This document shows, one piece after another, positions 1-64,000 of a DNA stretch of 64,000 nucleotides (positions within the stretch are counted from its first letter, which is position 1; each line of letters starts with the position of its first letter). The notes beneath the pieces were generated by a model, which did not search any database, had not been told where the DNA came from, and saw only the letters and a list, made by a program, of their open reading frames with translations. A program made the position numbers and the translations under genes. The stretch lies in IMG/VR virus record IMGVR_UViG_3300042905_004373, positions 1 to 64,000 of that record. One strand, given 5' to 3'. This DNA comes from a virus.

Positions 1-449
1 CAAGTTTCATCAAACGTCTGATTACTTCTGCCGTGAACCAATCGGTTGATGAATATCCTGCTCTGGAAGTGAACAGCAGTCTGGATAAGATTCAAGAAAC
101 TATCAAACAGAATCTGAATCTGTCTCTGGAGAAGAACAACCTTGCCGGTAAGATTGATATTGAATCCGTTGTGGTTGTGAAAGCAGACCTGCCTGACGCA
201 CTGGTTGCCTCTGTGAACCGTGTGGTTGCTGCCCAATCGGCAAATAAAGAGCAAGAGGTGAAAACTCGCACTGCTCAACTGAAAGCAGAAGAGAATAAGG
301 CACTTGCTTCTACTGTGACGACTCAATCTCTGGAGTATCAACGTAACGAAATCCTCAAAGCAGCATTTGAGAATGGTAGCATCCAAAAGATGGTGATTAT
401 CAACGGTGCTAAGATGGATTTCCTGCCTGGTGGTCTGACTGGTAAGTGA
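1..449 (+). CDS. SPFH/band-7 (flotillin/prohibitin-like) family protein, C-terminal part; gene begins upstream of window
   Basis: Reading frame open from nt 1 (no stop before track start 33); Ala/Gln/Lys-rich helical segment then ...KMVIINGAKMDFLPGG tail reminiscent of bacterial SPFH C-termini; stop at 449 immediately before a promoter cassette. Confidence 0.45.
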   Translation, partial: SFIKRLITSAVNQSVDEYPALEVNSSLDKIQETIKQNLNLSLEKNNLAGKIDIESVVVVKADLPDALVASVNRVVAAQSANKEQEVKTRTAQLKAEENKALASTVTTQSLEYQRNEILKAAFENGSIQKMVIINGAKMDFLPGGLTGK

Positions 450-450
450 T

Positions 451-508
451 GACACTTTGACAACTGGCACAGGGCATCCTTCGGGGTGCCCTTTCTTGCC
501 TTATAATA
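451..508 (+). promoter_or_regulatory. Class-A early cassette (PeSL-like): GACACtTTGAcAACTGGCACA box + GGGCAUCC-UUCG-GGGUGCCC hairpin + U-run + CCTTATAAT
   Basis: Stop codon of upstream gene embedded in box; hairpin with UUCG tetraloop followed by TTTCTT (intrinsic-terminator-like); TATAAT 33 nt before ATG 528; element recurs ~10 times. Confidence 0.55.
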
Positions 509-527
509 CTCTCATACGCAAAGAATA

Positions 528-896
528 ATGAAAAAACTTTTCCTTCTTTCCGCACTTCTGTTTGCTCCGATTCCCGTGATGGCACAACAAGTGAATAACT
601 TTGCAGTCTGCACTCAGAATCAAGAAGTCTATCGACCCGGTGGATATGATCGTTATGGTAATTATGTACCTGGCGGTGTAAGTGTTCAAACTTACAATGT
701 TCCTTGCAATGGTGCAAATCAGTACTATAGTAATGGTGGTAAGGCAACTAATCCAAACTGTAATCCTACAAGAACTGTATTGGGTGCCGTACTTGGTGGT
801 GCAATTGGTCGTGCTGCTGCCATGAATTATCCACGAAATTATGGTTGGGCAACTGCATTGGGTGCATCACTTGGAGGACTTACTTTTGCTTGCTGA
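528..896 (+). CDS. secreted/periplasmic small protein with glycine-zipper motif
   Basis: N-terminal signal peptide MKKLFLLSALLFAPIPVMAQQ; C-terminal GxxxG zipper VLGAVLGGAIGRAAA...ALGASLGGL; SD-spaced ATG after cassette. Confidence 0.7.
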   Translation: MKKLFLLSALLFAPIPVMAQQVNNFAVCTQNQEVYRPGGYDRYGNYVPGGVSVQTYNVPCNGANQYYSNGGKATNPNCNPTRTVLGAVLGGAIGRAAAMNYPRNYGWATALGASLGGLTFAC

Positions 897-1057
897 TGAA
901 TGAATTCACTTTTCGTCAAATTATGTTTCTTTTGCATGAAGATTCTTCGGATCAAGCATATGCTGCAATGGAATATTTTTTCTATGAATATGTGCCAGAT
1001 AATGTAGATCCCAATGTTACATTAATTGATTATCTTGATAATAGGATGTATGTATGA
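896..1057 (+). CDS. hypothetical small protein (53 aa)
   Basis: ATG overlaps upstream TGA (TGATGA); in frame with track ORF 845..1057. Confidence 0.4.
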   Translation: MNEFTFRQIMFLLHEDSSDQAYAAMEYFFYEYVPDNVDPNVTLIDYLDNRMYV

Positions 1058-1224
1058 CTAATCTTGAAATTCGGCAACAACTTGATTTACTAATGTATAC
1101 TATTAGAGAATTTTATGATTATAGTTCAGAGGAAGATTATGAAGAAGATGATGTTGAACTTTATCATGAATCCATAAAAGTTTATAAGCATCTAAGATCT
1201 TATTTTAAAGATGACAACAACTGA
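1054..1224 (+). CDS. hypothetical acidic small protein (56 aa)
   Basis: ATGTATGA overlap with previous stop; MTNLEIRQQLDLL...; not in track (<60 aa). Confidence 0.35.
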   Translation: MTNLEIRQQLDLLMYTIREFYDYSSEEDYEEDDVELYHESIKVYKHLRSYFKDDNN

Positions 1225-1251
1225 CAAACTCATTTTCATTTCTTCGTTCAT

Positions 1252-1749
1252 TTGGTTTTTGCACTGGGGTTCATGTATTACATTAAGACTTCTGGATACG
1301 GTTATTCTAAACGCCTCTGTGAGGACATTACCGTTTGGTTTCTGAATAAGTTTCTTCCACGACATAAAATTGAAGTGGAGATTCTGCATCGTGGACTGAA
1401 GCGTGAATTTGTCTACGGTTGGTGTGATTTTGAGGATGATTTTAGACGACCACGCAGTTTTCTGATTGAACTTCAGACTCATATGAATGAGGAGTTGTAT
1501 ATAAAAACTCTTTTTCATGAACTGGTTCATCTACGACAGTGGGTGATGGGTTCCCTGCAGTTCCGTCGTGGAAAAATGCTTTATTGTAAAGAACCAGTGG
1601 AATTTTATGCTTATGACGATCAACCACACGAAATTGAGGCACGGGAGCAAGAAGAAACGCTATATCTGGAGTATATTCTGGAGAAAAACCCTGTGCCACC
1701 TCTTGAACTGGCACAGCACTTCCCGAACCGCCTGCTGCAGGCAGTATAA
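1252..1749 (+). CDS. HExxH-motif protein (putative zinc metallopeptidase-like)
   Basis: LFHELVHLRQW contains HExxH; 165 aa; true start may lie upstream (alternative start codons). Confidence 0.55.
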   Translation: MVFALGFMYYIKTSGYGYSKRLCEDITVWFLNKFLPRHKIEVEILHRGLKREFVYGWCDFEDDFRRPRSFLIELQTHMNEELYIKTLFHELVHLRQWVMGSLQFRRGKMLYCKEPVEFYAYDDQPHEIEAREQEETLYLEYILEKNPVPPLELAQHFPNRLLQAV

Positions 1750-1776
1750 TTACAAGGTAATCAAGGGAACGAACCC

Positions 1777-1974
1777 ATGACTCTTCCATCCCACAACGCG
1801 ATCTCCTTCCGTTCTGAAGAGGAGCATCAGGCAGCACTCTACGATGCTTGCCTGCTGATTGTGAACACCTACAATCAGACTGATATGCTTGATGGTTATG
1901 ATGGTCTTGGTTTGACTTCATATGGTTTCATGAAGTTTGCCCGAAACATTATCAACAATTTTGAAGGCAACTGA
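1777..1974 (+). CDS. hypothetical protein
   Basis: Leader AAGGTAATCAAGGGAACGAACCCATG recurs at 13480; 65 aa. Confidence 0.5.
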   Translation: MTLPSHNAISFRSEEEHQAALYDACLLIVNTYNQTDMLDGYDGLGLTSYGFMKFARNIINNFEGN

Positions 1975-2223
1975 AATGATTCGAAGATTGAATATTAAAG
2001 AAATTCTTCTAGACCCAAAGAAGAAAAAAGAACTGATTGATCGTGTAGTAGAAACCCTAAGATTGCCTTGGATTAAATGACTTACATCGTTACAATAGAA
2101 ACTCTTAACGGAGAGTATTTTCAAGAGATTGTGGAAACCAATTCCGAATCATCTGTTCTCTGTGAGCGCATCTTTAATCAAACTCCAAATGTTCGTTCAG
2201 TTGAAGTAAATCCCACATAATTA

Positions 2224-2433
2224 ATGAATATGACAGAAACACAAGTAAATCTAAATGTGCATGAGATTGGTATTATCCTCTCTGCACTTCAAAATCTAGA
2301 GAATATTGATCAAATTCACATTGCCAGAGACTATGGGAGTGCGCCAGCACTCTATAACAAACTCTATTCTGTGATGGAGCGGATGGACAGTTCGCAAACT
2401 GGACTACGGTACGACCTGACCCCCTCCTTCTGA
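2224..2433 (+). CDS. hypothetical protein
   Basis: 69-aa ORF, compact spacing. Confidence 0.45.
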   Translation: MNMTETQVNLNVHEIGIILSALQNLENIDQIHIARDYGSAPALYNKLYSVMERMDSSQTGLRYDLTPSF

Positions 2434-2467
2434 CCTATAATACTCATATACACACAAGACACCGAAC

Positions 2468-2884
2468 ATGGGTTACTACACTTACTACGAACTGAGCATT
2501 GACAATTCTCAAGACAAAGGTCATGTTGAGAAAAAGAAACAATCCGAAATTGAAGAAATTCAACAATCAAATATCTCTGATGAGTTGAAGAAACGACTCA
2601 TCAAAGATGTTGAAAAGATGTATGAGACCAGCATTGCTACTCAAAATGATGTGGTTAATTTTCTAACTTTCAATCCATTTGGTGTTCAACAAAAATGGTA
2701 TGACCACACTGAGGATATGTGTAGGCTTTCTAAGGAATATCCGAATGTGCTGTTCATTCTTACTGGTAAGGGTGAAGAACCTGAGGATATGTGGGTCAAG
2801 TATTTTATGAATGGTAAAGTTCAAGTTGAAAATGCAGTCATCACTTATGGCAAGTTTGATCCGAAAAAACTGGTAGCAGTGTGA
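2468..2884 (+). CDS. hypothetical protein
   Basis: 138-aa ORF ending in GTGACACTCTGACAACTGGCAC cassette. Confidence 0.6.
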   Translation: MGYYTYYELSIDNSQDKGHVEKKKQSEIEEIQQSNISDELKKRLIKDVEKMYETSIATQNDVVNFLTFNPFGVQQKWYDHTEDMCRLSKEYPNVLFILTGKGEEPEDMWVKYFMNGKVQVENAVITYGKFDPKKLVAV

Positions 2885-2937
2885 CACTCTGACAACTGGC
2901 ACAGGGCACTCCACATCACCCTGGATGCCCTATAATA
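2883..2937 (+). promoter_or_regulatory. Class-A cassette (GACACTCTGACAACTGGCACA ... GGGCA..TGCCC hairpin ... CCTATAAT)
   Basis: Same architecture as 451..508. Confidence 0.5.
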
Positions 2938-2959
2938 CTTTCATACACACAGAGGACTG

Positions 2960-3103
2960 ATGAAACCAACTTACATCTTTCTTGCATTCATTGCCATTCT
3001 GATGTATAATGTAGTTCTGATCAAACGTGATCAAGAACTCTTCAAGGCATATGACACTAAATGTGCCGAAATCTCACATCCCCATTGCCATCTTTCCAAA
3101 TGA
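2960..3103 (+). CDS. small hydrophobic membrane protein (47 aa)
   Basis: MKPTYIFLAFIAILMYNVVLI... single TM; first ATG after cassette. Confidence 0.4.
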   Translation: MKPTYIFLAFIAILMYNVVLIKRDQELFKAYDTKCAEISHPHCHLSK

Positions 3104-3303
3104 ACGATTCTGATATTAACCAATTCATCAAGGCACTTAAGGATTTCATCAAACATGCCGAAGTGGAAAAACTGTACCATCAGAGTAAGATGGCATATCT
3201 GAACTCTAAGAAAACTGCTCAAAAAACAGTTCATGATGAGATTGAAAAAAAAGCGGCAGAACTGGAAGTGACGGTTGATTACTATCTTGCCGAATTCATG
3301 TGA
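3100..3303 (+). CDS. hypothetical protein (67 aa)
   Basis: ATGA overlap with previous stop; MNDSDINQFIKALKDF... Confidence 0.45.
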   Translation: MNDSDINQFIKALKDFIKHAEVEKLYHQSKMAYLNSKKTAQKTVHDEIEKKAAELEVTVDYYLAEFM

Positions 3304-3304
3304 T

Positions 3305-3475
3305 ATGAATGAGAAAAGCAAACTGATTCTGGCACTTCTACAGATTGATAATCTCACTTCTCTTCTGAAGGGAAATGAGTATCAATCTTTTCTGTATTCA
3401 CATCTCATTTCACTTCAAATTGAAGTTCAAAGACAATTGACAAATCTCACACATTCATCTACAATTAAGGAGTAA
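3305..3475 (+). CDS. hypothetical protein (56 aa)
   Basis: TGATATGAATG coupling; in frame with track ORF 3275..3475. Confidence 0.35.
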   Translation: MNEKSKLILALLQIDNLTSLLKGNEYQSFLYSHLISLQIEVQRQLTNLTHSSTIKE

Positions 3476-3488
3476 TTTACAAAAACAA

Positions 3489-3719
3489 ATGAAGTATCTT
3501 TATATCGTTGATTACTGGGTTCCGTTTCCAGCATCTGAAGGTGGTGGTCTGATCAATCTGATTGCTCAATCTGATACTGAGGCATTTGAACTTCTTGTTG
3601 CAGAAAAGCAATTTGATGATCGCTATACAGATCGGATTATGGATCGTGTAGTCAATGCACAAAAGTTCGCTCTTGTTGATGAATATGAATCTGGCATTCT
3701 GGAGGCATTTACCACATGA
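3489..3719 (+). CDS. hypothetical protein
   Basis: 76-aa ORF. Confidence 0.5.
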   Translation: MKYLYIVDYWVPFPASEGGGLINLIAQSDTEAFELLVAEKQFDDRYTDRIMDRVVNAQKFALVDEYESGILEAFTT

Positions 3720-3883
3720 CACAATTGTATCGTATTGAAGAATTGTTTACAAATGGTTGGGAGTTGATTGACGAGTCAGCAACCAAACTTACAAAGGAAC
3801 AATGTAATCAAAAACTTCAACATTATCTTACTCAGGGATATAATCCCAATTGTCTTCGTGCAGTATTAGATTTGGAAGAATGA
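3716..3883 (+). CDS. hypothetical protein (55 aa)
   Basis: ATGA overlap; MTQLYRIEELFTNGWELIDE... Confidence 0.35.
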   Translation: MTQLYRIEELFTNGWELIDESATKLTKEQCNQKLQHYLTQGYNPNCLRAVLDLEE

Positions 3884-4116
3884 GTTATGTTCCAAAAGTC
3901 AATGATTATGTGACATGGAAAAGAAATGTTGAAGGTTGGGTTTATTTCAAGGATTCTGACTACATTACTATTGAGGTTTTGGTAAAACCAAAAAATCAAA
4001 TTAATTATAAGGCATCGTCAATTCATGCAAATGATCGTCTTTTGGTTTTATGTTATCAGAAACAGTGGAATGAACTTAACTACTTGAAGTCAAGAACATC
4101 AATTTATGAAAAATAA
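3880..4116 (+). CDS. hypothetical protein (78 aa)
   Basis: ATGA-type overlap; MSYVPKVNDYVTWKRNVEGW... Confidence 0.45.
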   Translation: MSYVPKVNDYVTWKRNVEGWVYFKDSDYITIEVLVKPKNQINYKASSIHANDRLLVLCYQKQWNELNYLKSRTSIYEK

Positions 4117-4195
4117 AATATCATGAAAATATTTGTCGCTGGTGCTATCTTTGGTGTAATTCTGGCATTTGTATTGCACTGATAGACCACTTTTC

Positions 4196-4245
4196 AAACT
4201 GGCACAGTCTGATGGCATTTGCCTCATAAGATACCTTATAATACA
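4196..4245 (+). promoter_or_regulatory. Class-A cassette (AAACTGGCACAG ... CCTTATAAT)
   Basis: TGGCACA box and TATAAT upstream of ATG 4269 with AAGGAGG SD. Confidence 0.45.
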
Positions 4246-4268
4246 TTTGACAATAAGGAGGAATTCTC

Positions 4269-4538
4269 ATGCAAACCCCAATGATTGAAATTAATGAACA
4301 TAACTATTGTGATCAGAAACCAGTCACAATAGAGTTTTCATTTGAAGAACATAGTCTTTTCAATGATGTTCTGAATCATTTTCTGGACATTTATGATTTT
4401 GTTGGATATGGTGAGATCTATGATCTTTCCGATGATTCTGAAATCAAAAAGAAATATAACATGGTTATGAATATGAAAGAACGATCTCATCAACTCTGGG
4501 CACATCGTTTTGACAATCCACCATACAATAATGATTGA
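4269..4538 (+). CDS. hypothetical protein
   Basis: 89 aa; strong SD AAGGAGG. Confidence 0.6.
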   Translation: MQTPMIEINEHNYCDQKPVTIEFSFEEHSLFNDVLNHFLDIYDFVGYGEIYDLSDDSEIKKKYNMVMNMKERSHQLWAHRFDNPPYNND

Positions 4539-4565
4539 GGGTGAGATCTAAATACAAATAAAAAC

Positions 4566-4649
4566 ATGAAGACCTTCTCACAGTTCATGTCCGAAAGTGG
4601 TGGATCTCCATATCAACCATATAAACCAGTGCCACAACCAGAACCTTAA
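4566..4649 (+). CDS. 27-aa ORF with capsid-targeting-sequence-like N-terminus MKTFSQFMSE (possible remnant)
   Basis: Same MK(T/S)F.QF motif as 5189/6873/7694/8507/56902 genes. Confidence 0.3.
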   Translation: MKTFSQFMSESGGSPYQPYKPVPQPEP

Positions 4650-4654
4650 GTCTT

Positions 4655-5161
4655 ATGAACCTTAAAATTACTGCATACAAAACTGAATATGGCATTTGGG
4701 CATTCGATCATGAGCATCAAAATACAGTTGCCGAAGCACTCTGCAATGGAACTGAATTGGTTTTAGATGAGTATTTCCGAATTGGAATGAATCGTGATCC
4801 AAAACTTCAAGATGAGATTGAAGTTTATGTGAGTACTGAAGATTTTGATGATTCTGATACGGTTCTTTCATTTCAATCAACAAATGATCAAGGAACCACA
4901 TATCTTGATATGGTTCTCTTTGAAAAAGTATGGTTGTGCCCCTGGTTGCAATCTTATTTTGGATACAAACCAACCGAATTATATGTTAAACTGACACCAG
5001 TAAATCCTGGTCTCAAGAATTTTAATAAAAACTATGCGAATCCATTTGCCAAATATGTAAAAAAGAATGAGGATGAACTTGATAAAATGTTGGAAGGAAT
5101 TAGTGAAGAAGAATTGACTGATTTTATCAATTCAAGTTATAGTAATGATGGTAAGTTATAA
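4655..5161 (+). CDS. hypothetical protein
   Basis: 168 aa. Confidence 0.6.
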   Translation: MNLKITAYKTEYGIWAFDHEHQNTVAEALCNGTELVLDEYFRIGMNRDPKLQDEIEVYVSTEDFDDSDTVLSFQSTNDQGTTYLDMVLFEKVWLCPWLQSYFGYKPTELYVKLTPVNPGLKNFNKNYANPFAKYVKKNEDELDKMLEGISEEELTDFINSSYSNDGKL

Positions 5162-5188
5162 ATAACCCTAGAGGTCAAATCAAAATCA

Positions 5189-6217
5189 ATGAAGACTTTT
5201 AGAGAGTTTTTAGAAATATCAGAAAAATATTACGAACCAGATGAACCCTTACCATCAGGAAAGACTCCTTATGGTAAGGCGACTTCTTCGTATTATAGAC
5301 AAAAAGGTGAATTTAAGAGAGATCCAACTAGAACATCGGATCAAGCTTTTAGAATTGCAAGACAAGGTAGTAGAAGAAGAAATGAAGTCAGTCGAGGTGC
5401 TAACAATCCTGACTTTGATGCAAGACCTGATAAAACTGGTAAATATGACATAGATGCCGACGCAGGTTATAGTATGAGAGTGCGTGATACTAAGAATGAT
5501 CTTGAGATGAGAATTCGTCAAAAGGATCAGATTGCTCCATCTCAAGGTAATAAACCAGTTTATGATGTTGAGTGGTATAATCAGTCGGGAAAAAGAAGAC
5601 ATAATCCTGGTGAAGCAAGATCTGTTGCAAGAAATGTTGCAGATATGTGGAAGAATCAAGTTGCTCCACGTATTCCAAGTAACTCAATTTTAACAAACTT
5701 CCCCATCAGTAACGATACTAGTGAGCGTAATACAAGATCAAAATTATACTCTAAGATTGCTGGATTTGGCAAACCGGGAATGCAAGGAAGGCAATATGCC
5801 AATGTTGGTCGCAATCCATCACCAAGACAAGCGGCAAAGGGTGCTCAGCGCATTACACCACTTTCTGGAAATCTTGATCCAAAATGGGCAAGTAGGGATG
5901 AATTGGTTGATATGGACGCTAAAAGAATGCATTTACCTAGAGACAGTCGAATTAAATTGGATAAAGAATTTGGTAAACCAAGACAAATTGCACCAGCAAA
6001 ACCATCTAGACCTTCACAGACTAAAGCATTGAATGCATTAAAGTCAACTCCAAAAACCAAGGCACCATCTTTACCAAAACCTCCTACAGTAAAACCATCT
6101 GCAATTTCTAAAGTACCAAGAATTAAATTAAGAGGATCTGGAAAGGCAGCACTTGCTGGTGCAGCATTAACTGGTGCAGCTGCCTTAATTAACTCATTGC
6201 GATCCAAAAAAAAATAA
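5189..6217 (+). CDS. internal-protein-like highly basic protein with CTS-like N-terminus (MKTFREFLEISE)
   Basis: N-terminus matches T4 IP capsid-targeting sequence MKTYQEFIAE; I-S-E site fits gp21 protease L/I-x-E rule; extremely R/K/S/P-rich 342 aa. Confidence 0.7.
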   Translation: MKTFREFLEISEKYYEPDEPLPSGKTPYGKATSSYYRQKGEFKRDPTRTSDQAFRIARQGSRRRNEVSRGANNPDFDARPDKTGKYDIDADAGYSMRVRDTKNDLEMRIRQKDQIAPSQGNKPVYDVEWYNQSGKRRHNPGEARSVARNVADMWKNQVAPRIPSNSILTNFPISNDTSERNTRSKLYSKIAGFGKPGMQGRQYANVGRNPSPRQAAKGAQRITPLSGNLDPKWASRDELVDMDAKRMHLPRDSRIKLDKEFGKPRQIAPAKPSRPSQTKALNALKSTPKTKAPSLPKPPTVKPSAISKVPRIKLRGSGKAALAGAALTGAAALINSLRSKKK

Positions 6218-6250
6218 ATAAATAATATAAAGGCAAATTTAAGTAGACCT

Positions 6251-6868
6251 ATGAATAATCAAAATATCGCACATGATTTAAAAGAGTTATATTATACTCA
6301 AGTATATTCTGAAGGTGCATTTGGTAGTGCTTCTATGCCTGCTGCATCATCCGATGCTGCAAAAGGAGCTGCTGACAAACACAGAAAAGCAGCAGAAACG
6401 GCAACAAGTGCTAGTGATAGAAGGCGTCACAGAGATTCTGCAGCTCGTTATGAAGTAACTGCAAGACGCATGAGTATGACTGCAGATCACTATGAGTTTT
6501 TAACTGGTTATTTAATTGCAGAGAATTTTGCATCAGATTTAGATTCTGCTTATGCAATTATTGAAAATATGAGTGATGAATGGATGCAGTCAATCTTTGA
6601 GCAAAATTTAAATGAAGTTCGTGGACTTGGTAAGGTTCTATTCAGGGGTCTTTCAAATGCTCGTAATCGTGGTATGAGAGTAGATCCAGAAACTAAATCT
6701 TTCTATAAGGAAACACAATTAGATGATACGATTGAAACATTAAGGACTAGAATTCATCAGTCTAATCGAGGTGTGAAGGGTGCTCCTATTCCAGCAAATA
6801 ACCCAACTATTCGCAATTTAGAAGCAAGAAGAGATAAAATTAATCAAGTTAGAAATACTGCAAAATAA
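6251..6868 (+). CDS. hypothetical protein embedded in internal-protein array
   Basis: 205 aa, Ala/Arg-rich N-terminal half; no CTS motif. Confidence 0.55.
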   Translation: MNNQNIAHDLKELYYTQVYSEGAFGSASMPAASSDAAKGAADKHRKAAETATSASDRRRHRDSAARYEVTARRMSMTADHYEFLTGYLIAENFASDLDSAYAIIENMSDEWMQSIFEQNLNEVRGLGKVLFRGLSNARNRGMRVDPETKSFYKETQLDDTIETLRTRIHQSNRGVKGAPIPANNPTIRNLEARRDKINQVRNTAK

Positions 6869-6872
6869 TAAA

Positions 6873-7697
6873 GTGAAAACATTTCAAGAGTTTCTTGAGG
6901 AAAGTGCCCTTGCAAGATTGGCACTTCGGGGTATAAGATCTGCATCAAGAGTTGCAAGAACTGCTGATGGTGGAAGAAGAGTTACATCAGCAGCAAGAGC
7001 AACAAGAAATGTAAGATCAAGAGTAGTAGAACCAAAAGGAATGCCCGAAACAGGTACAACAAGATACTTTGATCGTAAATTAGGTAATAGCGATCTTGCA
7101 GCATTTAAAAAAGCAAATTTTAGAACAAGTCGATCTGACGCTAGAGATTATGACAGAACCAGACCACGGTCTTACAGTTATAAATCAACACCATCAGGAG
7201 AACCCTCTTTTTATACAACAATTGTTTCAAAATATCCGAATCAAGCGGCATATGCACAGAGACAATTGCCAGATAAAAAGTCTTATGGTTTCAATGCAAG
7301 AACACAACAAAGTGGATTTAAGGTAACTCCATCAAGAGAAAGAGCATTCTTTGCAAGTCAGTTAAGAAAACAACTGGGAGGAACAAGAACTCCTAAACAA
7401 GTTGCAGATATTGAAATTGGAACAAAATCAGATTATTATAGAAAAAATGATCCGACAGATCTGATCGGAAGAGGTAAAGAATTTGTTCAAACACTAAAAG
7501 ATGTTCCACAAAGACTTGCAACATCGAATGTGAAACCAGGTGATAAAGTCACTGCTCATCCAGCAGCAGTGATGCCAGGTGAAACAAATAAAGTAATGGG
7601 AAGAAAAAAAAGAGCAGATCTTTATAAGAGGATTGCAGGAAATAGGATGACAAAAATGAATCCTGTGACTCAGGCACTTGTAGGTACAATGCAATGA
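6873..7697 (+). CDS. internal-protein-like basic protein, paralog B (MKTFQEFLEES, GTG start)
   Basis: CTS-like N-terminus; shares 52-nt identical stretch and C-terminal similarity with 7694..8476. Confidence 0.7.
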   Translation: MKTFQEFLEESALARLALRGIRSASRVARTADGGRRVTSAARATRNVRSRVVEPKGMPETGTTRYFDRKLGNSDLAAFKKANFRTSRSDARDYDRTRPRSYSYKSTPSGEPSFYTTIVSKYPNQAAYAQRQLPDKKSYGFNARTQQSGFKVTPSRERAFFASQLRKQLGGTRTPKQVADIEIGTKSDYYRKNDPTDLIGRGKEFVQTLKDVPQRLATSNVKPGDKVTAHPAAVMPGETNKVMGRKKRADLYKRIAGNRMTKMNPVTQALVGTMQ

Positions 7698-8476
7698 AGA
7701 CATTTCAAGAGTTTAACGAAAGTGCTGCTATTGCAAGAGGTGCCTTAAAATTACTTAGATCAGCATCCAGAGCAGGTAAAGTCGCAAGAACCGCTGATGG
7801 TGGAAGAAGAGTTACATCAGCAGCAAGAGCAACAAGAAATGTAAAATCAAAAGCAGTTCCTCCTCGTGGTCCAGGTGAAAATACATGGGATAGACTAGAT
7901 GCTAGAAGAAGTATTTCAGATAAAGTAGTACTAAAAAAGGCAGGATTCAAGAGACGTGATCCTAACGAACAACCTAAAGAAACTGAAGCATGGGCATCAC
8001 CTCATCATTCCACTATGGTCCGCACTTATAAAAATCAAAGTGATTACGTTATAGATCAAGTACCACATAAAAATCTTGCATCTGGAAGAGCAACAAGAAA
8101 AGTAAGATCAACTGCATCTATAGTAAGACACGCAAAAGCATTAAGAAAGCAGTTAGGTGGTGATCGTACATCAAAACCAGTACATGATGTTGCAATTCTA
8201 AGTGATAGATCTTATGCTAAAAATGACCCAGAAGATTTGATCTCAAGAGGTAGAAGTTTCAGGAAAGAAGTTGGTGCCGTACCTAGTGCATTATGGAAAG
8301 CAGGTGCAAACCCAGGTGATAAAGTTACGTCAGAACCTTCAGGAATTATGAGTGGTGAAGACATAATAAAAGGAAAAGAAAAAAGAGACAAGATCTATAC
8401 GAAGGTATTGAAAGCAAAGATGAATCCAAAGACTGGTAAGACGATGGGTACATATAGAGATATGGATAATAACTAA
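7694..8476 (+). CDS. internal-protein-like basic protein, paralog C (MKTFQEFNES)
   Basis: ATGA overlap with paralog B; clear paralogy (ARTADGGRRVTSAARATRNV...; NDP.DLI.RG..F). Confidence 0.7.
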   Translation: MKTFQEFNESAAIARGALKLLRSASRAGKVARTADGGRRVTSAARATRNVKSKAVPPRGPGENTWDRLDARRSISDKVVLKKAGFKRRDPNEQPKETEAWASPHHSTMVRTYKNQSDYVIDQVPHKNLASGRATRKVRSTASIVRHAKALRKQLGGDRTSKPVHDVAILSDRSYAKNDPEDLISRGRSFRKEVGAVPSALWKAGANPGDKVTSEPSGIMSGEDIIKGKEKRDKIYTKVLKAKMNPKTGKTMGTYRDMDNN

Positions 8477-8506
8477 AACCTAAATGTTCTTTATTCCCTA
8501 AAATAA

Positions 8507-8632
8507 ATGAAAAACTTTCAGCAATTTCAAGAAAGTGCTGCTATTGCAAGAGGTGCCTTAAAATTACTTAGATCAGCATCCAGAGCAGGTAAAGTCGCAA
8601 GAACTGCTGATGGTGGAGATGTCAAGAAGTAA
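8507..8632 (+). pseudogene. truncated 41-aa copy of internal-protein paralog C (MKNFQQFQESAAIARGALKLLRSASRAGKVARTADGG...)
   Basis: ~100 nt near-identical to 7713..7810, then cut off by class-A cassette at 8641. Confidence 0.5.
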
Positions 8633-8640
8633 GTAGGACA

Positions 8641-8695
8641 CCTGAACAACTGGCACACAGGGCACTTCACAGGTGCTCTTTCTTGTCTTATAATA
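8641..8695 (+). promoter_or_regulatory. Class-A cassette (CCTGAACAACTGGCACACAGGGCAC ... TTTCTTGTCTTATAAT)
   Basis: Consensus copy. Confidence 0.5.
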
Positions 8696-8717
8696 CTCTC
8701 ATACGCAAAGGACTCAA

Positions 8718-9449
8718 ATGTTCCAATTCGCAGAAGTCGGTGGTGCAGTCCGAGACAAGTTTCTTGGTGTAGATTCCAAGGATGTTGATTTCGTTGCAAT
8801 CCCGATAAATCCAAAGATGTTCGCAAATGCCGATGAGGCATTTGCTACCTTAGTGAATGTTTTGAAAGTTGATGGATTTGAGGTTTTTCTAGAAACTCCT
8901 GAGTTCTTCACTGTTCGGGCACAAGTTCCAACGTGGCATCCTGTGAGGAAAAGAACTACTGTTGCTGACTTTGTTCTGGCACGGAAAGATGGTCCGAGTA
9001 GTGATGGTCGTCGTCCTGATTTTGTTCTTCCCGGAACCCTGATGGATGACCTGCAACGACGGGATTTTACCGTGAATGCGATGGCAATTCTGGATGGGGA
9101 ACTGGTGGATCCTTTCGGTGGTCGTGAAGACCTTGAGAATAATCTTCTTCGGTTTGTGGGTAATCCTACTGACCGAATTGCAGAAGATGGTCTGAGGGTT
9201 ATGAGGGCACTGCGGTTTCACATTACCAAAGGGTTTAATATTGAAGGACAAACTTGGGATGCAGTCAATAGCGATTTTGCTGCTGAAATGCTGAACAAGG
9301 TTTCGGTTGAACGTATCCGTGAGGAACTTGAAAAAATGTTTCTTGCAAATACCGTTGCTACTATGGAGACCCTCAGTGATGTGAGGCGTAAAATGAAAAA
9401 TGCCATCTTCCGTGATGGTCTGCGTCTGATGCCCACTCTGAAAAAGTAA
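8718..9449 (+). CDS. tRNA nucleotidyltransferase / poly(A) polymerase family head-domain protein (CCA-adding-enzyme-like, 243 aa)
   Basis: GGAVRD (GGxVRD) and RRDFTVNA (RRDFTxNA) class-II nucleotidyltransferase motifs; DPFGG..DL; RALRF. Confidence 0.75.
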   Translation: MFQFAEVGGAVRDKFLGVDSKDVDFVAIPINPKMFANADEAFATLVNVLKVDGFEVFLETPEFFTVRAQVPTWHPVRKRTTVADFVLARKDGPSSDGRRPDFVLPGTLMDDLQRRDFTVNAMAILDGELVDPFGGREDLENNLLRFVGNPTDRIAEDGLRVMRALRFHITKGFNIEGQTWDAVNSDFAAEMLNKVSVERIREELEKMFLANTVATMETLSDVRRKMKNAIFRDGLRLMPTLKK

Positions 9450-9455
9450 ATCACT

Positions 9456-9563
9456 ATGCTTGCTCTTATTTGCCTTTCTCCATTCGTAGTAATTTTTCTC
9501 CTAGTATTACTTTTCGATGATGATATTGAAACTTTAGATAAAAACCACCACCTCAAAAAGTAA
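9456..9563 (+). CDS. 35-aa hydrophobic peptide ending DDDIETLDKNHHLKK
   Basis: MLALICLSPFVVIFLLVLL...; its 3' 60 bp duplicated at 9855..9904. Confidence 0.3.
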   Translation: MLALICLSPFVVIFLLVLLFDDDIETLDKNHHLKK

Positions 9564-9569
9564 ATCATT

Positions 9570-9797
9570 ATGAACGACCTGATTGAAGCACTCCAAATAT
9601 TTTCCAAGTACGGAAATCCAGATTATCCAACTCATTGTGAACACGAAGAACTAACTATCTCTGCAGAAATTGACCCAGATGATGTGCCTTATGATGATAG
9701 GATTAGGTTGGAGAAGTTGGGGTTTTTTGTAAGTTATATTGATGGTGATGATTCTGGAGTTAGTATTTTTAAATCCTTTAGGTTTGGTAGTTGCTGA
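9570..9797 (+). CDS. hypothetical protein
   Basis: 75 aa. Confidence 0.5.
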   Translation: MNDLIEALQIFSKYGNPDYPTHCEHEELTISAEIDPDDVPYDDRIRLEKLGFFVSYIDGDDSGVSIFKSFRFGSC

Positions 9798-9805
9798 TTA
9801 TTAAA

Positions 9806-9904
9806 ATGAATGAACCTCAAAGAACATCTAAAACAACGGCACCTAAACCTTTCGTTGATGATGATATTGAAACTTTAGATAAGAACCACCACCTCAAAAA
9901 GTAA
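9806..9904 (+). CDS. 32-aa ORF MNEPQRTSKTTAPKPFVDDDIETLDKNHHLKK (mosaic of two local repeats)
   Basis: N-part duplicated at 10105..10145, C-part duplicated at 9513..9563. Confidence 0.25.
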   Translation: MNEPQRTSKTTAPKPFVDDDIETLDKNHHLKK

Positions 9905-9910
9905 ATCATT

Positions 9911-10150
9911 ATGAAACTACATTACGAAATCAAACACCCTAAAGAGTTGGAAACTATGAAAGAAAATGGTGATATTCAAGATTATTCTCTTTATGATAAT
10001 GATTTTGGGGAGACTCTTGAAATTACATTTCCTTCAGGTAAAACTCTAGTAGTTCATAACTGGGGTGCAGAATACAACTGTTATCTTGATTTTACACAAA
10101 CTCCAGATGAACCTCAAAGAACATCTAAAACAACGGCACCTAAACCTTGA
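9911..10150 (+). CDS. hypothetical protein
   Basis: 79 aa; C-terminus ...DEPQRTSKTTAPKP repeats 9806 ORF N-terminus. Confidence 0.5.
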   Translation: MKLHYEIKHPKELETMKENGDIQDYSLYDNDFGETLEITFPSGKTLVVHNWGAEYNCYLDFTQTPDEPQRTSKTTAPKP

Positions 10151-10220
10151 ACTACATCGTCCATTTTTAGATGAAGAACTCAACATCGCCACTTTTTATT
10201 GCTGGAACCCATCAGGACAA

Positions 10221-10637
10221 ATGGTAGGATACCAACAATACAACCCAAATGGTGATAAGAAAATCTTTAATTCTAAATTGGAGGGCAAATACTATACCTA
10301 CAGAAACAAGAATCACCAAACAGTAGTTGTATGGGGCACCGAAAGTCTCTATCAGTCAGATGGTGTTGTCTATCTGACTGAAGGAATCTTTGATGCTGCC
10401 CGTATGACAAATATGGGGCAATCTGCTCTTGCTGCTATGGCAAATAATCCTCCAAAGGATTATAGAAACTGGTTGCAAATGCTAAATCGTCCTGTGGTTG
10501 CTGTTTGTGATAATGATGATGCAGGAAGAAAACTTGCCAAGTTCGGGCATTATGTAGAAGTAGTTCCTGATGGTAAAGATTTGGGTGATGCTCCTGATGA
10601 TTATGTCAGGTATCTACTCACCAAGTATGCCACCTGA
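10221..10637 (+). CDS. stand-alone TOPRIM-domain protein (DnaG-type)
   Basis: LTEGIFDA (EGxxD) and CDNDDAGRK (DxDxAG) TOPRIM motifs; first in-frame ATG after 9911 ORF stop (track ORF 10065 opens earlier, overlapping). Confidence 0.6.
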   Translation: MVGYQQYNPNGDKKIFNSKLEGKYYTYRNKNHQTVVVWGTESLYQSDGVVYLTEGIFDAARMTNMGQSALAAMANNPPKDYRNWLQMLNRPVVAVCDNDDAGRKLAKFGHYVEVVPDGKDLGDAPDDYVRYLLTKYAT

Positions 10638-10687
10638 CGAACTGGCACACTGAGGCACTCCAGACTCCTCTGGATGCCCTATAATAG
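10633..10687 (+). promoter_or_regulatory. Class-A cassette (CCTGACGAACTGGCACACTGAGGCAC ... 10-bp bulged hairpin ... CCCTATAAT)
   Basis: Consensus copy; near-identical duplicate at 11501..11560. Confidence 0.5.
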
Positions 10688-10715
10688 TCTCATACACACA
10701 AAGGAGAGTTTCCAA

Positions 10716-11198
10716 ATGGGTCTTGATATGTATCTCTATGCCGAAAAGAGATTTGGTTTTTGTAGTTGGGATAAAGAAGGAAAGGATAATGAAAAGTTTG
10801 ATAAACTTGTAGAGTTTGCAGAACTGAGTGATGTTGTGGATAAACAAATTGGGTCTGTTTCCGCATATGTCAAAGTTGAAGTTGGGTATTGGCGAAAGGT
10901 AAATGCCATTCACGAATACTTTGTGGGTAACTGTGCTAATGGTGTAGATGAATGTCAAGAGATTGAAGTTTATCGAGAAACTTTGGTTGCTCTGAAAGAT
11001 ATTTGTGGTCAACTGAGTTTGACTAAAGATGCAGAACAAGCAAAAGAACTTCTTTGCCCTAAAGGTGGTTTCTTCTTCGGAAGCACTGAGATTAATGAAT
11101 ACTACTTTGATAATATTGAATACACTTATGAACTTCTGACTAAGATTCTGGAAAATACACCAGAAGATTATCACTTCATCTATCGAGCATCCTGGTAG
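10716..11198 (+). CDS. hypothetical protein
   Basis: 160 aa from ATG with AAAGGAGAG SD after cassette. Confidence 0.6.
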   Translation: MGLDMYLYAEKRFGFCSWDKEGKDNEKFDKLVEFAELSDVVDKQIGSVSAYVKVEVGYWRKVNAIHEYFVGNCANGVDECQEIEVYRETLVALKDICGQLSLTKDAEQAKELLCPKGGFFFGSTEINEYYFDNIEYTYELLTKILENTPEDYHFIYRASW

Positions 11199-11204
11199 AC
11201 ACTT

Positions 11205-11255
11205 CCCAAACCGGCACAAGACCCCTCCACAGGGGCACCAGATGCCTTATAATAG
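11205..11255 (+). promoter_or_regulatory. Class-A cassette variant (AAACCGGCACAAG ... GATGCCTTATAAT)
   Basis: CCGGCACA instead of CTGGCACA. Confidence 0.4.
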
Positions 11256-11283
11256 TCTCATACACACAAAGGAGGTTCTCCAA

Positions 11284-11508
11284 ATGTCTTTTACTGCTGA
11301 AGGAACTATTGAAATTGATTTGGCAGAGTTCTTCACTTGGATTTACCAAAACTACGCACCTGTAAATGGTGTTGAGTATCAGTATGGTGTTCCTCGTGTG
11401 AATAAGAGTAATCAAACACTTGAGATTGATTTTGCGATGGCAACTGATTGTAATCCAAAGGATTGGATTGAACAACCTGATGCAGTCAATCAGTGGAAGG
11501 ACACTTGA
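11284..11508 (+). CDS. hypothetical protein (74 aa)
   Basis: ATG 8 nt after AAAGGAGG. Confidence 0.55.
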   Translation: MSFTAEGTIEIDLAEFFTWIYQNYAPVNGVEYQYGVPRVNKSNQTLEIDFAMATDCNPKDWIEQPDAVNQWKDT

Positions 11509-11560
11509 CGAACTGGCACACTGAGGCACTCCAGACTCCTCTGGATGCCCTATAATAGTC
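11501..11560 (+). promoter_or_regulatory. Class-A cassette (near-identical copy of 10633..10687)
   Basis: CTTGACGAACTGGCACACTGAGGCACTCCAGACTCCTCTGGATGCCCTATAAT. Confidence 0.5.
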
Positions 11561-11581
11561 TCATACACACAGAAACCTCCT

Positions 11582-11794
11582 ATGAAAATCAGCACTCAAA
11601 TTACTATCCAAGATCATAATGGTTTTTGGTATCAGGTAGAAGATATTCATACTGATGTGGGTTGTCCTGGTTGCACTATTTCCTATTGGGAAGAAGATAG
11701 TGAGCGAGGTGATAAACGACATTCATTCATTTGTATGAATAAGGAAGAAGCACTTGCTATTGCTGATGCCATCTACAAACTCTTTAAGAACTGA
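11582..11794 (+). CDS. hypothetical protein
   Basis: 70 aa. Confidence 0.55.
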   Translation: MKISTQITIQDHNGFWYQVEDIHTDVGCPGCTISYWEEDSERGDKRHSFICMNKEEALAIADAIYKLFKN

Positions 11795-11967
11795 TGGACT
11801 ACGAAACTTACATAGACATCAAGCAGTATTCTACTGATTGTTATTTTTCTTACACCCTCAGGGTTACAGATGTAATGAATATGGATTACTACTATAGTGG
11901 TACTGCTAAAACTCTTGATGATGTTATGGATTGTATCAAACTTCACCTCAAACAACACCAGAACTGA
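11794..11967 (+). CDS. hypothetical protein (57 aa)
   Basis: TGATGG overlap. Confidence 0.35.
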   Translation: MDYETYIDIKQYSTDCYFSYTLRVTDVMNMDYYYSGTAKTLDDVMDCIKLHLKQHQN

Positions 11968-11968
11968 A

Positions 11969-12154
11969 ATGACCATCAAATCTGTGATTGTAACACGCTC
12001 TATTGAGTATTCTCCCGAAGTATATCTTGAGTGTTGTGAAGAAACTGGTGAAACTCCTACACAAGAAGGATTCATTGAATTCATCCAAGATTGGATTTAT
12101 GATGACTTTAGGTGTGGTAACACCACACAAGAAATCACCGAACTCAACTACTGA
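11969..12154 (+). CDS. hypothetical Cys-containing protein (61 aa)
   Basis: in frame with track ORF 11897. Confidence 0.4.
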   Translation: MTIKSVIVTRSIEYSPEVYLECCEETGETPTQEGFIEFIQDWIYDDFRCGNTTQEITELNY

Positions 12155-12156
12155 AA

Positions 12157-12381
12157 ATGACTATTTTTTCCCGAACTCTTGATAGAGGAAATTACAAGAG
12201 TGTTGCTCAGTGTGAAGAACTACTATTTGTTTATGGTGAATATCGTGAGATGGCAAACGATATTTCAAATGATTGTGGCAGAACTATCAGTAGTGCTTCG
12301 TTGATTATGCTTCTTCAACAAATGACTGACCGCATTTGTGACCTTGAACGTGAAATCGCAAAACTCAACGGAGAAAATTGA
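12157..12381 (+). CDS. hypothetical protein
   Basis: 74 aa. Confidence 0.5.
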   Translation: MTIFSRTLDRGNYKSVAQCEELLFVYGEYREMANDISNDCGRTISSASLIMLLQQMTDRICDLEREIAKLNGEN

Positions 12382-12382
12382 A

Positions 12383-12598
12383 ATGACTGAAAAAGACACC
12401 TATGCATACTGCGAACACCTTATTCAAAAAGAAATTGATGAGGTATTTGTGACTGTTAGTAGTTGGAGCAGAGAATGTGCCGACCATAATGAAGAGTTTA
12501 TTTCTTTCAAACAAAGAAAAAGTGAAGAACTCAAAAACCTCTACAAACACTTGGAGAACATTCAAAAACTGAAAACCTCTTATCTTACTGGACGATAA
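12383..12598 (+). CDS. hypothetical protein (71 aa)
   Basis: in frame with track ORF 12338. Confidence 0.45.
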   Translation: MTEKDTYAYCEHLIQKEIDEVFVTVSSWSRECADHNEEFISFKQRKSEELKNLYKHLENIQKLKTSYLTGR

Positions 12599-12774
12599 TG
12601 ACTAACCAAATTACCAAAGAACAACTAATCCGAGTTAAAATTCTTCCTCAACTTGAAAGTGTTTCTGATTTTTTGCTTGATTGTCACGACAATTCCACAG
12701 CAAAGCATTTTGGTAGGAAACTGGATAAAATTACTGAAGAACTCATCACTATTTTGAACGACGAGGACACCTGA
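12598..12774 (+). CDS. hypothetical protein (58 aa) ending ...DEDT*
   Basis: ATAATG overlap; stop codon lies inside cassette GACACCTGAACAACTGGCAC. Confidence 0.4.
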   Translation: MTNQITKEQLIRVKILPQLESVSDFLLDCHDNSTAKHFGRKLDKITEELITILNDEDT

Positions 12775-12824
12775 ACAACTGGCACACAGGGCACTTCACA
12801 GGGGAACCAGATGCCTTATAATTG
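12766..12824 (+). promoter_or_regulatory. Class-A cassette
   Basis: GACACCTGAACAACTGGCACACAGGGCAC...GATGCCTTATAAT. Confidence 0.5.
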
Positions 12825-12845
12825 ATTCATAAGCAACCCAACCAA

Positions 12846-13430
12846 ATGAACATCAACGGATACGAAATCAAACCTGGTGCTAACCTTGTGGGTGCTTACC
12901 TTGGGTGTGCTTACCTTGTGGGTGCTAACCTTAGCGGTGCTCACCTTGTGAGTGCTAACCTTGTGAGTGCTAACCTTAGGGGTACTAACCTTAGTGGTGC
13001 CGACCTTGAGGGTGCCGACCTTAGTTGTGCCGCCCTTAGGGGTGCCGACCTTTATGGTGCCATCCTTAGGGGTGCCTACCTTAGGGATGCCAACCTTAGT
13101 TGTGCCGCCCTTAGGGGTGCTGACCTTAGGGGTGCTGACCTTAGGGGTGCTTACCTTGAGGGTGCCATCCTTAGGGGTGCTGACCTTTATCGTGCCGACC
13201 TTAGGGGTGCCGACCTTAGGGGTGCCTACCTTTATCGTGCCGACCTTAGGTATGCCAACCTTGAGGGTGCCAACCTTGAGGGTGCAAATGTAACAGAAAC
13301 CATTCTTGATGGGAAAGAAGAACCTTCTCAAGATACCACTTCACTTTCTGAAAAAGTTAAAGAACTTGAGGAAGAAAACAAGAAACTTAAGGATACACTT
13401 AAGGCAATTCTGGCACTTCTGGACACCTGA
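12846..13430 (+). CDS. pentapeptide-repeat protein (28 tandem A[D/N]LxG repeats) with C-terminal coiled coil
   Basis: GANLV GAYLG ... GADLR GAYLE ...; 15-bp DNA periodicity; C-terminal KVKELEEENKKLKDTLKAILALL; start at ATG 12846 rather than track TTG 12822. Confidence 0.8.
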   Translation: MNINGYEIKPGANLVGAYLGCAYLVGANLSGAHLVSANLVSANLRGTNLSGADLEGADLSCAALRGADLYGAILRGAYLRDANLSCAALRGADLRGADLRGAYLEGAILRGADLYRADLRGADLRGAYLYRADLRYANLEGANLEGANVTETILDGKEEPSQDTTSLSEKVKELEEENKKLKDTLKAILALLDT

Positions 13431-13480
13431 ACAACTGGCACACAGGGCACTTCACAGGGGAACCAGATGCCTTATAATAC
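13424..13480 (+). promoter_or_regulatory. Class-A cassette (exact copy of 12766 box)
   Basis: GACACCTGAACAACTGGCACACAGGGCACTTCACAGGGGAACCAGATGCCTTATAAT. Confidence 0.5.
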
Positions 13481-13504
13481 AAAGGTAGTCAAGGGAACAC
13501 TCCC

Positions 13505-13642
13505 ATGAACATGAGACCCAAACGGTACTTCTTCTTCGATGAGTATGGTGCATGGTACAAGGTGATTGCAAGTTGTCTTGCTGCTGCTACTGCACAACTT
13601 CCTGCCGATTTTGAGTACGATTACTACGAGGTTCACAAATGA
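13505..13642 (+). CDS. hypothetical protein (45 aa)
   Basis: ATG after conserved leader; ATGA overlap with next gene. Confidence 0.35.
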   Translation: MNMRPKRYFFFDEYGAWYKVIASCLAAATAQLPADFEYDYYEVHK

Positions 13643-14226
13643 TTACCTTTGATTATGTCGTTCACAAACTCTACTGTGATCGTAAAGAATGGGAATGCTA
13701 TTCTTACACTCCCGATTCAGTCATTGAAGAGATCAATGCACTTGTTTATGCAGTAATCACAACCAACACTGAACCTATAATTGCACAGAAGATCATTTAT
13801 GATACGATCTATGCAAATGAGATGTATCGTGGATATGGTTTCAGTGATTCTGAGTGCGATCAGTGTACGACCAATATCATCAATGAGTATTATGGTAGTG
13901 ACATTGATCGTTGGGTAAATCGTTCTCTAATTGCAGAACATAAGAATGAGAAGTGGATTCATAACGTAACACCTCAAAAAAACAACACACAGGAGAAAAA
14001 AGCAGTGGGACTTACACAACAAAGTTACGAACGACTTGCTGAAGCACTTGCTGATGAAGTATCCTGTTATATTGCTGAGGATGACAGGTTTCGGGAAATG
14101 ATTCTGAAGTTGATTCCTGAAGCAATTCAGAGTAAACTTGGTCTTGTTGATGCTGAAGTTATTGGTGAGTTGACTGCTCATCTTGCACCTAGAATGGTTC
14201 TTGTTGATATGGAATTCAATGTCTGA
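13639..14226 (+). CDS. hypothetical protein
   Basis: 195 aa. Confidence 0.6.
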   Translation: MITFDYVVHKLYCDRKEWECYSYTPDSVIEEINALVYAVITTNTEPIIAQKIIYDTIYANEMYRGYGFSDSECDQCTTNIINEYYGSDIDRWVNRSLIAEHKNEKWIHNVTPQKNNTQEKKAVGLTQQSYERLAEALADEVSCYIAEDDRFREMILKLIPEAIQSKLGLVDAEVIGELTAHLAPRMVLVDMEFNV

Positions 14227-14509
14227 AAATTACTCTCTACTTGAACCGATTCCTGCTTGCCGCGATTGTAAGCATTGTCGTTTGATTCCTGGTCTTTTTC
14301 ATGTTTGCCAAAAGCATTATGTTGAAGAATTGGATTACATTAAAGGCATAGTTTATGCTGTTGATATGGTTTGTATTGAAGTCAGGAAAGATAAATCTCT
14401 CTGTGGTCGAAATGGAAAGGATTTTGAGCAGAGGGAAAACCCACTTGAAGAAGACAAACCCAAATCAACTTGGTGGCATCTCAAGCAAATGATTAAAGAA
14501 TTCTTTTAA
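14219..14509 (+). CDS. Cys-rich hypothetical protein (CRDCKHC...C)
   Basis: ATGTCTGA overlap with upstream stop; in frame with track ORF 14183. Confidence 0.5.
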   Translation: MSENYSLLEPIPACRDCKHCRLIPGLFHVCQKHYVEELDYIKGIVYAVDMVCIEVRKDKSLCGRNGKDFEQRENPLEEDKPKSTWWHLKQMIKEFF

Positions 14510-14514
14510 GCATA

Positions 14515-14781
14515 ATGAATTACGAAACTGAAATCATAGATGGACACAAAGCAGTTGTCCGTCATTTCTTCAAACATCATGAAATCCAAGTTGGTTCTCG
14601 TTGGGCACGGGCAGATGGTTCCAAGGGTTATGTGACCGTTGAGGGTTTTAATTCTTATGGTTCTACTGACCCTTGGTATGAGGTTGTTTATTCTTGGGAA
14701 GAGAATGGTGTGAAGAAAACCTGGCAAAAAGAAACTTTTGCTTTCCAGTGCCGTTATTGCTTGATTGTTGAGGACACCTGA
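14515..14781 (+). CDS. hypothetical protein ending ...VEDT*
   Basis: 88 aa; stop within cassette. Confidence 0.55.
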   Translation: MNYETEIIDGHKAVVRHFFKHHEIQVGSRWARADGSKGYVTVEGFNSYGSTDPWYEVVYSWEENGVKKTWQKETFAFQCRYCLIVEDT

Positions 14782-14832
14782 TTAACTGGCACAGCAGGGC
14801 ACTTCAGACTCCTCTGGATGCCCTACAATAGT
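14774..14832 (+). promoter_or_regulatory. Class-A cassette variant (CCTGATTAACTGGCACAGCAGGGCAC ... CCCTACAAT)
   Basis: TACAAT -10 variant. Confidence 0.45.
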
Positions 14833-14854
14833 CTCATACACACAGAAACCTCAC

Positions 14855-15328
14855 ATGACCTTCTCTGACTTCGTTGCAACCCGTCCTATGGTTCAGGCAC
14901 AAGTGAACGATGTGCTTCGTTATACTGAATCTCTGGTCAATGCTCTGGATGAGAACTATCGTCTTCACACTACGAAATCTCATCAGAATGCCATTGCCAA
15001 GAATGGTATTGTGGATGAATCTTATGTTCCCTATCATGAGAAGTGTCTGGAGCAAATTCGCAATGGCACTTATGATTATCGTATGAATTTCTATATTGTG
15101 GAGAGTCGTAAGTATCTGCGTATTGAAATGGAAACTGGTGTCAATCATGATGGTAGTGTGAAGCAAAAGAGTATTCATGCCTTCATTGATAAGAAGACTG
15201 GTGAAGTGTATAAACCTGCAACCTGGAAGTCTCCTGCCAAGCATGTGCGTTTTAATCTCATGGATAAGCAATCCCGTGATAATTGCTATCGTCGTGCTGA
15301 CTGGGCAGGATCTTATCTGTACAAATGA
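14855..15328 (+). CDS. hypothetical protein
   Basis: 157 aa. Confidence 0.6.
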   Translation: MTFSDFVATRPMVQAQVNDVLRYTESLVNALDENYRLHTTKSHQNAIAKNGIVDESYVPYHEKCLEQIRNGTYDYRMNFYIVESRKYLRIEMETGVNHDGSVKQKSIHAFIDKKTGEVYKPATWKSPAKHVRFNLMDKQSRDNCYRRADWAGSYLYK

Positions 15329-15522
15329 TGTTTGATCCACTTAAGGAAGGATTCTACTATGTTGAGTACACTTATATGAATTGTACTCTGAAGGCAGTAT
15401 ATTTTGAATTAGAATCCGCACAGGAAGCAATGGTTAAGATGATGAAGAGAGGTGTTGAGTGTCATGGTCTTCATCAATGGAAACCTAAGTTAGAAATAGT
15501 ATCAATTAAAAAAAGGTATTAA
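15325..15522 (+). CDS. hypothetical protein
   Basis: 65 aa; ATGATG overlap. Confidence 0.45.
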   Translation: MMFDPLKEGFYYVEYTYMNCTLKAVYFELESAQEAMVKMMKRGVECHGLHQWKPKLEIVSIKKRY

Positions 15523-15808
15523 AAAATATATAATTGTTTTTTATAATGATAGTGTTATATGATGTTATTATCTTTTAATACTTTGAGTCTTATGCTTTCT
15601 AAATGCCTTATAATGCCTTATAAATGGTCGATTCTTATGCAAGTTTGGCGAGCGCATTATAACACACTCACTTCGCAAAGTCAACCCCCCGCGCCACCAT
15701 AAGAACTGGCACAACCTCACAAGATCTCAATATCATCATATAACACTATCATGATATGTTAGTATTTCAATATATTTGTACTTTATAAGTGCTATATAAT
15801 CTTATGTG

Positions 15809-15992
15809 AATCTCGACGAGACCTGCACGACTGCTTGCAATCTCGACGAGATCATGCTACAATATCAAAGTCACTCACAGAATCTCGACGAGCATTATGT
15901 ACGACGACTACGATCTCGACTACACATTTGGTAATGATTACAATCTCGACGAAGACTCATATGCCGAACTAGGTGCATCAGATCTCGAAGAG
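15809..15992. repeat. six direct copies of (A/G)ATCTCGA(C/A)GA(G/A) iteron-like repeat, 30-42-bp spacing, within 740-bp non-coding gap next to AT-rich tract
   Basis: copies at 15809, 15839, 15881, 15912, 15942, 15981; AT-rich 15523..15600. Confidence 0.6.
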
Positions 15993-16261
15993 GATTATGC
16001 GCGAGATGGTCAAGACTATCAAAGTCTTGCATATCGCCACTATGCATGATAGAATTCAGTACAATCGCATTTAATTCTCATGATCGCACAAAAACGACAG
16101 GTAAGAGTTGTTCTAGACATCGAGTGTTATGATGATCTGGATCTGGAAGATATTAATTGGCGCGAAGTACTTCAATTGGAAGGTGGGGAAGAAGTACATT
16201 ATAACATCAAAGACCTAGATCCCTTTATGTGATGTGACAATAAAAAAAGCGGCACAAGGAC

Positions 16262-16480
16262 ATGAGATCCCGTGCCGCTTTGTGGTCTATAATGACTGCA
16301 GTTCACACAACTCTCATGGAACTGAACATCAACCGAACTGATTTCACTGCTCTGGAGACTATTGCAACGGTTTTGAAGGTTTATGAGAACAACTTTCCGA
16401 ATCTGTCGGAAGGTGAGAATGCTCTATGGGCAATTGCGATGATTAAGCATGAGGTTGAGCAGACTGGTAGGACACTCTGA
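16262..16480 (+). CDS. hypothetical protein
   Basis: 72 aa (alt. start 16291). Confidence 0.45.
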   Translation: MRSRAALWSIMTAVHTTLMELNINRTDFTALETIATVLKVYENNFPNLSEGENALWAIAMIKHEVEQTGRTL

Positions 16481-16552
16481 CAACTGGCACAATGGCACTG
16501 GACTTCCTGCCGGTGCTCTGCTACATTACATTCGTACCTGAGACACCTCATG
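16471..16552 (+). promoter_or_regulatory. Class-B cassette (GACACTCTGACAACTGGCACAATGG ...)
   Basis: TGGCACA box after embedded stop. Confidence 0.4.
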
Positions 16553-16987
16553 TCCTACACTCAATTTGTTTGCACCTCCAAGTGTCAAGTTGCTGATGAT
16601 TTCAACCTGGAAGATTATCTGAAATCTCTGGTTGATTTCGTTGGTAATCATGTAGATGATCTCAGTGAGAGTATCACATGGTTGACAGAAATGGAGTATG
16701 ATGATGTGATCACGGAGTTTGAAAAGTACGTGTGGCAGAATGGGAATGAAGTTCTCATTAACTGTGACACCGAAGAGGATAATCATGACACTGATCTCTG
16801 GGATTGGTTGAGTGATCAAATCCGCCAAGATGTCATGATTTCTAAGTTCATGACCATCAATTCCACCACAATTGATTCTCGGGCAGGTGTCGATCCTTAC
16901 CAGGCATTTGTAATGAAGGATGGTACACAGATTGGTCCTACTGAAATCTCCAACATTGTGGAGCAGTATGTAAAGATGTCCAGTTGA
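16550..16987 (+). CDS. acidic hypothetical protein
   Basis: 145 aa, D/E-rich. Confidence 0.6.
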   Translation: MSYTQFVCTSKCQVADDFNLEDYLKSLVDFVGNHVDDLSESITWLTEMEYDDVITEFEKYVWQNGNEVLINCDTEEDNHDTDLWDWLSDQIRQDVMISKFMTINSTTIDSRAGVDPYQAFVMKDGTQIGPTEISNIVEQYVKMSS

Positions 16988-17061
16988 GGGACTGGCACAA
17001 GGGGTCTTGAGGTTCTTCAGGATCCCTGCCATACTTACATCGTTCACCACACATCACTGAC
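16988..17061 (+). promoter_or_regulatory. Class-B cassette (GGGACTGGCACAAGGGG ... CCATACT ... CGTTCACCACACATC)
   Basis: recurrent motif. Confidence 0.4.
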
Positions 17062-17532
17062 ATGGGAACTCGTTCACGCATTGGCATCGAAATGCCCGAT
17101 CACACTGTAGTTTCTGTCTACTGCCACTGGGATGGTTATCCTGAAGGGAATGGTAGACTTCTGGTTCAACATTATCTTGACCGTGATGATGTTCAAGAAC
17201 TGATTGATGGTGGTGGTATCTCATCACTGAGGACTCGTGGTTCTTGGAATCATGAATCTCCTCTTCGTGATGATAAGGGAGAGTACATTCATGACTCTCA
17301 AGGATACATGATGTATGAGAATGATCGTGATCCTCAACCACTCTTTTATACTGAGCGTGGAGAAGAAATCGACATTCAACACACCAGTTTCGATGAGTTT
17401 ATCTCAGGAAATCTGGGTGGTGAAGAGTATGCTTACCTGTTCGATCTGAATGATAACTGGAAAGCATACAAGACGGGTCTGTTTGATGCTGCTGAACGGG
17501 TGGAGATTCCCAACTATGTGACAGCAGCATAA
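17062..17532 (+). CDS. hypothetical protein
   Basis: 156 aa. Confidence 0.6.
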   Translation: MGTRSRIGIEMPDHTVVSVYCHWDGYPEGNGRLLVQHYLDRDDVQELIDGGGISSLRTRGSWNHESPLRDDKGEYIHDSQGYMMYENDRDPQPLFYTERGEEIDIQHTSFDEFISGNLGGEEYAYLFDLNDNWKAYKTGLFDAAERVEIPNYVTAA

Positions 17533-17604
17533 GTGGCACAAGGGGCACCTAGGATCGCCTACAGTGCCCCTATACTTAAGAAGTCAACCAACCACCACAT
17601 CATC
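17531..17604 (+). promoter_or_regulatory. Class-B cassette (GTGGCACAAGGGGCACCTAGGATCGCCTACAGTGCCCCTATACTTAAGAAGTCAACC)
   Basis: identical core copy at 18391..18469. Confidence 0.45.
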
Positions 17605-18072
17605 ATGGGTTACTACGTCAGCATTGAAGAAAGCACCTTTATGATTCCTGCTGAGAATCTGGATGCTGCTTATAAGGCAATGTGTGAACTAAACTATACT
17701 GTTCCTAACAGTCAGAAACGAGGTGGATCTTATCCCGATAAGGATAAGGCACCTGAGTATGGTCCTCATAAGTCCTGCTGGTTCTCATGGATGGATTGGA
17801 ACTATCATGAGACTTGTAAGGATGCTGAAAAGATTCTTCAGGAAGTTGGTTTCTACACTTCCATTGGTGAGAATGGAAATCTTCACATTGATGGGTATGG
17901 TAATAAGACTGGGCAGGAAGATTTGTTTCTGAAGTCTATCTGTTCACTTGCCAAAGGTTACATTGTGTGGAAAGGTGGAGAAGGTGAGTATTGGGGTGAG
18001 ACTTATGGTGGAGATAGGGTAATCGTAAAGGAACGATCCCGCCAGGATTTCAGTGATCTTGTGACACTCTGA
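17605..18072 (+). CDS. hypothetical protein (155 aa)
   Basis: ATG after CACATCATC leader; in frame with track ORF 17533. Confidence 0.55.
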   Translation: MGYYVSIEESTFMIPAENLDAAYKAMCELNYTVPNSQKRGGSYPDKDKAPEYGPHKSCWFSWMDWNYHETCKDAEKILQEVGFYTSIGENGNLHIDGYGNKTGQEDLFLKSICSLAKGYIVWKGGEGEYWGETYGGDRVIVKERSRQDFSDLVTL

Positions 18073-18144
18073 CAACTGGCACCAGAGGCACCTAAGACCC
18101 GCTCTGGGTGCCTTAAGATTAACAAGTCAACCACCGACACTCCA
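18062..18144 (+). promoter_or_regulatory. Class-B cassette
   Basis: GTGACACTCTGACAACTGGCACC...CTTAAGATTAACAAGTCAACC. Confidence 0.4.
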
Positions 18145-18393
18145 ATGAAACTCGTCAAGGTTCATTCTTCTAAGAGCATCAACTTCACCAAAAATGCATC
18201 ATTCTGGTGTGAGATGACTAATCTGTATAAGAAATGTTACCCAAAGCATTCTTTTAAGAGAATGGCAGATCATCTTGGTCTGACTGAGACTAATGCTCGC
18301 CGCTACTATTATGGTATTCATCATAAGAACTTTGGATACCTTGGACAAGGTGGTTATACTCAAATGCGTCAAGGTGCCTGTGTGACACTCTGA
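18145..18393 (+). CDS. hypothetical small basic protein (possible HTH)
   Basis: 82 aa; ...MADHLGLTETNARRYYYG... Confidence 0.5.
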   Translation: MKLVKVHSSKSINFTKNASFWCEMTNLYKKCYPKHSFKRMADHLGLTETNARRYYYGIHHKNFGYLGQGGYTQMRQGACVTL

Positions 18394-18469
18394 CAACTGG
18401 CACAGGGGGCACCTAGGATCGCCTACAGTGCCCCTATACTTAAGAAGTCAACCACACACACCCGACACC
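18391..18469 (+). promoter_or_regulatory. Class-B cassette (copy of 17531)
   Basis: CTGGCACAGGGGGCACCTAGGATCGCCTACAGTGCCCCTATACTTAAGAAGTCAACC. Confidence 0.45.
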
Positions 18470-18601
18470 ATGGAAGACACCCTCTGGATCGAAATTGCTG
18501 ATGCTCCCGGCGAAATCTTCGACATTCCTGAACTGCAGGATGAAGAAGACAATGATGAGCACACTTGGAACGCTTTCCTCAACTCTAACTGGGATTTCTG
18601 A
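18470..18601 (+). CDS. acidic mini-protein (43 aa)
   Basis: MEDTLWIEIADAPGEIFDIPELQDEEDNDEH... Confidence 0.35.
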   Translation: MEDTLWIEIADAPGEIFDIPELQDEEDNDEHTWNAFLNSNWDF

Positions 18602-18603
18602 TA

Positions 18604-18711
18604 ATGAACCAAGATCTTCTCATCATCCACTATAAGGATGGCACATCCCAAACTCTGAAGATGTATCATCTTCTGGCAATTCTTCCTTTGTTTGTTTTTC
18701 TGATCCGATGA
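18604..18711 (+). CDS. 35-aa membrane peptide
   Basis: ...MYHLLAILPLFVFLIR; ATGA-coupled chain. Confidence 0.3.
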   Translation: MNQDLLIIHYKDGTSQTLKMYHLLAILPLFVFLIR

Positions 18712-18836
18712 CACCTGACACTTACAACTTTACTGGCGACTCTGTGACAGTTCTCGGACTGGTCGGAGTGATCTCCACTGGCATCATTCTGGTGCTATGC
18801 TTCACTCGTTACTTCAATTCTCCCCTGAGAAAATGA
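18708..18836 (+). CDS. 42-aa membrane peptide
   Basis: ...VLGLVGVISTGIILVLCF...; ATGA overlap both ends. Confidence 0.3.
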   Translation: MTPDTYNFTGDSVTVLGLVGVISTGIILVLCFTRYFNSPLRK

Positions 18837-19048
18837 CACTCACTCCCGAACAGATTTCTGAGATTGTTGAAAAGTATTGTGATCGTGTCGTAGATGAAAT
18901 GGATACGAAAACAATGGAGCAGATGGTTTATGAACTGCTAGTTGATTCTTTCGCTCATGAATCTGAGAATGACATGGAATCTCTTATCACCTCAATCTAT
19001 GGTGAGGAATACTATCAAGAACTGGTGGAGAGTGTGACAGTTCAGTAA
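18833..19048 (+). CDS. hypothetical acidic protein (71 aa)
   Basis: in frame with track ORF 18797. Confidence 0.5.
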   Translation: MTLTPEQISEIVEKYCDRVVDEMDTKTMEQMVYELLVDSFAHESENDMESLITSIYGEEYYQELVESVTVQ

Positions 19049-19117
19049 GTGGCACACGGGGGCTTGAAATGCCCCCCATTTGCTGCCATACTACATTTGT
19101 TGAGAGGGAGACCCCTA
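19049..19117 (+). promoter_or_regulatory. Class-B cassette (GTGGCACACGGGGGCTTGAAATGCCCCCC ... GCCATACT)
   Basis: hairpin GGGGGC..GCCCCCC. Confidence 0.4.
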
Positions 19118-19363
19118 ATGACAATGACCGTTCGCCAAATGATTGAATGGATGTCCACCTTTGAGGATCAGGATGCCATCGTTGAAGTAGTTGTCCACAG
19201 TGAGGGTCGTGGTTATTACGACCGAGGTGGAAATGCTGATACTATGGAGTTCAATCCTGAGCAGCACGTAGATTACACCGATTTGCGTGGCAATCCGTTT
19301 GTGGACGAATCCTCTCCTTACCACAATCGTAGATCTGTGGTGTTGGGTGCGGTGAACGGTTAA
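19118..19363 (+). CDS. hypothetical protein (81 aa)
   Basis: in frame with track ORF 19049. Confidence 0.5.
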   Translation: MTMTVRQMIEWMSTFEDQDAIVEVVVHSEGRGYYDRGGNADTMEFNPEQHVDYTDLRGNPFVDESSPYHNRRSVVLGAVNG

Positions 19364-19504
19364 CCGTACCTGAACTGTGACAGTTCAGTAAGTGGCACAC
19401 AAGGGTTGACACCACTGCCAACCCGTGCCATACTAGATTCATCAGCGGGGGTGAAGCATCCCGCTCAAAACACTTCACTCAAACCTTACTTTTTTGTTTT
19501 TATT

Positions 19505-19717
19505 ATGTTCAAGTTCCAATCCAGCGCCATCGAAAACATCAGCGATGTGCAAGATGAGCAAGTGACCATCACCTTCATGGGTGGTCGTAACTATACCTAT
19601 AAGGTTGCTGAACCCAGCAACTTTGTGTCTGATCTGAATACTGTGATTGCCAAAGAGGAATCTGTTGGTAGTTTCATCAACTCTGCTATTCGTAGCGAGC
19701 GACTGCTGTCGATCTGA
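19505..19717 (+). CDS. hypothetical protein (70 aa)
   Basis: MFKFQSSAIENISDVQDEQV... Confidence 0.45.
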   Translation: MFKFQSSAIENISDVQDEQVTITFMGGRNYTYKVAEPSNFVSDLNTVIAKEESVGSFINSAIRSERLLSI

Positions 19718-19772
19718 TAGCATCTAGAGGGAGATTCTTCTCCCTCTTTCATTCTCTTTCTTGGAGTAATTC

Positions 19773-19919
19773 ATGAACAAAGAAATTATGACAACTCTTC
19801 TGGACCAAGGCACTGATGGGAACAGCATCCTTTCGATTCTTGATGCACTGTGTTCTGGGATGGACAGTGGTGAATCTAGTCAAGATAATGTCCCCACACT
19901 AGACGAGATTGAGTTCTAA
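19773..19919 (+). CDS. hypothetical acidic mini-protein (48 aa)
   Basis: MNKEIMTTLLDQGTDGNSILSILDAL... Confidence 0.3.
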   Translation: MNKEIMTTLLDQGTDGNSILSILDALCSGMDSGESSQDNVPTLDEIEF

Positions 19920-20049
19920 AACTCGACGAGGTGTGCCACATCATCTAGTGGCACATTCAATCTCGACGAGTCATGAGACATCAACTAGATTATGTACATC
20001 TCGACGAGCACATCATGGAAACCGCATTCGTTATTCCAATCTCGAAGAA
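19919..20049. repeat. four copies of (A)ATCTCGACGAG-type repeat plus GTGCCAC-N9-GTGGCAC palindrome
   Basis: copies at 19919, 19959, 19998, 20038; palindrome 19933..19954. Confidence 0.55.
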
Positions 20050-20203
20050 AGCAAAGAATCGCTTTGCAAACATGATGCAATCAAACGATGAATGTATCAT
20101 CGAGCAACACAAAGGAAACAAACTGTTTCTTGCATCTATGAATCAGAAATACTTTTTTTGGGTTTCACTTGACAATGATCCAGACTGGATGGTAGACTTT
20201 TGA
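20015..20203 (+). CDS. hypothetical protein (62 aa)
   Basis: METAFVIPISKKAKNRF...; upstream part of track ORF 19973 overlaps repeats. Confidence 0.35.
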   Translation: METAFVIPISKKAKNRFANMMQSNDECIIEQHKGNKLFLASMNQKYFFWVSLDNDPDWMVDF

Positions 20204-20281
20204 TACACGGGGAATGAGATGCGCCCCATCCTTAAGAAAAGACACTCAATGCGTAGAGAACAGATAATCATAGCATACATG

Positions 20282-20314
20282 ATAGGTGAAAGTGGATCTT
20301 GAGGATCAGGGTGG
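20282..20314 (+). terminator. intrinsic terminator-like hairpin AGGATCAGG-gtggtg-CCTGATCCT + TTTTTCTTTTC
   Basis: perfect 9-bp stem followed by T-run. Confidence 0.55.
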
Positions 20315-20471
20315 TGCCTGATCCTTTTTCTTTTCTTTATCTTATTATTTTTTGACAGGTTCCGTGGCGATGTATTGTTCAGTAGAGATACCCTTCTCCC
20401 GTTGGTGCTGGTTGTCCTCTTAAGATACTGCCAGACTGCCCACAAAACCCTGATGCTGTGCCAGTTCGATC

Positions 20472-20560
20472 AGTGGCACAATGGTGGTTGATCGGGTCGG
20501 TTCTGGCATGGCATCATTCACTCAACGGCGCACCAATGACGCCGCCTCACTTCTAAAATC
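20472..20560 (+). promoter_or_regulatory. Class-B cassette (CAGTGGCACAATGG ...)
   Basis: TGGCACA box upstream of ATG 20561. Confidence 0.35.
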
Positions 20561-21040
20561 ATGAGCAACGCCACTGTTCAAGTTGTTATCAACGGCAACC
20601 AAGTTCAAGGTAAGATTGATGAGATCGCCAAGATTCTGAGCGTTGTAAGTGACACTCTGGCGCCAACAGTTGCTCCTGTTGTTTCTAACAATGTGGAAGA
20701 ACTTGCACTCAAGTTCGTTGACTTTTTTGCCACTGAACTTGATAGTCACATTAGTGGTGGAAAGTTGTTTGTTCATGAACTCAACCGACTGCGCCACAAT
20801 GGTAACACTTACCGTGCCATGATTCGCGTTTATCATGATTTGGTTAATAAAGGTGCGGAAGGATGGGCAAAGCGCCGCCAACTGTTGCTAACTGCCAGCG
20901 CAATCTGGCGTTATACTTTCCGGGGTTCCGAAAAGTCTAAACTTCGCTATCAGATTGAGGCAGTTATTGAATGTGACGATTGTGGGCAGTTTGCTACTGC
21001 AATGGTGAATCGCATGAAGAAAGAGAAACTCTGGGTGTGA
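20561..21040 (+). CDS. hypothetical protein
   Basis: 159 aa. Confidence 0.6.
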   Translation: MSNATVQVVINGNQVQGKIDEIAKILSVVSDTLAPTVAPVVSNNVEELALKFVDFFATELDSHISGGKLFVHELNRLRHNGNTYRAMIRVYHDLVNKGAEGWAKRRQLLLTASAIWRYTFRGSEKSKLRYQIEAVIECDDCGQFATAMVNRMKKEKLWV

Positions 21041-21046
21041 CAATCC

Positions 21047-21132
21047 GATAACTGGCACAAGGGGGGCAGCGATGCCTCCCATCCTGCCCGCTGATGCTGT
21101 AGGATAACTGCAGTTCACACCACACCGCCACC
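21047..21132 (+). promoter_or_regulatory. Class-B cassette (AACTGGCACAAGGGGGGCAGCGATGCCTCCC ... CTGTAGGATAACTGCAGTTCACACCACACC)
   Basis: leader shared with 22406..22443. Confidence 0.45.
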
Positions 21133-21867
21133 ATGCTGAACTTCACCAAGGGTAACGCCAAACTGGGCAAGCAAACTCTGATCTTTAACCTGCCAGCAGG
21201 TAAGACTTGCCCCGGTGCAATGTATTGCAAATCGTTCGTTGTTGTTGATAACGGCGAGCGTCACATTCAAGATGGCGAGCATACTATTTTCCGATGCTTT
21301 GCTGCATCCAGTGAGGTGCAATACGATGCAGCATTCAACAATCGCGCCAACAATCTGCGCCTGATTGTTGATGCTCTGAAGGATGGATCTGCAGCAGATC
21401 TTATCAATGAGGGCATTCAAGAACACCGCACAAAAAATACCAAACTGGTGCGGATTCATGAGAGCGGAGACTTTTTCTCTGGTGCATATTTGGATGCCTG
21501 GATTGAAGTTGCACAGCGCAATCCTGATCTGAAATTCTACTGCTACTCTAAGAGTCTGCAGTTGTTTCTTAACTTTAAGATGCCTGCTAACTTCTACTTC
21601 ACTGCCTCTTATGGTGGCAAATGGGATAGTCTGATTGATGCAGGATTGTTCACTCGTTATGCTAAAGTCTTCATGACCGAAGGTGATGCTAACGCTGCAG
21701 GTCTTGAAGTAGATCATGACGACTCTCACTGTTTCGGTGAGAAACCGTTTGCTCTGTTGGTGCATGGAACTCAACCGAAAGGTTCACTCTGGGGCAAGGC
21801 AATTCGCGCCCGTCGTTCTAATCAACAGTTCAGCGGTTACAGTAAGAAACTGCCTGTGACAGTCTGA
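21133..21867 (+). CDS. conserved-looking hypothetical protein with Cys/His motifs (GKTCPGAMYC ... RIHESGDFF ... HDDSHC)
   Basis: 244 aa; possible metal-binding enzyme. Confidence 0.6.
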   Translation: MLNFTKGNAKLGKQTLIFNLPAGKTCPGAMYCKSFVVVDNGERHIQDGEHTIFRCFAASSEVQYDAAFNNRANNLRLIVDALKDGSAADLINEGIQEHRTKNTKLVRIHESGDFFSGAYLDAWIEVAQRNPDLKFYCYSKSLQLFLNFKMPANFYFTASYGGKWDSLIDAGLFTRYAKVFMTEGDANAAGLEVDHDDSHCFGEKPFALLVHGTQPKGSLWGKAIRARRSNQQFSGYSKKLPVTV

Positions 21868-21947
21868 CCACTGTCCACCACGGGGCGCTCCGGCGCCCCA
21901 TCCTGCCATCCGATCCTGTAGACTTACAGAGTCAACCACACCGCACC
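21868..21947 (+). promoter_or_regulatory. Class-B-like cassette with GGGGCGC-tccg-GCGCCCC hairpin, CATCCTGCC and CTGTAGACTTACAGAGTCAACCACACC leader
   Basis: no TGGCACA box here. Confidence 0.35.
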
Positions 21948-22190
21948 ATGATCCCCGATCCCACCCAGGCAACCGCCATCCTCAACCGCTGCGACGCCTT
22001 CACCGTTGCCGGTGCTACTCTCCCGGTTTGGGAGCGTATCCTTAACGATCTCACAATCCCCACCGACCTTTATGATAAGGTTGAGGATCTCATTGAGATC
22101 CTGGAATACATCGAAGGTTGGCAACCTTCCGATGCTGACATGATCGCCGCGAACAGTTGCGGTACAGCATGGCATGACGGTTGCCGCTGA
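21948..22190 (+). CDS. hypothetical protein
   Basis: 80 aa. Confidence 0.5.
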   Translation: MIPDPTQATAILNRCDAFTVAGATLPVWERILNDLTIPTDLYDKVEDLIEILEYIEGWQPSDADMIAANSCGTAWHDGCR

Positions 22191-22365
22191 TTGATTATAC
22201 TTAAGGGGGCACAAGTTGCCTCCTTTTTTTATACTTTTTGCGCCATTATTTTATGGCAGGTTCGGTGGCGATAGTTGTTCAACCGGCGACCCTGCCGGTG
22301 TTGGTGCTGATTGTCTCCATAGTCTACAGGCACCACAGACCCATAAGACCGCCATGGTGGACAGT

Positions 22366-22443
22366 TCCACAAGTGGCACAACCCCCCATAGACGGATCCG
22401 ATCCCTGTGCTGTAGGATAACTGCAGTTCACCACACCACTCCG
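22366..22443 (+). promoter_or_regulatory. Class-B cassette (CACAAGTGGCACAACC ... GCTGTAGGATAACTGCAGTTCACCACACC)
   Basis: 34-bp exact repeat with 22789..22824. Confidence 0.45.
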
Positions 22444-22698
22444 ATGAACTTCTACAGTTTCTCCTCCCTGAACTTCTTTGATTCCTGTGGTGCCCGCCTG
22501 GCACGACATACCTTTGCGAATGGTTGGGTGATCAGTGTTGCAGCAGGTTCGAAGGATTCTGGAATCTACGGTGACATCGAGCACAATACCTTTGAGGTCG
22601 GGATTATCCGTCCCAATGGTAACATGCTGGAGGATGTTATCAGTTGGCAGACTCCAGAAGAGATCACTACCATAATGGGTGTGATTAAAATGCTATAA
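22444..22698 (+). CDS. hypothetical protein (84 aa)
   Basis: ATG after CACCACACCACTCCG leader; track ORF 22216 extends upstream through cassette (spurious). Confidence 0.5.
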   Translation: MNFYSFSSLNFFDSCGARLARHTFANGWVISVAAGSKDSGIYGDIEHNTFEVGIIRPNGNMLEDVISWQTPEEITTIMGVIKML

Positions 22699-22703
22699 GA
22701 ATC

Positions 22704-22729
22704 GGGAGCATCTTTGCTCCCTTTTTTTA
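22704..22729 (+). terminator. hairpin GGGAGCA-tctt-TGCTCCC + T7
   Basis: stem-loop followed by TTTTTTT; part of 65-bp block duplicated at 23525. Confidence 0.55.
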
Positions 22730-22805
22730 TACCTAACCCCACCAAAAATAGGTTCTACCTTCATCCTAGCACGGCACCCGCCTTCTAATCCGCCATGGTG
22801 GACAG

Positions 22806-22881
22806 TTCCACAAGTGGCACAACCTGATGGCACTGCGCCCCGTCTGCCCCCATACTGGTATCAGTTCACCACACCACTCCG
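22806..22881 (+). promoter_or_regulatory. Class-B cassette (AAGTGGCACAACC ... CCCCATACTGGTATCAGTTCACCACACC)
   Basis: recurrent. Confidence 0.45.
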
Positions 22882-23133
22882 ATGAACTTCTCTGCTCTCA
22901 CCCGCACCATGGTTCGCAGCATCCTCATCCAGCAGGGACCCCAAACCTGCTCCGACATCGTTCGGGGCATGGGACTGGATCCCCGCCGCCATAAGGGCAC
23001 TGTTCACGCTATCATGGTGGACATGGAGCGTGACGGCATCCTGAGCGCCACCATGAAAGGCAAGCGGCGCGATCTCTGGAGCATCAGCACCATCCGCAAG
23101 CGTGACAGGATCCTTGCTGCCCTGATCGGTTGA
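22882..23133 (+). CDS. small basic protein, possible winged-helix DNA-binding regulator
   Basis: 83 aa; ...TCSDIVRGMGLDPRRHKGTVHAIMVDMERDGIL... Confidence 0.5.
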   Translation: MNFSALTRTMVRSILIQQGPQTCSDIVRGMGLDPRRHKGTVHAIMVDMERDGILSATMKGKRRDLWSISTIRKRDRILAALIG

Positions 23134-23216
23134 ACCCCTACGGGGCGCAGAGCGCCCCTTCTACCATGCTCAACGCTCTAACCTGCTCCCGCTCCCCTAA
23201 ATTCCACCGTGCCACC

Positions 23217-23333
23217 ATGCTGCGCCTTCTGATCGCTGCTCTGCTGCTCTACTGGTTCTGGGAACCAATCCGCCCCATCCGCAATGTGACAGGTGAAGCA
23301 CTGTCCACTGCTGCTGAAATGATCCGCCGCTGA
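23217..23333 (+). CDS. 38-aa hydrophobic peptide
   Basis: MLRLLIAALLLYWFWEPIRPI... Confidence 0.3.
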   Translation: MLRLLIAALLLYWFWEPIRPIRNVTGEALSTAAEMIRR

Positions 23334-23368
23334 CCCTGTAGACTTCTCTCAGTTCACACCACTGAACC

Positions 23369-23503
23369 ATGACCTACGCTTTCACTGACGATCTCCAGGT
23401 TGAAGAGTACATCCCCACTGAGGATGATTGGGCATCCTATTATGAGGACGATCAGGCACTTGAAGAGTATTCTCTGGAGTGTGCATTTGGTCCTGAAGAA
23501 TGA
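23369..23503 (+). CDS. acidic mini-protein (44 aa)
   Basis: MTYAFTDDLQVEEYIPTEDDW...; after CAGTTCACACCACTGAACC leader. Confidence 0.35.
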   Translation: MTYAFTDDLQVEEYIPTEDDWASYYEDDQALEEYSLECAFGPEE

Positions 23504-23691
23504 CACAAACTGGGGGGCAATCGCCTCCCTTTTTTTATACCTAACCCCACCAAAAATAGGTTCTACCTTCATCCTAGCACGGCACCCGCACCCCTTGTCA
23601 ATCCCCTGACCCATTAGCATTGCTGATCGTTCAACCCCTTGACTCTGGTGCCGTTTGGGGCAATACTGGTATCAGTTCACCACATTACACA

Positions 23692-24042
23692 ATGACTAAA
23701 CCGACAGAAATTCATCCTGCAATTGCTGCAAATCTTGGATGGGATATTGATGCTGCCTCAAATGATAATTTGGTTACTGTAGTACGCCATCGCATCATTT
23801 TGGAAGAGGTAGTGATGACCAGGGAAGAATTTAATACGATGAATGAAAATGTAAAGAATGAAGAATCTTGTTGGAATGAAATTGAATGGCAAGATGCACA
23901 GTGGGATGATTATTGTGAAGAGCGTACAACCTATACTGCATTTCCCGGAGATGTAACATCATTCACTGATGATTGCGTTGCATTCTTATATCCCGAAGCA
24001 GAATGGGTGGAATGCTTTGAAACTGTGAAATGTGCCAATTGA
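23692..24042 (+). CDS. hypothetical acidic protein (116 aa)
   Basis: in frame with track ORF 23620; ATG after CAGTTCACCACATTACACA leader. Confidence 0.5.
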   Translation: MTKPTEIHPAIAANLGWDIDAASNDNLVTVVRHRIILEEVVMTREEFNTMNENVKNEESCWNEIEWQDAQWDDYCEERTTYTAFPGDVTSFTDDCVAFLYPEAEWVECFETVKCAN

Positions 24043-24044
24043 GG

Positions 24045-24116
24045 CACTGGCACAAGGGGATCGGCAACGGTCCCCACCCATCCTGTAGAATTCTCTCAGT
24101 TCACACCACACCACCC
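24045..24116 (+). promoter_or_regulatory. Class-B cassette (GGCACTGGCACAAGGGGATCGGCAACGGTCCCCACCCATCCTGTAG ... CAGTTCACACCACACC)
   Basis: recurrent. Confidence 0.45.
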
Positions 24117-24239
24117 GTGACTCTCTCACCTGCCACCTCCCTGCAGACTCGCCAACTGGTCTGGGTCCGCAATGGCGTTAAGATTCACTCAGCACCAGCA
24201 GCAACCTGGGCGGCACTGGGGCGCAACGGTCGCCTCTGA
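24117..24239 (+). CDS. possible 40-aa ORF with GTG start
   Basis: leader ends ...CACCCGTG; weak. Confidence 0.25.
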   Translation: MTLSPATSLQTRQLVWVRNGVKIHSAPAATWAALGRNGRL

Positions 24240-24293
24240 TCTGATACAATACAGGGGAGGCACAATCCTCCCCACATTCTTCACCCTTTCATC

Positions 24294-24482
24294 ATGGAAA
24301 CTATTCTCACCCCCGAAGAAATCACCGAACTGAATACTACCGGAAAGGTGACTCTTACCGATGATCTTATGATTCGCATGAAGCAATTCTGCGATCTTGT
24401 TGATACCAAAATCACAGAATCTTATGAGGATTCTGATTGGTTTAATGATCCGAATTGTGTAATGTCAAGGCATCATTATTGA
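24294..24482 (+). CDS. hypothetical protein
   Basis: 62 aa. Confidence 0.45.
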   Translation: METILTPEEITELNTTGKVTLTDDLMIRMKQFCDLVDTKITESYEDSDWFNDPNCVMSRHHY

Positions 24483-24525
24483 ATCTCGTCGAGACGCGCA
24501 CACAAGTTCACATGATCTCGACGAG
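24482..24525. repeat. two copies (one inverted) of ATCTCGACGAG repeat
   Basis: AATCTCGTCGAG (24482) and GATCTCGACGAG (24514). Confidence 0.45.
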
Positions 24526-25094
24526 ATTACACACATTTCACACACATTCGCAACTAGATTCATGTTCATCATTCGTTATCAAACTCCTTACAATAATTGT
24601 GAATGGCGCACACAATCATTCACCACAATTCAAGAGGCAGAAAGAATGATTGCATTTTATAAGTCTTGTGGATCACCTGCAGAGTTAGTTAAATGAATGA
24701 AGAATGAAAGTATAAAGAATAGAGAATGAATCTTAAGTAGTTCTTTATTCTTTATACTTTTCCTGAGCATAAAGAACTAACTCAGGATTAAGTGTAGAAT
24801 GTTAGTCAGTGGTGTGGTTTAGTTTTCTACATTTAGTCCTGTCTTAGTTTTTTATACTTAGCACTGTTTGAGTTTAATTCATTTAGCACTGTTTGAGTTC
24901 TTTATACAAACTGCCTGACGCTGGTGCGATTCCAACCACGCCAACCGCCCATCCGTCAAGCGTTTGACCCATTAGCGTTGCTGATGAATGGGGTTGCCGT
25001 TTGGTATTGGTTGATACAGTCTGCTCGGGGCGCTGGCGGTTAATGTTGTTTCAACGGATCGAAAACGACCTTTCAACCGATCCGCCCCAGACCA

Positions 25095-25433
25095 ATGGCA
25101 AACTCCTACGATCTGCCCGCCGCCATCGTTTCGGATACGCTCGAAACCCTTATGGGGCATCTCGCAACTGCTGACGCTAAGTGTAAAGAGGCGGAGGCAG
25201 AATGCAAGCGTCTGCGTGATGAGATCGCTGGCATCATGATGGCCGCTGATGTAACCTCTGAGCGCACTTGCTGGGGGTTGGTATCACTAACCTCCCGCGA
25301 TAAAGTTACGTATTCTCCCGCGATTAAGGTTCTTGAGATTAACCTTAAGGCAGAAAAGGATAAAGAGGTTGCAACTGGAATCGCTAAAGTTGCAGAGGGT
25401 GATAAGTTTATCCGCGTAACTTGGGCGAAGTAA
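25095..25433 (+). CDS. hypothetical protein
   Basis: 112 aa. Confidence 0.55.
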   Translation: MANSYDLPAAIVSDTLETLMGHLATADAKCKEAEAECKRLRDEIAGIMMAADVTSERTCWGLVSLTSRDKVTYSPAIKVLEINLKAEKDKEVATGIAKVAEGDKFIRVTWAK

Positions 25434-25494
25434 GTTACATTCAGGGGTGACGTTCTCACCCCTATTCTTTACACTTTCCACCGTTATTCTTGTC

Positions 25495-25827
25495 ATGACC
25501 GCTACAATCGACCTACAACCTTACGTGATTCCTTCACACTTTATGTGTGCAATTGTCAACGATGATTATACGGGACTTGATGATAAAGAGGAAGCGATTG
25601 TATCTCAATTCCTAGAAGATTTGGGAGATCGTTATCTTTTTGTTGCCCCATCTGATGAGGATAATTATTTCACACGATGCCATGATTTTCGTGATTATGG
25701 TATCCTTGCCTGCGATTGTGTGGCAGTTGAGATAGCGTTTCGCCCCGAATCCGAACCCGATTATGATGCTGATGACGCTATCTGCAACCGTTACAACAGC
25801 ATCGTCTGCGGCATGTTGCTGGGTTAA
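25495..25827 (+). CDS. hypothetical acidic protein (110 aa)
   Basis: in frame with track ORF 25447. Confidence 0.5.
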   Translation: MTATIDLQPYVIPSHFMCAIVNDDYTGLDDKEEAIVSQFLEDLGDRYLFVAPSDEDNYFTRCHDFRDYGILACDCVAVEIAFRPESEPDYDADDAICNRYNSIVCGMLLG

Positions 25828-25839
25828 TTGTTAGTTAGT

Positions 25840-25904
25840 GGGCGGCAGTTAGGTATACTCTGCCGCCCTAATCACGAACGATTAGTATTCCTTATTCGTT
25901 CGTG
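25840..25904 (+). terminator. tandem hairpins GGGCGGCAG-N11-CTGCCGCCC and CACGAACG-N16-CGTTCGTG + TTT at GC-rich/AT-rich boundary
   Basis: perfect 9-bp and 8-bp stems. Confidence 0.5.
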
Positions 25905-26064
25905 TTTGACAGTTAAGCGATCCTAATTGAAAAACCCAACACTACCCTAACCTACAAAGTGTTACGGAAGCGAGAGAAATATAAGACTCTATAATAAAAA
26001 AATCCCCCCACCAAAAAATTTCAAAAACCCCGCATATATAAAATCAAAACTTATATTCACTCAA

Positions 26065-26238
26065 ATGAAAAAAAATTCCGGGGATATTTTTGCGCCCATA
26101 GAGATCGATCCAATCAGTGGTCAATACTTCATCACAATTCCTGAGCAAATCATGAATGACTTAGAATGGTATGAAGACACAGAAATCTCATTTAATCTTG
26201 AAGGAAATGAACTAATTCTGTCAGAACGCAGTTCTTGA
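26065..26238 (+). CDS. 57-aa AbrB/MazE (SpoVT-AbrB swapped-hairpin)-like protein
   Basis: ISGQYFITIPEQIMNDLEWYEDTEISFNLEGNELIL matches AbrB/MazE-fold pattern (GQvtIPkei...l.eGd.l.i...g..lil). Confidence 0.45.
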   Translation: MKKNSGDIFAPIEIDPISGQYFITIPEQIMNDLEWYEDTEISFNLEGNELILSERSS

Positions 26239-26285
26239 CATCATATAGATAATACTGTATGATACTGAAGTAATTACAAAAAATT

Positions 26286-27044
26286 ATGGCTAAAGGATTT
26301 ACTGTAAAAGCAGCAAAAAGTCCCTCAGTTCAGCAAGAACAAGAATGGGACTATAATTTGGCAAGAGAGATGGTAAGAGGAAAATCTATCGTCTTCTGTC
26401 TGCCTGGCAGGGGAGTTTCTTATACTTACCTCAAGAGTTTTGTTCAACTGTGTTTTGATCTAGTACAGTCAGGAGCAAGTATTCAGATCTCGCAAGACTA
26501 TTCATCCATGGTAAACTTTGCAAGATGCAAATGTTTAGGTGCGAATGTTCTAAGAGGACCGAATCAAATTCCTTGGGATGGAAAACTTCAATATGATTGG
26601 CAACTCTGGATTGACTCAGATATTGTTTTCAATACTGAAAAGTTTTGGCAACTGGTTCTGATGGACAAAGATATTGCGGCAGGTTGGTATGCCACAGAAG
26701 ATGGTCATACAACATCAGTCGCACATTGGTTGGATGAAGAAGATTTCAGAGGAAATGGTGGTGTCATGAATCATGAGACCGTTGAAAGCATTTCCAAGCG
26801 TCGTAAACCATTCACAGTTGACTATACTGGATTTGGCTGGGTTCTGATTAAGAATGGAGTCTTTGAACATTCTGAAATGAAGTATCCTTGGTTTGCTCCA
26901 AAGATGCAAGTCTTTGAATCTGGAGAAGTTCAGGATATGTGTGGAGAAGATGTATCATTCTGTCTGGATGCAATAGAGGCAGGTTTCCAAATTTGGTGCG
27001 ATCCACGTATCAGAGTTGGTCACGAAAAAACAAGAGTGATTTGA
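26286..27044 (+). CDS. glycosyltransferase-like protein (DxD; GEDVSFCLDA...W.DP.IRVGH C-terminal motif)
   Basis: 252 aa; DSD in WIDSDIVF; first gene of AT-rich block. Confidence 0.55.
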   Translation: MAKGFTVKAAKSPSVQQEQEWDYNLAREMVRGKSIVFCLPGRGVSYTYLKSFVQLCFDLVQSGASIQISQDYSSMVNFARCKCLGANVLRGPNQIPWDGKLQYDWQLWIDSDIVFNTEKFWQLVLMDKDIAAGWYATEDGHTTSVAHWLDEEDFRGNGGVMNHETVESISKRRKPFTVDYTGFGWVLIKNGVFEHSEMKYPWFAPKMQVFESGEVQDMCGEDVSFCLDAIEAGFQIWCDPRIRVGHEKTRVI

Positions 27045-27238
27045 TGAGCAACGAGCGTTACAATATTCTCTGTAAGGGAAGAAAAATTTATACTTGTCTT
27101 ACAGAGGAAGAATATTTCAATACAATGGAGGATCTGTCAATTGATTTTTATCAGACAGGTTCTCCAAAACCTGAAGATCTTGAAACTGAAATTTTAGTGG
27201 AGAATAACTTATGGCTACAAAAGCAAAAGGTGGACTGA
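27044..27238 (+). CDS. hypothetical protein (64 aa)
   Basis: TGATGAGC overlap; in frame with track ORF 26939. Confidence 0.4.
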   Translation: MSNERYNILCKGRKIYTCLTEEEYFNTMEDLSIDFYQTGSPKPEDLETEILVENNLWLQKQKVD

Positions 27239-27366
27239 ATAAAAGCAGTTCTTATATTCCTGGACCTCCTAAGAAATCCCGTCAGGGAGATGGAGATGGT
27301 ACTAAGTATTCTGCAACATCTCGTAATGGGGCAAGAAAAAAGTATAGAGGACAGGGGAAAGGATAA
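27211..27366 (+). CDS. small basic protein (51 aa)
   Basis: MATKAKGGLNKSSSYIPGPPKKSRQG...; TAATG overlap with next gene. Confidence 0.3.
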   Translation: MATKAKGGLNKSSSYIPGPPKKSRQGDGDGTKYSATSRNGARKKYRGQGKG

Positions 27367-27956
27367 TGTATCACCTAGATGTCAATGATGAATGGAATCA
27401 TATACATCCATCAGACCTCTGGGTTTATAATAAATTATTTCTAAGTCGGATATTGGGTTATACATGTGGTCCTGTTGGAACCACTGTTCCCGAATCCGAC
27501 TTTTATATTGTTCGTCCATCCTTTAATTTACTCGGAATGGGCCGTCTTGCTCGTAAAGAATGGATAGAAAAAAGCACTGATCATTTTCATCCAGCAGAAT
27601 TTTGGTGTGAGATATTTACTGGTGATCACTTAAGTGTTGATTTTTATCAGCAAAAAGCAGAATTAGTGATCTTAGGTACTAAATCTGAGAATGATCCACT
27701 TTACAAATGGAAAAAGTGGGAAAAAATCAATAAAGAGGTTGAATTTCCTGAAATTTTAAAACAGTTAAAGGGGAACTATGACTATATTAACTGTGAATTT
27801 ATTGGAAATAAGTTAATTGAGGTTCATTTTCGACAAAATCCTAATTTTAGATATGGAAATTCGATTGCTATACCAGTTTGGGACGATGAAAAAATTAAAA
27901 ATATGAATTTTATTGAAGATAGTGACTATTTTCGTAAGGGATTTTATATTCAATAA
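27366..27956 (+). CDS. hypothetical protein
   Basis: 196 aa. Confidence 0.6.
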   Translation: MYHLDVNDEWNHIHPSDLWVYNKLFLSRILGYTCGPVGTTVPESDFYIVRPSFNLLGMGRLARKEWIEKSTDHFHPAEFWCEIFTGDHLSVDFYQQKAELVILGTKSENDPLYKWKKWEKINKEVEFPEILKQLKGNYDYINCEFIGNKLIEVHFRQNPNFRYGNSIAIPVWDDEKIKNMNFIEDSDYFRKGFYIQ

Positions 27957-27979
27957 ATAAATTTTTCGCAAAAAGTAAA

Positions 27980-28321
27980 TTGAAACAGTTTTCGATGGGT
28001 AAACATCTACTTTTAGAGGTTTACAATGTCGATTTTAACCTTTTAAATGACGGAATTGCCATCCAAGCAATTATGGAAAATGGTATAAATCGTGCTGGAA
28101 TGACAATTCTCAACATTTACCAACATTGTTTTATTCCTCAGGGATGTACCATAGTCATTGCCCTTTCAGAAAGTCATGTTTCATGCCATACTTGGCCCGA
28201 AAATGGATGTATTGCGATTGATGTTTATACCTGTGGTGAAGGAAATCCAAAATTAATAGCATTAGAACTACTAAAATACTTAAATTCAGATAATTATAAG
28301 TTAAGAGAATTAGATCGTTAA
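27980..28321 (+). CDS. speD: S-adenosylmethionine decarboxylase proenzyme (SpeD-like, bacterial class I)
   Basis: LSESHVSCHTWPENGCIAIDVYTCG matches SpeD ESHxSxHTWPE...D.ftCG signature; ~110 aa (start may be ATG 27995). Confidence 0.8.
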   Translation: MKQFSMGKHLLLEVYNVDFNLLNDGIAIQAIMENGINRAGMTILNIYQHCFIPQGCTIVIALSESHVSCHTWPENGCIAIDVYTCGEGNPKLIALELLKYLNSDNYKLRELDR

Positions 28322-28327
28322 ATACTT

Positions 28328-28630
28328 ATGGGAGATAGCAACCTCCTTTATAAAAGTTCTGTTTTATTCTTTAAAACAGGAGCTAAAATGTCTAATTTAC
28401 CAGTCGATAGAGATAGTAATTACATGTATGAGATGTGGGGAACTAAAAAATTGATCACTGATTATGATGAAATGAAACCAAAGAGAGTCATTCAAGAAGT
28501 TATGCATGATCTTGCACCGAAGCATAATCTCAAAAAACAGACTGATCTACATGAAAAAATAAGAAACGATGAAGATTATGATGATTGGAATTATGGAACT
28601 GAACCAACATACGGATCATCCTGGAAATAG
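28328..28630 (+). CDS. hypothetical protein
   Basis: 100 aa. Confidence 0.5.
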   Translation: MGDSNLLYKSSVLFFKTGAKMSNLPVDRDSNYMYEMWGTKKLITDYDEMKPKRVIQEVMHDLAPKHNLKKQTDLHEKIRNDEDYDDWNYGTEPTYGSSWK

Positions 28631-28632
28631 GC

Positions 28633-28639
28633 ATAAATA
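28633..28639 (+). promoter_or_regulatory. T4-type late promoter-like ATAAATA
   Basis: CATAAATAG 23 nt before gp25 ATG. Confidence 0.4.
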
Positions 28640-28661
28640 GATAAAGAATTTTCTATGTACA

Positions 28662-29063
28662 ATGGCAATAACTAGGATATCTAGATCCTTTAGAGATATT
28701 AGTTTATCCTTTGAACCACATCCTGTGACTCGTGATCTGCCTATTCTTAATAACGAAAGAGCGATTATAAGATCCGTTCGCAATTTAGTTGAAACAATTC
28801 GTACTGAAAGATTTTTTAATTCTTCTCTCGGTTCAAATGTAAGATCAAGTTTGTTTGAATTTGTCGATTATGCATCAGCATCAATCATACAAGATCAAAT
28901 TAAAGAAGTTGTTACAAATTATGAGCCGAGAGTATCTGATTTAATCGTTCAAGTAGATCCCAAACCAGATTCAAATGAATTTGAAGTGACTATTCAATTT
29001 GTTATTATTGGTCAAGAAATTCCATCTCAACAATTTTCATTCATATTAGAGGCAACAAGATAA
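28662..29063 (+). CDS. 25: baseplate wedge subunit gp25
   Basis: 133 aa (T4 gp25 ~132 aa); NYEPRV core matches T4 gp25 NYEPRI; followed by gp6. Confidence 0.85.
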   Translation: MAITRISRSFRDISLSFEPHPVTRDLPILNNERAIIRSVRNLVETIRTERFFNSSLGSNVRSSLFEFVDYASASIIQDQIKEVVTNYEPRVSDLIVQVDPKPDSNEFEVTIQFVIIGQEIPSQQFSFILEATR

Positions 29064-29064
29064 A

Positions 29065-31011
29065 ATGCCTTTTACAAAATTTACCAATTTAGATTTTGAT
29101 CAGATAAAAACCTCAATCAAAGATTATCTTCGTGCGAATTCAAATTTCACGGACTTTGATTTTGAAGGTTCTAATTTTTCAATTTTAATTGATACATTAG
29201 CATATAACACTTATATTACTGCATTTAATTCAAATATGGTTGTTAATGAGTCTTTTCTAGACTCTGCAACTGTAAGAGAAAATGTCGTGTCCTTGGCAAG
29301 AAATATTGGTTATGTTCCAAAATCCAGAACGGCAGCAAGTGCTGTTGTGTCTTTTAGTGCTCAACCAAAGGTTTTAACGACAACTTTAACTTTACAATCT
29401 GGATTGGTATGTACTGGATCTGTGAGTGGTACTTCTTATGTGTTTTCAATACCAGACAACGTTACTGTTCCTGTTAAAAACAATATTGCCAACTTTAAAA
29501 ATATTACAATTAAACAGGGAACATTTTTAAAAAAGCAATTTACAGTTGATGGATCTATAGATCAAAAATTTATACTAGATAACGCATATATTGATACGTC
29601 CACTATAAGAGTTTATGTGAAGGGAATAAGTGATAATGGAATCGGAAGATCATATAAACAAGTAGATGATATTTTAAATATTGATTCAAATTCTGAAATT
29701 TATTTGATTCAAGAAATCAAAGATGAAAAATACGAAATTATCTTTGGTGATGGAATATTTGGAAAAAAACTTCAGAACAATGAGATTATTACAGTAACTT
29801 ATATCATTACTGACGGAAAAGAAGGAAATGGAGCAGGTTCTTTTACTTTTTCTGGAACATTTCGAGATGAAGATGATAATATTGCAATTTTAAATGATAA
29901 TACAGTAGTAACAATTACAACTTTACAAAATTCTCAGAATGGATCTGATATTGAAAATATTGATTCAATTCGAAATTTTGCACCAAAACTCTATTCAGCA
30001 CAAAATAGGGCTGTTACTGTAAAAGATTATGAGTCAATTATCAAATCAAAAATATATCCAAATACTGAATCAATATCAGTTGTAGGTGGAGAAGAATTAA
30101 TTCCTCCACAATATGGAAAAGTATTGATCAGTATTAAACCAAAAAATGGAACCTTTGTTTCGGATTTTGATAAAAAACAAATAAAGGATAAACTTAAAAA
30201 TTATTCTGTAATTGGTATTAATCCAGAAATTATTGATCTTAAAATATTGTATGTTGAAATTGATTCATCAGTATATTATAATTATTCGAAGATTTCAAGT
30301 ATAGAAGATTTAAAAACTAAAGTAATCAAATCCTTAAATGAATATTCACAATCAACTAATTTGAATTCATTTGGTGGAAGATTCAAATATAGTAAAGTTT
30401 TACAGATAATTGATAATACTGATTTATCAATTACATCAAATATTACAAAGGTAAGAATCAGAAGAGATTTAAAAGTAAAAATTAATGCCCAAACTCAGTA
30501 TGAAATTTGTTATGGAAATAAGTTTCATGTAAATCCTGAAGGTAAAAATATTAAATCTACGGGATTTAAGATTGCAAATGAACCTGATATGGTTTATTTT
30601 ACTGATACTCCTAGGAAAAAATCTGATGGAACTGTATCTAACTTCGGAGACATATCAATTATAAGAGAAAAGTTAACATCAATAACTTCTGAATCTACAC
30701 CAATTTTTAAAACATCAATTGCGGTTCAGTCTGCTGGAGTAGTAAATTATGAAACTGGCGAAATAAAGTTAAATGCGATTACGATTACTTCTACAGTTCT
30801 TAATGAAGATATTATAGAAATACAAGCTTTTCCAGAATCAAATGATATTGTTGGATTAAAAGATCTATATCTATCATTTGATGTTTCAAAAAGTAAAATA
30901 AATATGATTAAAGATATTATGTCTTCTGGTGAAGATATGTCTGGAGTTTTATTCTCTTCTAATGATTATTACAGTTCAAGTTATTCAAATGGGGATCTAA
31001 AGAGGTCGTAA
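29065..31011 (+). CDS. 6: baseplate wedge subunit gp6
   Basis: 648 aa (T4 gp6 ~660); N-terminus FTDFDFEGSNFSILIDTLAYNT ~ T4 gp6 FLDYDFEGSRLNVLCDLLAYNT. Confidence 0.85.
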   Translation: MPFTKFTNLDFDQIKTSIKDYLRANSNFTDFDFEGSNFSILIDTLAYNTYITAFNSNMVVNESFLDSATVRENVVSLARNIGYVPKSRTAASAVVSFSAQPKVLTTTLTLQSGLVCTGSVSGTSYVFSIPDNVTVPVKNNIANFKNITIKQGTFLKKQFTVDGSIDQKFILDNAYIDTSTIRVYVKGISDNGIGRSYKQVDDILNIDSNSEIYLIQEIKDEKYEIIFGDGIFGKKLQNNEIITVTYIITDGKEGNGAGSFTFSGTFRDEDDNIAILNDNTVVTITTLQNSQNGSDIENIDSIRNFAPKLYSAQNRAVTVKDYESIIKSKIYPNTESISVVGGEELIPPQYGKVLISIKPKNGTFVSDFDKKQIKDKLKNYSVIGINPEIIDLKILYVEIDSSVYYNYSKISSIEDLKTKVIKSLNEYSQSTNLNSFGGRFKYSKVLQIIDNTDLSITSNITKVRIRRDLKVKINAQTQYEICYGNKFHVNPEGKNIKSTGFKIANEPDMVYFTDTPRKKSDGTVSNFGDISIIREKLTSITSESTPIFKTSIAVQSAGVVNYETGEIKLNAITITSTVLNEDIIEIQAFPESNDIVGLKDLYLSFDVSKSKINMIKDIMSSGEDMSGVLFSSNDYYSSSYSNGDLKRS

Positions 31012-31012
31012 T

Positions 31013-34000
31013 ATGGTAAATTCAAAATTTGATTCTAGAGTTAAAATTCAACAAATTATTGATAGTCAGATTCCAGAATTTATTTTAGATGAAAATCCAA
31101 AAGCAGCGGAATTTCTAAAGCAATATTATATTTCACAAGAATATCAAGGTGGCCCAATTGATATTGTTGAAAATTTAGATCAATATTTAAAATTAGATAA
31201 TTTACTTCCAGAAGTTATTGTAGGATTTACGAGTTTAACATCTGGTATTTCTTCATCTTCTACAAATATTGTCGTTAATTCAACCAAAGGATTCCCTTCG
31301 AAATATGGGTTGTTGAAAATAGATGATGAAATTATTACTTATACTGGAATAACTACGAATACCTTTACTGGTTGCATTCGTGGATTTAGTGGAATTACAA
31401 ATTATCATAAGAATTTGCAATATGAAGAATTGGTTTTTAGCGAATCAGTATCAGAACCTCATAATTTTGAATCAAAGGTAGAAAATCTTAGTTCCTTATT
31501 TTTAAAAGAATTTTATAAAAAAATTAAATTTACTTTAACTCCAGGATTAGAAGAATTAAATTTCAATGAAAATTTAAATGTAGGCAATTTTATAAAAGAA
31601 TCAAAGAGTTTGTATGAAACAAAAGGAACTCCAGAATCTTTTAGAATATTATTTAATGTTCTTTTTGGAGAAACTCCAAAAATAATTAACCTAGAACAAT
31701 TTTTAATTAAGTCATCCGATTCAGATTATATAAGAAGAAATGTAGCAGTAATTAAAGCAATTTCCGGAGACCCAACTAAATTAACTGGACAAACAATTAA
31801 AAAATCTACCGATGAGGGAACCAGTGCTTCAGTTTCTGAAGTAGAAACAATCACAAGAAAAAGTAAGACATACTATAAACTTAACTTTTTTGTTGGATAT
31901 GATGATAGTTATCCAAATATTACTGGCACGTTTTCAGTCACTCCAAATACAAAAGTAATTGATAATGTAATATTATCTTCTACTAAAACTGGAGTAGTTA
32001 CAGTAGATTCTACAATTGGATTTGCGGAATCTGGAAGTTTTTTTTATGAGGACTATGAGGTATTTTATTCCAGAAAAACAATCAACCAATTTTTAGGTTG
32101 TTATATTAATTCTAATGAATCAGTCAATGTACTCAAAAAATCTTTATTGATTTCAAATGAAACTTATTATGGATATGAAAATGGCGATTTAGAAAAAAAA
32201 GTAGAATTTATAATCACTGGAGTTATATCTGATATTTTTGTAAGTGATAATTCTTACAATTTTATTGAAGGAGATGAAATATATCCTCAAAATTTAGGTG
32301 AGATTATTTCGCAAGGAAAAAGTAATAAGCAAATTTTTGCAAATAGTTGGATTTACAATACAAGTTCAAGATATCAAGTAGATAATTTTTCTGGATTTAC
32401 AATTACTATAAAATCAAAAATAGATTCTGTAAGTATTTCAGTTGGTGACACAATTGAAATACTTGATAGAAATACTGAAAATGTAATTTCTACTGCAATT
32501 ATTACTGGTATTGATCTTAACGCCAATCAAATTACAATAAATCAGAATATTAATTTATCTGGAAATTATGATATTAGAAGAATACTTAAAAAGGCAAATT
32601 CGCCAATAGTTCCAATCGAATTTGGAAATGATAAGATTACATCCGATATTCAAAATGTATACAATGAAAATGATGCATATATGTATGTTGCATCTAATTC
32701 TTTACCATCCTATCAAATACAAAAAAATGTATTTGAATATACTATAACCAAACTGAGTGGAAAGAATGACGATGATGAGTATAGTATCATTGAGTTTAAT
32801 GATGTAATTTCATTCATAACCGGAGATAAGGTATTATACTACACAGATGAAAATTCCACAATTGTAGGTTTGGTGGAAGGTCCTTATTTTGTGGAGGTTT
32901 TATCGGACAAAAAATCAATTAAACTTCATTTAAGTTCCTCTACAATTGGTAGTAGTGATTTTGTAACATTTGGACAATTTTCGAATGGTTCAATCGTAGG
33001 AAATCATAAGGTTATACTTTATTCTCAAAAATCTAAAACTATTTCTCCACAAAAATTACTAAAAAAGTTTCCATTAGATAGAAAAACTTCAGATAATAAA
33101 ATTTACGAAACAATTCCAGGATCAATTGGAATGTTAAAAAATGGAGTTGAAATATACAATTATAAAACAAATGATAAAATTTATTATGGACCTTTAGAAA
33201 ATGTAGACGTTTTAAGTGGTGGAAATAATTATGATGTAATAAATCCACCAGTCTTAACAATATCTACAGGGTCTGCTGTTCTTTATCCAGTGATAACTGG
33301 TTCCGTTAAAAAAATATTTGTAGATCCTCAAGAATTTGATATTGATGTAAATATATCAATACAATTAAGTGGTGGAAATGGATCAAATTCTTCATTTAAA
33401 CCAATTTTTGAAAAGTATGCGAGAGAAATTGAATTTGATGCTAGATCTATTTTAAATGGTGGTGGAATAGATTCTGTAGATGAAGTTATAGCATTCAAAG
33501 AAAATCACAATCTAATTAATGGACAACCACTTGTTTATAATAACAACAACTTTAATTCTATTGGAATAGGAACTTTTAAGGGTTCTAATTTGGATCAAGG
33601 TAAAACATTAGTAAAAAATGCAATTTATTATACAGAAGTAATTAATGATAAAACAATTCGACTATATCAAAATTTTTCAGACTATTCATCAGGAATCAAT
33701 ACTGTAGGATTCACTACTATTGGAAATTCTGGAACTCATAAGTTCAAAACTGAAGTAAAAAATAGATTAGTTGATATACAAGTTATTTCCGAAGGAAGTG
33801 GTTATTCAAATAGAAAAATTAGAGTATCTCCATCTGGAATTTCAACTTTTGATCATACTATAAATTTTAAAAATCATGGGTTTTCTGATGGAGAAGTAGT
33901 CTCATATGAATATCAAACTTCCAATATTTCTGGATTAACAACATCAAATTCATATAAAGTTCTAAAACTAAATTCTGATAATTTTAGGATTTGTGATATT

Positions 34001-37000
34001 GGAATAGGTGGAACTGATAATTCCAATTTTACTAGAAAAAATTATGTAAAATTTTCATCTACTGGTTCGGGATATCAGTTTTTTAGTTACCCAAAAATTA
34101 TCTTATCAGTTGATTATACTTCTGTTGGTCTTGGGAGTACTCAAGTCAGAGGTTTAATTAATGCAGTTCCATTAATTAGAGGATCTATTGAAGATGTTTA
34201 TATCTATGAAAAAGGATCAGATTACGGATCTCTTATTTTAAATAATCACCAAAGACCTCAAATTACTATTAAAAATGGAAGAGAAGCAGAATTAAAACCA
34301 GTTATTATAAATGGAAGAATTACATCAGTTCAAGTTCTATATGGAGGTTTTGAATATTACTCAACTCCAGATTTACTTGTTTTGGGTAATGGAGTTGGTG
34401 CATCATTAAGACCAGTAGTTACAAATAATAAAATTTCAAGCATTATAGTTATTAACTCTGGGGCAGGATATGATGAGAATACTACCTCTATAATTGCAAT
34501 TTCTGCAGGTCAAAATGCAAAACTTCAACCAAATATAAGATCATTAACATTAAATAATTCTTATAAGTATGGTATTCAAAATGCATTATATAGAGATCCT
34601 GCTAGTGAAATTTTAGTAGAAACTGAGAATAATCTCAAATATGCAATTGTAGGATATACCACACATATTAAAGATGCCGGAAATGCCTCAACACATTCGG
34701 ATATTATTGGATGGGCATATGATGGAAATCCAATTTATGGGCCTTATGGTTATTCTGACCCATATTCATCTTCATCAGTTAAAGTATTAAGTTCTGGATA
34801 TTCTAAAGTAACTGTTGAAAATAGACCAAATTTCCCAGAAGGATATTTTGTAGAAGATTATGCATTTACTAATGCAGGTGATTTAGATGAATATAATGGA
34901 AGATTTGGTAAGACTAAAGATTTTCCAAATGGAACATATGCTTATTTCACAACTATTGAATCCAATAATGATGGTAACAATATTGGTAAATTTCCATATT
35001 TTATTGGAAACAAATACAGATCTATGAATTTGAATGAAAATTCAAACTTAGATCAATCTTTTAGTTTCAATAGTTCAAATTTAATTAGAAATACTACTCC
35101 ATATAAAGTCAAAGAAGAATATGCCGATAATGATTTTATTGTAGAATCAAATGAAATCATTGAGCAAAAAACTTTAATTGAATCCGTTTCATATGGTAGT
35201 GTTTCAGAATTGAAAATTTTAAATTCTGGTTCTGACTATAAAGTAGGAGATCAAATAAATTTCGAATCCAATGATAGTGGTGGGGGAATTTTAGCAAAAG
35301 TTTCCGAAATAACCGGAAAAGAAATTGAACAAATCGAGACAACTGTAGATTATTACAATGATTCAGTAGTAACTTGGGAAAATGGTAATTCCATAAATGT
35401 ACACATTTACCCATATCATAATCTATCGAATAAAGATATTATCAATATATCAGGAGTATCAACTCAGGTTTCTGTTTTAGATGGATCATATCAAATTGGA
35501 GTAACTTCTTATTTCGCTAAATTAGAAAAGGAAATACCTGCATATTCACTTACTGGAATAGTTACTGACATTTATTTAACATCTATTCCTGAAAATATTT
35601 CTGTAGGAAGTAGTTTTAAAATCAACAATGAACTATTTTCAATTTTAAATATTTACAACAACTATGGAGTTATAAGAGTAAGTAGGGAAACTAGTGGCGG
35701 AATACACACTCAATCATCTTCAATATACTTTCTCCCGGATACATTTACAATAAACAAATTAACAGAATATTTTGATTCTACAGTAAATTCAAAAGTATTT
35801 TTTAATCCAACAAAATCTGTTGGCATTGGTACAATAGTTGGTGTAGGAACAAATGTTAATTATAACATTGGAATTACATCTTATTCAGAATTTATACCGA
35901 CACAAAGTATTTTTATACCAAATCACCGCTTCAAAACAGGTCAAAAAGTAATATTCAAAAAACCAACTGGTGGAGATTCTATTGCTGTATCTGAAACTCC
36001 TACAAGTCTATCTTTCAATATTCTAAGTGGAAGTTCTGAAGTATTGTATGTTATCAATAAGTCATTAGATTATATTGGTATTGTCACTAATGTAGGATTA
36101 ACGACAAATAGTTCTGGTTTATTCTTTAGAAATACTACGTGGAATTCTGGTCATGATAGTTATCAATATTCTATAGAATCAGATTTAAATCAAATTAAAG
36201 TAGATATCAGCAAAATAAAATCTGTAGTATCTGTTTCAACATCTCATAACTTACAGATTGGTGACAAAATATCTTTAAGAGTAAATCCAAATTTAAATGT
36301 TGGTATTGGAACCTCAACATCAGTAAAGATTAAACTTGATCCTCTGATTCAGAAAATAATTATCAATCCTACTCAATTTAGTTCTTCGGGAATAAACACA
36401 ACATCTGATACTATTCTATTAAATTCTCATAGTTTAAATACTGGCGATAAAATTATTTTTAATACACTTGGTTCTATACCTTCAGGAATAACAACTGGTT
36501 GCTATTTTATATACAAAGTAGATAATGATAATATCAAATTATGTGAAACATATTACGATTCAGTGGTTAATCCACCTGAAACATTGAAATTAACCACTCA
36601 GGGAAGTGGAATTCACGAAATTAGTTTAATTAATCCAAAAATAAATCAAATCAAAAATAATAATTTAATTTTTGATTTATCAGATTCTTCTCTGTCTGGA
36701 TACAACTTTAAAATTTACTCAGATAAAGATTTTAAAAAGGAATTTGTTTCAATTGAAAATTCTAATACAAAAGTAGTATCGGGTGTTGGAACTGTTGGAG
36801 TGTCCACAAATGCATCATTGACTATAAATTATAAAGATTTTGTTCCTGAAAAAATTTATTATAATTTAGAAAAATCTGGGTATATTAGTACTGCAGATTC
36901 AGAAGTAAATAATTACTCTGAAATACTGTTTACCGATAGTTTATATTATGGTACTTATAATGTAAGTGGAATTGGAACAACTACTTTTACAATTTCACTA

Positions 37001-40000
37001 AAAAATACTCCAGAGAAATTAAACTATTATCAGTCTGAATGTGATATTTTAAAATATAATACTACATCTAAAACTTCAACTGGAGGAATCAGTAAAATAA
37101 ATCTCTTATCCGGTGGATATGGATATAAATCTTTACCAGATTTTATAGGTTCAAATTCTTTAAATGGAAAAGGTGCATTTATTATTCCATATTCAAATAC
37201 TATTGGAAAAATAACAAAAAGTAGAATTATAAATGAAGGATTTGAATATTCTTCAGATAAAACACTGAGACCAACAGCAGCAATTCCACAAGTTGCTTAT
37301 ATAGCATCATCAAATACTATTGATACGATTGATGTATTAAGTGGTGGTAAAAATTATATTTCACCCCCTGATCTAATTTTAATAGATTCCAGTACTGAAG
37401 AATCTATTAACTCTGGATTTTTAAAAGCAAAGTTAAATGGATCTTCTATTGGTTCAGTAGATATTGAAATACCCCCAAAAGGTTTACCAATTAATCCCGT
37501 TACAATTAAATCAATTAACAATACAAATGGGATAACAATTGATAAAGTTCAAAGTTCTTCTTCAGGAATAGTTACTTGTTTTATCACTACTCCTTTACTT
37601 GGATTTTCAATACAACCATTCCAACCTGGAGATAGGATATTTGTAGAAGGAATAGAAAAAACAAATTCCTCTGGAGATGGATTTAATTCTCCAGATCATG
37701 GATATAATTTTTTTGAAGTTAAAAATTACTATGCATTAAATCCAGACAAAGTAGAATTTGATATATCAGACTTTACAAATAATCCGGGAGTAGCAAAAAC
37801 TATTCAAGAATCAAATGCTTCAATTGTAAATTATAAAAATTATCCAGAATTTAAAGTAATTCAAAAATTCTCTCCTTTTTCTATTGGAGAGCAATTATCT
37901 TCCGATAATGGATTTGGATTTATTTCTAGAAATTTGAAAGTTGTTGATTGTCGAGAAAATGTAATTAGAGTAGTAGGTAGTTATTCTCTATCTATTGGGG
38001 AAAAAATAAGAGGATTGCAATCAGATAATGTAGCAGTTATAGACTCATTATCTTCAACAAATGGAATTTATAATACTAATTCCTTTAATCTTCAAAATTT
38101 TGGATGGGAGAATGATACTGGAAAACTTAGTTATGATACTCAAGTAACTCCAGATAATGATTACTATCAAAATCTTTCATATACGGTAAAAAGCACTAAA
38201 ACTTGGGAAGAGATATCATCCCCAGTATATGATTTATTACATACTAGTGGAACTAAAAATTTTTCAGATACTCAATTTATTGAAAATGCACAATCAGGAA
38301 TAGGAACTGTTGAATCTATTTTATCGTTAGTTAGTATGTTTGTTGAGGAAAATAGAGTAGATACAATTAATAATTTTGATTTAGTTGTTGATGTGGATGT
38401 TATTGGAAATAAATCTAAATTTATAAAATTTGAAAAAGTCAGACTTAGTGATTATATTCTATGTAAAACAAATAGAGTCTTACAAATTGATGATATTAGT
38501 AATGAGTTTTCAAGTTCTAATGACGAAATAGAGAATGTTGCGAATATTTTACCATTGAATTCAGAAAGTGGATATAATAGATTTCTTGTTCAAGTTAAAA
38601 ATATTTTATCTAATGAAATTCAATTTAATGAAATAATCACTTTAAATGATAATGAAAATATTTTTACTTTATCCGTTTCGGAAATTGTAAGTAATAGTAC
38701 TTTAGCAAACATCAGTGGATATGTTACTGAAGATAACAATTTTTATCTAAAATTTGACCCATCTGATCCGTACAATTCAAATTACAATATTAAAATATTA
38801 AGAGATACCTTTACAAGTAAAACTGCAATAGGATCTACTGAAAATTTAAATTGTGTTGATTTAATTGCTCAAAATAAAGTAGTTGCAAGTGGAATAACTA
38901 CCTCAATCATAAGTTTAGATTCTTCCAAATATTCTTCAATCTACTCCAATATTCACATATTAAATACAAATAGTTCTAACATGAACTATGTTCAAATTTA
39001 TCTAGTTCATGATGGAACTGATACTTATATCAGTGAATATTATTTTGACGATGAAAGTTATGAAAGTTATGGATTTATAGGATCTTTTGGAGCATCTTTA
39101 AATGGTGGAATTTTATCCTTAAACTATACAAATACAGAAAATGAAAATATTATAGTAAGATCAAAAAATATTGGATTTGGATCAACTTCTTTAGGAACAG
39201 ATTTCTATAGATTTAAGTTACCTGGGCAAATAGATGGTAATGAGAGAACTGTGGTTTTTGAATCAAACTACAATAATGTATCTTCAGGATCTACAAGTAT
39301 TTTTGTTTTGGATAAAAATTTATTCAATTCAGTAAAATCTACAGTAAAAATTGGTGTAGGACAAACAAGTTCTTTACATCAAATAATGACTGTTTATGAT
39401 GGATCTGATATCTTCATAACTCAATACCCATTCTTATCTGTAGGAAGTACTACAGGAATAGGTTCATTTGGTGCGACCGTAGATTCTACAAATATCATAC
39501 TGAATTTTTATCCAGATCCTTTAATATCTGAAGAAAAAGAAATAATTTCTTTTAACGAATGTTTCTATTCTGATTTGGATCTTGTAAACCTTCCCCCAGA
39601 TTTAGTTTATTCTCCAATCAGACAATCTGTAAGTGCTTCTAAGTTTTATGGCAAAAATTCACCATTTATTGATAAATTAGATTTTGAATCATATTCAAAT
39701 GATATTCCAATATTCATGAAAACTTTTGATCCAATAACAACTATTGATATATCAACTGGAATATGTACAATTCCTAATCATTTCTTCAATACTGGAGAAA
39801 GATTGATTTACAATCCAAAATCTACTTTTATTGGCATAGGTACATCAGCAATAGGAATAGGTGCAACAGAAAACTATGTCGGTATAGTTACAACATTATT
39901 ACCAGAAGTTCTTTATGCAATTAGAATTGATAGTAATACTTTCAGATTAGCAACTAAAAAAGAATATGCTGATCAAGGAATTGGAGTATCTTTTACTTCT

Positions 40001-42721
40001 TTTGGTACTGGAAATGCTCATGAATTGGAGATGTTCAAAAAAAATGAAAAGTCATTAATTACAATTAATAATCTTGTTCAATATCCAGTTACATATTCCA
40101 ATGTAACTCATACTTTATCTGGAAATGATGGTCAAATTAGTGCAGCATCTACTATATTTTCTCTTAGTGGTATTTCTTCAATAAATCCAAATGATTTATT
40201 AAAAGTAGATAATGAATATATGAAAGTAACGAATGTTGGATTGGGAACAACAAATGCTGGGCCAATAACTTTCTCAGGAGATGTACCTTTAGTTGAAGTT
40301 ACTAGAGCATTTTTGGGTTCTAGTTCCGGAATTCATACTGATACTTCTAATGTTGATATTCATAGAGGTTCATATAATATTTTTGGAAATAAAATTTATT
40401 TTACAGAACCTCCAAGAGGTAATCAATTAGATTTAATCGGACCAGATGAAAGTAATCTTCCTAGAGAAAGAGCAACTTTTACTGGACGGGTATTCTTGAG
40501 ACAAGATTATACATCAAATCAAATATATGATGATATTTCAAATCAATTTACAGGAATTGGACAAACTTTTATTTTAACATCTCAAGGAATTAATACCGTT
40601 GGATTGGGTACAAGTGGTGGAAATGGTATTGTTTTTATTAATAATATTTTCCAATCACCAACTACTCTGAATAATTCAAATAATAATTATATCATTGAAG
40701 AAGATACTGCTGTTGGAATTAGTAGTATATTATTTACCGGAGTATCATCAAATTCTGGTTTGTTTATATCAGATTATGATATTAATATGAATCAATTACC
40801 TAGAGGTGGTATTATAGTGTCCTTAGGATCTACTCCAGGTTTAGGTTATGCTCCCCTTGTAGGATCTTCAGTAACTGCAGTTATTGGTGTTGGTGGATCT
40901 ATTGTATCTGTAGGATTGGGGACAATGGACATTATTGGATCTGGATATAATGGAGTGGTATCTGTAGCAGTTACTGAATATGGTCATAGTGGTTCAGTTG
41001 CCAATATTATTGCTTCAGTTGGTGCTGGTGGAACACTTTCATTTAATATTATAGATGGAGGATCTGGATATAGTGAACCAATGATTAATATATCTTCACC
41101 ATCATATGAAAATCTTCCTATTATTGGAGTTTCTAGAATTGGAATAGGAACAACAACAGACACTGGAACAGGATTATTATTGAATGTTGAAGTTGGAGCA
41201 AGTTCTACTACAGGAATAGGATCTACACTATTTGAAGTCACAAACTTCAAAATTGTAAGAAATGGATACTCATTTAGGAGAGGTGATGTATTTAAACCGA
41301 TTGGACTAGTAACTGCTTTAGGTTTGTCGGAACCAATTAGTGAATTTGAACTAACAGTTCTTGATACTTTTACTGATTCATTTGCTGCATGGCAATTTGG
41401 AGAATTGGATTATATAGATTCAGTTAAAAATTATCAAGATGGAATAAGAACTAGATTTCCTTTATATTATAACTCAGATCTTTTAAGTTTTGAAGTTGAT
41501 TCTGGGGTTAATGATTCTCAGTTAATAGATTTGGCATCAGTTTTATTAATTTTTATAAATGGAATTCCTCAGGAACCAAATATTTCTTACGAATTTAGTG
41601 GCGGAACATCATTTACATTCACTACTGCACCTAAACCAGAAGATAATATTTCAATATTCTTCTATAGAGGAACTAGGGATCAAGATAGTCTTCTGTTTAA
41701 TATTACAGAAACTATTAAAGTTGGAGATACTGTTCAGATTTATAGCAATAACAAAAATATTAATAATACAATTACACAAAACAAGAGAATTGTATCAAAT
41801 ATATCTGGTTCTGATAAAATTCAGACTGAGACATATACTTATCAAGGTATTGATAGTGTAAATAAAAAACCATTGTATTGGACAAAGCAAAAAATTGACC
41901 TCGAAATCAATGGAGATATTGTATATAAATCTAGAGAATCTATTGAACCACAAATTTATCCAACTGCAAGTATTATAAAAAATTTCAATCCTAGTGATGG
42001 TGAAATCTTCGTAGATAGTGCTTCTTTATTCAATTATGAGCGACAAACATCTGATCAATTTGATTGTATTATATTTTCAAATAATAATGTGGGAATTGCT
42101 ACTACTAATTTTTCTACTCAGTATGAAAAAATAACTGACATCAATATGTCAGGTCTTAGAGGATTTGATGCATCTATTACAGGAATAGGAACTACATCAG
42201 GTATTGGAGCACCATTGGCAATTAAGTTTCAAATTAATATCCCATCAGTAAATTCAGTAAATCAATATGGAGATATTTCTGATCTTCAAGTTGGATATCC
42301 AATTTATATTTCAAACACTATAGTTGGATCTGGTGTTACTTCCATCAATACAAATGATTCAGATGTTCTTGCAATAAGTACATCTCATTTGAATAATATT
42401 TACTTTGTTCATGCATTTGACTCGGTAACAGGAATTATAACTTGTAACATTCATTCTAATACTTCAATTGTTGGAGTTGCAACTACAGGAAGTTTAAATT
42501 ATCCCGTTGGAAAAATATCATGGGGCAAATTATCTGGTTTTACTAGATCATCATCACCAATTTCTATTGCAATAACTGGTGCGGTTTCTAGCATAGGAAT
42601 AAGCACTGAAGGATATGGTGCTGGATTATCTACCTATCCATTTATTCAGAGAAGAAATATTGGATTTAATGATAATGGTTCAATTATTAAGGATAATTTA
42701 CTCAATTCTGCTGATTTCTAA
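31013..42721 (+). CDS. giant virion protein (3902 aa) in gp7 (baseplate wedge initiator) position, with many xSGGxGY...P.I repeat modules
   Basis: uninterrupted 11.7-kb ORF between gp6 and gp8; recurrent LSGG(N/K/Y)(N/G)Y..P repeat units. Confidence 0.8.
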   Translation: MVNSKFDSRVKIQQIIDSQIPEFILDENPKAAEFLKQYYISQEYQGGPIDIVENLDQYLKLDNLLPEVIVGFTSLTSGISSSSTNIVVNSTKGFPSKYGLLKIDDEIITYTGITTNTFTGCIRGFSGITNYHKNLQYEELVFSESVSEPHNFESKVENLSSLFLKEFYKKIKFTLTPGLEELNFNENLNVGNFIKESKSLYETKGTPESFRILFNVLFGETPKIINLEQFLIKSSDSDYIRRNVAVIKAISGDPTKLTGQTIKKSTDEGTSASVSEVETITRKSKTYYKLNFFVGYDDSYPNITGTFSVTPNTKVIDNVILSSTKTGVVTVDSTIGFAESGSFFYEDYEVFYSRKTINQFLGCYINSNESVNVLKKSLLISNETYYGYENGDLEKKVEFIITGVISDIFVSDNSYNFIEGDEIYPQNLGEIISQGKSNKQIFANSWIYNTSSRYQVDNFSGFTITIKSKIDSVSISVGDTIEILDRNTENVISTAIITGIDLNANQITINQNINLSGNYDIRRILKKANSPIVPIEFGNDKITSDIQNVYNENDAYMYVASNSLPSYQIQKNVFEYTITKLSGKNDDDEYSIIEFNDVISFITGDKVLYYTDENSTIVGLVEGPYFVEVLSDKKSIKLHLSSSTIGSSDFVTFGQFSNGSIVGNHKVILYSQKSKTISPQKLLKKFPLDRKTSDNKIYETIPGSIGMLKNGVEIYNYKTNDKIYYGPLENVDVLSGGNNYDVINPPVLTISTGSAVLYPVITGSVKKIFVDPQEFDIDVNISIQLSGGNGSNSSFKPIFEKYAREIEFDARSILNGGGIDSVDEVIAFKENHNLINGQPLVYNNNNFNSIGIGTFKGSNLDQGKTLVKNAIYYTEVINDKTIRLYQNFSDYSSGINTVGFTTIGNSGTHKFKTEVKNRLVDIQVISEGSGYSNRKIRVSPSGISTFDHTINFKNHGFSDGEVVSYEYQTSNISGLTTSNSYKVLKLNSDNFRICDIGIGGTDNSNFTRKNYVKFSSTGSGYQFFSYPKIILSVDYTSVGLGSTQVRGLINAVPLIRGSIEDVYIYEKGSDYGSLILNNHQRPQITIKNGREAELKPVIINGRITSVQVLYGGFEYYSTPDLLVLGNGVGASLRPVVTNNKISSIIVINSGAGYDENTTSIIAISAGQNAKLQPNIRSLTLNNSYKYGIQNALYRDPASEILVETENNLKYAIVGYTTHIKDAGNASTHSDIIGWAYDGNPIYGPYGYSDPYSSSSVKVLSSGYSKVTVENRPNFPEGYFVEDYAFTNAGDLDEYNGRFGKTKDFPNGTYAYFTTIESNNDGNNIGKFPYFIGNKYRSMNLNENSNLDQSFSFNSSNLIRNTTPYKVKEEYADNDFIVESNEIIEQKTLIESVSYGSVSELKILNSGSDYKVGDQINFESNDSGGGILAKVSEITGKEIEQIETTVDYYNDSVVTWENGNSINVHIYPYHNLSNKDIINISGVSTQVSVLDGSYQIGVTSYFAKLEKEIPAYSLTGIVTDIYLTSIPENISVGSSFKINNELFSILNIYNNYGVIRVSRETSGGIHTQSSSIYFLPDTFTINKLTEYFDSTVNSKVFFNPTKSVGIGTIVGVGTNVNYNIGITSYSEFIPTQSIFIPNHRFKTGQKVIFKKPTGGDSIAVSETPTSLSFNILSGSSEVLYVINKSLDYIGIVTNVGLTTNSSGLFFRNTTWNSGHDSYQYSIESDLNQIKVDISKIKSVVSVSTSHNLQIGDKISLRVNPNLNVGIGTSTSVKIKLDPLIQKIIINPTQFSSSGINTTSDTILLNSHSLNTGDKIIFNTLGSIPSGITTGCYFIYKVDNDNIKLCETYYDSVVNPPETLKLTTQGSGIHEISLINPKINQIKNNNLIFDLSDSSLSGYNFKIYSDKDFKKEFVSIENSNTKVVSGVGTVGVSTNASLTINYKDFVPEKIYYNLEKSGYISTADSEVNNYSEILFTDSLYYGTYNVSGIGTTTFTISLKNTPEKLNYYQSECDILKYNTTSKTSTGGISKINLLSGGYGYKSLPDFIGSNSLNGKGAFIIPYSNTIGKITKSRIINEGFEYSSDKTLRPTAAIPQVAYIASSNTIDTIDVLSGGKNYISPPDLILIDSSTEESINSGFLKAKLNGSSIGSVDIEIPPKGLPINPVTIKSINNTNGITIDKVQSSSSGIVTCFITTPLLGFSIQPFQPGDRIFVEGIEKTNSSGDGFNSPDHGYNFFEVKNYYALNPDKVEFDISDFTNNPGVAKTIQESNASIVNYKNYPEFKVIQKFSPFSIGEQLSSDNGFGFISRNLKVVDCRENVIRVVGSYSLSIGEKIRGLQSDNVAVIDSLSSTNGIYNTNSFNLQNFGWENDTGKLSYDTQVTPDNDYYQNLSYTVKSTKTWEEISSPVYDLLHTSGTKNFSDTQFIENAQSGIGTVESILSLVSMFVEENRVDTINNFDLVVDVDVIGNKSKFIKFEKVRLSDYILCKTNRVLQIDDISNEFSSSNDEIENVANILPLNSESGYNRFLVQVKNILSNEIQFNEIITLNDNENIFTLSVSEIVSNSTLANISGYVTEDNNFYLKFDPSDPYNSNYNIKILRDTFTSKTAIGSTENLNCVDLIAQNKVVASGITTSIISLDSSKYSSIYSNIHILNTNSSNMNYVQIYLVHDGTDTYISEYYFDDESYESYGFIGSFGASLNGGILSLNYTNTENENIIVRSKNIGFGSTSLGTDFYRFKLPGQIDGNERTVVFESNYNNVSSGSTSIFVLDKNLFNSVKSTVKIGVGQTSSLHQIMTVYDGSDIFITQYPFLSVGSTTGIGSFGATVDSTNIILNFYPDPLISEEKEIISFNECFYSDLDLVNLPPDLVYSPIRQSVSASKFYGKNSPFIDKLDFESYSNDIPIFMKTFDPITTIDISTGICTIPNHFFNTGERLIYNPKSTFIGIGTSAIGIGATENYVGIVTTLLPEVLYAIRIDSNTFRLATKKEYADQGIGVSFTSFGTGNAHELEMFKKNEKSLITINNLVQYPVTYSNVTHTLSGNDGQISAASTIFSLSGISSINPNDLLKVDNEYMKVTNVGLGTTNAGPITFSGDVPLVEVTRAFLGSSSGIHTDTSNVDIHRGSYNIFGNKIYFTEPPRGNQLDLIGPDESNLPRERATFTGRVFLRQDYTSNQIYDDISNQFTGIGQTFILTSQGINTVGLGTSGGNGIVFINNIFQSPTTLNNSNNNYIIEEDTAVGISSILFTGVSSNSGLFISDYDINMNQLPRGGIIVSLGSTPGLGYAPLVGSSVTAVIGVGGSIVSVGLGTMDIIGSGYNGVVSVAVTEYGHSGSVANIIASVGAGGTLSFNIIDGGSGYSEPMINISSPSYENLPIIGVSRIGIGTTTDTGTGLLLNVEVGASSTTGIGSTLFEVTNFKIVRNGYSFRRGDVFKPIGLVTALGLSEPISEFELTVLDTFTDSFAAWQFGELDYIDSVKNYQDGIRTRFPLYYNSDLLSFEVDSGVNDSQLIDLASVLLIFINGIPQEPNISYEFSGGTSFTFTTAPKPEDNISIFFYRGTRDQDSLLFNITETIKVGDTVQIYSNNKNINNTITQNKRIVSNISGSDKIQTETYTYQGIDSVNKKPLYWTKQKIDLEINGDIVYKSRESIEPQIYPTASIIKNFNPSDGEIFVDSASLFNYERQTSDQFDCIIFSNNNVGIATTNFSTQYEKITDINMSGLRGFDASITGIGTTSGIGAPLAIKFQINIPSVNSVNQYGDISDLQVGYPIYISNTIVGSGVTSINTNDSDVLAISTSHLNNIYFVHAFDSVTGIITCNIHSNTSIVGVATTGSLNYPVGKISWGKLSGFTRSSSPISIAITGAVSSIGISTEGYGAGLSTYPFIQRRNIGFNDNGSIIKDNLLNSADF

Positions 42722-42736
42722 TCATATGCTTAAACA

Positions 42737-42744
42737 TATAAATA
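42737..42744 (+). promoter_or_regulatory. T4-type late promoter TATAAATA
   Basis: exact TATAAATA 20 nt upstream of gp8 ATG. Confidence 0.5.
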
Positions 42745-42763
42745 TAAAAAAAGAATCATATAA

Positions 42764-44368
42764 ATGTCTGCAATAGTAACAGATCAATTTAGAATATTGA
42801 ATGCTACCAATTTTATAGATTCGGTAGAAAATCAATCAAATTCCTTTTATGTTTGGGTTGGATTGGCAAATCCTGGAATATATACTGGATTTGCGCGAGA
42901 TGCAAATTGGGATGGATCTGAGACTGCAGATCCATTAAATGCTGTTGTCCCAAATCCAATAGATAATTTAGATTATTTAACTCATTATAGTGATACTATT
43001 CTTTTTGGTAAAAAAATTACAGGAACAAATATACGAAGAGTTATTAAAAGAGTTGATTGGGTAAGAGGAAAGAAATATGACATGTATAGGCATGACTATA
43101 GTATTCTTAACAAAAGTCCTATAGCTCAAAGAGCAAGACTTTATGATTCTGAATATTATGTTATGAACACTGATTATAAAGTTTATATTTGTATACGAAA
43201 TGGATCAAGTGGGATTAATTCCACGGGAAATCAATCATTATATGAACCAGATTTTACTGATCTTGAACCATCAGTTTCTGGACTAGGAAATGATGGATAT
43301 CTTTGGAAATACTTATTTACAGTCTCTCCTAGTGACATTGTAAAATTTGATTCTACAGAATATATTACTTTGCCAAATAATTGGAACAGTTCTACAGATT
43401 CTCAAATTGTTTCTGTTAGAGAAAATGGAGATTCTAGTATCAATAATAATCAAATAAAAACTGTATACATTGATAATCCTGGAAAAAATTATCAGGGAGG
43501 TGAAAATAATGTAAAAGAAGTTGATATTTTAGGTGATGGTACTGGAGGAAAAGTTTCTATAACAGTAAATGCTAATGGAGAAATAATAGAAACAAATGTC
43601 ACTTCTGGGGGAACAGGATATACCTATGGAATAGTTGATTTGGGAACAATGCAACCATCTGGAAATATTTCAAATCCTGCAAAATTAATCCCAATAATTC
43701 CACCATCTAAAGGGCATGGATATGATTTATATAAAGAACTTGGTGCGGATAAAATTATGATTTATTCTAGATTTGATGATTCGACAAGAGATTTCCCAAT
43801 TAATACTAAATTTTGTCAAATTGGAATTCTTAAAAATCCAGAAAAATATGGATCTATTGGAACTTTCACAGACTCACAGTTTTCGGGACTTTATGCAATA
43901 CAGTTTAGTAGTGTAAACCAAATTGCCCCTCAGATTGGAGAAAAAATCATTCAAAATTCTACAGGGGCATTTGGTTATATTGCTTCATATGACACAGACA
44001 CTAAAGTTTTAAAATATTTTAAAGATAGATCTTTATATTATGGATCATCATATGATCAAACTGATTATATTGGAATATCTAGTAGTAAAAATGCTAATGT
44101 GAATTTTATTAATCCACAAATACCAACATCAGAAGATACCATAGTTGGAACCAATAGTGGATTCAATGGAACTCAAATTTCATCTCTAACCGGAATCACC
44201 ACAACTATTAATGGTTCCGTTATAAATTTGGGTAGTTCTTTCACAAATGGTCTTGCCAATCCTGAGATAAATAAAAAGACGGGAGATATTATCTACATTG
44301 ACAATAGACCCCTAGTATCAAGAAATATTAGGCAAAAAGAAGACATTAAAATTATTCTGGAATTCTAA
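42764..44368 (+). CDS. 8: baseplate wedge subunit gp8
   Basis: GNDGYLWKYLFTVSPSDI ~ T4 gp8 GDGYVWEYLFEIPPDV; C-terminus IYIDNRPLVSRNIRQKEDIKIILEF ~ T4 IYMENRPPIIMAMDQTEEINILFTF. Confidence 0.85.
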   Translation: MSAIVTDQFRILNATNFIDSVENQSNSFYVWVGLANPGIYTGFARDANWDGSETADPLNAVVPNPIDNLDYLTHYSDTILFGKKITGTNIRRVIKRVDWVRGKKYDMYRHDYSILNKSPIAQRARLYDSEYYVMNTDYKVYICIRNGSSGINSTGNQSLYEPDFTDLEPSVSGLGNDGYLWKYLFTVSPSDIVKFDSTEYITLPNNWNSSTDSQIVSVRENGDSSINNNQIKTVYIDNPGKNYQGGENNVKEVDILGDGTGGKVSITVNANGEIIETNVTSGGTGYTYGIVDLGTMQPSGNISNPAKLIPIIPPSKGHGYDLYKELGADKIMIYSRFDDSTRDFPINTKFCQIGILKNPEKYGSIGTFTDSQFSGLYAIQFSSVNQIAPQIGEKIIQNSTGAFGYIASYDTDTKVLKYFKDRSLYYGSSYDQTDYIGISSSKNANVNFINPQIPTSEDTIVGTNSGFNGTQISSLTGITTTINGSVINLGSSFTNGLANPEINKKTGDIIYIDNRPLVSRNIRQKEDIKIILEF

Positions 44369-44371
44369 AAA

Positions 44372-47300
44372 ATGGCCCAAAAAACAAATTTAAATGTAAG
44401 TCCATATTTTGATGATTTTGACTCTGAAAAAAACTTTTATAGAGTTCTTTTTAATCCGGGAAGGCCAGTACAAACAAGAGAACTAAACAATATTCAATCA
44501 ATTTTACAAAATCAAATTGAATCTTTTGGTAGTCACATTTTTAAGGAAGGTTCTGTAGTAATTCCTGGAAATGTCACTTACGATTCTCAATTTTTTGCAG
44601 TTAAGTTAAATTCAACTTCTTTGGGAGTCAATATATCAAATTATATTGAGCAATATGTTGGTAAAAAAATTGAAGGGCAAATATCAGGAATAACTGCTAT
44701 AGTACAAAAGGTTGAAATTCCAAATAATACAAATGATCTAGAATATATTACAATATATGTAAAATACTTAGATTCTGATAATAATTTCACAATAAATCCA
44801 TTTACAGATGGTGAATCTTTAATATCAACTGAAAGTATCCTTTATGGAACTACAACTATTTTTTCAGGAACTCCATTTGCAACATTAATTTCATCAGAAT
44901 CCACATCTACTGGATCTGCAGCATCTATTAATGATGGAGTTTATTTTGTAAGGGGATCTTTTGTAGCGATAACAAAAGAAACTATAATTTTAGATTATTA
45001 TTCAAATATTCCAACTTATCGCATAGGATTGAAAGTATCTGAAGAAATAATAACAGCCAAAGAAGATCCTTCATTGTATGATAATGCAAAAGGATTCACA
45101 AATTATGCTGCCCCTGGTGCAGATAGATTTAAAATATCTTTATCATTAACAAAAAAAAGCATAGACAGTGTAGAAACTGATACTGATTTTATTGAACTTC
45201 TGAGAGTTGAAAATGGAGAAATAAAAAAGGTAAGTACAAAAACACAATATTCTCTAATTAGAGATTATCTTGCACAAAGAACTTTTGATGAATCTGGAAA
45301 TTATTCAATAACTCCATTTAAAATATCTTTACACAATTCTTTAAATAATAGACTTGGTAATGATGGATTATTTTTAGAAAATCAAAAAACAGAAGCAGGT
45401 AACACTCCTTCCGATGATTTGATGTGTATAAAGTTATCTCCAGGAAAATCATACGTTAAGGGATATGATATTGAAAAAACAAATACTACTATTTTAGATG
45501 TAGAAAAACCAAGAACAACTCAAAAAGTTGAAAATGTTTCAATTCCATTTGAAATGGGCAATTTGTTGAGGATTAATAATGTAACGGGATCACCAAAACA
45601 AAATTTACCTGTAGAATTACACTCAGTAAGAAGAAGTGCATCGGGAACTCCTTCCTCTTCTACGAAAATTGGGGATGCTAGAGTTTATAATTTTAGAGTT
45701 ACTGATGCTGCGTATAAAGATGAAACTACTAATTGGGATCTATATCTTTATGATATACAGACATATACTGTATTGACTTTGAATCAACCTTTATCAAGTT
45801 CAGAACTACCAACTACATCTTTTGTTAAAGGTAAGAGTAGTGGTGCTAGTGGATTTGCAGTTTCTGCGGGAAATAATACAACAACAGTTACATTAACTCA
45901 AACATCTGGAACATTTATAAAAGGTGAGCAAATTTATATTAATGGCATTGAGTTATATTCTAGATCTATTGTAAATATAGATGTTTATGATGCATCAGAT
46001 ATTAAACAAATTTATCAGTCAACTTCTGTATCTCTATTTGGCGCACCTTTTATAGGAGATTCTGTATTAACTAAAAATTTACCTATAGGATTTAATGCTT
46101 CTGATACTATTAATATTAATTCTTCAGGAACAGTTACTTGCCCAGGAAAGTTTTTTAATTCAATCAAACCTGGTAGTATTATTAGATACCAACCATCATC
46201 AGGATCTTTAGAAAAGTATAATAGAGTATCCAGTGTAAGTTCTACTGGTTCATCAATGACCCTCGTAAGTGTCGCAAATGTTAATGGTATTTGTGATGGG
46301 TCTGTTGGAGTAGCAACAAACATATCATTTAGCATTGGATATCCAACAATTAGAAATAATGAAAAGGGATTTTTATATGCAGAATTACCAAATTCTAATA
46401 TTTCTTCTGTAGATTTGAATGATTCAATTTTAACATTCTGCGCTCAATCTACAAGTTCAAAATCCTCAAATAGTCCTATAGTATTATCTGTATCAGATTT
46501 TCCTCTACCTTCAGGAATATCAACAGCATTATTTCAAAGTTTTGATGAAGAGAGATACTCAGTACATTATAGTGATGGAACCACAGAATCTTTAACACCA
46601 GATAAATTCTCACTTATCAACAATCAAGTTACATTATCAAATTTAACACCAGGGAAAACAACATCAGCAATTAATGCAACATTTATAAAAAATGGTGTTC
46701 AAAGTAAACAAAAACAATTTAATAGAAGTCAAACAATAAATGTAATTTATTCAAAATATCCAGAATCTGGTACTGGAATCAGTACATCAGTAAATGATGG
46801 ATTAATTTATAATCCATATTATGGACTTAGAGTTCAAGATGAAGAAATTTGTCTTAATTATCCAGATGTATCTAAAGTTTTAGCAATTTATGAATCTTTG
46901 GATACAAATAATCCAATTTTAGATTCTCTTTCATTTAGTGTTACATTAAATGTTGGTACAAATGCATTAATTGGGGAAAATATTACAGGTTCTGAAAGTG
47001 GTTGTATTGCTAGAATTGTTACTAAGTTTGGAAATAGTGTAGGTATTATCTATTTAAATTCAAACAGATTTTTAAATAATGAAAATGTAAAATTTAATGA
47101 GAGTAATATAATTGGTGAAATTGATACATTAACTCTAGGAAGTTATACTGATATAACAAATAGATTCAAATTGGAAAAGGGACAAAAAGGGCAATATTAT
47201 GATTACTCAAAAATTATTAGAGCAGAGGGTGAAACATCACCATCAAAAAGATTATTAATTATTTTTGATTATTATAATGTTCCTCAGACAGATAATGGAG

Positions 47301-50300
47301 ATGTTTTCACTGCTCTCAGTTATAAAAAAGAACAGTTTGCTGAAAATGTACCACTTTTAGGTTCGAATAATATAAGAGCAACTGATACTTTGGATTTTAG
47401 ACCAATAGTTCCTGTATTTTCAAGTATTGCATCTTCACCATTCCACTTTACAAACAGAAACTTTGATTCATCAATTAAATTTAATCTTACCTCAAATGAA
47501 AGTAGCATTGTAAGTTACGATTATTATGTGGGTAGAATAGATAAAATTTATTTGGATAAAAATGGAGATTTTATATATTTAAAAGGTTTATCAACTCTTG
47601 ATCCAAAATCCCCAATTAAAACTAATGATGTAATGGAGTTGGCTACCATTACTTTACCACCATATCTTTACAATGTAAAAAATGCTTCTATTTCACTAGT
47701 TGACAATAGAAGATATACTATGAGAGACATTGGATCTATTGAAAACAGGGTGCAAAACCTTGAAAGAGTTACATCCCTTTCTCTACTAGAGTTAAGCACT
47801 CAAACACTACAAATACAAGATTCTGAAGGATTTAATCGATTTAAGACTGGATTTTTTGTTGATGATTTTAAAAATTATGAAAGAATTAATTCAAACTTAT
47901 CCCTGATTGAAGTTGATTCCGATTCTCAAGAATTAACACCTATAGTATCTAGAAATAGTTTAAAGAATTATTTGGCACCACAATTAAGTATAATTGATGA
48001 AGAAATAGATCTTTCATCTAATTATAATTTAGTAGATTCAAATGTTCAAAAAACCGGAACCACAGTAACATTGAAATATGAGTCTAAAAAATGGATTGAA
48101 CAACCACTGGCAACTCAAGTAGAAAATGTAAATCCATTTCATGTAGTATCATATACTGGATCAGTAAAATTATCACCAAATAGGGATAATTGGGTAAGAA
48201 CAATACAATTACCCAATAAGAGTATATCAGTTACAAATAATCTGTTATTAGAAAGAGATCAAGTTTTATTCGAAGAAAGAACTAATGTTGTAAATGTTGC
48301 TAATGTTGAAAGAAGAGGAGAAGTAGAAGTAAGTTCTCCTCAGTTATCTGCATCTCAGAATATTTCAGAAAGTACAAATAGAACTACAACAACATCAAGT
48401 GTAACAAACTTAACTCAAACAAGTCCAGAAGAATTCATGAGATCAAGAAATACTGAATTTAGTATTTCTAATTTGAAACCATATACTCAATACTATCAAT
48501 TTTTAGATGGTAATGGTTCTGTAGACTTTGTTCCAAAACTTGTTGAAATATCAAGCAATAGTTCTTTAAATGATTTTGGTTCTTCATCCACATTCAATGT
48601 TGGTGAGAAAGTTTTAGGATATGATGCAAATAATAATTTGATTATATCCTTTAGAGTTGCCGCATCAAATCACAAGTCTGGTAGTTATAATTTACCATCA
48701 ACAGTATTTGATACCAATCCTTATAATAAAAATGAAAATATTTCAGATGGTTACAGTCCATCATCTAAAGTATTGAATGTAGATACTTATTCATTATCAG
48801 AAGAGGCTCAAGGATTATATTCAGGATTTTTAGTTAAGGGTGCAAAATTAGTTGGGCAGAGTAGTGGTGCTATAGCATATGTTAAAGATCTCAGATTAAT
48901 ATCTGATAATTATGGAGATTTAATAGGAACCTTCTATATTAGAGATCCTCATACAAGTCCTCCCCCAAATGTGAGAATTAATACTGGAAATAAAACTTAT
49001 AAAATTACATCCAGTCCAACAAATGAGACTGCTGCTGCTGGTAGTACAACAATTTCTAGTGGAGAAACTAACTATATTTCAGTTGGAACAATAGAATTTT
49101 ATGAAACTACAATCACAAATACGACCAATGTAACTACTACCAGAACAAGAACAACTACCTTAACAAATACAACAACAGTCACTAATTACTACGATCCCCT
49201 AGCACAATCTTTTAGTGTTGGTGGTAGTCAAACCAGAAATGATGATGAAAATGGAATATTCCTAACATCAGTTGATCTTTATTTCTATAAAAAAGATTCT
49301 GGAACAAATCCATTAACTGTTCAGATAAGAACAGTTGAATTAGGAACTCCAACTAGAACTATTTTAGGAAATTCTGTTACATTGAGACCAGATCAAATTA
49401 ATACCTCAGAAGATTCGAGTGTTGCAACAAAAGTTACATTTGATTATCCAGTATATCTTGATCCTGGATTAGAATATTGTATTGTATTACTTGCTCCAGA
49501 AAGTGTAGAATATGAAGTTTTCATCGCTGAAATGGGCAAGAAAACAATTCAAAGTGCAAATCTCCCAGATTCAGAATCTGTAGTATATACTCAGCAGTTT
49601 GCTCTTGGAAGTCTATTTAAATCTCAAAATGGATCTATTTGGACTGCAAATCAATATCAAGATATGAAATTTAGATTATATAGAGCTGAATTTATTTCTG
49701 ATACTCCATCTACAGTTTATTTCTACAATCCATCATTAGATAGAAGTAATGGATATGTTAAAAATTTACAAACAAATCCAATTACGGTAATTCCTAGAAA
49801 ATTAAAAGTTGGTATTACTACTATAACAGATTCAAACCTAGTACAAATTTTCAATAATGGTAGAAAAATTAGTGAAGGTGGTGTAAGTTCTAAAACTTAT
49901 AACTATGGATATGTTTTCGGTACTGGATGTTCCGTTTCTTCTGTGGGTATTACTACTGGTGGATTTAACTATGTTACATCTTCTCCAGTATCAACATATA
50001 ATATCAATGGAAATGGTTCAGGATTAACTCTTAATATCACTGCAAGTGGTGGACTAATTACCAATGCTACTATTGCAAATCCTGGAAATGGTTATGCAAT
50101 TGGTGATATAGTTGGAATAGTAACTTCTAGTGTTACAAGTTCTAGCGGAAGAGATGCTAGAATAACAATTACCGGAAACAATAATGGAATTGATACATTA
50201 TACTTATCAAATGTTCAGGGAAATTCATTCACTTCAGGAAAAAATTTGGTATATTACGATTCATCGAATACTGCCATTTCTTTAGCATCAACAACAATAG

Positions 50301-51676
50301 CAAATTCAACCCCAATAGGTTCTATTTACGATGGAAACTTTATTCGTGTGAATCATTTTAATCATGGTATGTATTCTAAAAACAATAAAGTTTCAATTTC
50401 TGGAGTATTTTCTAATGTATTGCCAACTACTTTAACACAACCTATCATTACATCTTCAACTACAATTTCAGTTGCAAGTACTGCAAATTTTGCAACTTTT
50501 GAAGGTAAGTCTGTGGGTAATTTAAATCCTGGATATATAATCGTTGGAAATGAAATCATTAAATATGAAAGTGTTAATGTAAACTCATTAACTGCAATAT
50601 CAAGAGCACAAGATTATACAATAGCAATTCCTCATAATGTTGGTGATCAAGTTTACAAATATGAATTTGAAGGTGTTTCTTTAAGAAGAATCAATAATAC
50701 TCATGATATTAGTGATGTTGGTTTAGATATTGATAGTTACTATATTGAATTTGATAGAACAACCAATGGTGTAAATAGATCAACTGATGGTACACCAACT
50801 GAACATCCTCAGTTATCTTTCTCCTCAGAATTGACCGGAGGAGGATCTGATGTATTTGCCTCAGAAAATATTCAATATGATGCATTAATTCCATTTTATG
50901 ATTTAATAACTCCATCGCCATTAACTTCGGTAACTGCAAAAATTAGATCTGTCAGTGGAACCAGTGTAAGTGGAAATGAAAAATCCTTTGATGATTTGGG
51001 ATATGAAGATATTCAGTTGAATACATTGAATAGACTATATTCATCTAGAATAGTTTGCTCCAAACCGAATGAAGAAGCATATCTAACTGCACTTCCAAGG
51101 AAAAAGTCATTTACAACTGCACTAACATTATATTCTTCAAATAAGTACCTTTCTCCTCAAATATTTTTAGATGGTTCGTTTACTGATTTCCATAGTAATA
51201 GAATAAATTCACCAGTATCAGACTATGCATTAGATGGTAGAGTTAATTCTATTTTCAATGATCCACATGTTGCTATTTACATTTCAAATACTGTATTGCT
51301 ATCTCAATCAGCAACTTCTCTAAAAGTTATTTTATCTGCATATAGACATGCAAGTGCAGACTTTAGAGTTCTGTATAAATTAATTAGACCAGATTCTAGT
51401 GAGGTTGAACAAGTATTTGAATTATTCCCAGGTTATGATAATCTTACAATAGATAATAATAATGATGGGTATTTAGATGTTGTCGATTCAAAAAATAATA
51501 ATGGACTGCCTGATACTCTTGTTCGTGAAAGTAAAGCAAATGAATTTCTAGAATATGAATTTTCTGCAAATAATCTTGGAAGTTTTACTGGATACACCAT
51601 TAAGATTGTAATGACTACAACAAATCAAGCATATCCACCAAGAATTAAAGATCTAAGAACTATTGCATTGGCATAA
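44372..51676 (+). CDS. giant virion protein (2434 aa) occupying the gp9-gp12/wac (baseplate periphery / fibre) position
   Basis: 7.3-kb ORF starting 4 nt after gp8; Ser/Thr/Asn-rich; shares GxGY repeat units with gp7-like, gp8 and gp14. Confidence 0.75.
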   Translation: MAQKTNLNVSPYFDDFDSEKNFYRVLFNPGRPVQTRELNNIQSILQNQIESFGSHIFKEGSVVIPGNVTYDSQFFAVKLNSTSLGVNISNYIEQYVGKKIEGQISGITAIVQKVEIPNNTNDLEYITIYVKYLDSDNNFTINPFTDGESLISTESILYGTTTIFSGTPFATLISSESTSTGSAASINDGVYFVRGSFVAITKETIILDYYSNIPTYRIGLKVSEEIITAKEDPSLYDNAKGFTNYAAPGADRFKISLSLTKKSIDSVETDTDFIELLRVENGEIKKVSTKTQYSLIRDYLAQRTFDESGNYSITPFKISLHNSLNNRLGNDGLFLENQKTEAGNTPSDDLMCIKLSPGKSYVKGYDIEKTNTTILDVEKPRTTQKVENVSIPFEMGNLLRINNVTGSPKQNLPVELHSVRRSASGTPSSSTKIGDARVYNFRVTDAAYKDETTNWDLYLYDIQTYTVLTLNQPLSSSELPTTSFVKGKSSGASGFAVSAGNNTTTVTLTQTSGTFIKGEQIYINGIELYSRSIVNIDVYDASDIKQIYQSTSVSLFGAPFIGDSVLTKNLPIGFNASDTININSSGTVTCPGKFFNSIKPGSIIRYQPSSGSLEKYNRVSSVSSTGSSMTLVSVANVNGICDGSVGVATNISFSIGYPTIRNNEKGFLYAELPNSNISSVDLNDSILTFCAQSTSSKSSNSPIVLSVSDFPLPSGISTALFQSFDEERYSVHYSDGTTESLTPDKFSLINNQVTLSNLTPGKTTSAINATFIKNGVQSKQKQFNRSQTINVIYSKYPESGTGISTSVNDGLIYNPYYGLRVQDEEICLNYPDVSKVLAIYESLDTNNPILDSLSFSVTLNVGTNALIGENITGSESGCIARIVTKFGNSVGIIYLNSNRFLNNENVKFNESNIIGEIDTLTLGSYTDITNRFKLEKGQKGQYYDYSKIIRAEGETSPSKRLLIIFDYYNVPQTDNGDVFTALSYKKEQFAENVPLLGSNNIRATDTLDFRPIVPVFSSIASSPFHFTNRNFDSSIKFNLTSNESSIVSYDYYVGRIDKIYLDKNGDFIYLKGLSTLDPKSPIKTNDVMELATITLPPYLYNVKNASISLVDNRRYTMRDIGSIENRVQNLERVTSLSLLELSTQTLQIQDSEGFNRFKTGFFVDDFKNYERINSNLSLIEVDSDSQELTPIVSRNSLKNYLAPQLSIIDEEIDLSSNYNLVDSNVQKTGTTVTLKYESKKWIEQPLATQVENVNPFHVVSYTGSVKLSPNRDNWVRTIQLPNKSISVTNNLLLERDQVLFEERTNVVNVANVERRGEVEVSSPQLSASQNISESTNRTTTTSSVTNLTQTSPEEFMRSRNTEFSISNLKPYTQYYQFLDGNGSVDFVPKLVEISSNSSLNDFGSSSTFNVGEKVLGYDANNNLIISFRVAASNHKSGSYNLPSTVFDTNPYNKNENISDGYSPSSKVLNVDTYSLSEEAQGLYSGFLVKGAKLVGQSSGAIAYVKDLRLISDNYGDLIGTFYIRDPHTSPPPNVRINTGNKTYKITSSPTNETAAAGSTTISSGETNYISVGTIEFYETTITNTTNVTTTRTRTTTLTNTTTVTNYYDPLAQSFSVGGSQTRNDDENGIFLTSVDLYFYKKDSGTNPLTVQIRTVELGTPTRTILGNSVTLRPDQINTSEDSSVATKVTFDYPVYLDPGLEYCIVLLAPESVEYEVFIAEMGKKTIQSANLPDSESVVYTQQFALGSLFKSQNGSIWTANQYQDMKFRLYRAEFISDTPSTVYFYNPSLDRSNGYVKNLQTNPITVIPRKLKVGITTITDSNLVQIFNNGRKISEGGVSSKTYNYGYVFGTGCSVSSVGITTGGFNYVTSSPVSTYNINGNGSGLTLNITASGGLITNATIANPGNGYAIGDIVGIVTSSVTSSSGRDARITITGNNNGIDTLYLSNVQGNSFTSGKNLVYYDSSNTAISLASTTIANSTPIGSIYDGNFIRVNHFNHGMYSKNNKVSISGVFSNVLPTTLTQPIITSSTTISVASTANFATFEGKSVGNLNPGYIIVGNEIIKYESVNVNSLTAISRAQDYTIAIPHNVGDQVYKYEFEGVSLRRINNTHDISDVGLDIDSYYIEFDRTTNGVNRSTDGTPTEHPQLSFSSELTGGGSDVFASENIQYDALIPFYDLITPSPLTSVTAKIRSVSGTSVSGNEKSFDDLGYEDIQLNTLNRLYSSRIVCSKPNEEAYLTALPRKKSFTTALTLYSSNKYLSPQIFLDGSFTDFHSNRINSPVSDYALDGRVNSIFNDPHVAIYISNTVLLSQSATSLKVILSAYRHASADFRVLYKLIRPDSSEVEQVFELFPGYDNLTIDNNNDGYLDVVDSKNNNGLPDTLVRESKANEFLEYEFSANNLGSFTGYTIKIVMTTTNQAYPPRIKDLRTIALA

Positions 51677-51882
51677 TGATTCCAGTAAAAGGGTATCCAA
51701 ATTTATATCGTGATGAGCAAAGTAATGCTATAATTAATTGTGATGATAAATCATACAATCAATATATGAATGCAGTGAAAAATAGACAACTGCAACAAAA
51801 AGAAATAGATCAAATAAAAAAAGACATCAATGAGATTAAATCTTTATTAAAGGAGTTTATAGATGAATCCAGAGGAAATTAA
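51676..51882 (+). CDS. small coiled-coil protein
   Basis: ATAATGA overlap with giant gene stop; 68 aa. Confidence 0.45.
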   Translation: MIPVKGYPNLYRDEQSNAIINCDDKSYNQYMNAVKNRQLQQKEIDQIKKDINEIKSLLKEFIDESRGN

Positions 51883-52082
51883 TTTAGAATCTTTTGACAG
51901 ATTATTTGAATATGAAAAACATGTTAGACTTATTGATAAATTGGATGTAGAAGAATTAAAAAATTTTGCAAAATTATACTGCAAATTATATTTGAAACAG
52001 CAAGAAGTTTTGGCATCAATTAATTAAAGTAAATCATAAATAATCAAAGAATGCTACTTTTAGAAAATAAAGAATTATACTA

Positions 52083-52925
52083 ATGTCAAAACCTTCAAGT
52101 AGACAAGAATTAATTGATTATTGTTTAAGAAGATTGGGAGCTCCAATATTGGAGATTAATATTGCAGATGAACAAATTGATGATTTAGTCGATGATGCAT
52201 TACAATACTTCTATGAAAGGCATTTTGATGGTGTCGAAAGAATGTATTTAAAATACAAAGTTACTCAAGATGATATAGATAGGGGAAAGGCAAAAAACAC
52301 AAGTGGTGTAGGAATTGTAACAACAACATCAGAAGCAAATATTTCGGGAATTGGAACGGTAACATATAATTTCTATGAAAATTCCAATTTCATTCAAGTT
52401 CCTGATAGTATAATTGGTATTGAAAAAGTTTTTAAATTTGACACTAGTTCTGTTTCTGGTGGAATGTGGAGTATAAAATATCAATTATTTTTAAATGATC
52501 TATATTACTTTAATTCAGTTGAACTTTTACAATATGCGATGGTGAAATCATATTTAGAAGATATTGATTTTCTATTATCTCCAGATAAGCAAATTAGATT
52601 TAACAAAAGACAAAATAGATTATATCTAGATATTGATTGGGGAGCAAAGTCTAAAGATACCTTTATAGTTATAGACTGCTACAGAATATTAAATCCCAAT
52701 GAATATACAAAAGTGTATAATGATAGTTTTTTGAAAAAATATTTAACTGCATTAATGAAAAGACAATGGGGGCAAAATTTAATTAAATTGAGAGGTGTAA
52801 AACTTCCAGGTGGTGTTGAATTAAATGGTGAAAGAATATACGAAGATGGTGAAAGGGAATTGCAGCAGATTAAAGAAAGAATGTCAATGGATTATGAATT
52901 ACCTCCTTACGATTTTATTGGATAA
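52083..52925 (+). CDS. 13: neck (head completion) protein gp13
   Basis: [41 protein letters not shown] ~ T4 gp13 [41 protein letters not shown]; C-terminal [12 protein letters not shown] also matches. Confidence 0.9.
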   Translation: [280 protein letters not shown]

Positions 52926-54325
52926 TGACACTTAATTCATTTTTTTTAAATAATTCCCCAAATGAGCAAAGACTCATACAAGATCTAGTAAATGAAAATC
53001 TAAGGTTAGCTGGAATTGAAATATACTATATTCCAAGAAAAATAGTAAGAAAAGAAACAGTACTTAAAGAAATTTCATCCTCAAAATTCAATGATAATTT
53101 TGCAATAGAAGCTTACTTAGTTAATTATGATGGATATACTGGACAAGGTGATTTATTAACTAAGTTTGGAGTTAGTTTGAAAGATGAAGTTAGTTTATTA
53201 ATTTCCAAAGAAAGATATGAAGATTTTATTTCATATTTCTTAGACGAAGATGATCCAGAAATAGAGTTAAATTCTCGACCAAGAGAAGGTGATTTGGTAT
53301 ATTTTCCTTTAGGAAAAAGATTATTTGAGGTTAAATTTGTTGAACATGAAAGTTCATTCTATCAACTTGGAAAACTTTATGTTTATGAATTGAAGTGTGA
53401 ACTATTTGAATATGAAGATGAGATAATAGATACTACAGTTGATGAAATTGATACCAGTATTAAGAATGAAGGATATATTACTGAAATTCAATTAACTAGA
53501 AGTGGTGAGACAGCAACTGCGATTGCTTCTATTGGAACTGGATATGTAAATAAGATTTATTTAACTAATGATGGTTATGGATATACTTCCACTCCATCTA
53601 TAGAAATATCTCCAGCACCTTTTGGTGGATCTAATGCATCTGCGGTTGCCATTACTTCATCATATGGTTCTTTCAGATCAATTAAGGAAATAATACTATC
53701 TAATCCAGGTTTTGGATATACTATCCCACCAAAAATTACAATAACTGGTGGTGGTGGTGTAGGTGCTTCGGCAACATGTGCTATAGAAACTGTTAATACA
53801 GGAATAACAAGCATATCTATGATTAACAAAGGTTCTGGATATATGTCTAAACCTTCAATATCCTTTTCTTCCCCAATTCCAGGTATTGGAGTAACACCTA
53901 TAGGAATATCTTCACTATCAAATATGGGACAGATTGAGGCAATATTGTTATCAAATTCTGGAATAGGTTATAGTTCTGCTCCGATTATAACCATTTCTCC
54001 ACCACCAACTTCAGGTATAGACACTTCTATTATCAATTATAAATTTAATGAAATTGTAACTGGATCTATATCAGGAACAACTGCAAGAGTAAAATCTTGG
54101 GATTTAGATACTAAAGTTTTAAAAGTTTCATTTATAGATGATGTTAGTGCAAAGGGATTTTATCCTGGAGAAATTATTACTGGATCTGATTCCAATACGT
54201 CTTATGCTACGGTATCATTTGATTCTTTTGATAATAATGATAAATATAGTGAGAATAAAACAATTGAAACAGAAGCTGAACAAATAATAGACTTCTCAGA
54301 AAAAAATCCATTTGGTACTTACTGA
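52925..54325 (+). CDS. 14: neck protein gp14 homolog (by position), expanded with GxGY Ig-like repeats
   Basis: follows gp13 with TAATG overlap; 466 aa vs ~256 in T4; C-terminal repeats DGYGYTSTPSIEISP / NPGFGYTIPPKITIT / NKGSGYMSKPSISFS / NSGIGYSSAPIITIS. Confidence 0.55.
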   Translation: MTLNSFFLNNSPNEQRLIQDLVNENLRLAGIEIYYIPRKIVRKETVLKEISSSKFNDNFAIEAYLVNYDGYTGQGDLLTKFGVSLKDEVSLLISKERYEDFISYFLDEDDPEIELNSRPREGDLVYFPLGKRLFEVKFVEHESSFYQLGKLYVYELKCELFEYEDEIIDTTVDEIDTSIKNEGYITEIQLTRSGETATAIASIGTGYVNKIYLTNDGYGYTSTPSIEISPAPFGGSNASAVAITSSYGSFRSIKEIILSNPGFGYTIPPKITITGGGGVGASATCAIETVNTGITSISMINKGSGYMSKPSISFSSPIPGIGVTPIGISSLSNMGQIEAILLSNSGIGYSSAPIITISPPPTSGIDTSIINYKFNEIVTGSISGTTARVKSWDLDTKVLKVSFIDDVSAKGFYPGEIITGSDSNTSYATVSFDSFDNNDKYSENKTIETEAEQIIDFSEKNPFGTY

Positions 54326-55173
54326 TGCTAGGAACTTATTTTTATCACGAAATTATACGAAGAACTGTTATATCTTTTGGTACTTTATTTAATAATATTA
54401 ATATAAGGCATAAAAATTCATCAGATGAAAATATAAGTGAAATAAAAGTTCCTCTTGCCTACGGACCAATTCAAAAGTTCTTAGCTAGAATTGAACAACA
54501 ACCAGAATTAAATAAACCTATTGCAATGACTTTGCCAAGAATGGCATTCGAAATGACCTCAATTCAGTATGATCCATCAAGAAAAGCAAATATTACTCAA
54601 ACATTTAAAGCTTCAGATGGAAATAATTTTAAAAAAGTATTTTTACCAGTTCCATATAATATTGGATTTCAACTTAATTTGATCAGTAAATTGCAAGATG
54701 ATGCTTTACAGGTTATAGAACAAATATTACCATATTTTCAACCAGCATTCAACTTAACTGTAAATTTAATAGATTCAATTGGAGAAAAAAGAGACATACC
54801 AGTTGTTTTGGATAGTGTATCTTTTACTGATGATTATGAGGGTGATTTTTCTACAAGAAGAATATTAATTTATACCTTTAACTTTACAGCAAAAACTTAT
54901 CTCTTTGGTCCAATTGCTGATAGTACTGATGGACTTATTCGTAAGGTTCAAGTTGATTATTATACTGGAACAGATACTCAAACTGCTAAGAGAGAGATGA
55001 GATATACTGTTACTCCCGATCCAATAGATGCTGAACCATATGAAGACTTTGGATTTAATGAATCAATAGAGATGTTCTTTGATGGTAAAGAATATAGTCC
55101 AACACAACAACAAGACATAGACTATATACAAAGTGGTAGTGGAACTGCTAATGAAGGTCCTATGCCCTTTTAA
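54325..55173 (+). CDS. 15: tail sheath stabiliser / completion protein gp15
   Basis: IEQILPYFQPAFNLTV ~ T4 gp15 VEQILPYFQPHFNTTM; N-terminus MLGTYFYHEIIRR ~ T4 MFGYFYNSSFRR. Confidence 0.85.
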   Translation: MLGTYFYHEIIRRTVISFGTLFNNINIRHKNSSDENISEIKVPLAYGPIQKFLARIEQQPELNKPIAMTLPRMAFEMTSIQYDPSRKANITQTFKASDGNNFKKVFLPVPYNIGFQLNLISKLQDDALQVIEQILPYFQPAFNLTVNLIDSIGEKRDIPVVLDSVSFTDDYEGDFSTRRILIYTFNFTAKTYLFGPIADSTDGLIRKVQVDYYTGTDTQTAKREMRYTVTPDPIDAEPYEDFGFNESIEMFFDGKEYSPTQQQDIDYIQSGSGTANEGPMPF

Positions 55174-55175
55174 TT

Positions 55176-55598
55176 ATGAAAAATAACTATGAAAATTTGG
55201 ATTCTACTTTTAACATTGAAAGTAAAATTGTTGAGGTAGAGAATGTAAATGATCAACTCAATATTTCTCCATTAAAACCAGATGACATTCAAAAAGATTA
55301 TGAGTACACTCGTGCTAATTTATACTCTTTAATTGAAAAGGGGCAAGAGGCAATTAATGGAATCATGGAACTTGCTGGAGAAGGTGGAAGTTCAAGAGCA
55401 TATGAAGTTGCTGGACAACTCATAAAAAGTGTTGGAGATGTAACAGATAAATTAATAGATTTACAGAAAAAACTTAAAGAAGTCGAAGAAGATACCATCA
55501 AAACGACAACTAATACTACGAATAATGCTATTTTTGTTGGTTCAACTTCAGAATTATCAAAATTACTCAAGCAAGGTTTTCTAAATAATAAAGAGTAA
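55176..55598 (+). CDS. 16: terminase small subunit gp16
   Basis: 140 aa; position and C-terminal NNAIFVGSTSELSKLLKQ ~ T4 gp16 NATVFMGSPTELMDEIG. Confidence 0.7.
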   Translation: MKNNYENLDSTFNIESKIVEVENVNDQLNISPLKPDDIQKDYEYTRANLYSLIEKGQEAINGIMELAGEGGSSRAYEVAGQLIKSVGDVTDKLIDLQKKLKEVEEDTIKTTTNTTNNAIFVGSTSELSKLLKQGFLNNKE

Positions 55599-55610
55599 CT
55601 TTTTAATTCT

Positions 55611-56900
55611 GTGAATAAGTTAAAGTCCCATAAAACAGTTGAACAAATTGCCAAGAAACATCGCCTTGAAGTTTCTTTTGTGAAGAATCAACTTAAAATG
55701 GGAATTCCTATTGAGCATGAACACACAAAAGATAAGGATCTTGCTACTGACATTGCTCTTCAACATCTTGATGAAATTCCCGATTACTATACACGACTAA
55801 AAAAAATGGAATCCTCAGCAAAGAAATCGCATAAAAAATATAAGGATGTTACTGAAGGAAAAAAAATGAAAGGTGAAGATCCTTGTTGGAAGGGATATCA
55901 GATGGTTGGTAAAAAGAAAAAAAATGGTAAAGAGGTTCCAAATTGCGTTCCAGTGAAGGAAGAAAATGGAATGATGAGATATTGCCCCAAATGTCAAAAA
56001 GATGAGACTCGTTCAGAGTGTAAGTATGGTCCAAAATTCTGGGATATGTATTCTTTACCAAAAACTTTGGGTAAAGATTATCATGCAAATTCGCCTCATC
56101 CAGGAAACTTTCCAGAATCTTATGATCATGAGCATTCGATGGCAAGATCAGAACTCTCAACTATTGCATCTGCAGTAAAAAGACTTAAGAAAAAAATGAA
56201 AGGTGAAGGAAATATAGAAGCATGGGTTCAATCAAAGATTACTAAAGCAGCAGATTATCTTGATACTGCAGCGGATTATGTTGATAGTGGTGAAATGAAA
56301 GAGCAGGTTGCAGGTACTGATTCTCCAGCAGATAACCCAAATATTGAAAGATTTAGTACAGCAATTAAAGCAATTGGAAAAAGAAAACTACCAGATTCTC
56401 AAAAAATAGGTGCTCTTAAACAAGCTGCACAAATATATCGTGGTATGCGTGAAGAAATTAGTTTTGAAATCGGTTCTGGTCATAAACAGGTACAAAAACA
56501 GGCAAAAATTAGAAATCTTGCAGAGAGAACTACTAACCAAAATGAAAAATCTGCTGCACAAAGAAAACTTTCTGGACCTTCATTACCTCTTGCAGATTCT
56601 TACGAATACTCAAATTGGAGAGTAGAATTTGGATTATCTGAAGATTGGCAAAAAGTAAATCGTAAAGATAAGACCGATGGATTAAGTCAAAAAGCAGTTA
56701 ATGCTTATCGTAAAGAAAATCCAGGTTCAAAACTTCAAACTGCAGTAACTGAAAAGAATCCAAAAGGAAAAAGGGCAGGGCGTCGTAAAAGATTCTGTAG
56801 TCGTATGTCTGGAATGAAGGACAAACTCACTTCTGCAAAAACTGCAAGAAATCCGGATTCAGATATCAATAAAACACTACGTCGTTGGAACTGTAACTAA
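55611..56900 (+). CDS. Lys-rich hypothetical protein with Cys clusters, inserted between terminase genes (GTG start)
   Basis: 429 aa; CWKGY...NCVP...CPKCQKDETRSEC; very basic C-terminus. Confidence 0.6.
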   Translation: MNKLKSHKTVEQIAKKHRLEVSFVKNQLKMGIPIEHEHTKDKDLATDIALQHLDEIPDYYTRLKKMESSAKKSHKKYKDVTEGKKMKGEDPCWKGYQMVGKKKKNGKEVPNCVPVKEENGMMRYCPKCQKDETRSECKYGPKFWDMYSLPKTLGKDYHANSPHPGNFPESYDHEHSMARSELSTIASAVKRLKKKMKGEGNIEAWVQSKITKAADYLDTAADYVDSGEMKEQVAGTDSPADNPNIERFSTAIKAIGKRKLPDSQKIGALKQAAQIYRGMREEISFEIGSGHKQVQKQAKIRNLAERTTNQNEKSAAQRKLSGPSLPLADSYEYSNWRVEFGLSEDWQKVNRKDKTDGLSQKAVNAYRKENPGSKLQTAVTEKNPKGKRAGRRKRFCSRMSGMKDKLTSAKTARNPDSDINKTLRRWNCN

Positions 56901-56901
56901 A

Positions 56902-57210
56902 ATGAAATCATTTCAACAGTTTATTTCAGAAAGCATCAATATTGCCGGAGATTTTAACGGCAATCTTTATATGAATTCTTCCGAACCAGAAACGGCAAAC
57001 GAATCTTTTCTTGCTGATGTAGTTTGGAAAGGAAGATTATATCGCATGGAAGTTGAAGGTAAAATGATGAACAAGAATGAACTTGCTGAACAACTTCAAA
57101 GAGAATATCCTGGGGCAATTGTTCATAACATTTACCCAGTAACAGAAAATTCATTAACAGTTAAAAACGCACAAAGATACAGACCAGAAAGATTATCATG
57201 GAGTGATTGA
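56902..57210 (+). CDS. small protein with CTS-like N-terminus MKSFQQFISES (internal-protein-like)
   Basis: N-terminal motif shared with 5189/6873/7694/8507 genes; I-S-E cleavage-like site. Confidence 0.55.
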   Translation: MKSFQQFISESINIAGDFNGNLYMNSSEPETANESFLADVVWKGRLYRMEVEGKMMNKNELAEQLQREYPGAIVHNIYPVTENSLTVKNAQRYRPERLSWSD

Positions 57211-57213
57211 TTC

Positions 57214-58815
57214 ATGGCACAATTTAATAAGAATGAACAAGATTTCCTGAATCAGGAAAGAACACTGTTTGAAGTGAATATGATCGCCAATAAGAATGGC
57301 GAAGTCGTTACAATTGATAATCCATTTCCAGTATCTCTTGGAAGTTCCAATATTACTATTAATGGTAATATTACAATTCCAGGAATAGTAACAGTTACAA
57401 GCACTCCAGATAATCCAGTTCATAATCACATAGTTGAAGTTGGGACAGGTGGAACATTAACAACTCCATATCTTCCAGTCGGTATTTCTACATTACTGAA
57501 TACTGTAGGTATTGGAACCACTGGGCAAGTATCAATCAACCTCAACAATTCACCAGTCAGCACCACAAATCCATTTCCTGTTACTGGAAATATTGATATT
57601 GAATTACCACCAATAGCAACTGATGCATTTGGTCGTTTAAGAACTTCAACACCACTTACACTTTTTGATAGTTCCCACAGATACAGGGACAATAATCTTT
57701 GGAGTAGTCTAGTTGTTGGTACTGGTTCAACAGTTGGATTTGTAACTGCACAAGGTTTAGTAAATTTAACTGTTGGTGTTGGAAGCACCGCATCAATCAT
57801 CAGAGAAACGACAAAAGTATTCTCATATCAACCAGGAAAGTCATTAGAAATTTTAACTACTTTTGTAATGAACCCAGCAAAAGCAAATCTTCGCCAAAGA
57901 GTAGGATACTTTGGTGCAGATAATGGAATGTATCTGGAACTTGATGGAAGTAGTTTATATTTTGTAGAAAGAACTTATGTTCCGGGAATTACAACAGAAA
58001 CAAGAGTAGCACAAGCAGATTGGAATATTGATACGATGCTTGGTGCAGGGCACCGCAATCCATCAGAGGTCACATTAGATATTAGTAAGGCACAAATTCT
58101 TTGGATGGATATTGAATGGTTGGGACTTGGAACAGTTAGATTGGGTTTTGTAGTTGATGGTAAGTTTATTCATTGTCATTCATTTCATCACGCAAATAGA
58201 ATTAACACAACTTACATCACAACAGCATCACTACCTTTAAGATATGAAATTGCTAATACGGGAATTACAACCAGTGCAAGCACACTCAAACAAGTTTGCT
58301 CTACTGTAATTTCAGAAGGTGGATATGAACTTCGTGGATTGCAGCAAGCAATAGGAACACCAGTTCAAACACCAGTTGATTTAACAACAGCAGGAACTTA
58401 TTATACAGTTTCATCAATTCGTCTTAAAACAACGCCAAATAGATTAGATGCAATTGTAATTCTAACTGCACTTTCTATTTTAGGTATTACAAACAATGCA
58501 ACCTATAACTGGCAAGTAAGAGCAAGTGGAACGTCTAATGGTGGAACTTGGACTGATGCTGGTCTAGATAGTGCTGTTGAATATAAGATTGGTGGAGGAA
58601 CTTATACTGGCGGAAGAATACTAGCATCTGGATATACGTATGGTTCCAATCAAGGTTCATCATCAGTAGATATTCTTAAAGAGGCATTATTTAAGTTTCA
58701 GTTGGAAAGGGATGCATTAACAGGAACACCTTATGAACTTTCTATTGTATGTGCTTCTAATGCTAATGGTGCAGATATTCACGCTTCTATGGACTGGGAA
58801 GAAATTAGTAGGTAA
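57214..58815 (+). CDS. hypothetical Thr/Gly-rich beta-rich protein (533 aa), probable virion protein
   Basis: tightly packed between CTS-protein and large terminase; composition typical of structural proteins. Confidence 0.6.
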   Translation: MAQFNKNEQDFLNQERTLFEVNMIANKNGEVVTIDNPFPVSLGSSNITINGNITIPGIVTVTSTPDNPVHNHIVEVGTGGTLTTPYLPVGISTLLNTVGIGTTGQVSINLNNSPVSTTNPFPVTGNIDIELPPIATDAFGRLRTSTPLTLFDSSHRYRDNNLWSSLVVGTGSTVGFVTAQGLVNLTVGVGSTASIIRETTKVFSYQPGKSLEILTTFVMNPAKANLRQRVGYFGADNGMYLELDGSSLYFVERTYVPGITTETRVAQADWNIDTMLGAGHRNPSEVTLDISKAQILWMDIEWLGLGTVRLGFVVDGKFIHCHSFHHANRINTTYITTASLPLRYEIANTGITTSASTLKQVCSTVISEGGYELRGLQQAIGTPVQTPVDLTTAGTYYTVSSIRLKTTPNRLDAIVILTALSILGITNNATYNWQVRASGTSNGGTWTDAGLDSAVEYKIGGGTYTGGRILASGYTYGSNQGSSSVDILKEALFKFQLERDALTGTPYELSIVCASNANGADIHASMDWEEISR

Positions 58816-58820
58816 CAACT

Positions 58821-60521
58821 ATGTCTGATAATATCTATTTGGGAAATCCAAACCTGAAAAGGGCAAATACACAAATACAATTCACTGAAGAACAAATCAT
58901 TGAATTCTTAAAGTGTAAGGAAGATCCTGTTTATTTTGCAAAGAATTATATCAAGATTGTTTCTCTGGATCATGGTCTTGTTCCGTTTGAAATGTATCCA
59001 TTTCAAGAGAAACTTGTAAAGAACTTCCACGAAAATAGATTTAACATTTGTAAGATGCCACGGCAGACTGGTAAATCAACCACCTGCGTATCCTACCTGC
59101 TCCACTATGCCGTGTTTAATGATAATGTGAATATTGCTATCTTAGCAAACAAAGCATCTACTGCAAGGGATCTTTTGGGAAGATTGCAACTTGCATATGA
59201 GAATCTACCGAAGTGGATGCAGCAGGGTATTATATCATGGAATAAAGGATCACTTGAATTAGAAAATGGATCTAAAATTTCATCCAACTCAACCTCATCA
59301 TCTGCTGTTCGTGGTGGATCTTATAATGTCATCTTTTTGGACGAATTTGCTTTCATTCCAAATCACATTGCTGATGACTTCTTTGCATCTGTTTATCCTA
59401 CTATTTCTTCTGGACAGAGTACGAAGGTAATTATTGTTTCCACACCTCGCGGTATGAATCACTTCTACCGCATGTGGCATGACGCTGAGAGGGGTAAGAA
59501 TGAATATATTCCTACAGATGTCCATTGGTCGGAAGTGCCCGGTAGAGACGAAGCATGGAAGGCACAGACGATTGCAAACACTAGTGAGCAGCAGTTCAAG
59601 GTTGAGTTTGAATGTGAATTCTTAGGTTCGGTCAATACATTAATTAATGCGGCAAAACTTCGCAACCTAGTTTATGATGATCCAATAAAAAGAAATGCTG
59701 GACTGGATGTTTATGAACATCCAAAAGAAGACCATAATTATTTGATTACGGTTGATGTTGCTCGCGGTATTGGTAATGATTACTCTGCCTTTATTGTGTT
59801 TGATATCACAAATTTTCCATATAAAGCTGTTGCAAAATATAGAAATAATGAAATTAAACCAATGCTATTCCCAAGTATTATTCATGAAGTTGCAAAGGGA
59901 TATAATAATTCTTGGTTATTAATTGAAGTCAATGATATTGGAGATCAGGTAGCAAATATTCTTCATTTTGATTTAGAGTATGATAATGTTTTAATGTGCT
60001 CTATGAGAGGTAGGGCAGGACAAATTGTTGGTTCTGGTTTTAGTGGTAAAAAATCTCAACTAGGTGTCAGAATGACTGCCGCAGTTAAGAAGTTAGGTTG
60101 TTCTAACTTGAAAACTTTGATGGAAGATGATAAATTATTAACTAATGATTATGATATTATCTCAGAACTGACTACTTTTGCACAAAAACACAATTCTTTT
60201 GAGGCAGAAGAAGGTTGTAATGATGATTTAGCAATGTGCCTTGTAATTTTTTCTTGGTTGGTTGCTCAGGATTACTTTAAAGAAATGACGGACAATGATG
60301 TTCGTAAAAGAATTTATGAGGAGCAGAAAAATCAAATTGAACAAGATATGTCACCTTTTGGATTTATTTCAGATGGGTTGGAAGATATGAATGTAACAAT
60401 TGATGTTGAAACGGGAGATAGGTGGATTGTAGCAACAAAAAATGGTGATGAAAATAATCCTTTAGAGACATGGAATTTAGATGAATATGGTGATAGGTCA
60501 TATATGTGGGAATATAATTAA
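58821..60521 (+). CDS. 17: terminase large subunit gp17
   Basis: Walker A PRQTGKST, FLDEFAF Walker-B-like, nuclease half; 566 aa. Confidence 0.9.
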   Translation: MSDNIYLGNPNLKRANTQIQFTEEQIIEFLKCKEDPVYFAKNYIKIVSLDHGLVPFEMYPFQEKLVKNFHENRFNICKMPRQTGKSTTCVSYLLHYAVFNDNVNIAILANKASTARDLLGRLQLAYENLPKWMQQGIISWNKGSLELENGSKISSNSTSSSAVRGGSYNVIFLDEFAFIPNHIADDFFASVYPTISSGQSTKVIIVSTPRGMNHFYRMWHDAERGKNEYIPTDVHWSEVPGRDEAWKAQTIANTSEQQFKVEFECEFLGSVNTLINAAKLRNLVYDDPIKRNAGLDVYEHPKEDHNYLITVDVARGIGNDYSAFIVFDITNFPYKAVAKYRNNEIKPMLFPSIIHEVAKGYNNSWLLIEVNDIGDQVANILHFDLEYDNVLMCSMRGRAGQIVGSGFSGKKSQLGVRMTAAVKKLGCSNLKTLMEDDKLLTNDYDIISELTTFAQKHNSFEAEEGCNDDLAMCLVIFSWLVAQDYFKEMTDNDVRKRIYEEQKNQIEQDMSPFGFISDGLEDMNVTIDVETGDRWIVATKNGDENNPLETWNLDEYGDRSYMWEYN

Positions 60522-60537
60522 TTAAAGGGTAGGAAAT

Positions 60538-60545
60538 TATAAATA
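60538..60545 (+). promoter_or_regulatory. T4-type late promoter TATAAATA
   Basis: exact TATAAATA 36 nt upstream of gp18 ATG. Confidence 0.5.
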
Positions 60546-60580
60546 CTTTTAGATAATTCTGGATAGTACGGAGAATAAAG

Positions 60581-62752
60581 ATGCCGCTAAATTTAGCATC
60601 TCCTGGAATTGTAGTAAGGGAAATTGATTTAACCACTGGAAGAACACAACCATCGTCCAATAAAACTGGAGCAATTGTTGCACCCTTTGCTAAAGGACCT
60701 GTAGAAGTACCAACTTTAGTAGAAAATGAGAACGATTTATTAAAAAATTTCGGAGAGCCATATGCTACCGATAAACATTATGAGCATTGGTTAAGTGCAT
60801 CATCATATCTAGCATATGGTGGATCTTTAAGAGTAGTAAGAGCAGATGATGTTGATTTAAGAAATGGATTTGTTCCTACTTCAGATGGTGCTGCTTCTAG
60901 TGTAAAAATCAAAAGTTTAGAGCACTATAAAGAACTGGGATATGATGAAAACACTCTCAATGGAGTTGTAGTTGCATCAAGAAATCCAGGTTCTTGGTCT
61001 AATGGCATTAGAGTAGCAATTATTGACAGTAAAGCAGATCAAACTTTATCTGGAATTGTTACCTCTAGTTTATCAATTGGAATGGGAGTAACTCAATCAG
61101 TTGATGGAAGACAACTTGCAGGTGTTGGATCTACTTCTGTTCTTGATGGATATCTCAAAGGAATCATTACCGAAATTGGTTCTTCATCCATTTCGGTAAA
61201 AGTTCTCAATCATGTATCTAATGTTGGAAATGAAAGTGTAGTAGATTATCAACCATCTGGTGTATATGCATTTTCAACGTCTGGGACAGTAGGATTTACT
61301 TCAACTTCACAGACAACTTCATTCGGATCAACTACTTATACATCTACACTTGATTGGTTTGATCAACAAACTATAGGTCTTACAAGTACTTCATCAATTT
61401 ATTGGAATAATATTGCACCAAGACCAGGAACTTCTGCATATGCTGCAGCAAGAAACTCAAGATTTGATGAAGTTCATGTAGTTGTAATTGATGCTCTTGG
61501 AACAATCACAGGTAATGCCGGAGCAATTTTAGAAAAGCACACAGGTCTTTCTAAAGCATCTAATGCAACATTCTCCGTTGGAGATCCTTCATATTGGAGA
61601 TCTTATCTTTCAAGCAATTCTTCATATATCTTTGGACTTGGAGCACCTACAGGAATTGTAACTACAGGATACTCTTCCGATTTTAATCTTGCAGATGATG
61701 TTGCATGGGATCAAGAAGCAGATGGAATAATCTTTGCAGCCTCTGGATCATCAACAAACACTTTAACTGAAGGTAAAGATTATAGTGGAAATGCTAACAT
61801 TGAAGAAACTAATTCCCTTAAAGTTGATCTTTCAGGTCTTTCATCTGGATATGATTTATTTGAAAATACTGAAAACTTTAAAGTAGATTTTCTCTTAATG
61901 GGTTCTGCCGCATATGAGAAAGAAACTGCACAGGCACTTGCAAATAAAATTATTTCTGTTGCAGAATTGAGAAAGGATGCAATTGCATTTGTTTCACCAT
62001 ATAGAGGTTCTCAACTAACTGACACTTCTTCTCAAACCAGTGTGACAGTGAGATCTGCTGCGGATATTACAGATAAACTGATTTCATTCTATTCCCCAGT
62101 AGCATCTTCATCATATGGAGTATTTGATAGTGGATATAAGTACATGTATGATAGATTCTCAAATACTTTCAGATATGTCCCATTAAATGGTGATATGGCT
62201 GGACTTTGTGCTCGTAATGATATTAATAACTTCCCATGGTATTCTCCAGCAGGAACAACAAGAGGTGCGATTTTAAATGCAGTTAAACTTGCATACAATC
62301 CAACAAAATCTCAAAGAGATGTTCTTTATAGCAATAGAATCAATCCAGTAATCTTCTCACCTGGAGCTGGAATTATTCTATTTGGAGATAAGACTGGTTT
62401 AGCAAAAGCATCAGCATTTGATCGTATTAATGTTCGTCGTCTTTTTGTATATCTTGAGGATGCTATTTCAAGAGCAGCAAAGGATGTTTTATTTGAATTT
62501 AATGATGAGATTACCAGAACAAACTTTGTAAATACTATTGAACCATTCCTTCGTGATGTTCAATCAAAGAGAGGAATTTTTGATTATATCGTTGTTTGTG
62601 ATGAAACAAACAACACTAGTGCAGTGATCGACAATAATGAATTTATTGCCGATATTTACATCAAACCATCAAGATCAATCAATTATATTGGACTTAATTT
62701 TATTGCCACCAAAACTGGTGTTGATTTCCAAGAAGTCATCGGTAACTTTTAA
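60581..62752 (+). CDS. 18: tail sheath protein gp18
   Basis: C-terminal region ...PLNGDMAGLCARND...SPAGTTRGAIL...FDRINVRRLF...IVVCDETNNTSAVIDNNEF...SINYIGLNFIATKTG closely parallels T4 gp18. Confidence 0.92.
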   Translation: MPLNLASPGIVVREIDLTTGRTQPSSNKTGAIVAPFAKGPVEVPTLVENENDLLKNFGEPYATDKHYEHWLSASSYLAYGGSLRVVRADDVDLRNGFVPTSDGAASSVKIKSLEHYKELGYDENTLNGVVVASRNPGSWSNGIRVAIIDSKADQTLSGIVTSSLSIGMGVTQSVDGRQLAGVGSTSVLDGYLKGIITEIGSSSISVKVLNHVSNVGNESVVDYQPSGVYAFSTSGTVGFTSTSQTTSFGSTTYTSTLDWFDQQTIGLTSTSSIYWNNIAPRPGTSAYAAARNSRFDEVHVVVIDALGTITGNAGAILEKHTGLSKASNATFSVGDPSYWRSYLSSNSSYIFGLGAPTGIVTTGYSSDFNLADDVAWDQEADGIIFAASGSSTNTLTEGKDYSGNANIEETNSLKVDLSGLSSGYDLFENTENFKVDFLLMGSAAYEKETAQALANKIISVAELRKDAIAFVSPYRGSQLTDTSSQTSVTVRSAADITDKLISFYSPVASSSYGVFDSGYKYMYDRFSNTFRYVPLNGDMAGLCARNDINNFPWYSPAGTTRGAILNAVKLAYNPTKSQRDVLYSNRINPVIFSPGAGIILFGDKTGLAKASAFDRINVRRLFVYLEDAISRAAKDVLFEFNDEITRTNFVNTIEPFLRDVQSKRGIFDYIVVCDETNNTSAVIDNNEFIADIYIKPSRSINYIGLNFIATKTGVDFQEVIGNF

Positions 62753-62771
62753 TTTAGAGGTTTAAAAAACT

Positions 62772-63362
62772 ATGGCAACTAGACAACAACTAAATCCACC
62801 TCCACTAAGAAAGATTACTGACTTCAAAAGTAAGTTAACTGGTGGTGGTGCTCGTTCTAACTTATTTGAAGTCGTTCTTTCTTTCCCAGATATTGCTGCA
62901 GCAGACATTAATGTTCTAGATAAAGCAAGATTTTTGGTCAAAGGTGCAAATTTACCAGCATCAAATGTAGCTCCACTAGATGTTCCATTTAGAGGAAGAA
63001 CTTTAAAAGTTGCTGGAGACAGATCATTTGAAAGTTGGACAGTAACTGTAATCAATGACACCGATTTTTCAATCCGTTCTGCTATGGAAAATTGGATGAA
63101 TAAAATTAACAGAGTTTCTGATAACACTGGTGAAACTAATCCAGCATCATATACTGCAGATGCATTTGTATACCAACTTGATCGTGATGGATCTACTTTA
63201 AGAGCATATCATTTCTATGACATTTTCCCAACATCAATTGGAGCAATTCCTTTGGATTATAATACAAGTACAATTCAGGAATTCCCCGTAGAGTTTCAAA
63301 TTCTTTGGTGGGAAGCTGTTAAAGGTAATTCACCTTCTGCTGGTGGGGAAGACATCAACTAA
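62772..63362 (+). CDS. 19: tail tube protein gp19
   Basis: NLFEVVLSFPD / VAGDRSFESWTVTVINDTD ~ T4 gp19 NLFQVEISYLG / VAGDRTFDDWTVTVMNDEA. Confidence 0.9.
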   Translation: MATRQQLNPPPLRKITDFKSKLTGGGARSNLFEVVLSFPDIAAADINVLDKARFLVKGANLPASNVAPLDVPFRGRTLKVAGDRSFESWTVTVINDTDFSIRSAMENWMNKINRVSDNTGETNPASYTADAFVYQLDRDGSTLRAYHFYDIFPTSIGAIPLDYNTSTIQEFPVEFQILWWEAVKGNSPSAGGEDIN

Positions 63363-63393
63363 ATAGTTTATACAAGCAATTTAAGTTTATAAA

Positions 63394-64000
63394 ATGGCGA
63401 AACTTTTTGGTTTTTCAATTGAAAATAATGATAAAAAATCTAAGTCTATAGTTTCCCCCGTACCTCCAAATAATGAGGACGGGGTTGATTATTTTATTCA
63501 ATCTGGATTTTATGGCCAATATGTAGATATTGAAGGAGTCTATAGAACAGAATATGATCTAATTAGAAGATATCGTGAAATGGCACTTCACCCAGAATGT
63601 GATAATGCCATAGAAAGTGTTGTTAATGAAGCAATAGTTAGTGATTTATATGATTCTCCAGTAGAAATTGAATTATCTAATTTAAATGCTAGTGATCGTT
63701 TGAAGGAAATTATTAGAGCAGAATTTAGATATATTAAAGAAATGATGGACTTTGATAAAAAGTGCCATGAAATTTTTAGAAATTGGTACATTGATGGACG
63801 TTTATTTTATTTAAAAGTCATTGATCAAAAAAATCCAGAATCAGGTATTCAGGAATTGAGATATGTTGATCCAATGAAAATGAAGCATGTTCGTCAAGAA
63901 AAAAAGACTGAAAATCAATTAGAAGGATATAGAAATTTAAATTTAAGATCTGGAAATGATGCAGATCAATATGCTTTTCCAGAAATAGAAGAGTATTTTG
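63394..64000 (+). CDS. 20: portal vertex protein gp20, N-terminal part (runs off window end)
   Basis: HEIFRNWYIDGRLFYLKVIDQKNPESGIQELRYVDP ~ T4 gp20 [34 protein letters not shown]; ORF open to nt 64000. Confidence 0.88.
   Translation, partial: MAKLFGFSIENNDKKSKSIVSPVPPNNEDGVDYFIQSGFYGQYVDIEGVYRTEYDLIRRYREMALHPECDNAIESVVNEAIVSDLYDSPVEIELSNLNASDRLKEIIRAEFRYIKEMMDFDKKCHEIFRNWYIDGRLFYLKVIDQKNPESGIQELRYVDPMKMKHVRQEKKTENQLEGYRNLNLRSGNDADQYAFPEIEEYF

Follow-up and report, generated by a model that had tools for sequence, protein, structure and literature searches.

A conserved three-gene cassette between the terminase genes of a T4-like cyanomyovirus and its putative particle-associated products

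Gene content and probable transcription of the gp16-gp17 interval

The analysed window, a stretch of 64,000 nucleotides (IMG/VR virus record IMGVR_UViG_3300042905_004373, positions 1 to 64,000), belongs to a T4-like cyanomyovirus whose nearest relative is Synechococcus phage S-SRM01, and the nearest relatives in general are members of the Kyanoviridae. In type, the phage corresponds to the freshwater S-SRM01. The genes of interest are arranged in the order gp13-gp14-gp15-gp16-A-B-C-gp17-gp18-gp19. The left border of the cassette is formed by gp16, the terminase small subunit (TerS; 55176..55598; phrog_445, E 4.5e-52, with a weak match to Pfam DNA_Packaging), and the right border by gp17, the large subunit (TerL; 58821..60521; Terminase_6N and Terminase_6C, phrog_2). 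As the first-pass annotation had stated, three ORFs are located between them: A (55611-56900), B (56902-57210) and C (57214-58815). These ORFs, both terminase genes and all protein segments described below are encoded on the plus strand. The spacers, previously given as 2–4 nt, were approximately right, the measured distances in gp16/A/B/C/gp17 being 12, 1, 3 and 5 nt. Independent gene calls on identical metagenome contigs reproduced the products of 429, 102 and 533 aa.

A late-promoter-like sequence, CATAAATA (52036..52043, plus strand), is located 40 nt upstream of gp13 and probably marks the start of a late unit, gp13-gp14-gp15-gp16-A-B-C-gp17. The heptamer ATAAATA occurs in 11 copies on the plus strand of the window and in none on the minus strand; two of the sites are at 52036 and 54240 and the next one is at 60539. 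No late-promoter-like site was detected on the plus strand between 54240 and 60521, and no terminator-like site on the same strand in 52200-60500. The absence of such sites supports the proposed co-transcription with the packaging genes as probable, i.e. A, B and C probably share a late transcript with the neighbouring genes.

The cassette had been regarded as an insertion splitting the terminase operon. The three genes indeed lie between gp16 and gp17, but the site is a published hot-spot and the cassette not a novel insertion: the g15/16-g17/18 interval is described as hyper-variable in cyanomyoviruses (Millard 2009, as cited in PMC2984593 and PMC3037559), and 4-14 genes are reported for the g15-g18 interval, with a content that differs among related phages. 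The extra genes of the window are placed in exactly this position, between the gp15/gp16 and gp17/gp18 homologues, and in the same phage family as the region defined by Millard et al. (2009) and Sullivan et al. (2010). The three gene families, T4-GC119 (A), T4-GC1019 (B) and T4-GC1020 (C), are shared with this region, as in Syn33; in the 2010 study the first was present in 15 of 16 cyanophage genomes, and the other two only in Syn33.

Gene content of the interval varies among the relatives, from three genes in the window, four in S-SRM01, five in S-CREM1 and six in S-RIM32 to about 12-13 in S-RIM8, S-RIM12 and Syn33. Comparison of the gp16-gp17 junctions, which had been recommended as a check, revealed that the order A-B-C recurs in five named cyanophages (S-SRM01, S-RIM8, S-RIM12, Syn33 and Sf-FS3), while S-CREM1 retains B-C between the terminase genes, S-RIM32 carries C without B, and S-SCSM1 carries B without C. 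Host-derived metabolic genes are present in the same interval of S-RIM8, S-RIM12, Syn33 and Sf-FS3. None of those sought (petE, PTOX, zwf, gnd) was found in 55611-58815, and the window differs from the described region in containing only the three-gene core, also without ferredoxin and endonuclease genes. Well over a hundred T4-like cyanophages carry a cassette of this type. Thus, the three products cannot be called new, as had been suggested: all of them belong to known PHROG or Pfam DUF families, with B homologues in 135 phage records and C homologues in roughly 140 of 173 matching records (query coverage of at least 62% among the matches listed).

The modular protein A and the targeting-like N-terminus of B

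ORF A starts with GTG and encodes a basic protein (pI 9.7) of the DUF6321/T4-GC119 family (phrog_727). Its description as a Lys-rich protein with Cys clusters was confirmed by a Lys content of 14.9% and seven Cys (residues 92, 112, 125, 128, 137, 396 and 428). Two Pfam domains scored above their cut-offs, DUF5661 (57.9 bits) and DUF6321 (47.9 bits, cut-off 28.5), and the latter could be aligned across nine cyanophage and two podovirus homologues. The basic chain of A is assembled from small, shuffled modules: (i) DUF5661 (residues 11-68; 55641..55814), (ii, iii) two Cys mini-modules, CWKGY...VPNCVP (91-114) and YCPKC...SECKYGPKFW (123-143), which span 55881..56039 (phrogs 28131, 9737, 4359 and 36547), (iv) a middle module (172-247; 56124..56351; phrog_32745) and (v) the very basic DUF6321 (352-426; 56664..56888), with the end ...RRWNC.

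Each of several modules was also identified in other protein contexts, repeatedly behind the targeting-like motif that opens B (see below). At three IMG/VR loci (L014, L045 and L053) a module 82-84% identical to A residues 3-82 is preceded by MKTFQEFILE and a 22-residue Cys-rich linker, and at another locus DUF5661 constitutes a 96-aa protein with the motif at its start. The middle module was found in a 126-aa environmental protein starting with MKTFSEFINE (43% identity). DUF6321 stands alone in the podoviruses HTVC010P and P-SCSP1o (in the latter flanked by the genes of the major capsid protein and gp11), and is combined with the motif in mini-proteins of S-CREM1 (a 91-aa ORF) and two IMG/VR loci. 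The Cys mini-modules are present in the homologues of S-RIM8, S-RIM12, Syn33 and Sf-FS3; they also occur in haloarchaeal and Pseudanabaena phages.

Alignment of the homologues pointed to a candidate prohead-protease site, L-S-E (residues 342-344; 56634..56642), just before DUF6321. Glu directly precedes this domain in all nine aligned cyanomyovirus homologues, six of which have [LIV]-x-E, while the two podovirus proteins in the alignment are stand-alone and without a cleavage-like site. The protease may release the basic DUF6321 end of A at LSE344.

The family of A has been detected in purified cyanophage virions: T4-GC119 of S-SM1 is listed as "Structural protein" with 13 peptides in virion mass spectrometry, and ORF29 of S-SCSM1, an A homologue, as "virion protein" on the basis of a mass-spectrometry virion proteome. 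In the cryo-EM structure of P-SCSP1u the DUF6321 protein is not among the ordered components. The A protein of the window is without the targeting motif, though an 82%-identical relative carries it. Because the family is found in purified virions and modules of A are elsewhere fused to a T4-type targeting peptide, we infer that A is probably an internal head protein, in agreement with the earlier suggestion of a particle protein.

ORF B encodes a small conserved cyanomyovirus protein (pI 5.2; phrog_1742). All of its 135 homologue records are from cyanophages, and a set of 1.84 billion representatives contains only 55 clusters (50% identity) of this family. The first ten residues, MKSFQQFISE (56902..56931), resemble the T4 capsid-targeting sequence MKTYQEFIAE (Mullaney & Black 1996), in which targeting has been mapped to residues 4 and 7 and processing to residues 8 and 10. 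Six of the ten residues are identical and four are conservatively changed; F4, F7, I8 and E10 keep all four mapped positions (aromatic at 4, Phe at 7, Ile/Leu at 8, Glu at 10). [quoted passage not shown] Among the 120 closest B homologues, nearly all retain the motif.

Four ORFs of the window begin in this way (56902, 5189, 6873 and 7694), compared with 0.004 expected among 1,115 candidate starts, and the likeness is therefore not due to chance. The other three form a cluster outside the cassette (5189..8476) and are very basic: they start with MKTFREFLEISE (5189-6217, pI 10.5), MKTFQEFLEES (6873-7697, pI 10.7) and MKTFQEFNES (7694-8476, pI 10.5), and the sequence TATAAATA (5157-5164) is located just before the first of them. 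Within the phage collection their homologues were found only in S-SRM01, and they had no PHROG matches. In IMG/VR the motif was detected at 120 or more loci (128 ORFs, most with a pI above 9). Environmental T4-like contigs carry motif-led ORFs between gp16 and gp17, some of them with modules of A or the B core.

The distribution of the motif, as read from the sequences, is that expected of a modular signal. It remains at residue 1 in three long B variants, in which an insert of 30-155 residues is followed by [LV]xE before the B core, and it also heads the DUF5661, DUF6321 and middle-module proteins. Using an HMM of the B family, we identified the B core at the C-terminus of a motif-led protein encoded between gp16 and gp17 of an environmental contig (domain E 2.4e-5); a weak match (E about 4e-3, 14 bits) was obtained at the C-terminus of the motif-led proteins of L014, L045 and L053. 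Since related contigs fuse the B core and the DUF5661 of A in one motif-led protein, B may associate with the motif-less A.

The window ends in gp20; in S-SRM01 the portal, the gp21 protease, the gp22 scaffold and gp23 are encoded just downstream. The gp22 of this phage contains 19 [LI]xE sites (8 expected by shuffling), and FLSE|A is present in its gp23 (residues 52-54). By likeness to T4, B would bind the gp22 scaffolding core, be enclosed in the prohead and be cut after Glu10 by the gp21-type protease.

Predicted structure and relatives of C

ORF C, present in both the ORF list and the gene calls, had been described as a Thr/Gly-rich beta protein. Its content of 12.4% Thr and 9.8% Gly and a prediction of almost entirely beta structure confirm this. 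Residues 1-40 (57214..57333) carry the motif MAQ[FW]NKNxQDFLNQERxLFEV...NPFPV, which is shared by clades whose identity in the remainder of the protein is only about 30%, and presumably form an attachment segment; phrog_8198 shares residues 1-32 only, and tblastn with the first 52 residues retrieved 143 cyanophage records. A Thr/Asn/Val/Gly-rich stretch of beta repeats of variable length follows (residues 41-130; 57334..57603). Units of the form VSIxNTVSISNTSFY...NPVTxVTVGG have been gained or lost among close relatives, so that protein length varies between 444 and 677 aa; a repeat number that changes in this way is typical of fibre shafts.

In the predicted structure, residues about 163-368 (57700..58317) form a concanavalin-A-like, GH16-like beta-sandwich (beta-jelly-roll), and residues about 376-532 (58339..58809) a second beta-sandwich domain. 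The relative orientation of the two domains is uncertain (pTM of the model 0.53; Foldseek TM about 0.3-0.5). Foldseek gave single alignments over both domains, with low TM-scores (0.3-0.55), to proteins of uncultured Caudovirales, haloarchaeal tailed viruses and giant viruses; at scores in the same range, both domains also matched the receptor-binding domains of mycobacteriophage TM4 gp23 and of clostridial neurotoxins. The best PDB match was the C-terminal domain of TM4 gp23 (PDB 9n6a, TM about 0.3), with which C shares the combination of beta domains in a receptor-binding module, predicted in the case of C. Compared with GH16 glycoside hydrolases and legume-type lectins, C has the concanavalin-A-like fold at 6-11% sequence identity; it differs in the absence of the GH16 catalytic motif E-x-D-x(x)-E, and also has an additional beta domain at the distal end and, at the N-terminus, a repeat shaft and a phage-specific motif. 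The label "virion structural protein" on C homologues is a PHROG or GenBank annotation.

A conserved N-terminal segment, a repetitive shaft and lectin-like distal domains are features of tail fibres and receptor-binding proteins. The most likely identity of C is an external fibre or adhesin, which would consist of an N-terminal attachment motif, a variable beta-repeat shaft, a lectin-like domain of the ConA/GH16 fold that lacks the glycosidase motif, and the second beta-sandwich as its distal part. Its structure matches speak against the earlier idea that it is loaded during packaging. The gene of C lies beside the neck and terminase genes, away from those for the baseplate and fibres (29065-51676); the neck, the head and the tail are candidate attachment sites on the particle. 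The suggested comparison with capsid decoration, fibre and jelly-roll folds yielded a ConA/GH16-like beta-sandwich and receptor-binding matches at low TM, but no Hoc or Soc family: neither A, B nor C had a Pfam or PHROG match to Hoc (Ig-like) or Soc. A decoration role for C is possible by analogy with these proteins.

Interpretation of the cassette

The three genes are best read as a conserved late-gene set in a known hyper-variable interval, encoding particle-associated proteins rather than packaging enzymes (a probability of roughly 55%); nothing in the data ties A, B or C mechanistically to the terminase. The view of the first-pass annotation, a module of proteins loaded into or onto the capsid, holds in so far as the A family is present in virions and B carries the motif; it is at odds with the probable external location of C and the acidity of B.

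The recurrence of the same families in the same order across several Kyanoviridae genera, together with the occurrence of T4-GC119 in nearly all of the genomes mentioned above, makes it very improbable that an otherwise intact terminase operon recently received the cassette as a mobile insertion by horizontal transfer. Its G+C content (0.35-0.37) is continuous with that of gp17 and gp18, and no endonuclease, repeat or tRNA is present at its borders in the window. Such an origin would agree with the adjacency of genes 16 and 17 in T4 and in one environmental contig (L063), and with the presence, at this interval in related phages, of genes for homing or HNH endonucleases and for endonuclease VII. 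An enzymatic function of C, i.e. a GH16-like glycanase or depolymerase that degrades host surface polysaccharide instead of a passive lectin or adhesin, is improbable too. The acidic pair D299-x-E301, at alternate sequence positions, would suit an enzyme. In place of the GH16 motif E-[ILV]-D-[IVAF]-[VILMF]0-1-E, however, C reads W297-M-D299-I-E301-W when the positions are assigned from sequence, so that the first Glu is Trp in the clade of the window; only E301-W302 is invariant across two clades, Pfam gave no GH16 match, and the matches to lectins and receptor-binding domains are almost equally good.

A more serious competitor, still unlikely in our estimation, concerns B, which may be not capsid cargo but an assembly factor or adaptor for the fibre-like C, or a non-structural late protein, with an N-terminus that is simply a family-conserved segment. 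The protein is acidic (pI 5.1 after the predicted cut) and strongly conserved, whereas the T4 internal proteins turn over fast and are highly basic, a property typical of IPI-III though not a strict requirement; in this respect the basic ORFs at 5189-8476 are closer to them. B is encoded between the terminase genes and not at a locus like those of the T4 internal proteins, and the gene that directly follows it is almost always C or one for a different virion protein occupying the position of C. Residues 11-25 are as conserved as residues 1-10, and therefore conservation of the N-terminus alone is no proof of a detachable signal. In S-SCSM1 the B homologue (ORF30) is listed as "hypothetical protein" between two neighbours (ORF29 and ORF31) listed as "virion protein", which suggests that the 45 virion proteins detected did not include it. 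On the other side, the motif matches the T4 sequence at every functionally mapped position, stays at the extreme N-terminus despite the inserts, with [LV]xE before the core, and heads three very basic ORFs of the window and many gp16-gp17 proteins elsewhere; moreover, C occurs without B in S-RIM32 and B without C in S-SCSM1. Like the T4 internal proteins, B has a late gene, in a phage whose nearest relative encodes the gp21 protease and the gp22 scaffold. The earlier recognition of a capsid-targeting-like start was thus correct, and the comparative data support a targeting role, the propeptide function being predicted. Packaging of B agrees with the motif and these comparisons, and is at odds with its acidity and the annotation of its S-SCSM1 homologue.

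A broader and more tentative proposal, which we consider possible but rather doubtful, is that aquatic T4-like phages use the gp16-gp17 interval as a dedicated cargo bay. Its module-shuffled late proteins would enter the prohead by means of a T4-type targeting peptide and then be trimmed at [LIV]xE sites; the shuffled mini-modules would be DUF5661, the CWKGY and CPKC Cys modules, DUF6321 and the B core. Within the cassette the targeting peptide is present only on B, which would carry the motif-less, basic, multi-module A into the head. If this proposal is true, the cargo would be injected with the DNA and may act as effectors, e.g. anti-defence or DNA-protecting proteins.

Gene content and transcription of the gp16-gp17 interval

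Three plus-strand ORFs, A (55611-56900; 429 aa, GTG start), B (56902-57210; 102 aa, N-terminus MKSFQQFISES) and C (57214-58815; 533 aa), separate gp16/TerS (55176-55598) from gp17/TerL (58821-60521). The ORF list and the neighbours identified by Pfam and PHROG scans, i.e. gp13 (52083-52925), gp14 (52925-54325), gp15 (54325-55173), gp18 (60581-62752) and gp19 (62772-63362), confirmed this arrangement as described in the first-pass annotation, and independent gene calls on identical metagenome contigs gave the same A, B and C products. The spacers are, in order, 12, 1, 3 and 5 nt. As had also been noted, A is Lys-rich with several Cys (14.9% Lys, seven Cys; pI 9.7) and C is rich in Thr (12.4%) and Gly (9.8%); the pI of B is 5.2.

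Several neighbouring genes have features of their own. Within the gp14 product (466 aa), an additional ~200 residues (approximately 172-390) consist of Gly/Ser/Ile-rich repeat units with PHROG matches to virion structural proteins of giant size, to tail fibres and to baseplate wedge subunits, which makes it a neck protein with an unusual amount of decoration. Upstream of the neck genes lie two giant ORFs, 31013-42721 (3,902 aa) and 44372-51676 (2,434 aa; Pfam DUF4815 in the contig gene table), which presumably encode baseplate or fibre proteins.

The heptamer ATAAATA, the core of cyanophage and T4 late promoters, occurs 11 times on the plus strand of the whole window and not once on the minus strand. 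The plus-strand sites are mostly placed immediately 5' of genes (5158, 6214/6218, 27953, 28633, 42738, 52036, 60539); the site at 52036 is 40 nt 5' of gp13, that at 60539 precedes gp18, that at 5158 precedes the first of three basic ORFs discussed below, and a further one (54240) lies within the end of gp14. This bias is compatible with ATAAATA being the core of a late promoter and with late transcription in a single direction. The full T4 late box TATAAATA is, overall, rarer than expected by chance (3 observed versus 7.8 expected), but its three copies are all intergenic and on the plus strand. Since neither ATAAATA nor a plus-strand terminator-like hairpin was found between 54240 and 60521, A, B and C are likely co-transcribed with gp15, gp16 and gp17 as late genes; the earlier proposal of co-transcription with the packaging genes thus remains likely, judging from the sequence. 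In scans for sigma-70 promoters and intrinsic terminators, neither exceeded the shuffled expectation.

The window DNA is approximately 78% identical to that of the freshwater Synechococcus phage S-SRM01 (Kyanoviridae), and its protein relatives are cyanomyoviruses throughout. Comparison of gp16-gp17 junctions revealed that the same families recur in the same interval: A, endonuclease VII, B and C in S-SRM01; a 178-179-aa protein (T4-GC403 in Syn33), an A-like protein, B and C, followed by petE and other genes, in S-RIM8, S-RIM12 and Syn33; and, in part, a 174-aa counterpart of the 178-179-aa protein, B, C and a short DUF6321 ORF in S-CREM1, and an 85-aa ORF, C and a short DUF6321 ORF, without B, in S-RIM32. 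A 104-aa ORF located 3' of C in S-RIM32 was considered as a B homologue and rejected, as it encodes a DUF6321 protein. In Sf-FS3, within a compared stretch that excludes gp16 and gp17, A-like, B and C genes are followed by PTOX and two dehydrogenase genes. The endonuclease VII gene of S-SRM01 (5295-5705 of the compared locus) and a homing endonuclease between its gp14 and gp15 are both absent from the window.

The gp16-gp17 interval is described as a variable hot-spot of cyanomyoviruses in PMC2984593 and PMC3037559 (citing Millard 2009), and the G+C content of the cassette is continuous with that of the flanking genes. Given these observations and the families shared with relatives, the suggestion of a new insertion splitting the terminase operon has to be abandoned; the cassette is conserved and is an ordinary resident of a variable region that had been described before. 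Both the interval and all three families had been catalogued before (B and C as T4-GC1019 and T4-GC1020, recorded from Syn33 only and without proteomics in Sullivan 2010), and the basic picture of the interval, whose variability was already known, is left unchanged.

Domains of A and predicted fold of C

Protein A contains DUF5661 (residues 11-68) and DUF6321 (residues 352-426), both exceeding the Pfam cut-offs, as well as further small modules detected by PHROG matches (about 61-129 and 172-226). The C-terminal DUF6321 part is the element common to members of T4-GC119, a cluster that 15 of 16 cyanophage genomes contain and whose genes are 276-2985 nt long (Sullivan 2010 supplement). The A family is present in virions: T4-GC119 is listed there as 'Structural protein', with 13 peptides from S-SM1 virions, and the A homologue of S-SCSM1 (ORF29, 517 aa), a phage whose virion proteome determined by mass spectrometry comprises 45 proteins (S-SCSM1 paper), is annotated 'virion protein'.

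Two podoviruses have stand-alone DUF6321 genes with products of 84-93 aa, namely the T7-like Prochlorococcus phage P-SCSP1o (4959-5213, flanked by the genes for the major capsid protein and for tail tubular protein gp11) and the Pelagibacter phage HTVC010P (4947-5228). No decoration protein is reported in the cryo-EM structure of P-SCSP1u; the DUF6321 protein, if in that particle, does not form an ordered part of the shell. Across 11 aligned sequences, a Glu directly precedes the DUF6321 domain in all nine cyanomyovirus homologues, six of which show [LIV]-x-E; the two podovirus proteins, which are stand-alone, have no such site. In the window, the border reads GLSE344|DWQK, a candidate cleavage site.

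The window ends within gp20. In S-SRM01 the genes continue 3' with the portal, two small ORFs, the head maturation protease, a gp22-type scaffold and the major head protein. The scaffold contains 19 [LI]xE sites (8.0 expected from shuffling) and the protease nine (3.1 expected), and gp23 carries FLSE|A at residues 52-54. This site content fits a T4-like cleavage specificity.

Relatives of C number more than 8,000 in metagenomes. They are 444-677 aa long, with VSIxNTVSISNTSFY...NPVTxVTVGG units gained or lost in the N-terminal third. A second clade, approximately 30% identical, comprises Syn33_107 and the 'virion structural protein' of S-RIM2 and S-RIM12 (on C homologues this is an annotation label); it lacks the repeats and keeps the first ~21 residues, MAQWNKNTQDFLNQERTLFEV. 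A tblastn search with C residues 1-52 matched 143 cyanophage records.

AlphaFold2 modelling of full-length C from a shallow alignment (34 sequences, at least 74% identity) was unusable (mean pLDDT 44). Rebuilding the alignment with the second clade gave a model of residues 125-533 with two beta domains (pLDDT 73) and a lectin-like fold. Foldseek spanned both domains in single alignments, with low TM-scores, to proteins of uncultured Caudovirales, haloarchaeal tailed viruses and giant viruses and to S-TIM5 structural proteins; further matches were the receptor-binding domain of mycobacteriophage TM4 gp23 and those of clostridial neurotoxins. Because C lacks the motif E-x-D-x(x)-E of GH16 (the local sequence is W297-M-D299-I-E301, and only E301-W302 is invariant across clades within this stretch), it is not a GH16 member; from the fold matches it looks like a lectin-type fibre or adhesin. 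The comparison with fibre and decoration folds proposed in the first-pass annotation thus returned receptor-binding and structural proteins, at low TM-scores, and points to an external fibre rather than to a protein loaded into the capsid.

An assignment of C to T4-GC969, the Synechococcus-enriched virion structural protein of Sullivan 2010, was discarded, since that gene spans ~19 kb. S-SCSM1 ORF31, a virion protein in the C position, shows no detectable similarity to C, and the receptor-binding protein of S-SCSM2R is a different gene (S-SCSM2R paper). Sequence searches of the PDB with A, B and the C profile gave no meaningful match.

A T4-type targeting-like motif on B and on other proteins

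Phage T4 directs proteins to the capsid with the sequence MKTYQEFIAE (PMC8442874); residues 4 and 7 are the main determinants of targeting, and residues 8 and 10 those of processing (PMC9026906). The corresponding MKSFQQFISE of B shows six identities and four conservative changes and keeps F4, F7, I8 and E10, in agreement with its original identification as a capsid-targeting motif. It was found in 8/8 aligned B proteins (that of the window and seven from isolates) and in nearly all of the best 120 B homologues. The alternative annotation of B as NTF2-like (a JGI label; Pfam DUF1348, weak, E 0.0037) was dropped, since the match occurred in only one of eight B homologues and was treated as chance.

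Four ORFs in the window start with M-K-[ST]-[FY]-x-[EQ]-F, versus 0.004 expected among 1,115 candidate starts. The remaining three are tandem and very basic (pI 10.5-10.7), with starts at 5189 (342 aa, N-terminus MKTFREFLEISE), 6873 (274 aa, MKTFQEFLEES) and 7694 (260 aa, MKTFQEFNES), and a perfect late box TATAAATA (5157-5164) stands ahead of them. A 205-aa ORF (6251-6868) lies between the first and the second, and in 15 IMG/VR loci a homologue of it is found together with motif-led ORFs. Homologues of the cluster were found within the phage collection in S-SRM01 only, and a PHROG search gave zero matches. The basic ORFs resemble T4 internal proteins, and the cluster (5157-8476) looks like an internal-protein locus. 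Directly 3' of it is a tRNA nucleotidyltransferase gene (8718-9449; phrog_24229, E 3e-45).

Three lines of comparative sequence evidence indicate that the motif is probably a detachable signal. B clusters are few (55 among 1.84 billion representatives), and three longer members (P0364, P0365, P0367) keep MKSF[KQ][QE]F at residue 1, followed by a basic insert of 30-155 residues, [LV]-x-E and the B core 'SVNISGDFNGNLY...'. In another relative of the B core (P0389, 118 aa), a lipoprotein-type signal peptide (...LFSCKSG) replaces the motif, which suggests that the core has a secreted or cellular context as well.

Scanning IMG/VR for M-K-T-[FY]-x-E-F-[ILMV]-x-E (ORFs of at least 50 aa; at least 120 loci) revealed at least 128 ORFs starting with the motif, most with a pI above 9; 58 of the 120 loci listed share proteins with the window. 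In eight loci (L014, L039, L045, L053, L100, L109, L111, L117) a motif-led ORF lies directly 3' of gp16, with gp17 downstream in all except L117, where the locus ends. The motif-led ORFs of L014, L045 and L053 carry DUF5661, 82-84% identical to A residues 3-82, behind MKTFQEFILE and a 22-residue Cys linker, both lacking in A of the window. With the B-family HMM, a B core was located at the C-terminus of motif-led proteins, that of L039 matching with domain E 2.4e-5 and those of L014, L045 and L053 weakly (E about 4e-3). Thus, one motif-led protein of the gp16-gp17 interval appears to join the N-terminal module of A with the B core there; in L014, L045 and L053 it is a 363-aa protein with a Cys-rich linker, DUF5661 and a C-terminal B-like domain. 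Modules of A are also motif-led elsewhere: DUF5661 in a 96-aa protein (L107), the middle module in L029, and DUF6321 in L088, L125 and a 91-aa ORF of S-CREM1 (MKTYNDFITE...).

Recurrent basic families of 150-200 aa starting MKTF[KQ]EF... (e.g. ...LDESSLS, ...MVECYSI) were also detected among L012-L131. They occur in contigs without any protein common to the window, so use of the motif may extend well beyond cyanomyoviruses. In the literature searched, we found neither a T4-type targeting motif on cyanophage proteins nor its repeated association with the gp16-gp17 interval, nor its association with the A modules and the B core.

A probable cassette of particle-associated proteins

In the best reading, the products of A, B and C are particle-associated and their genes form a late cassette that is conserved. 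A would be an internal, modular, basic head protein, possibly cleaved before DUF6321; B would be motif-led cargo, possibly partnering A, with a predicted cut behind Glu10 leaving Ser11 at its N-terminus (SINIAGDFNGNLY...); and C would be an external lectin-like fibre. This reading is weakened by the lack of a targeting-like motif in A of the window, by the B homologue of S-SCSM1, which has no virion-protein flag, and by the acidic character of B.

In oceans and lakes, few viruses are as abundant as T4-like cyanophages, and to our knowledge the contents of their capsids besides DNA are almost unknown. If T4 capsid targeting works in cyanophages, phrog_1742 (the B family), DUF6321/T4-GC119, DUF5661 and the basic ORFs at 5189-8476 are candidate injected proteins. 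The N-termini of these hypothetical families would then predict the fate of the proteins, a simple sequence rule would allow encapsidated effectors to be found in metagenomes, and there would be a possible route for loading foreign proteins into cyanophage heads. C, with a repeat shaft that differs among close relatives, is a candidate host-recognition determinant, which bears on the host range of Synechococcus phages.
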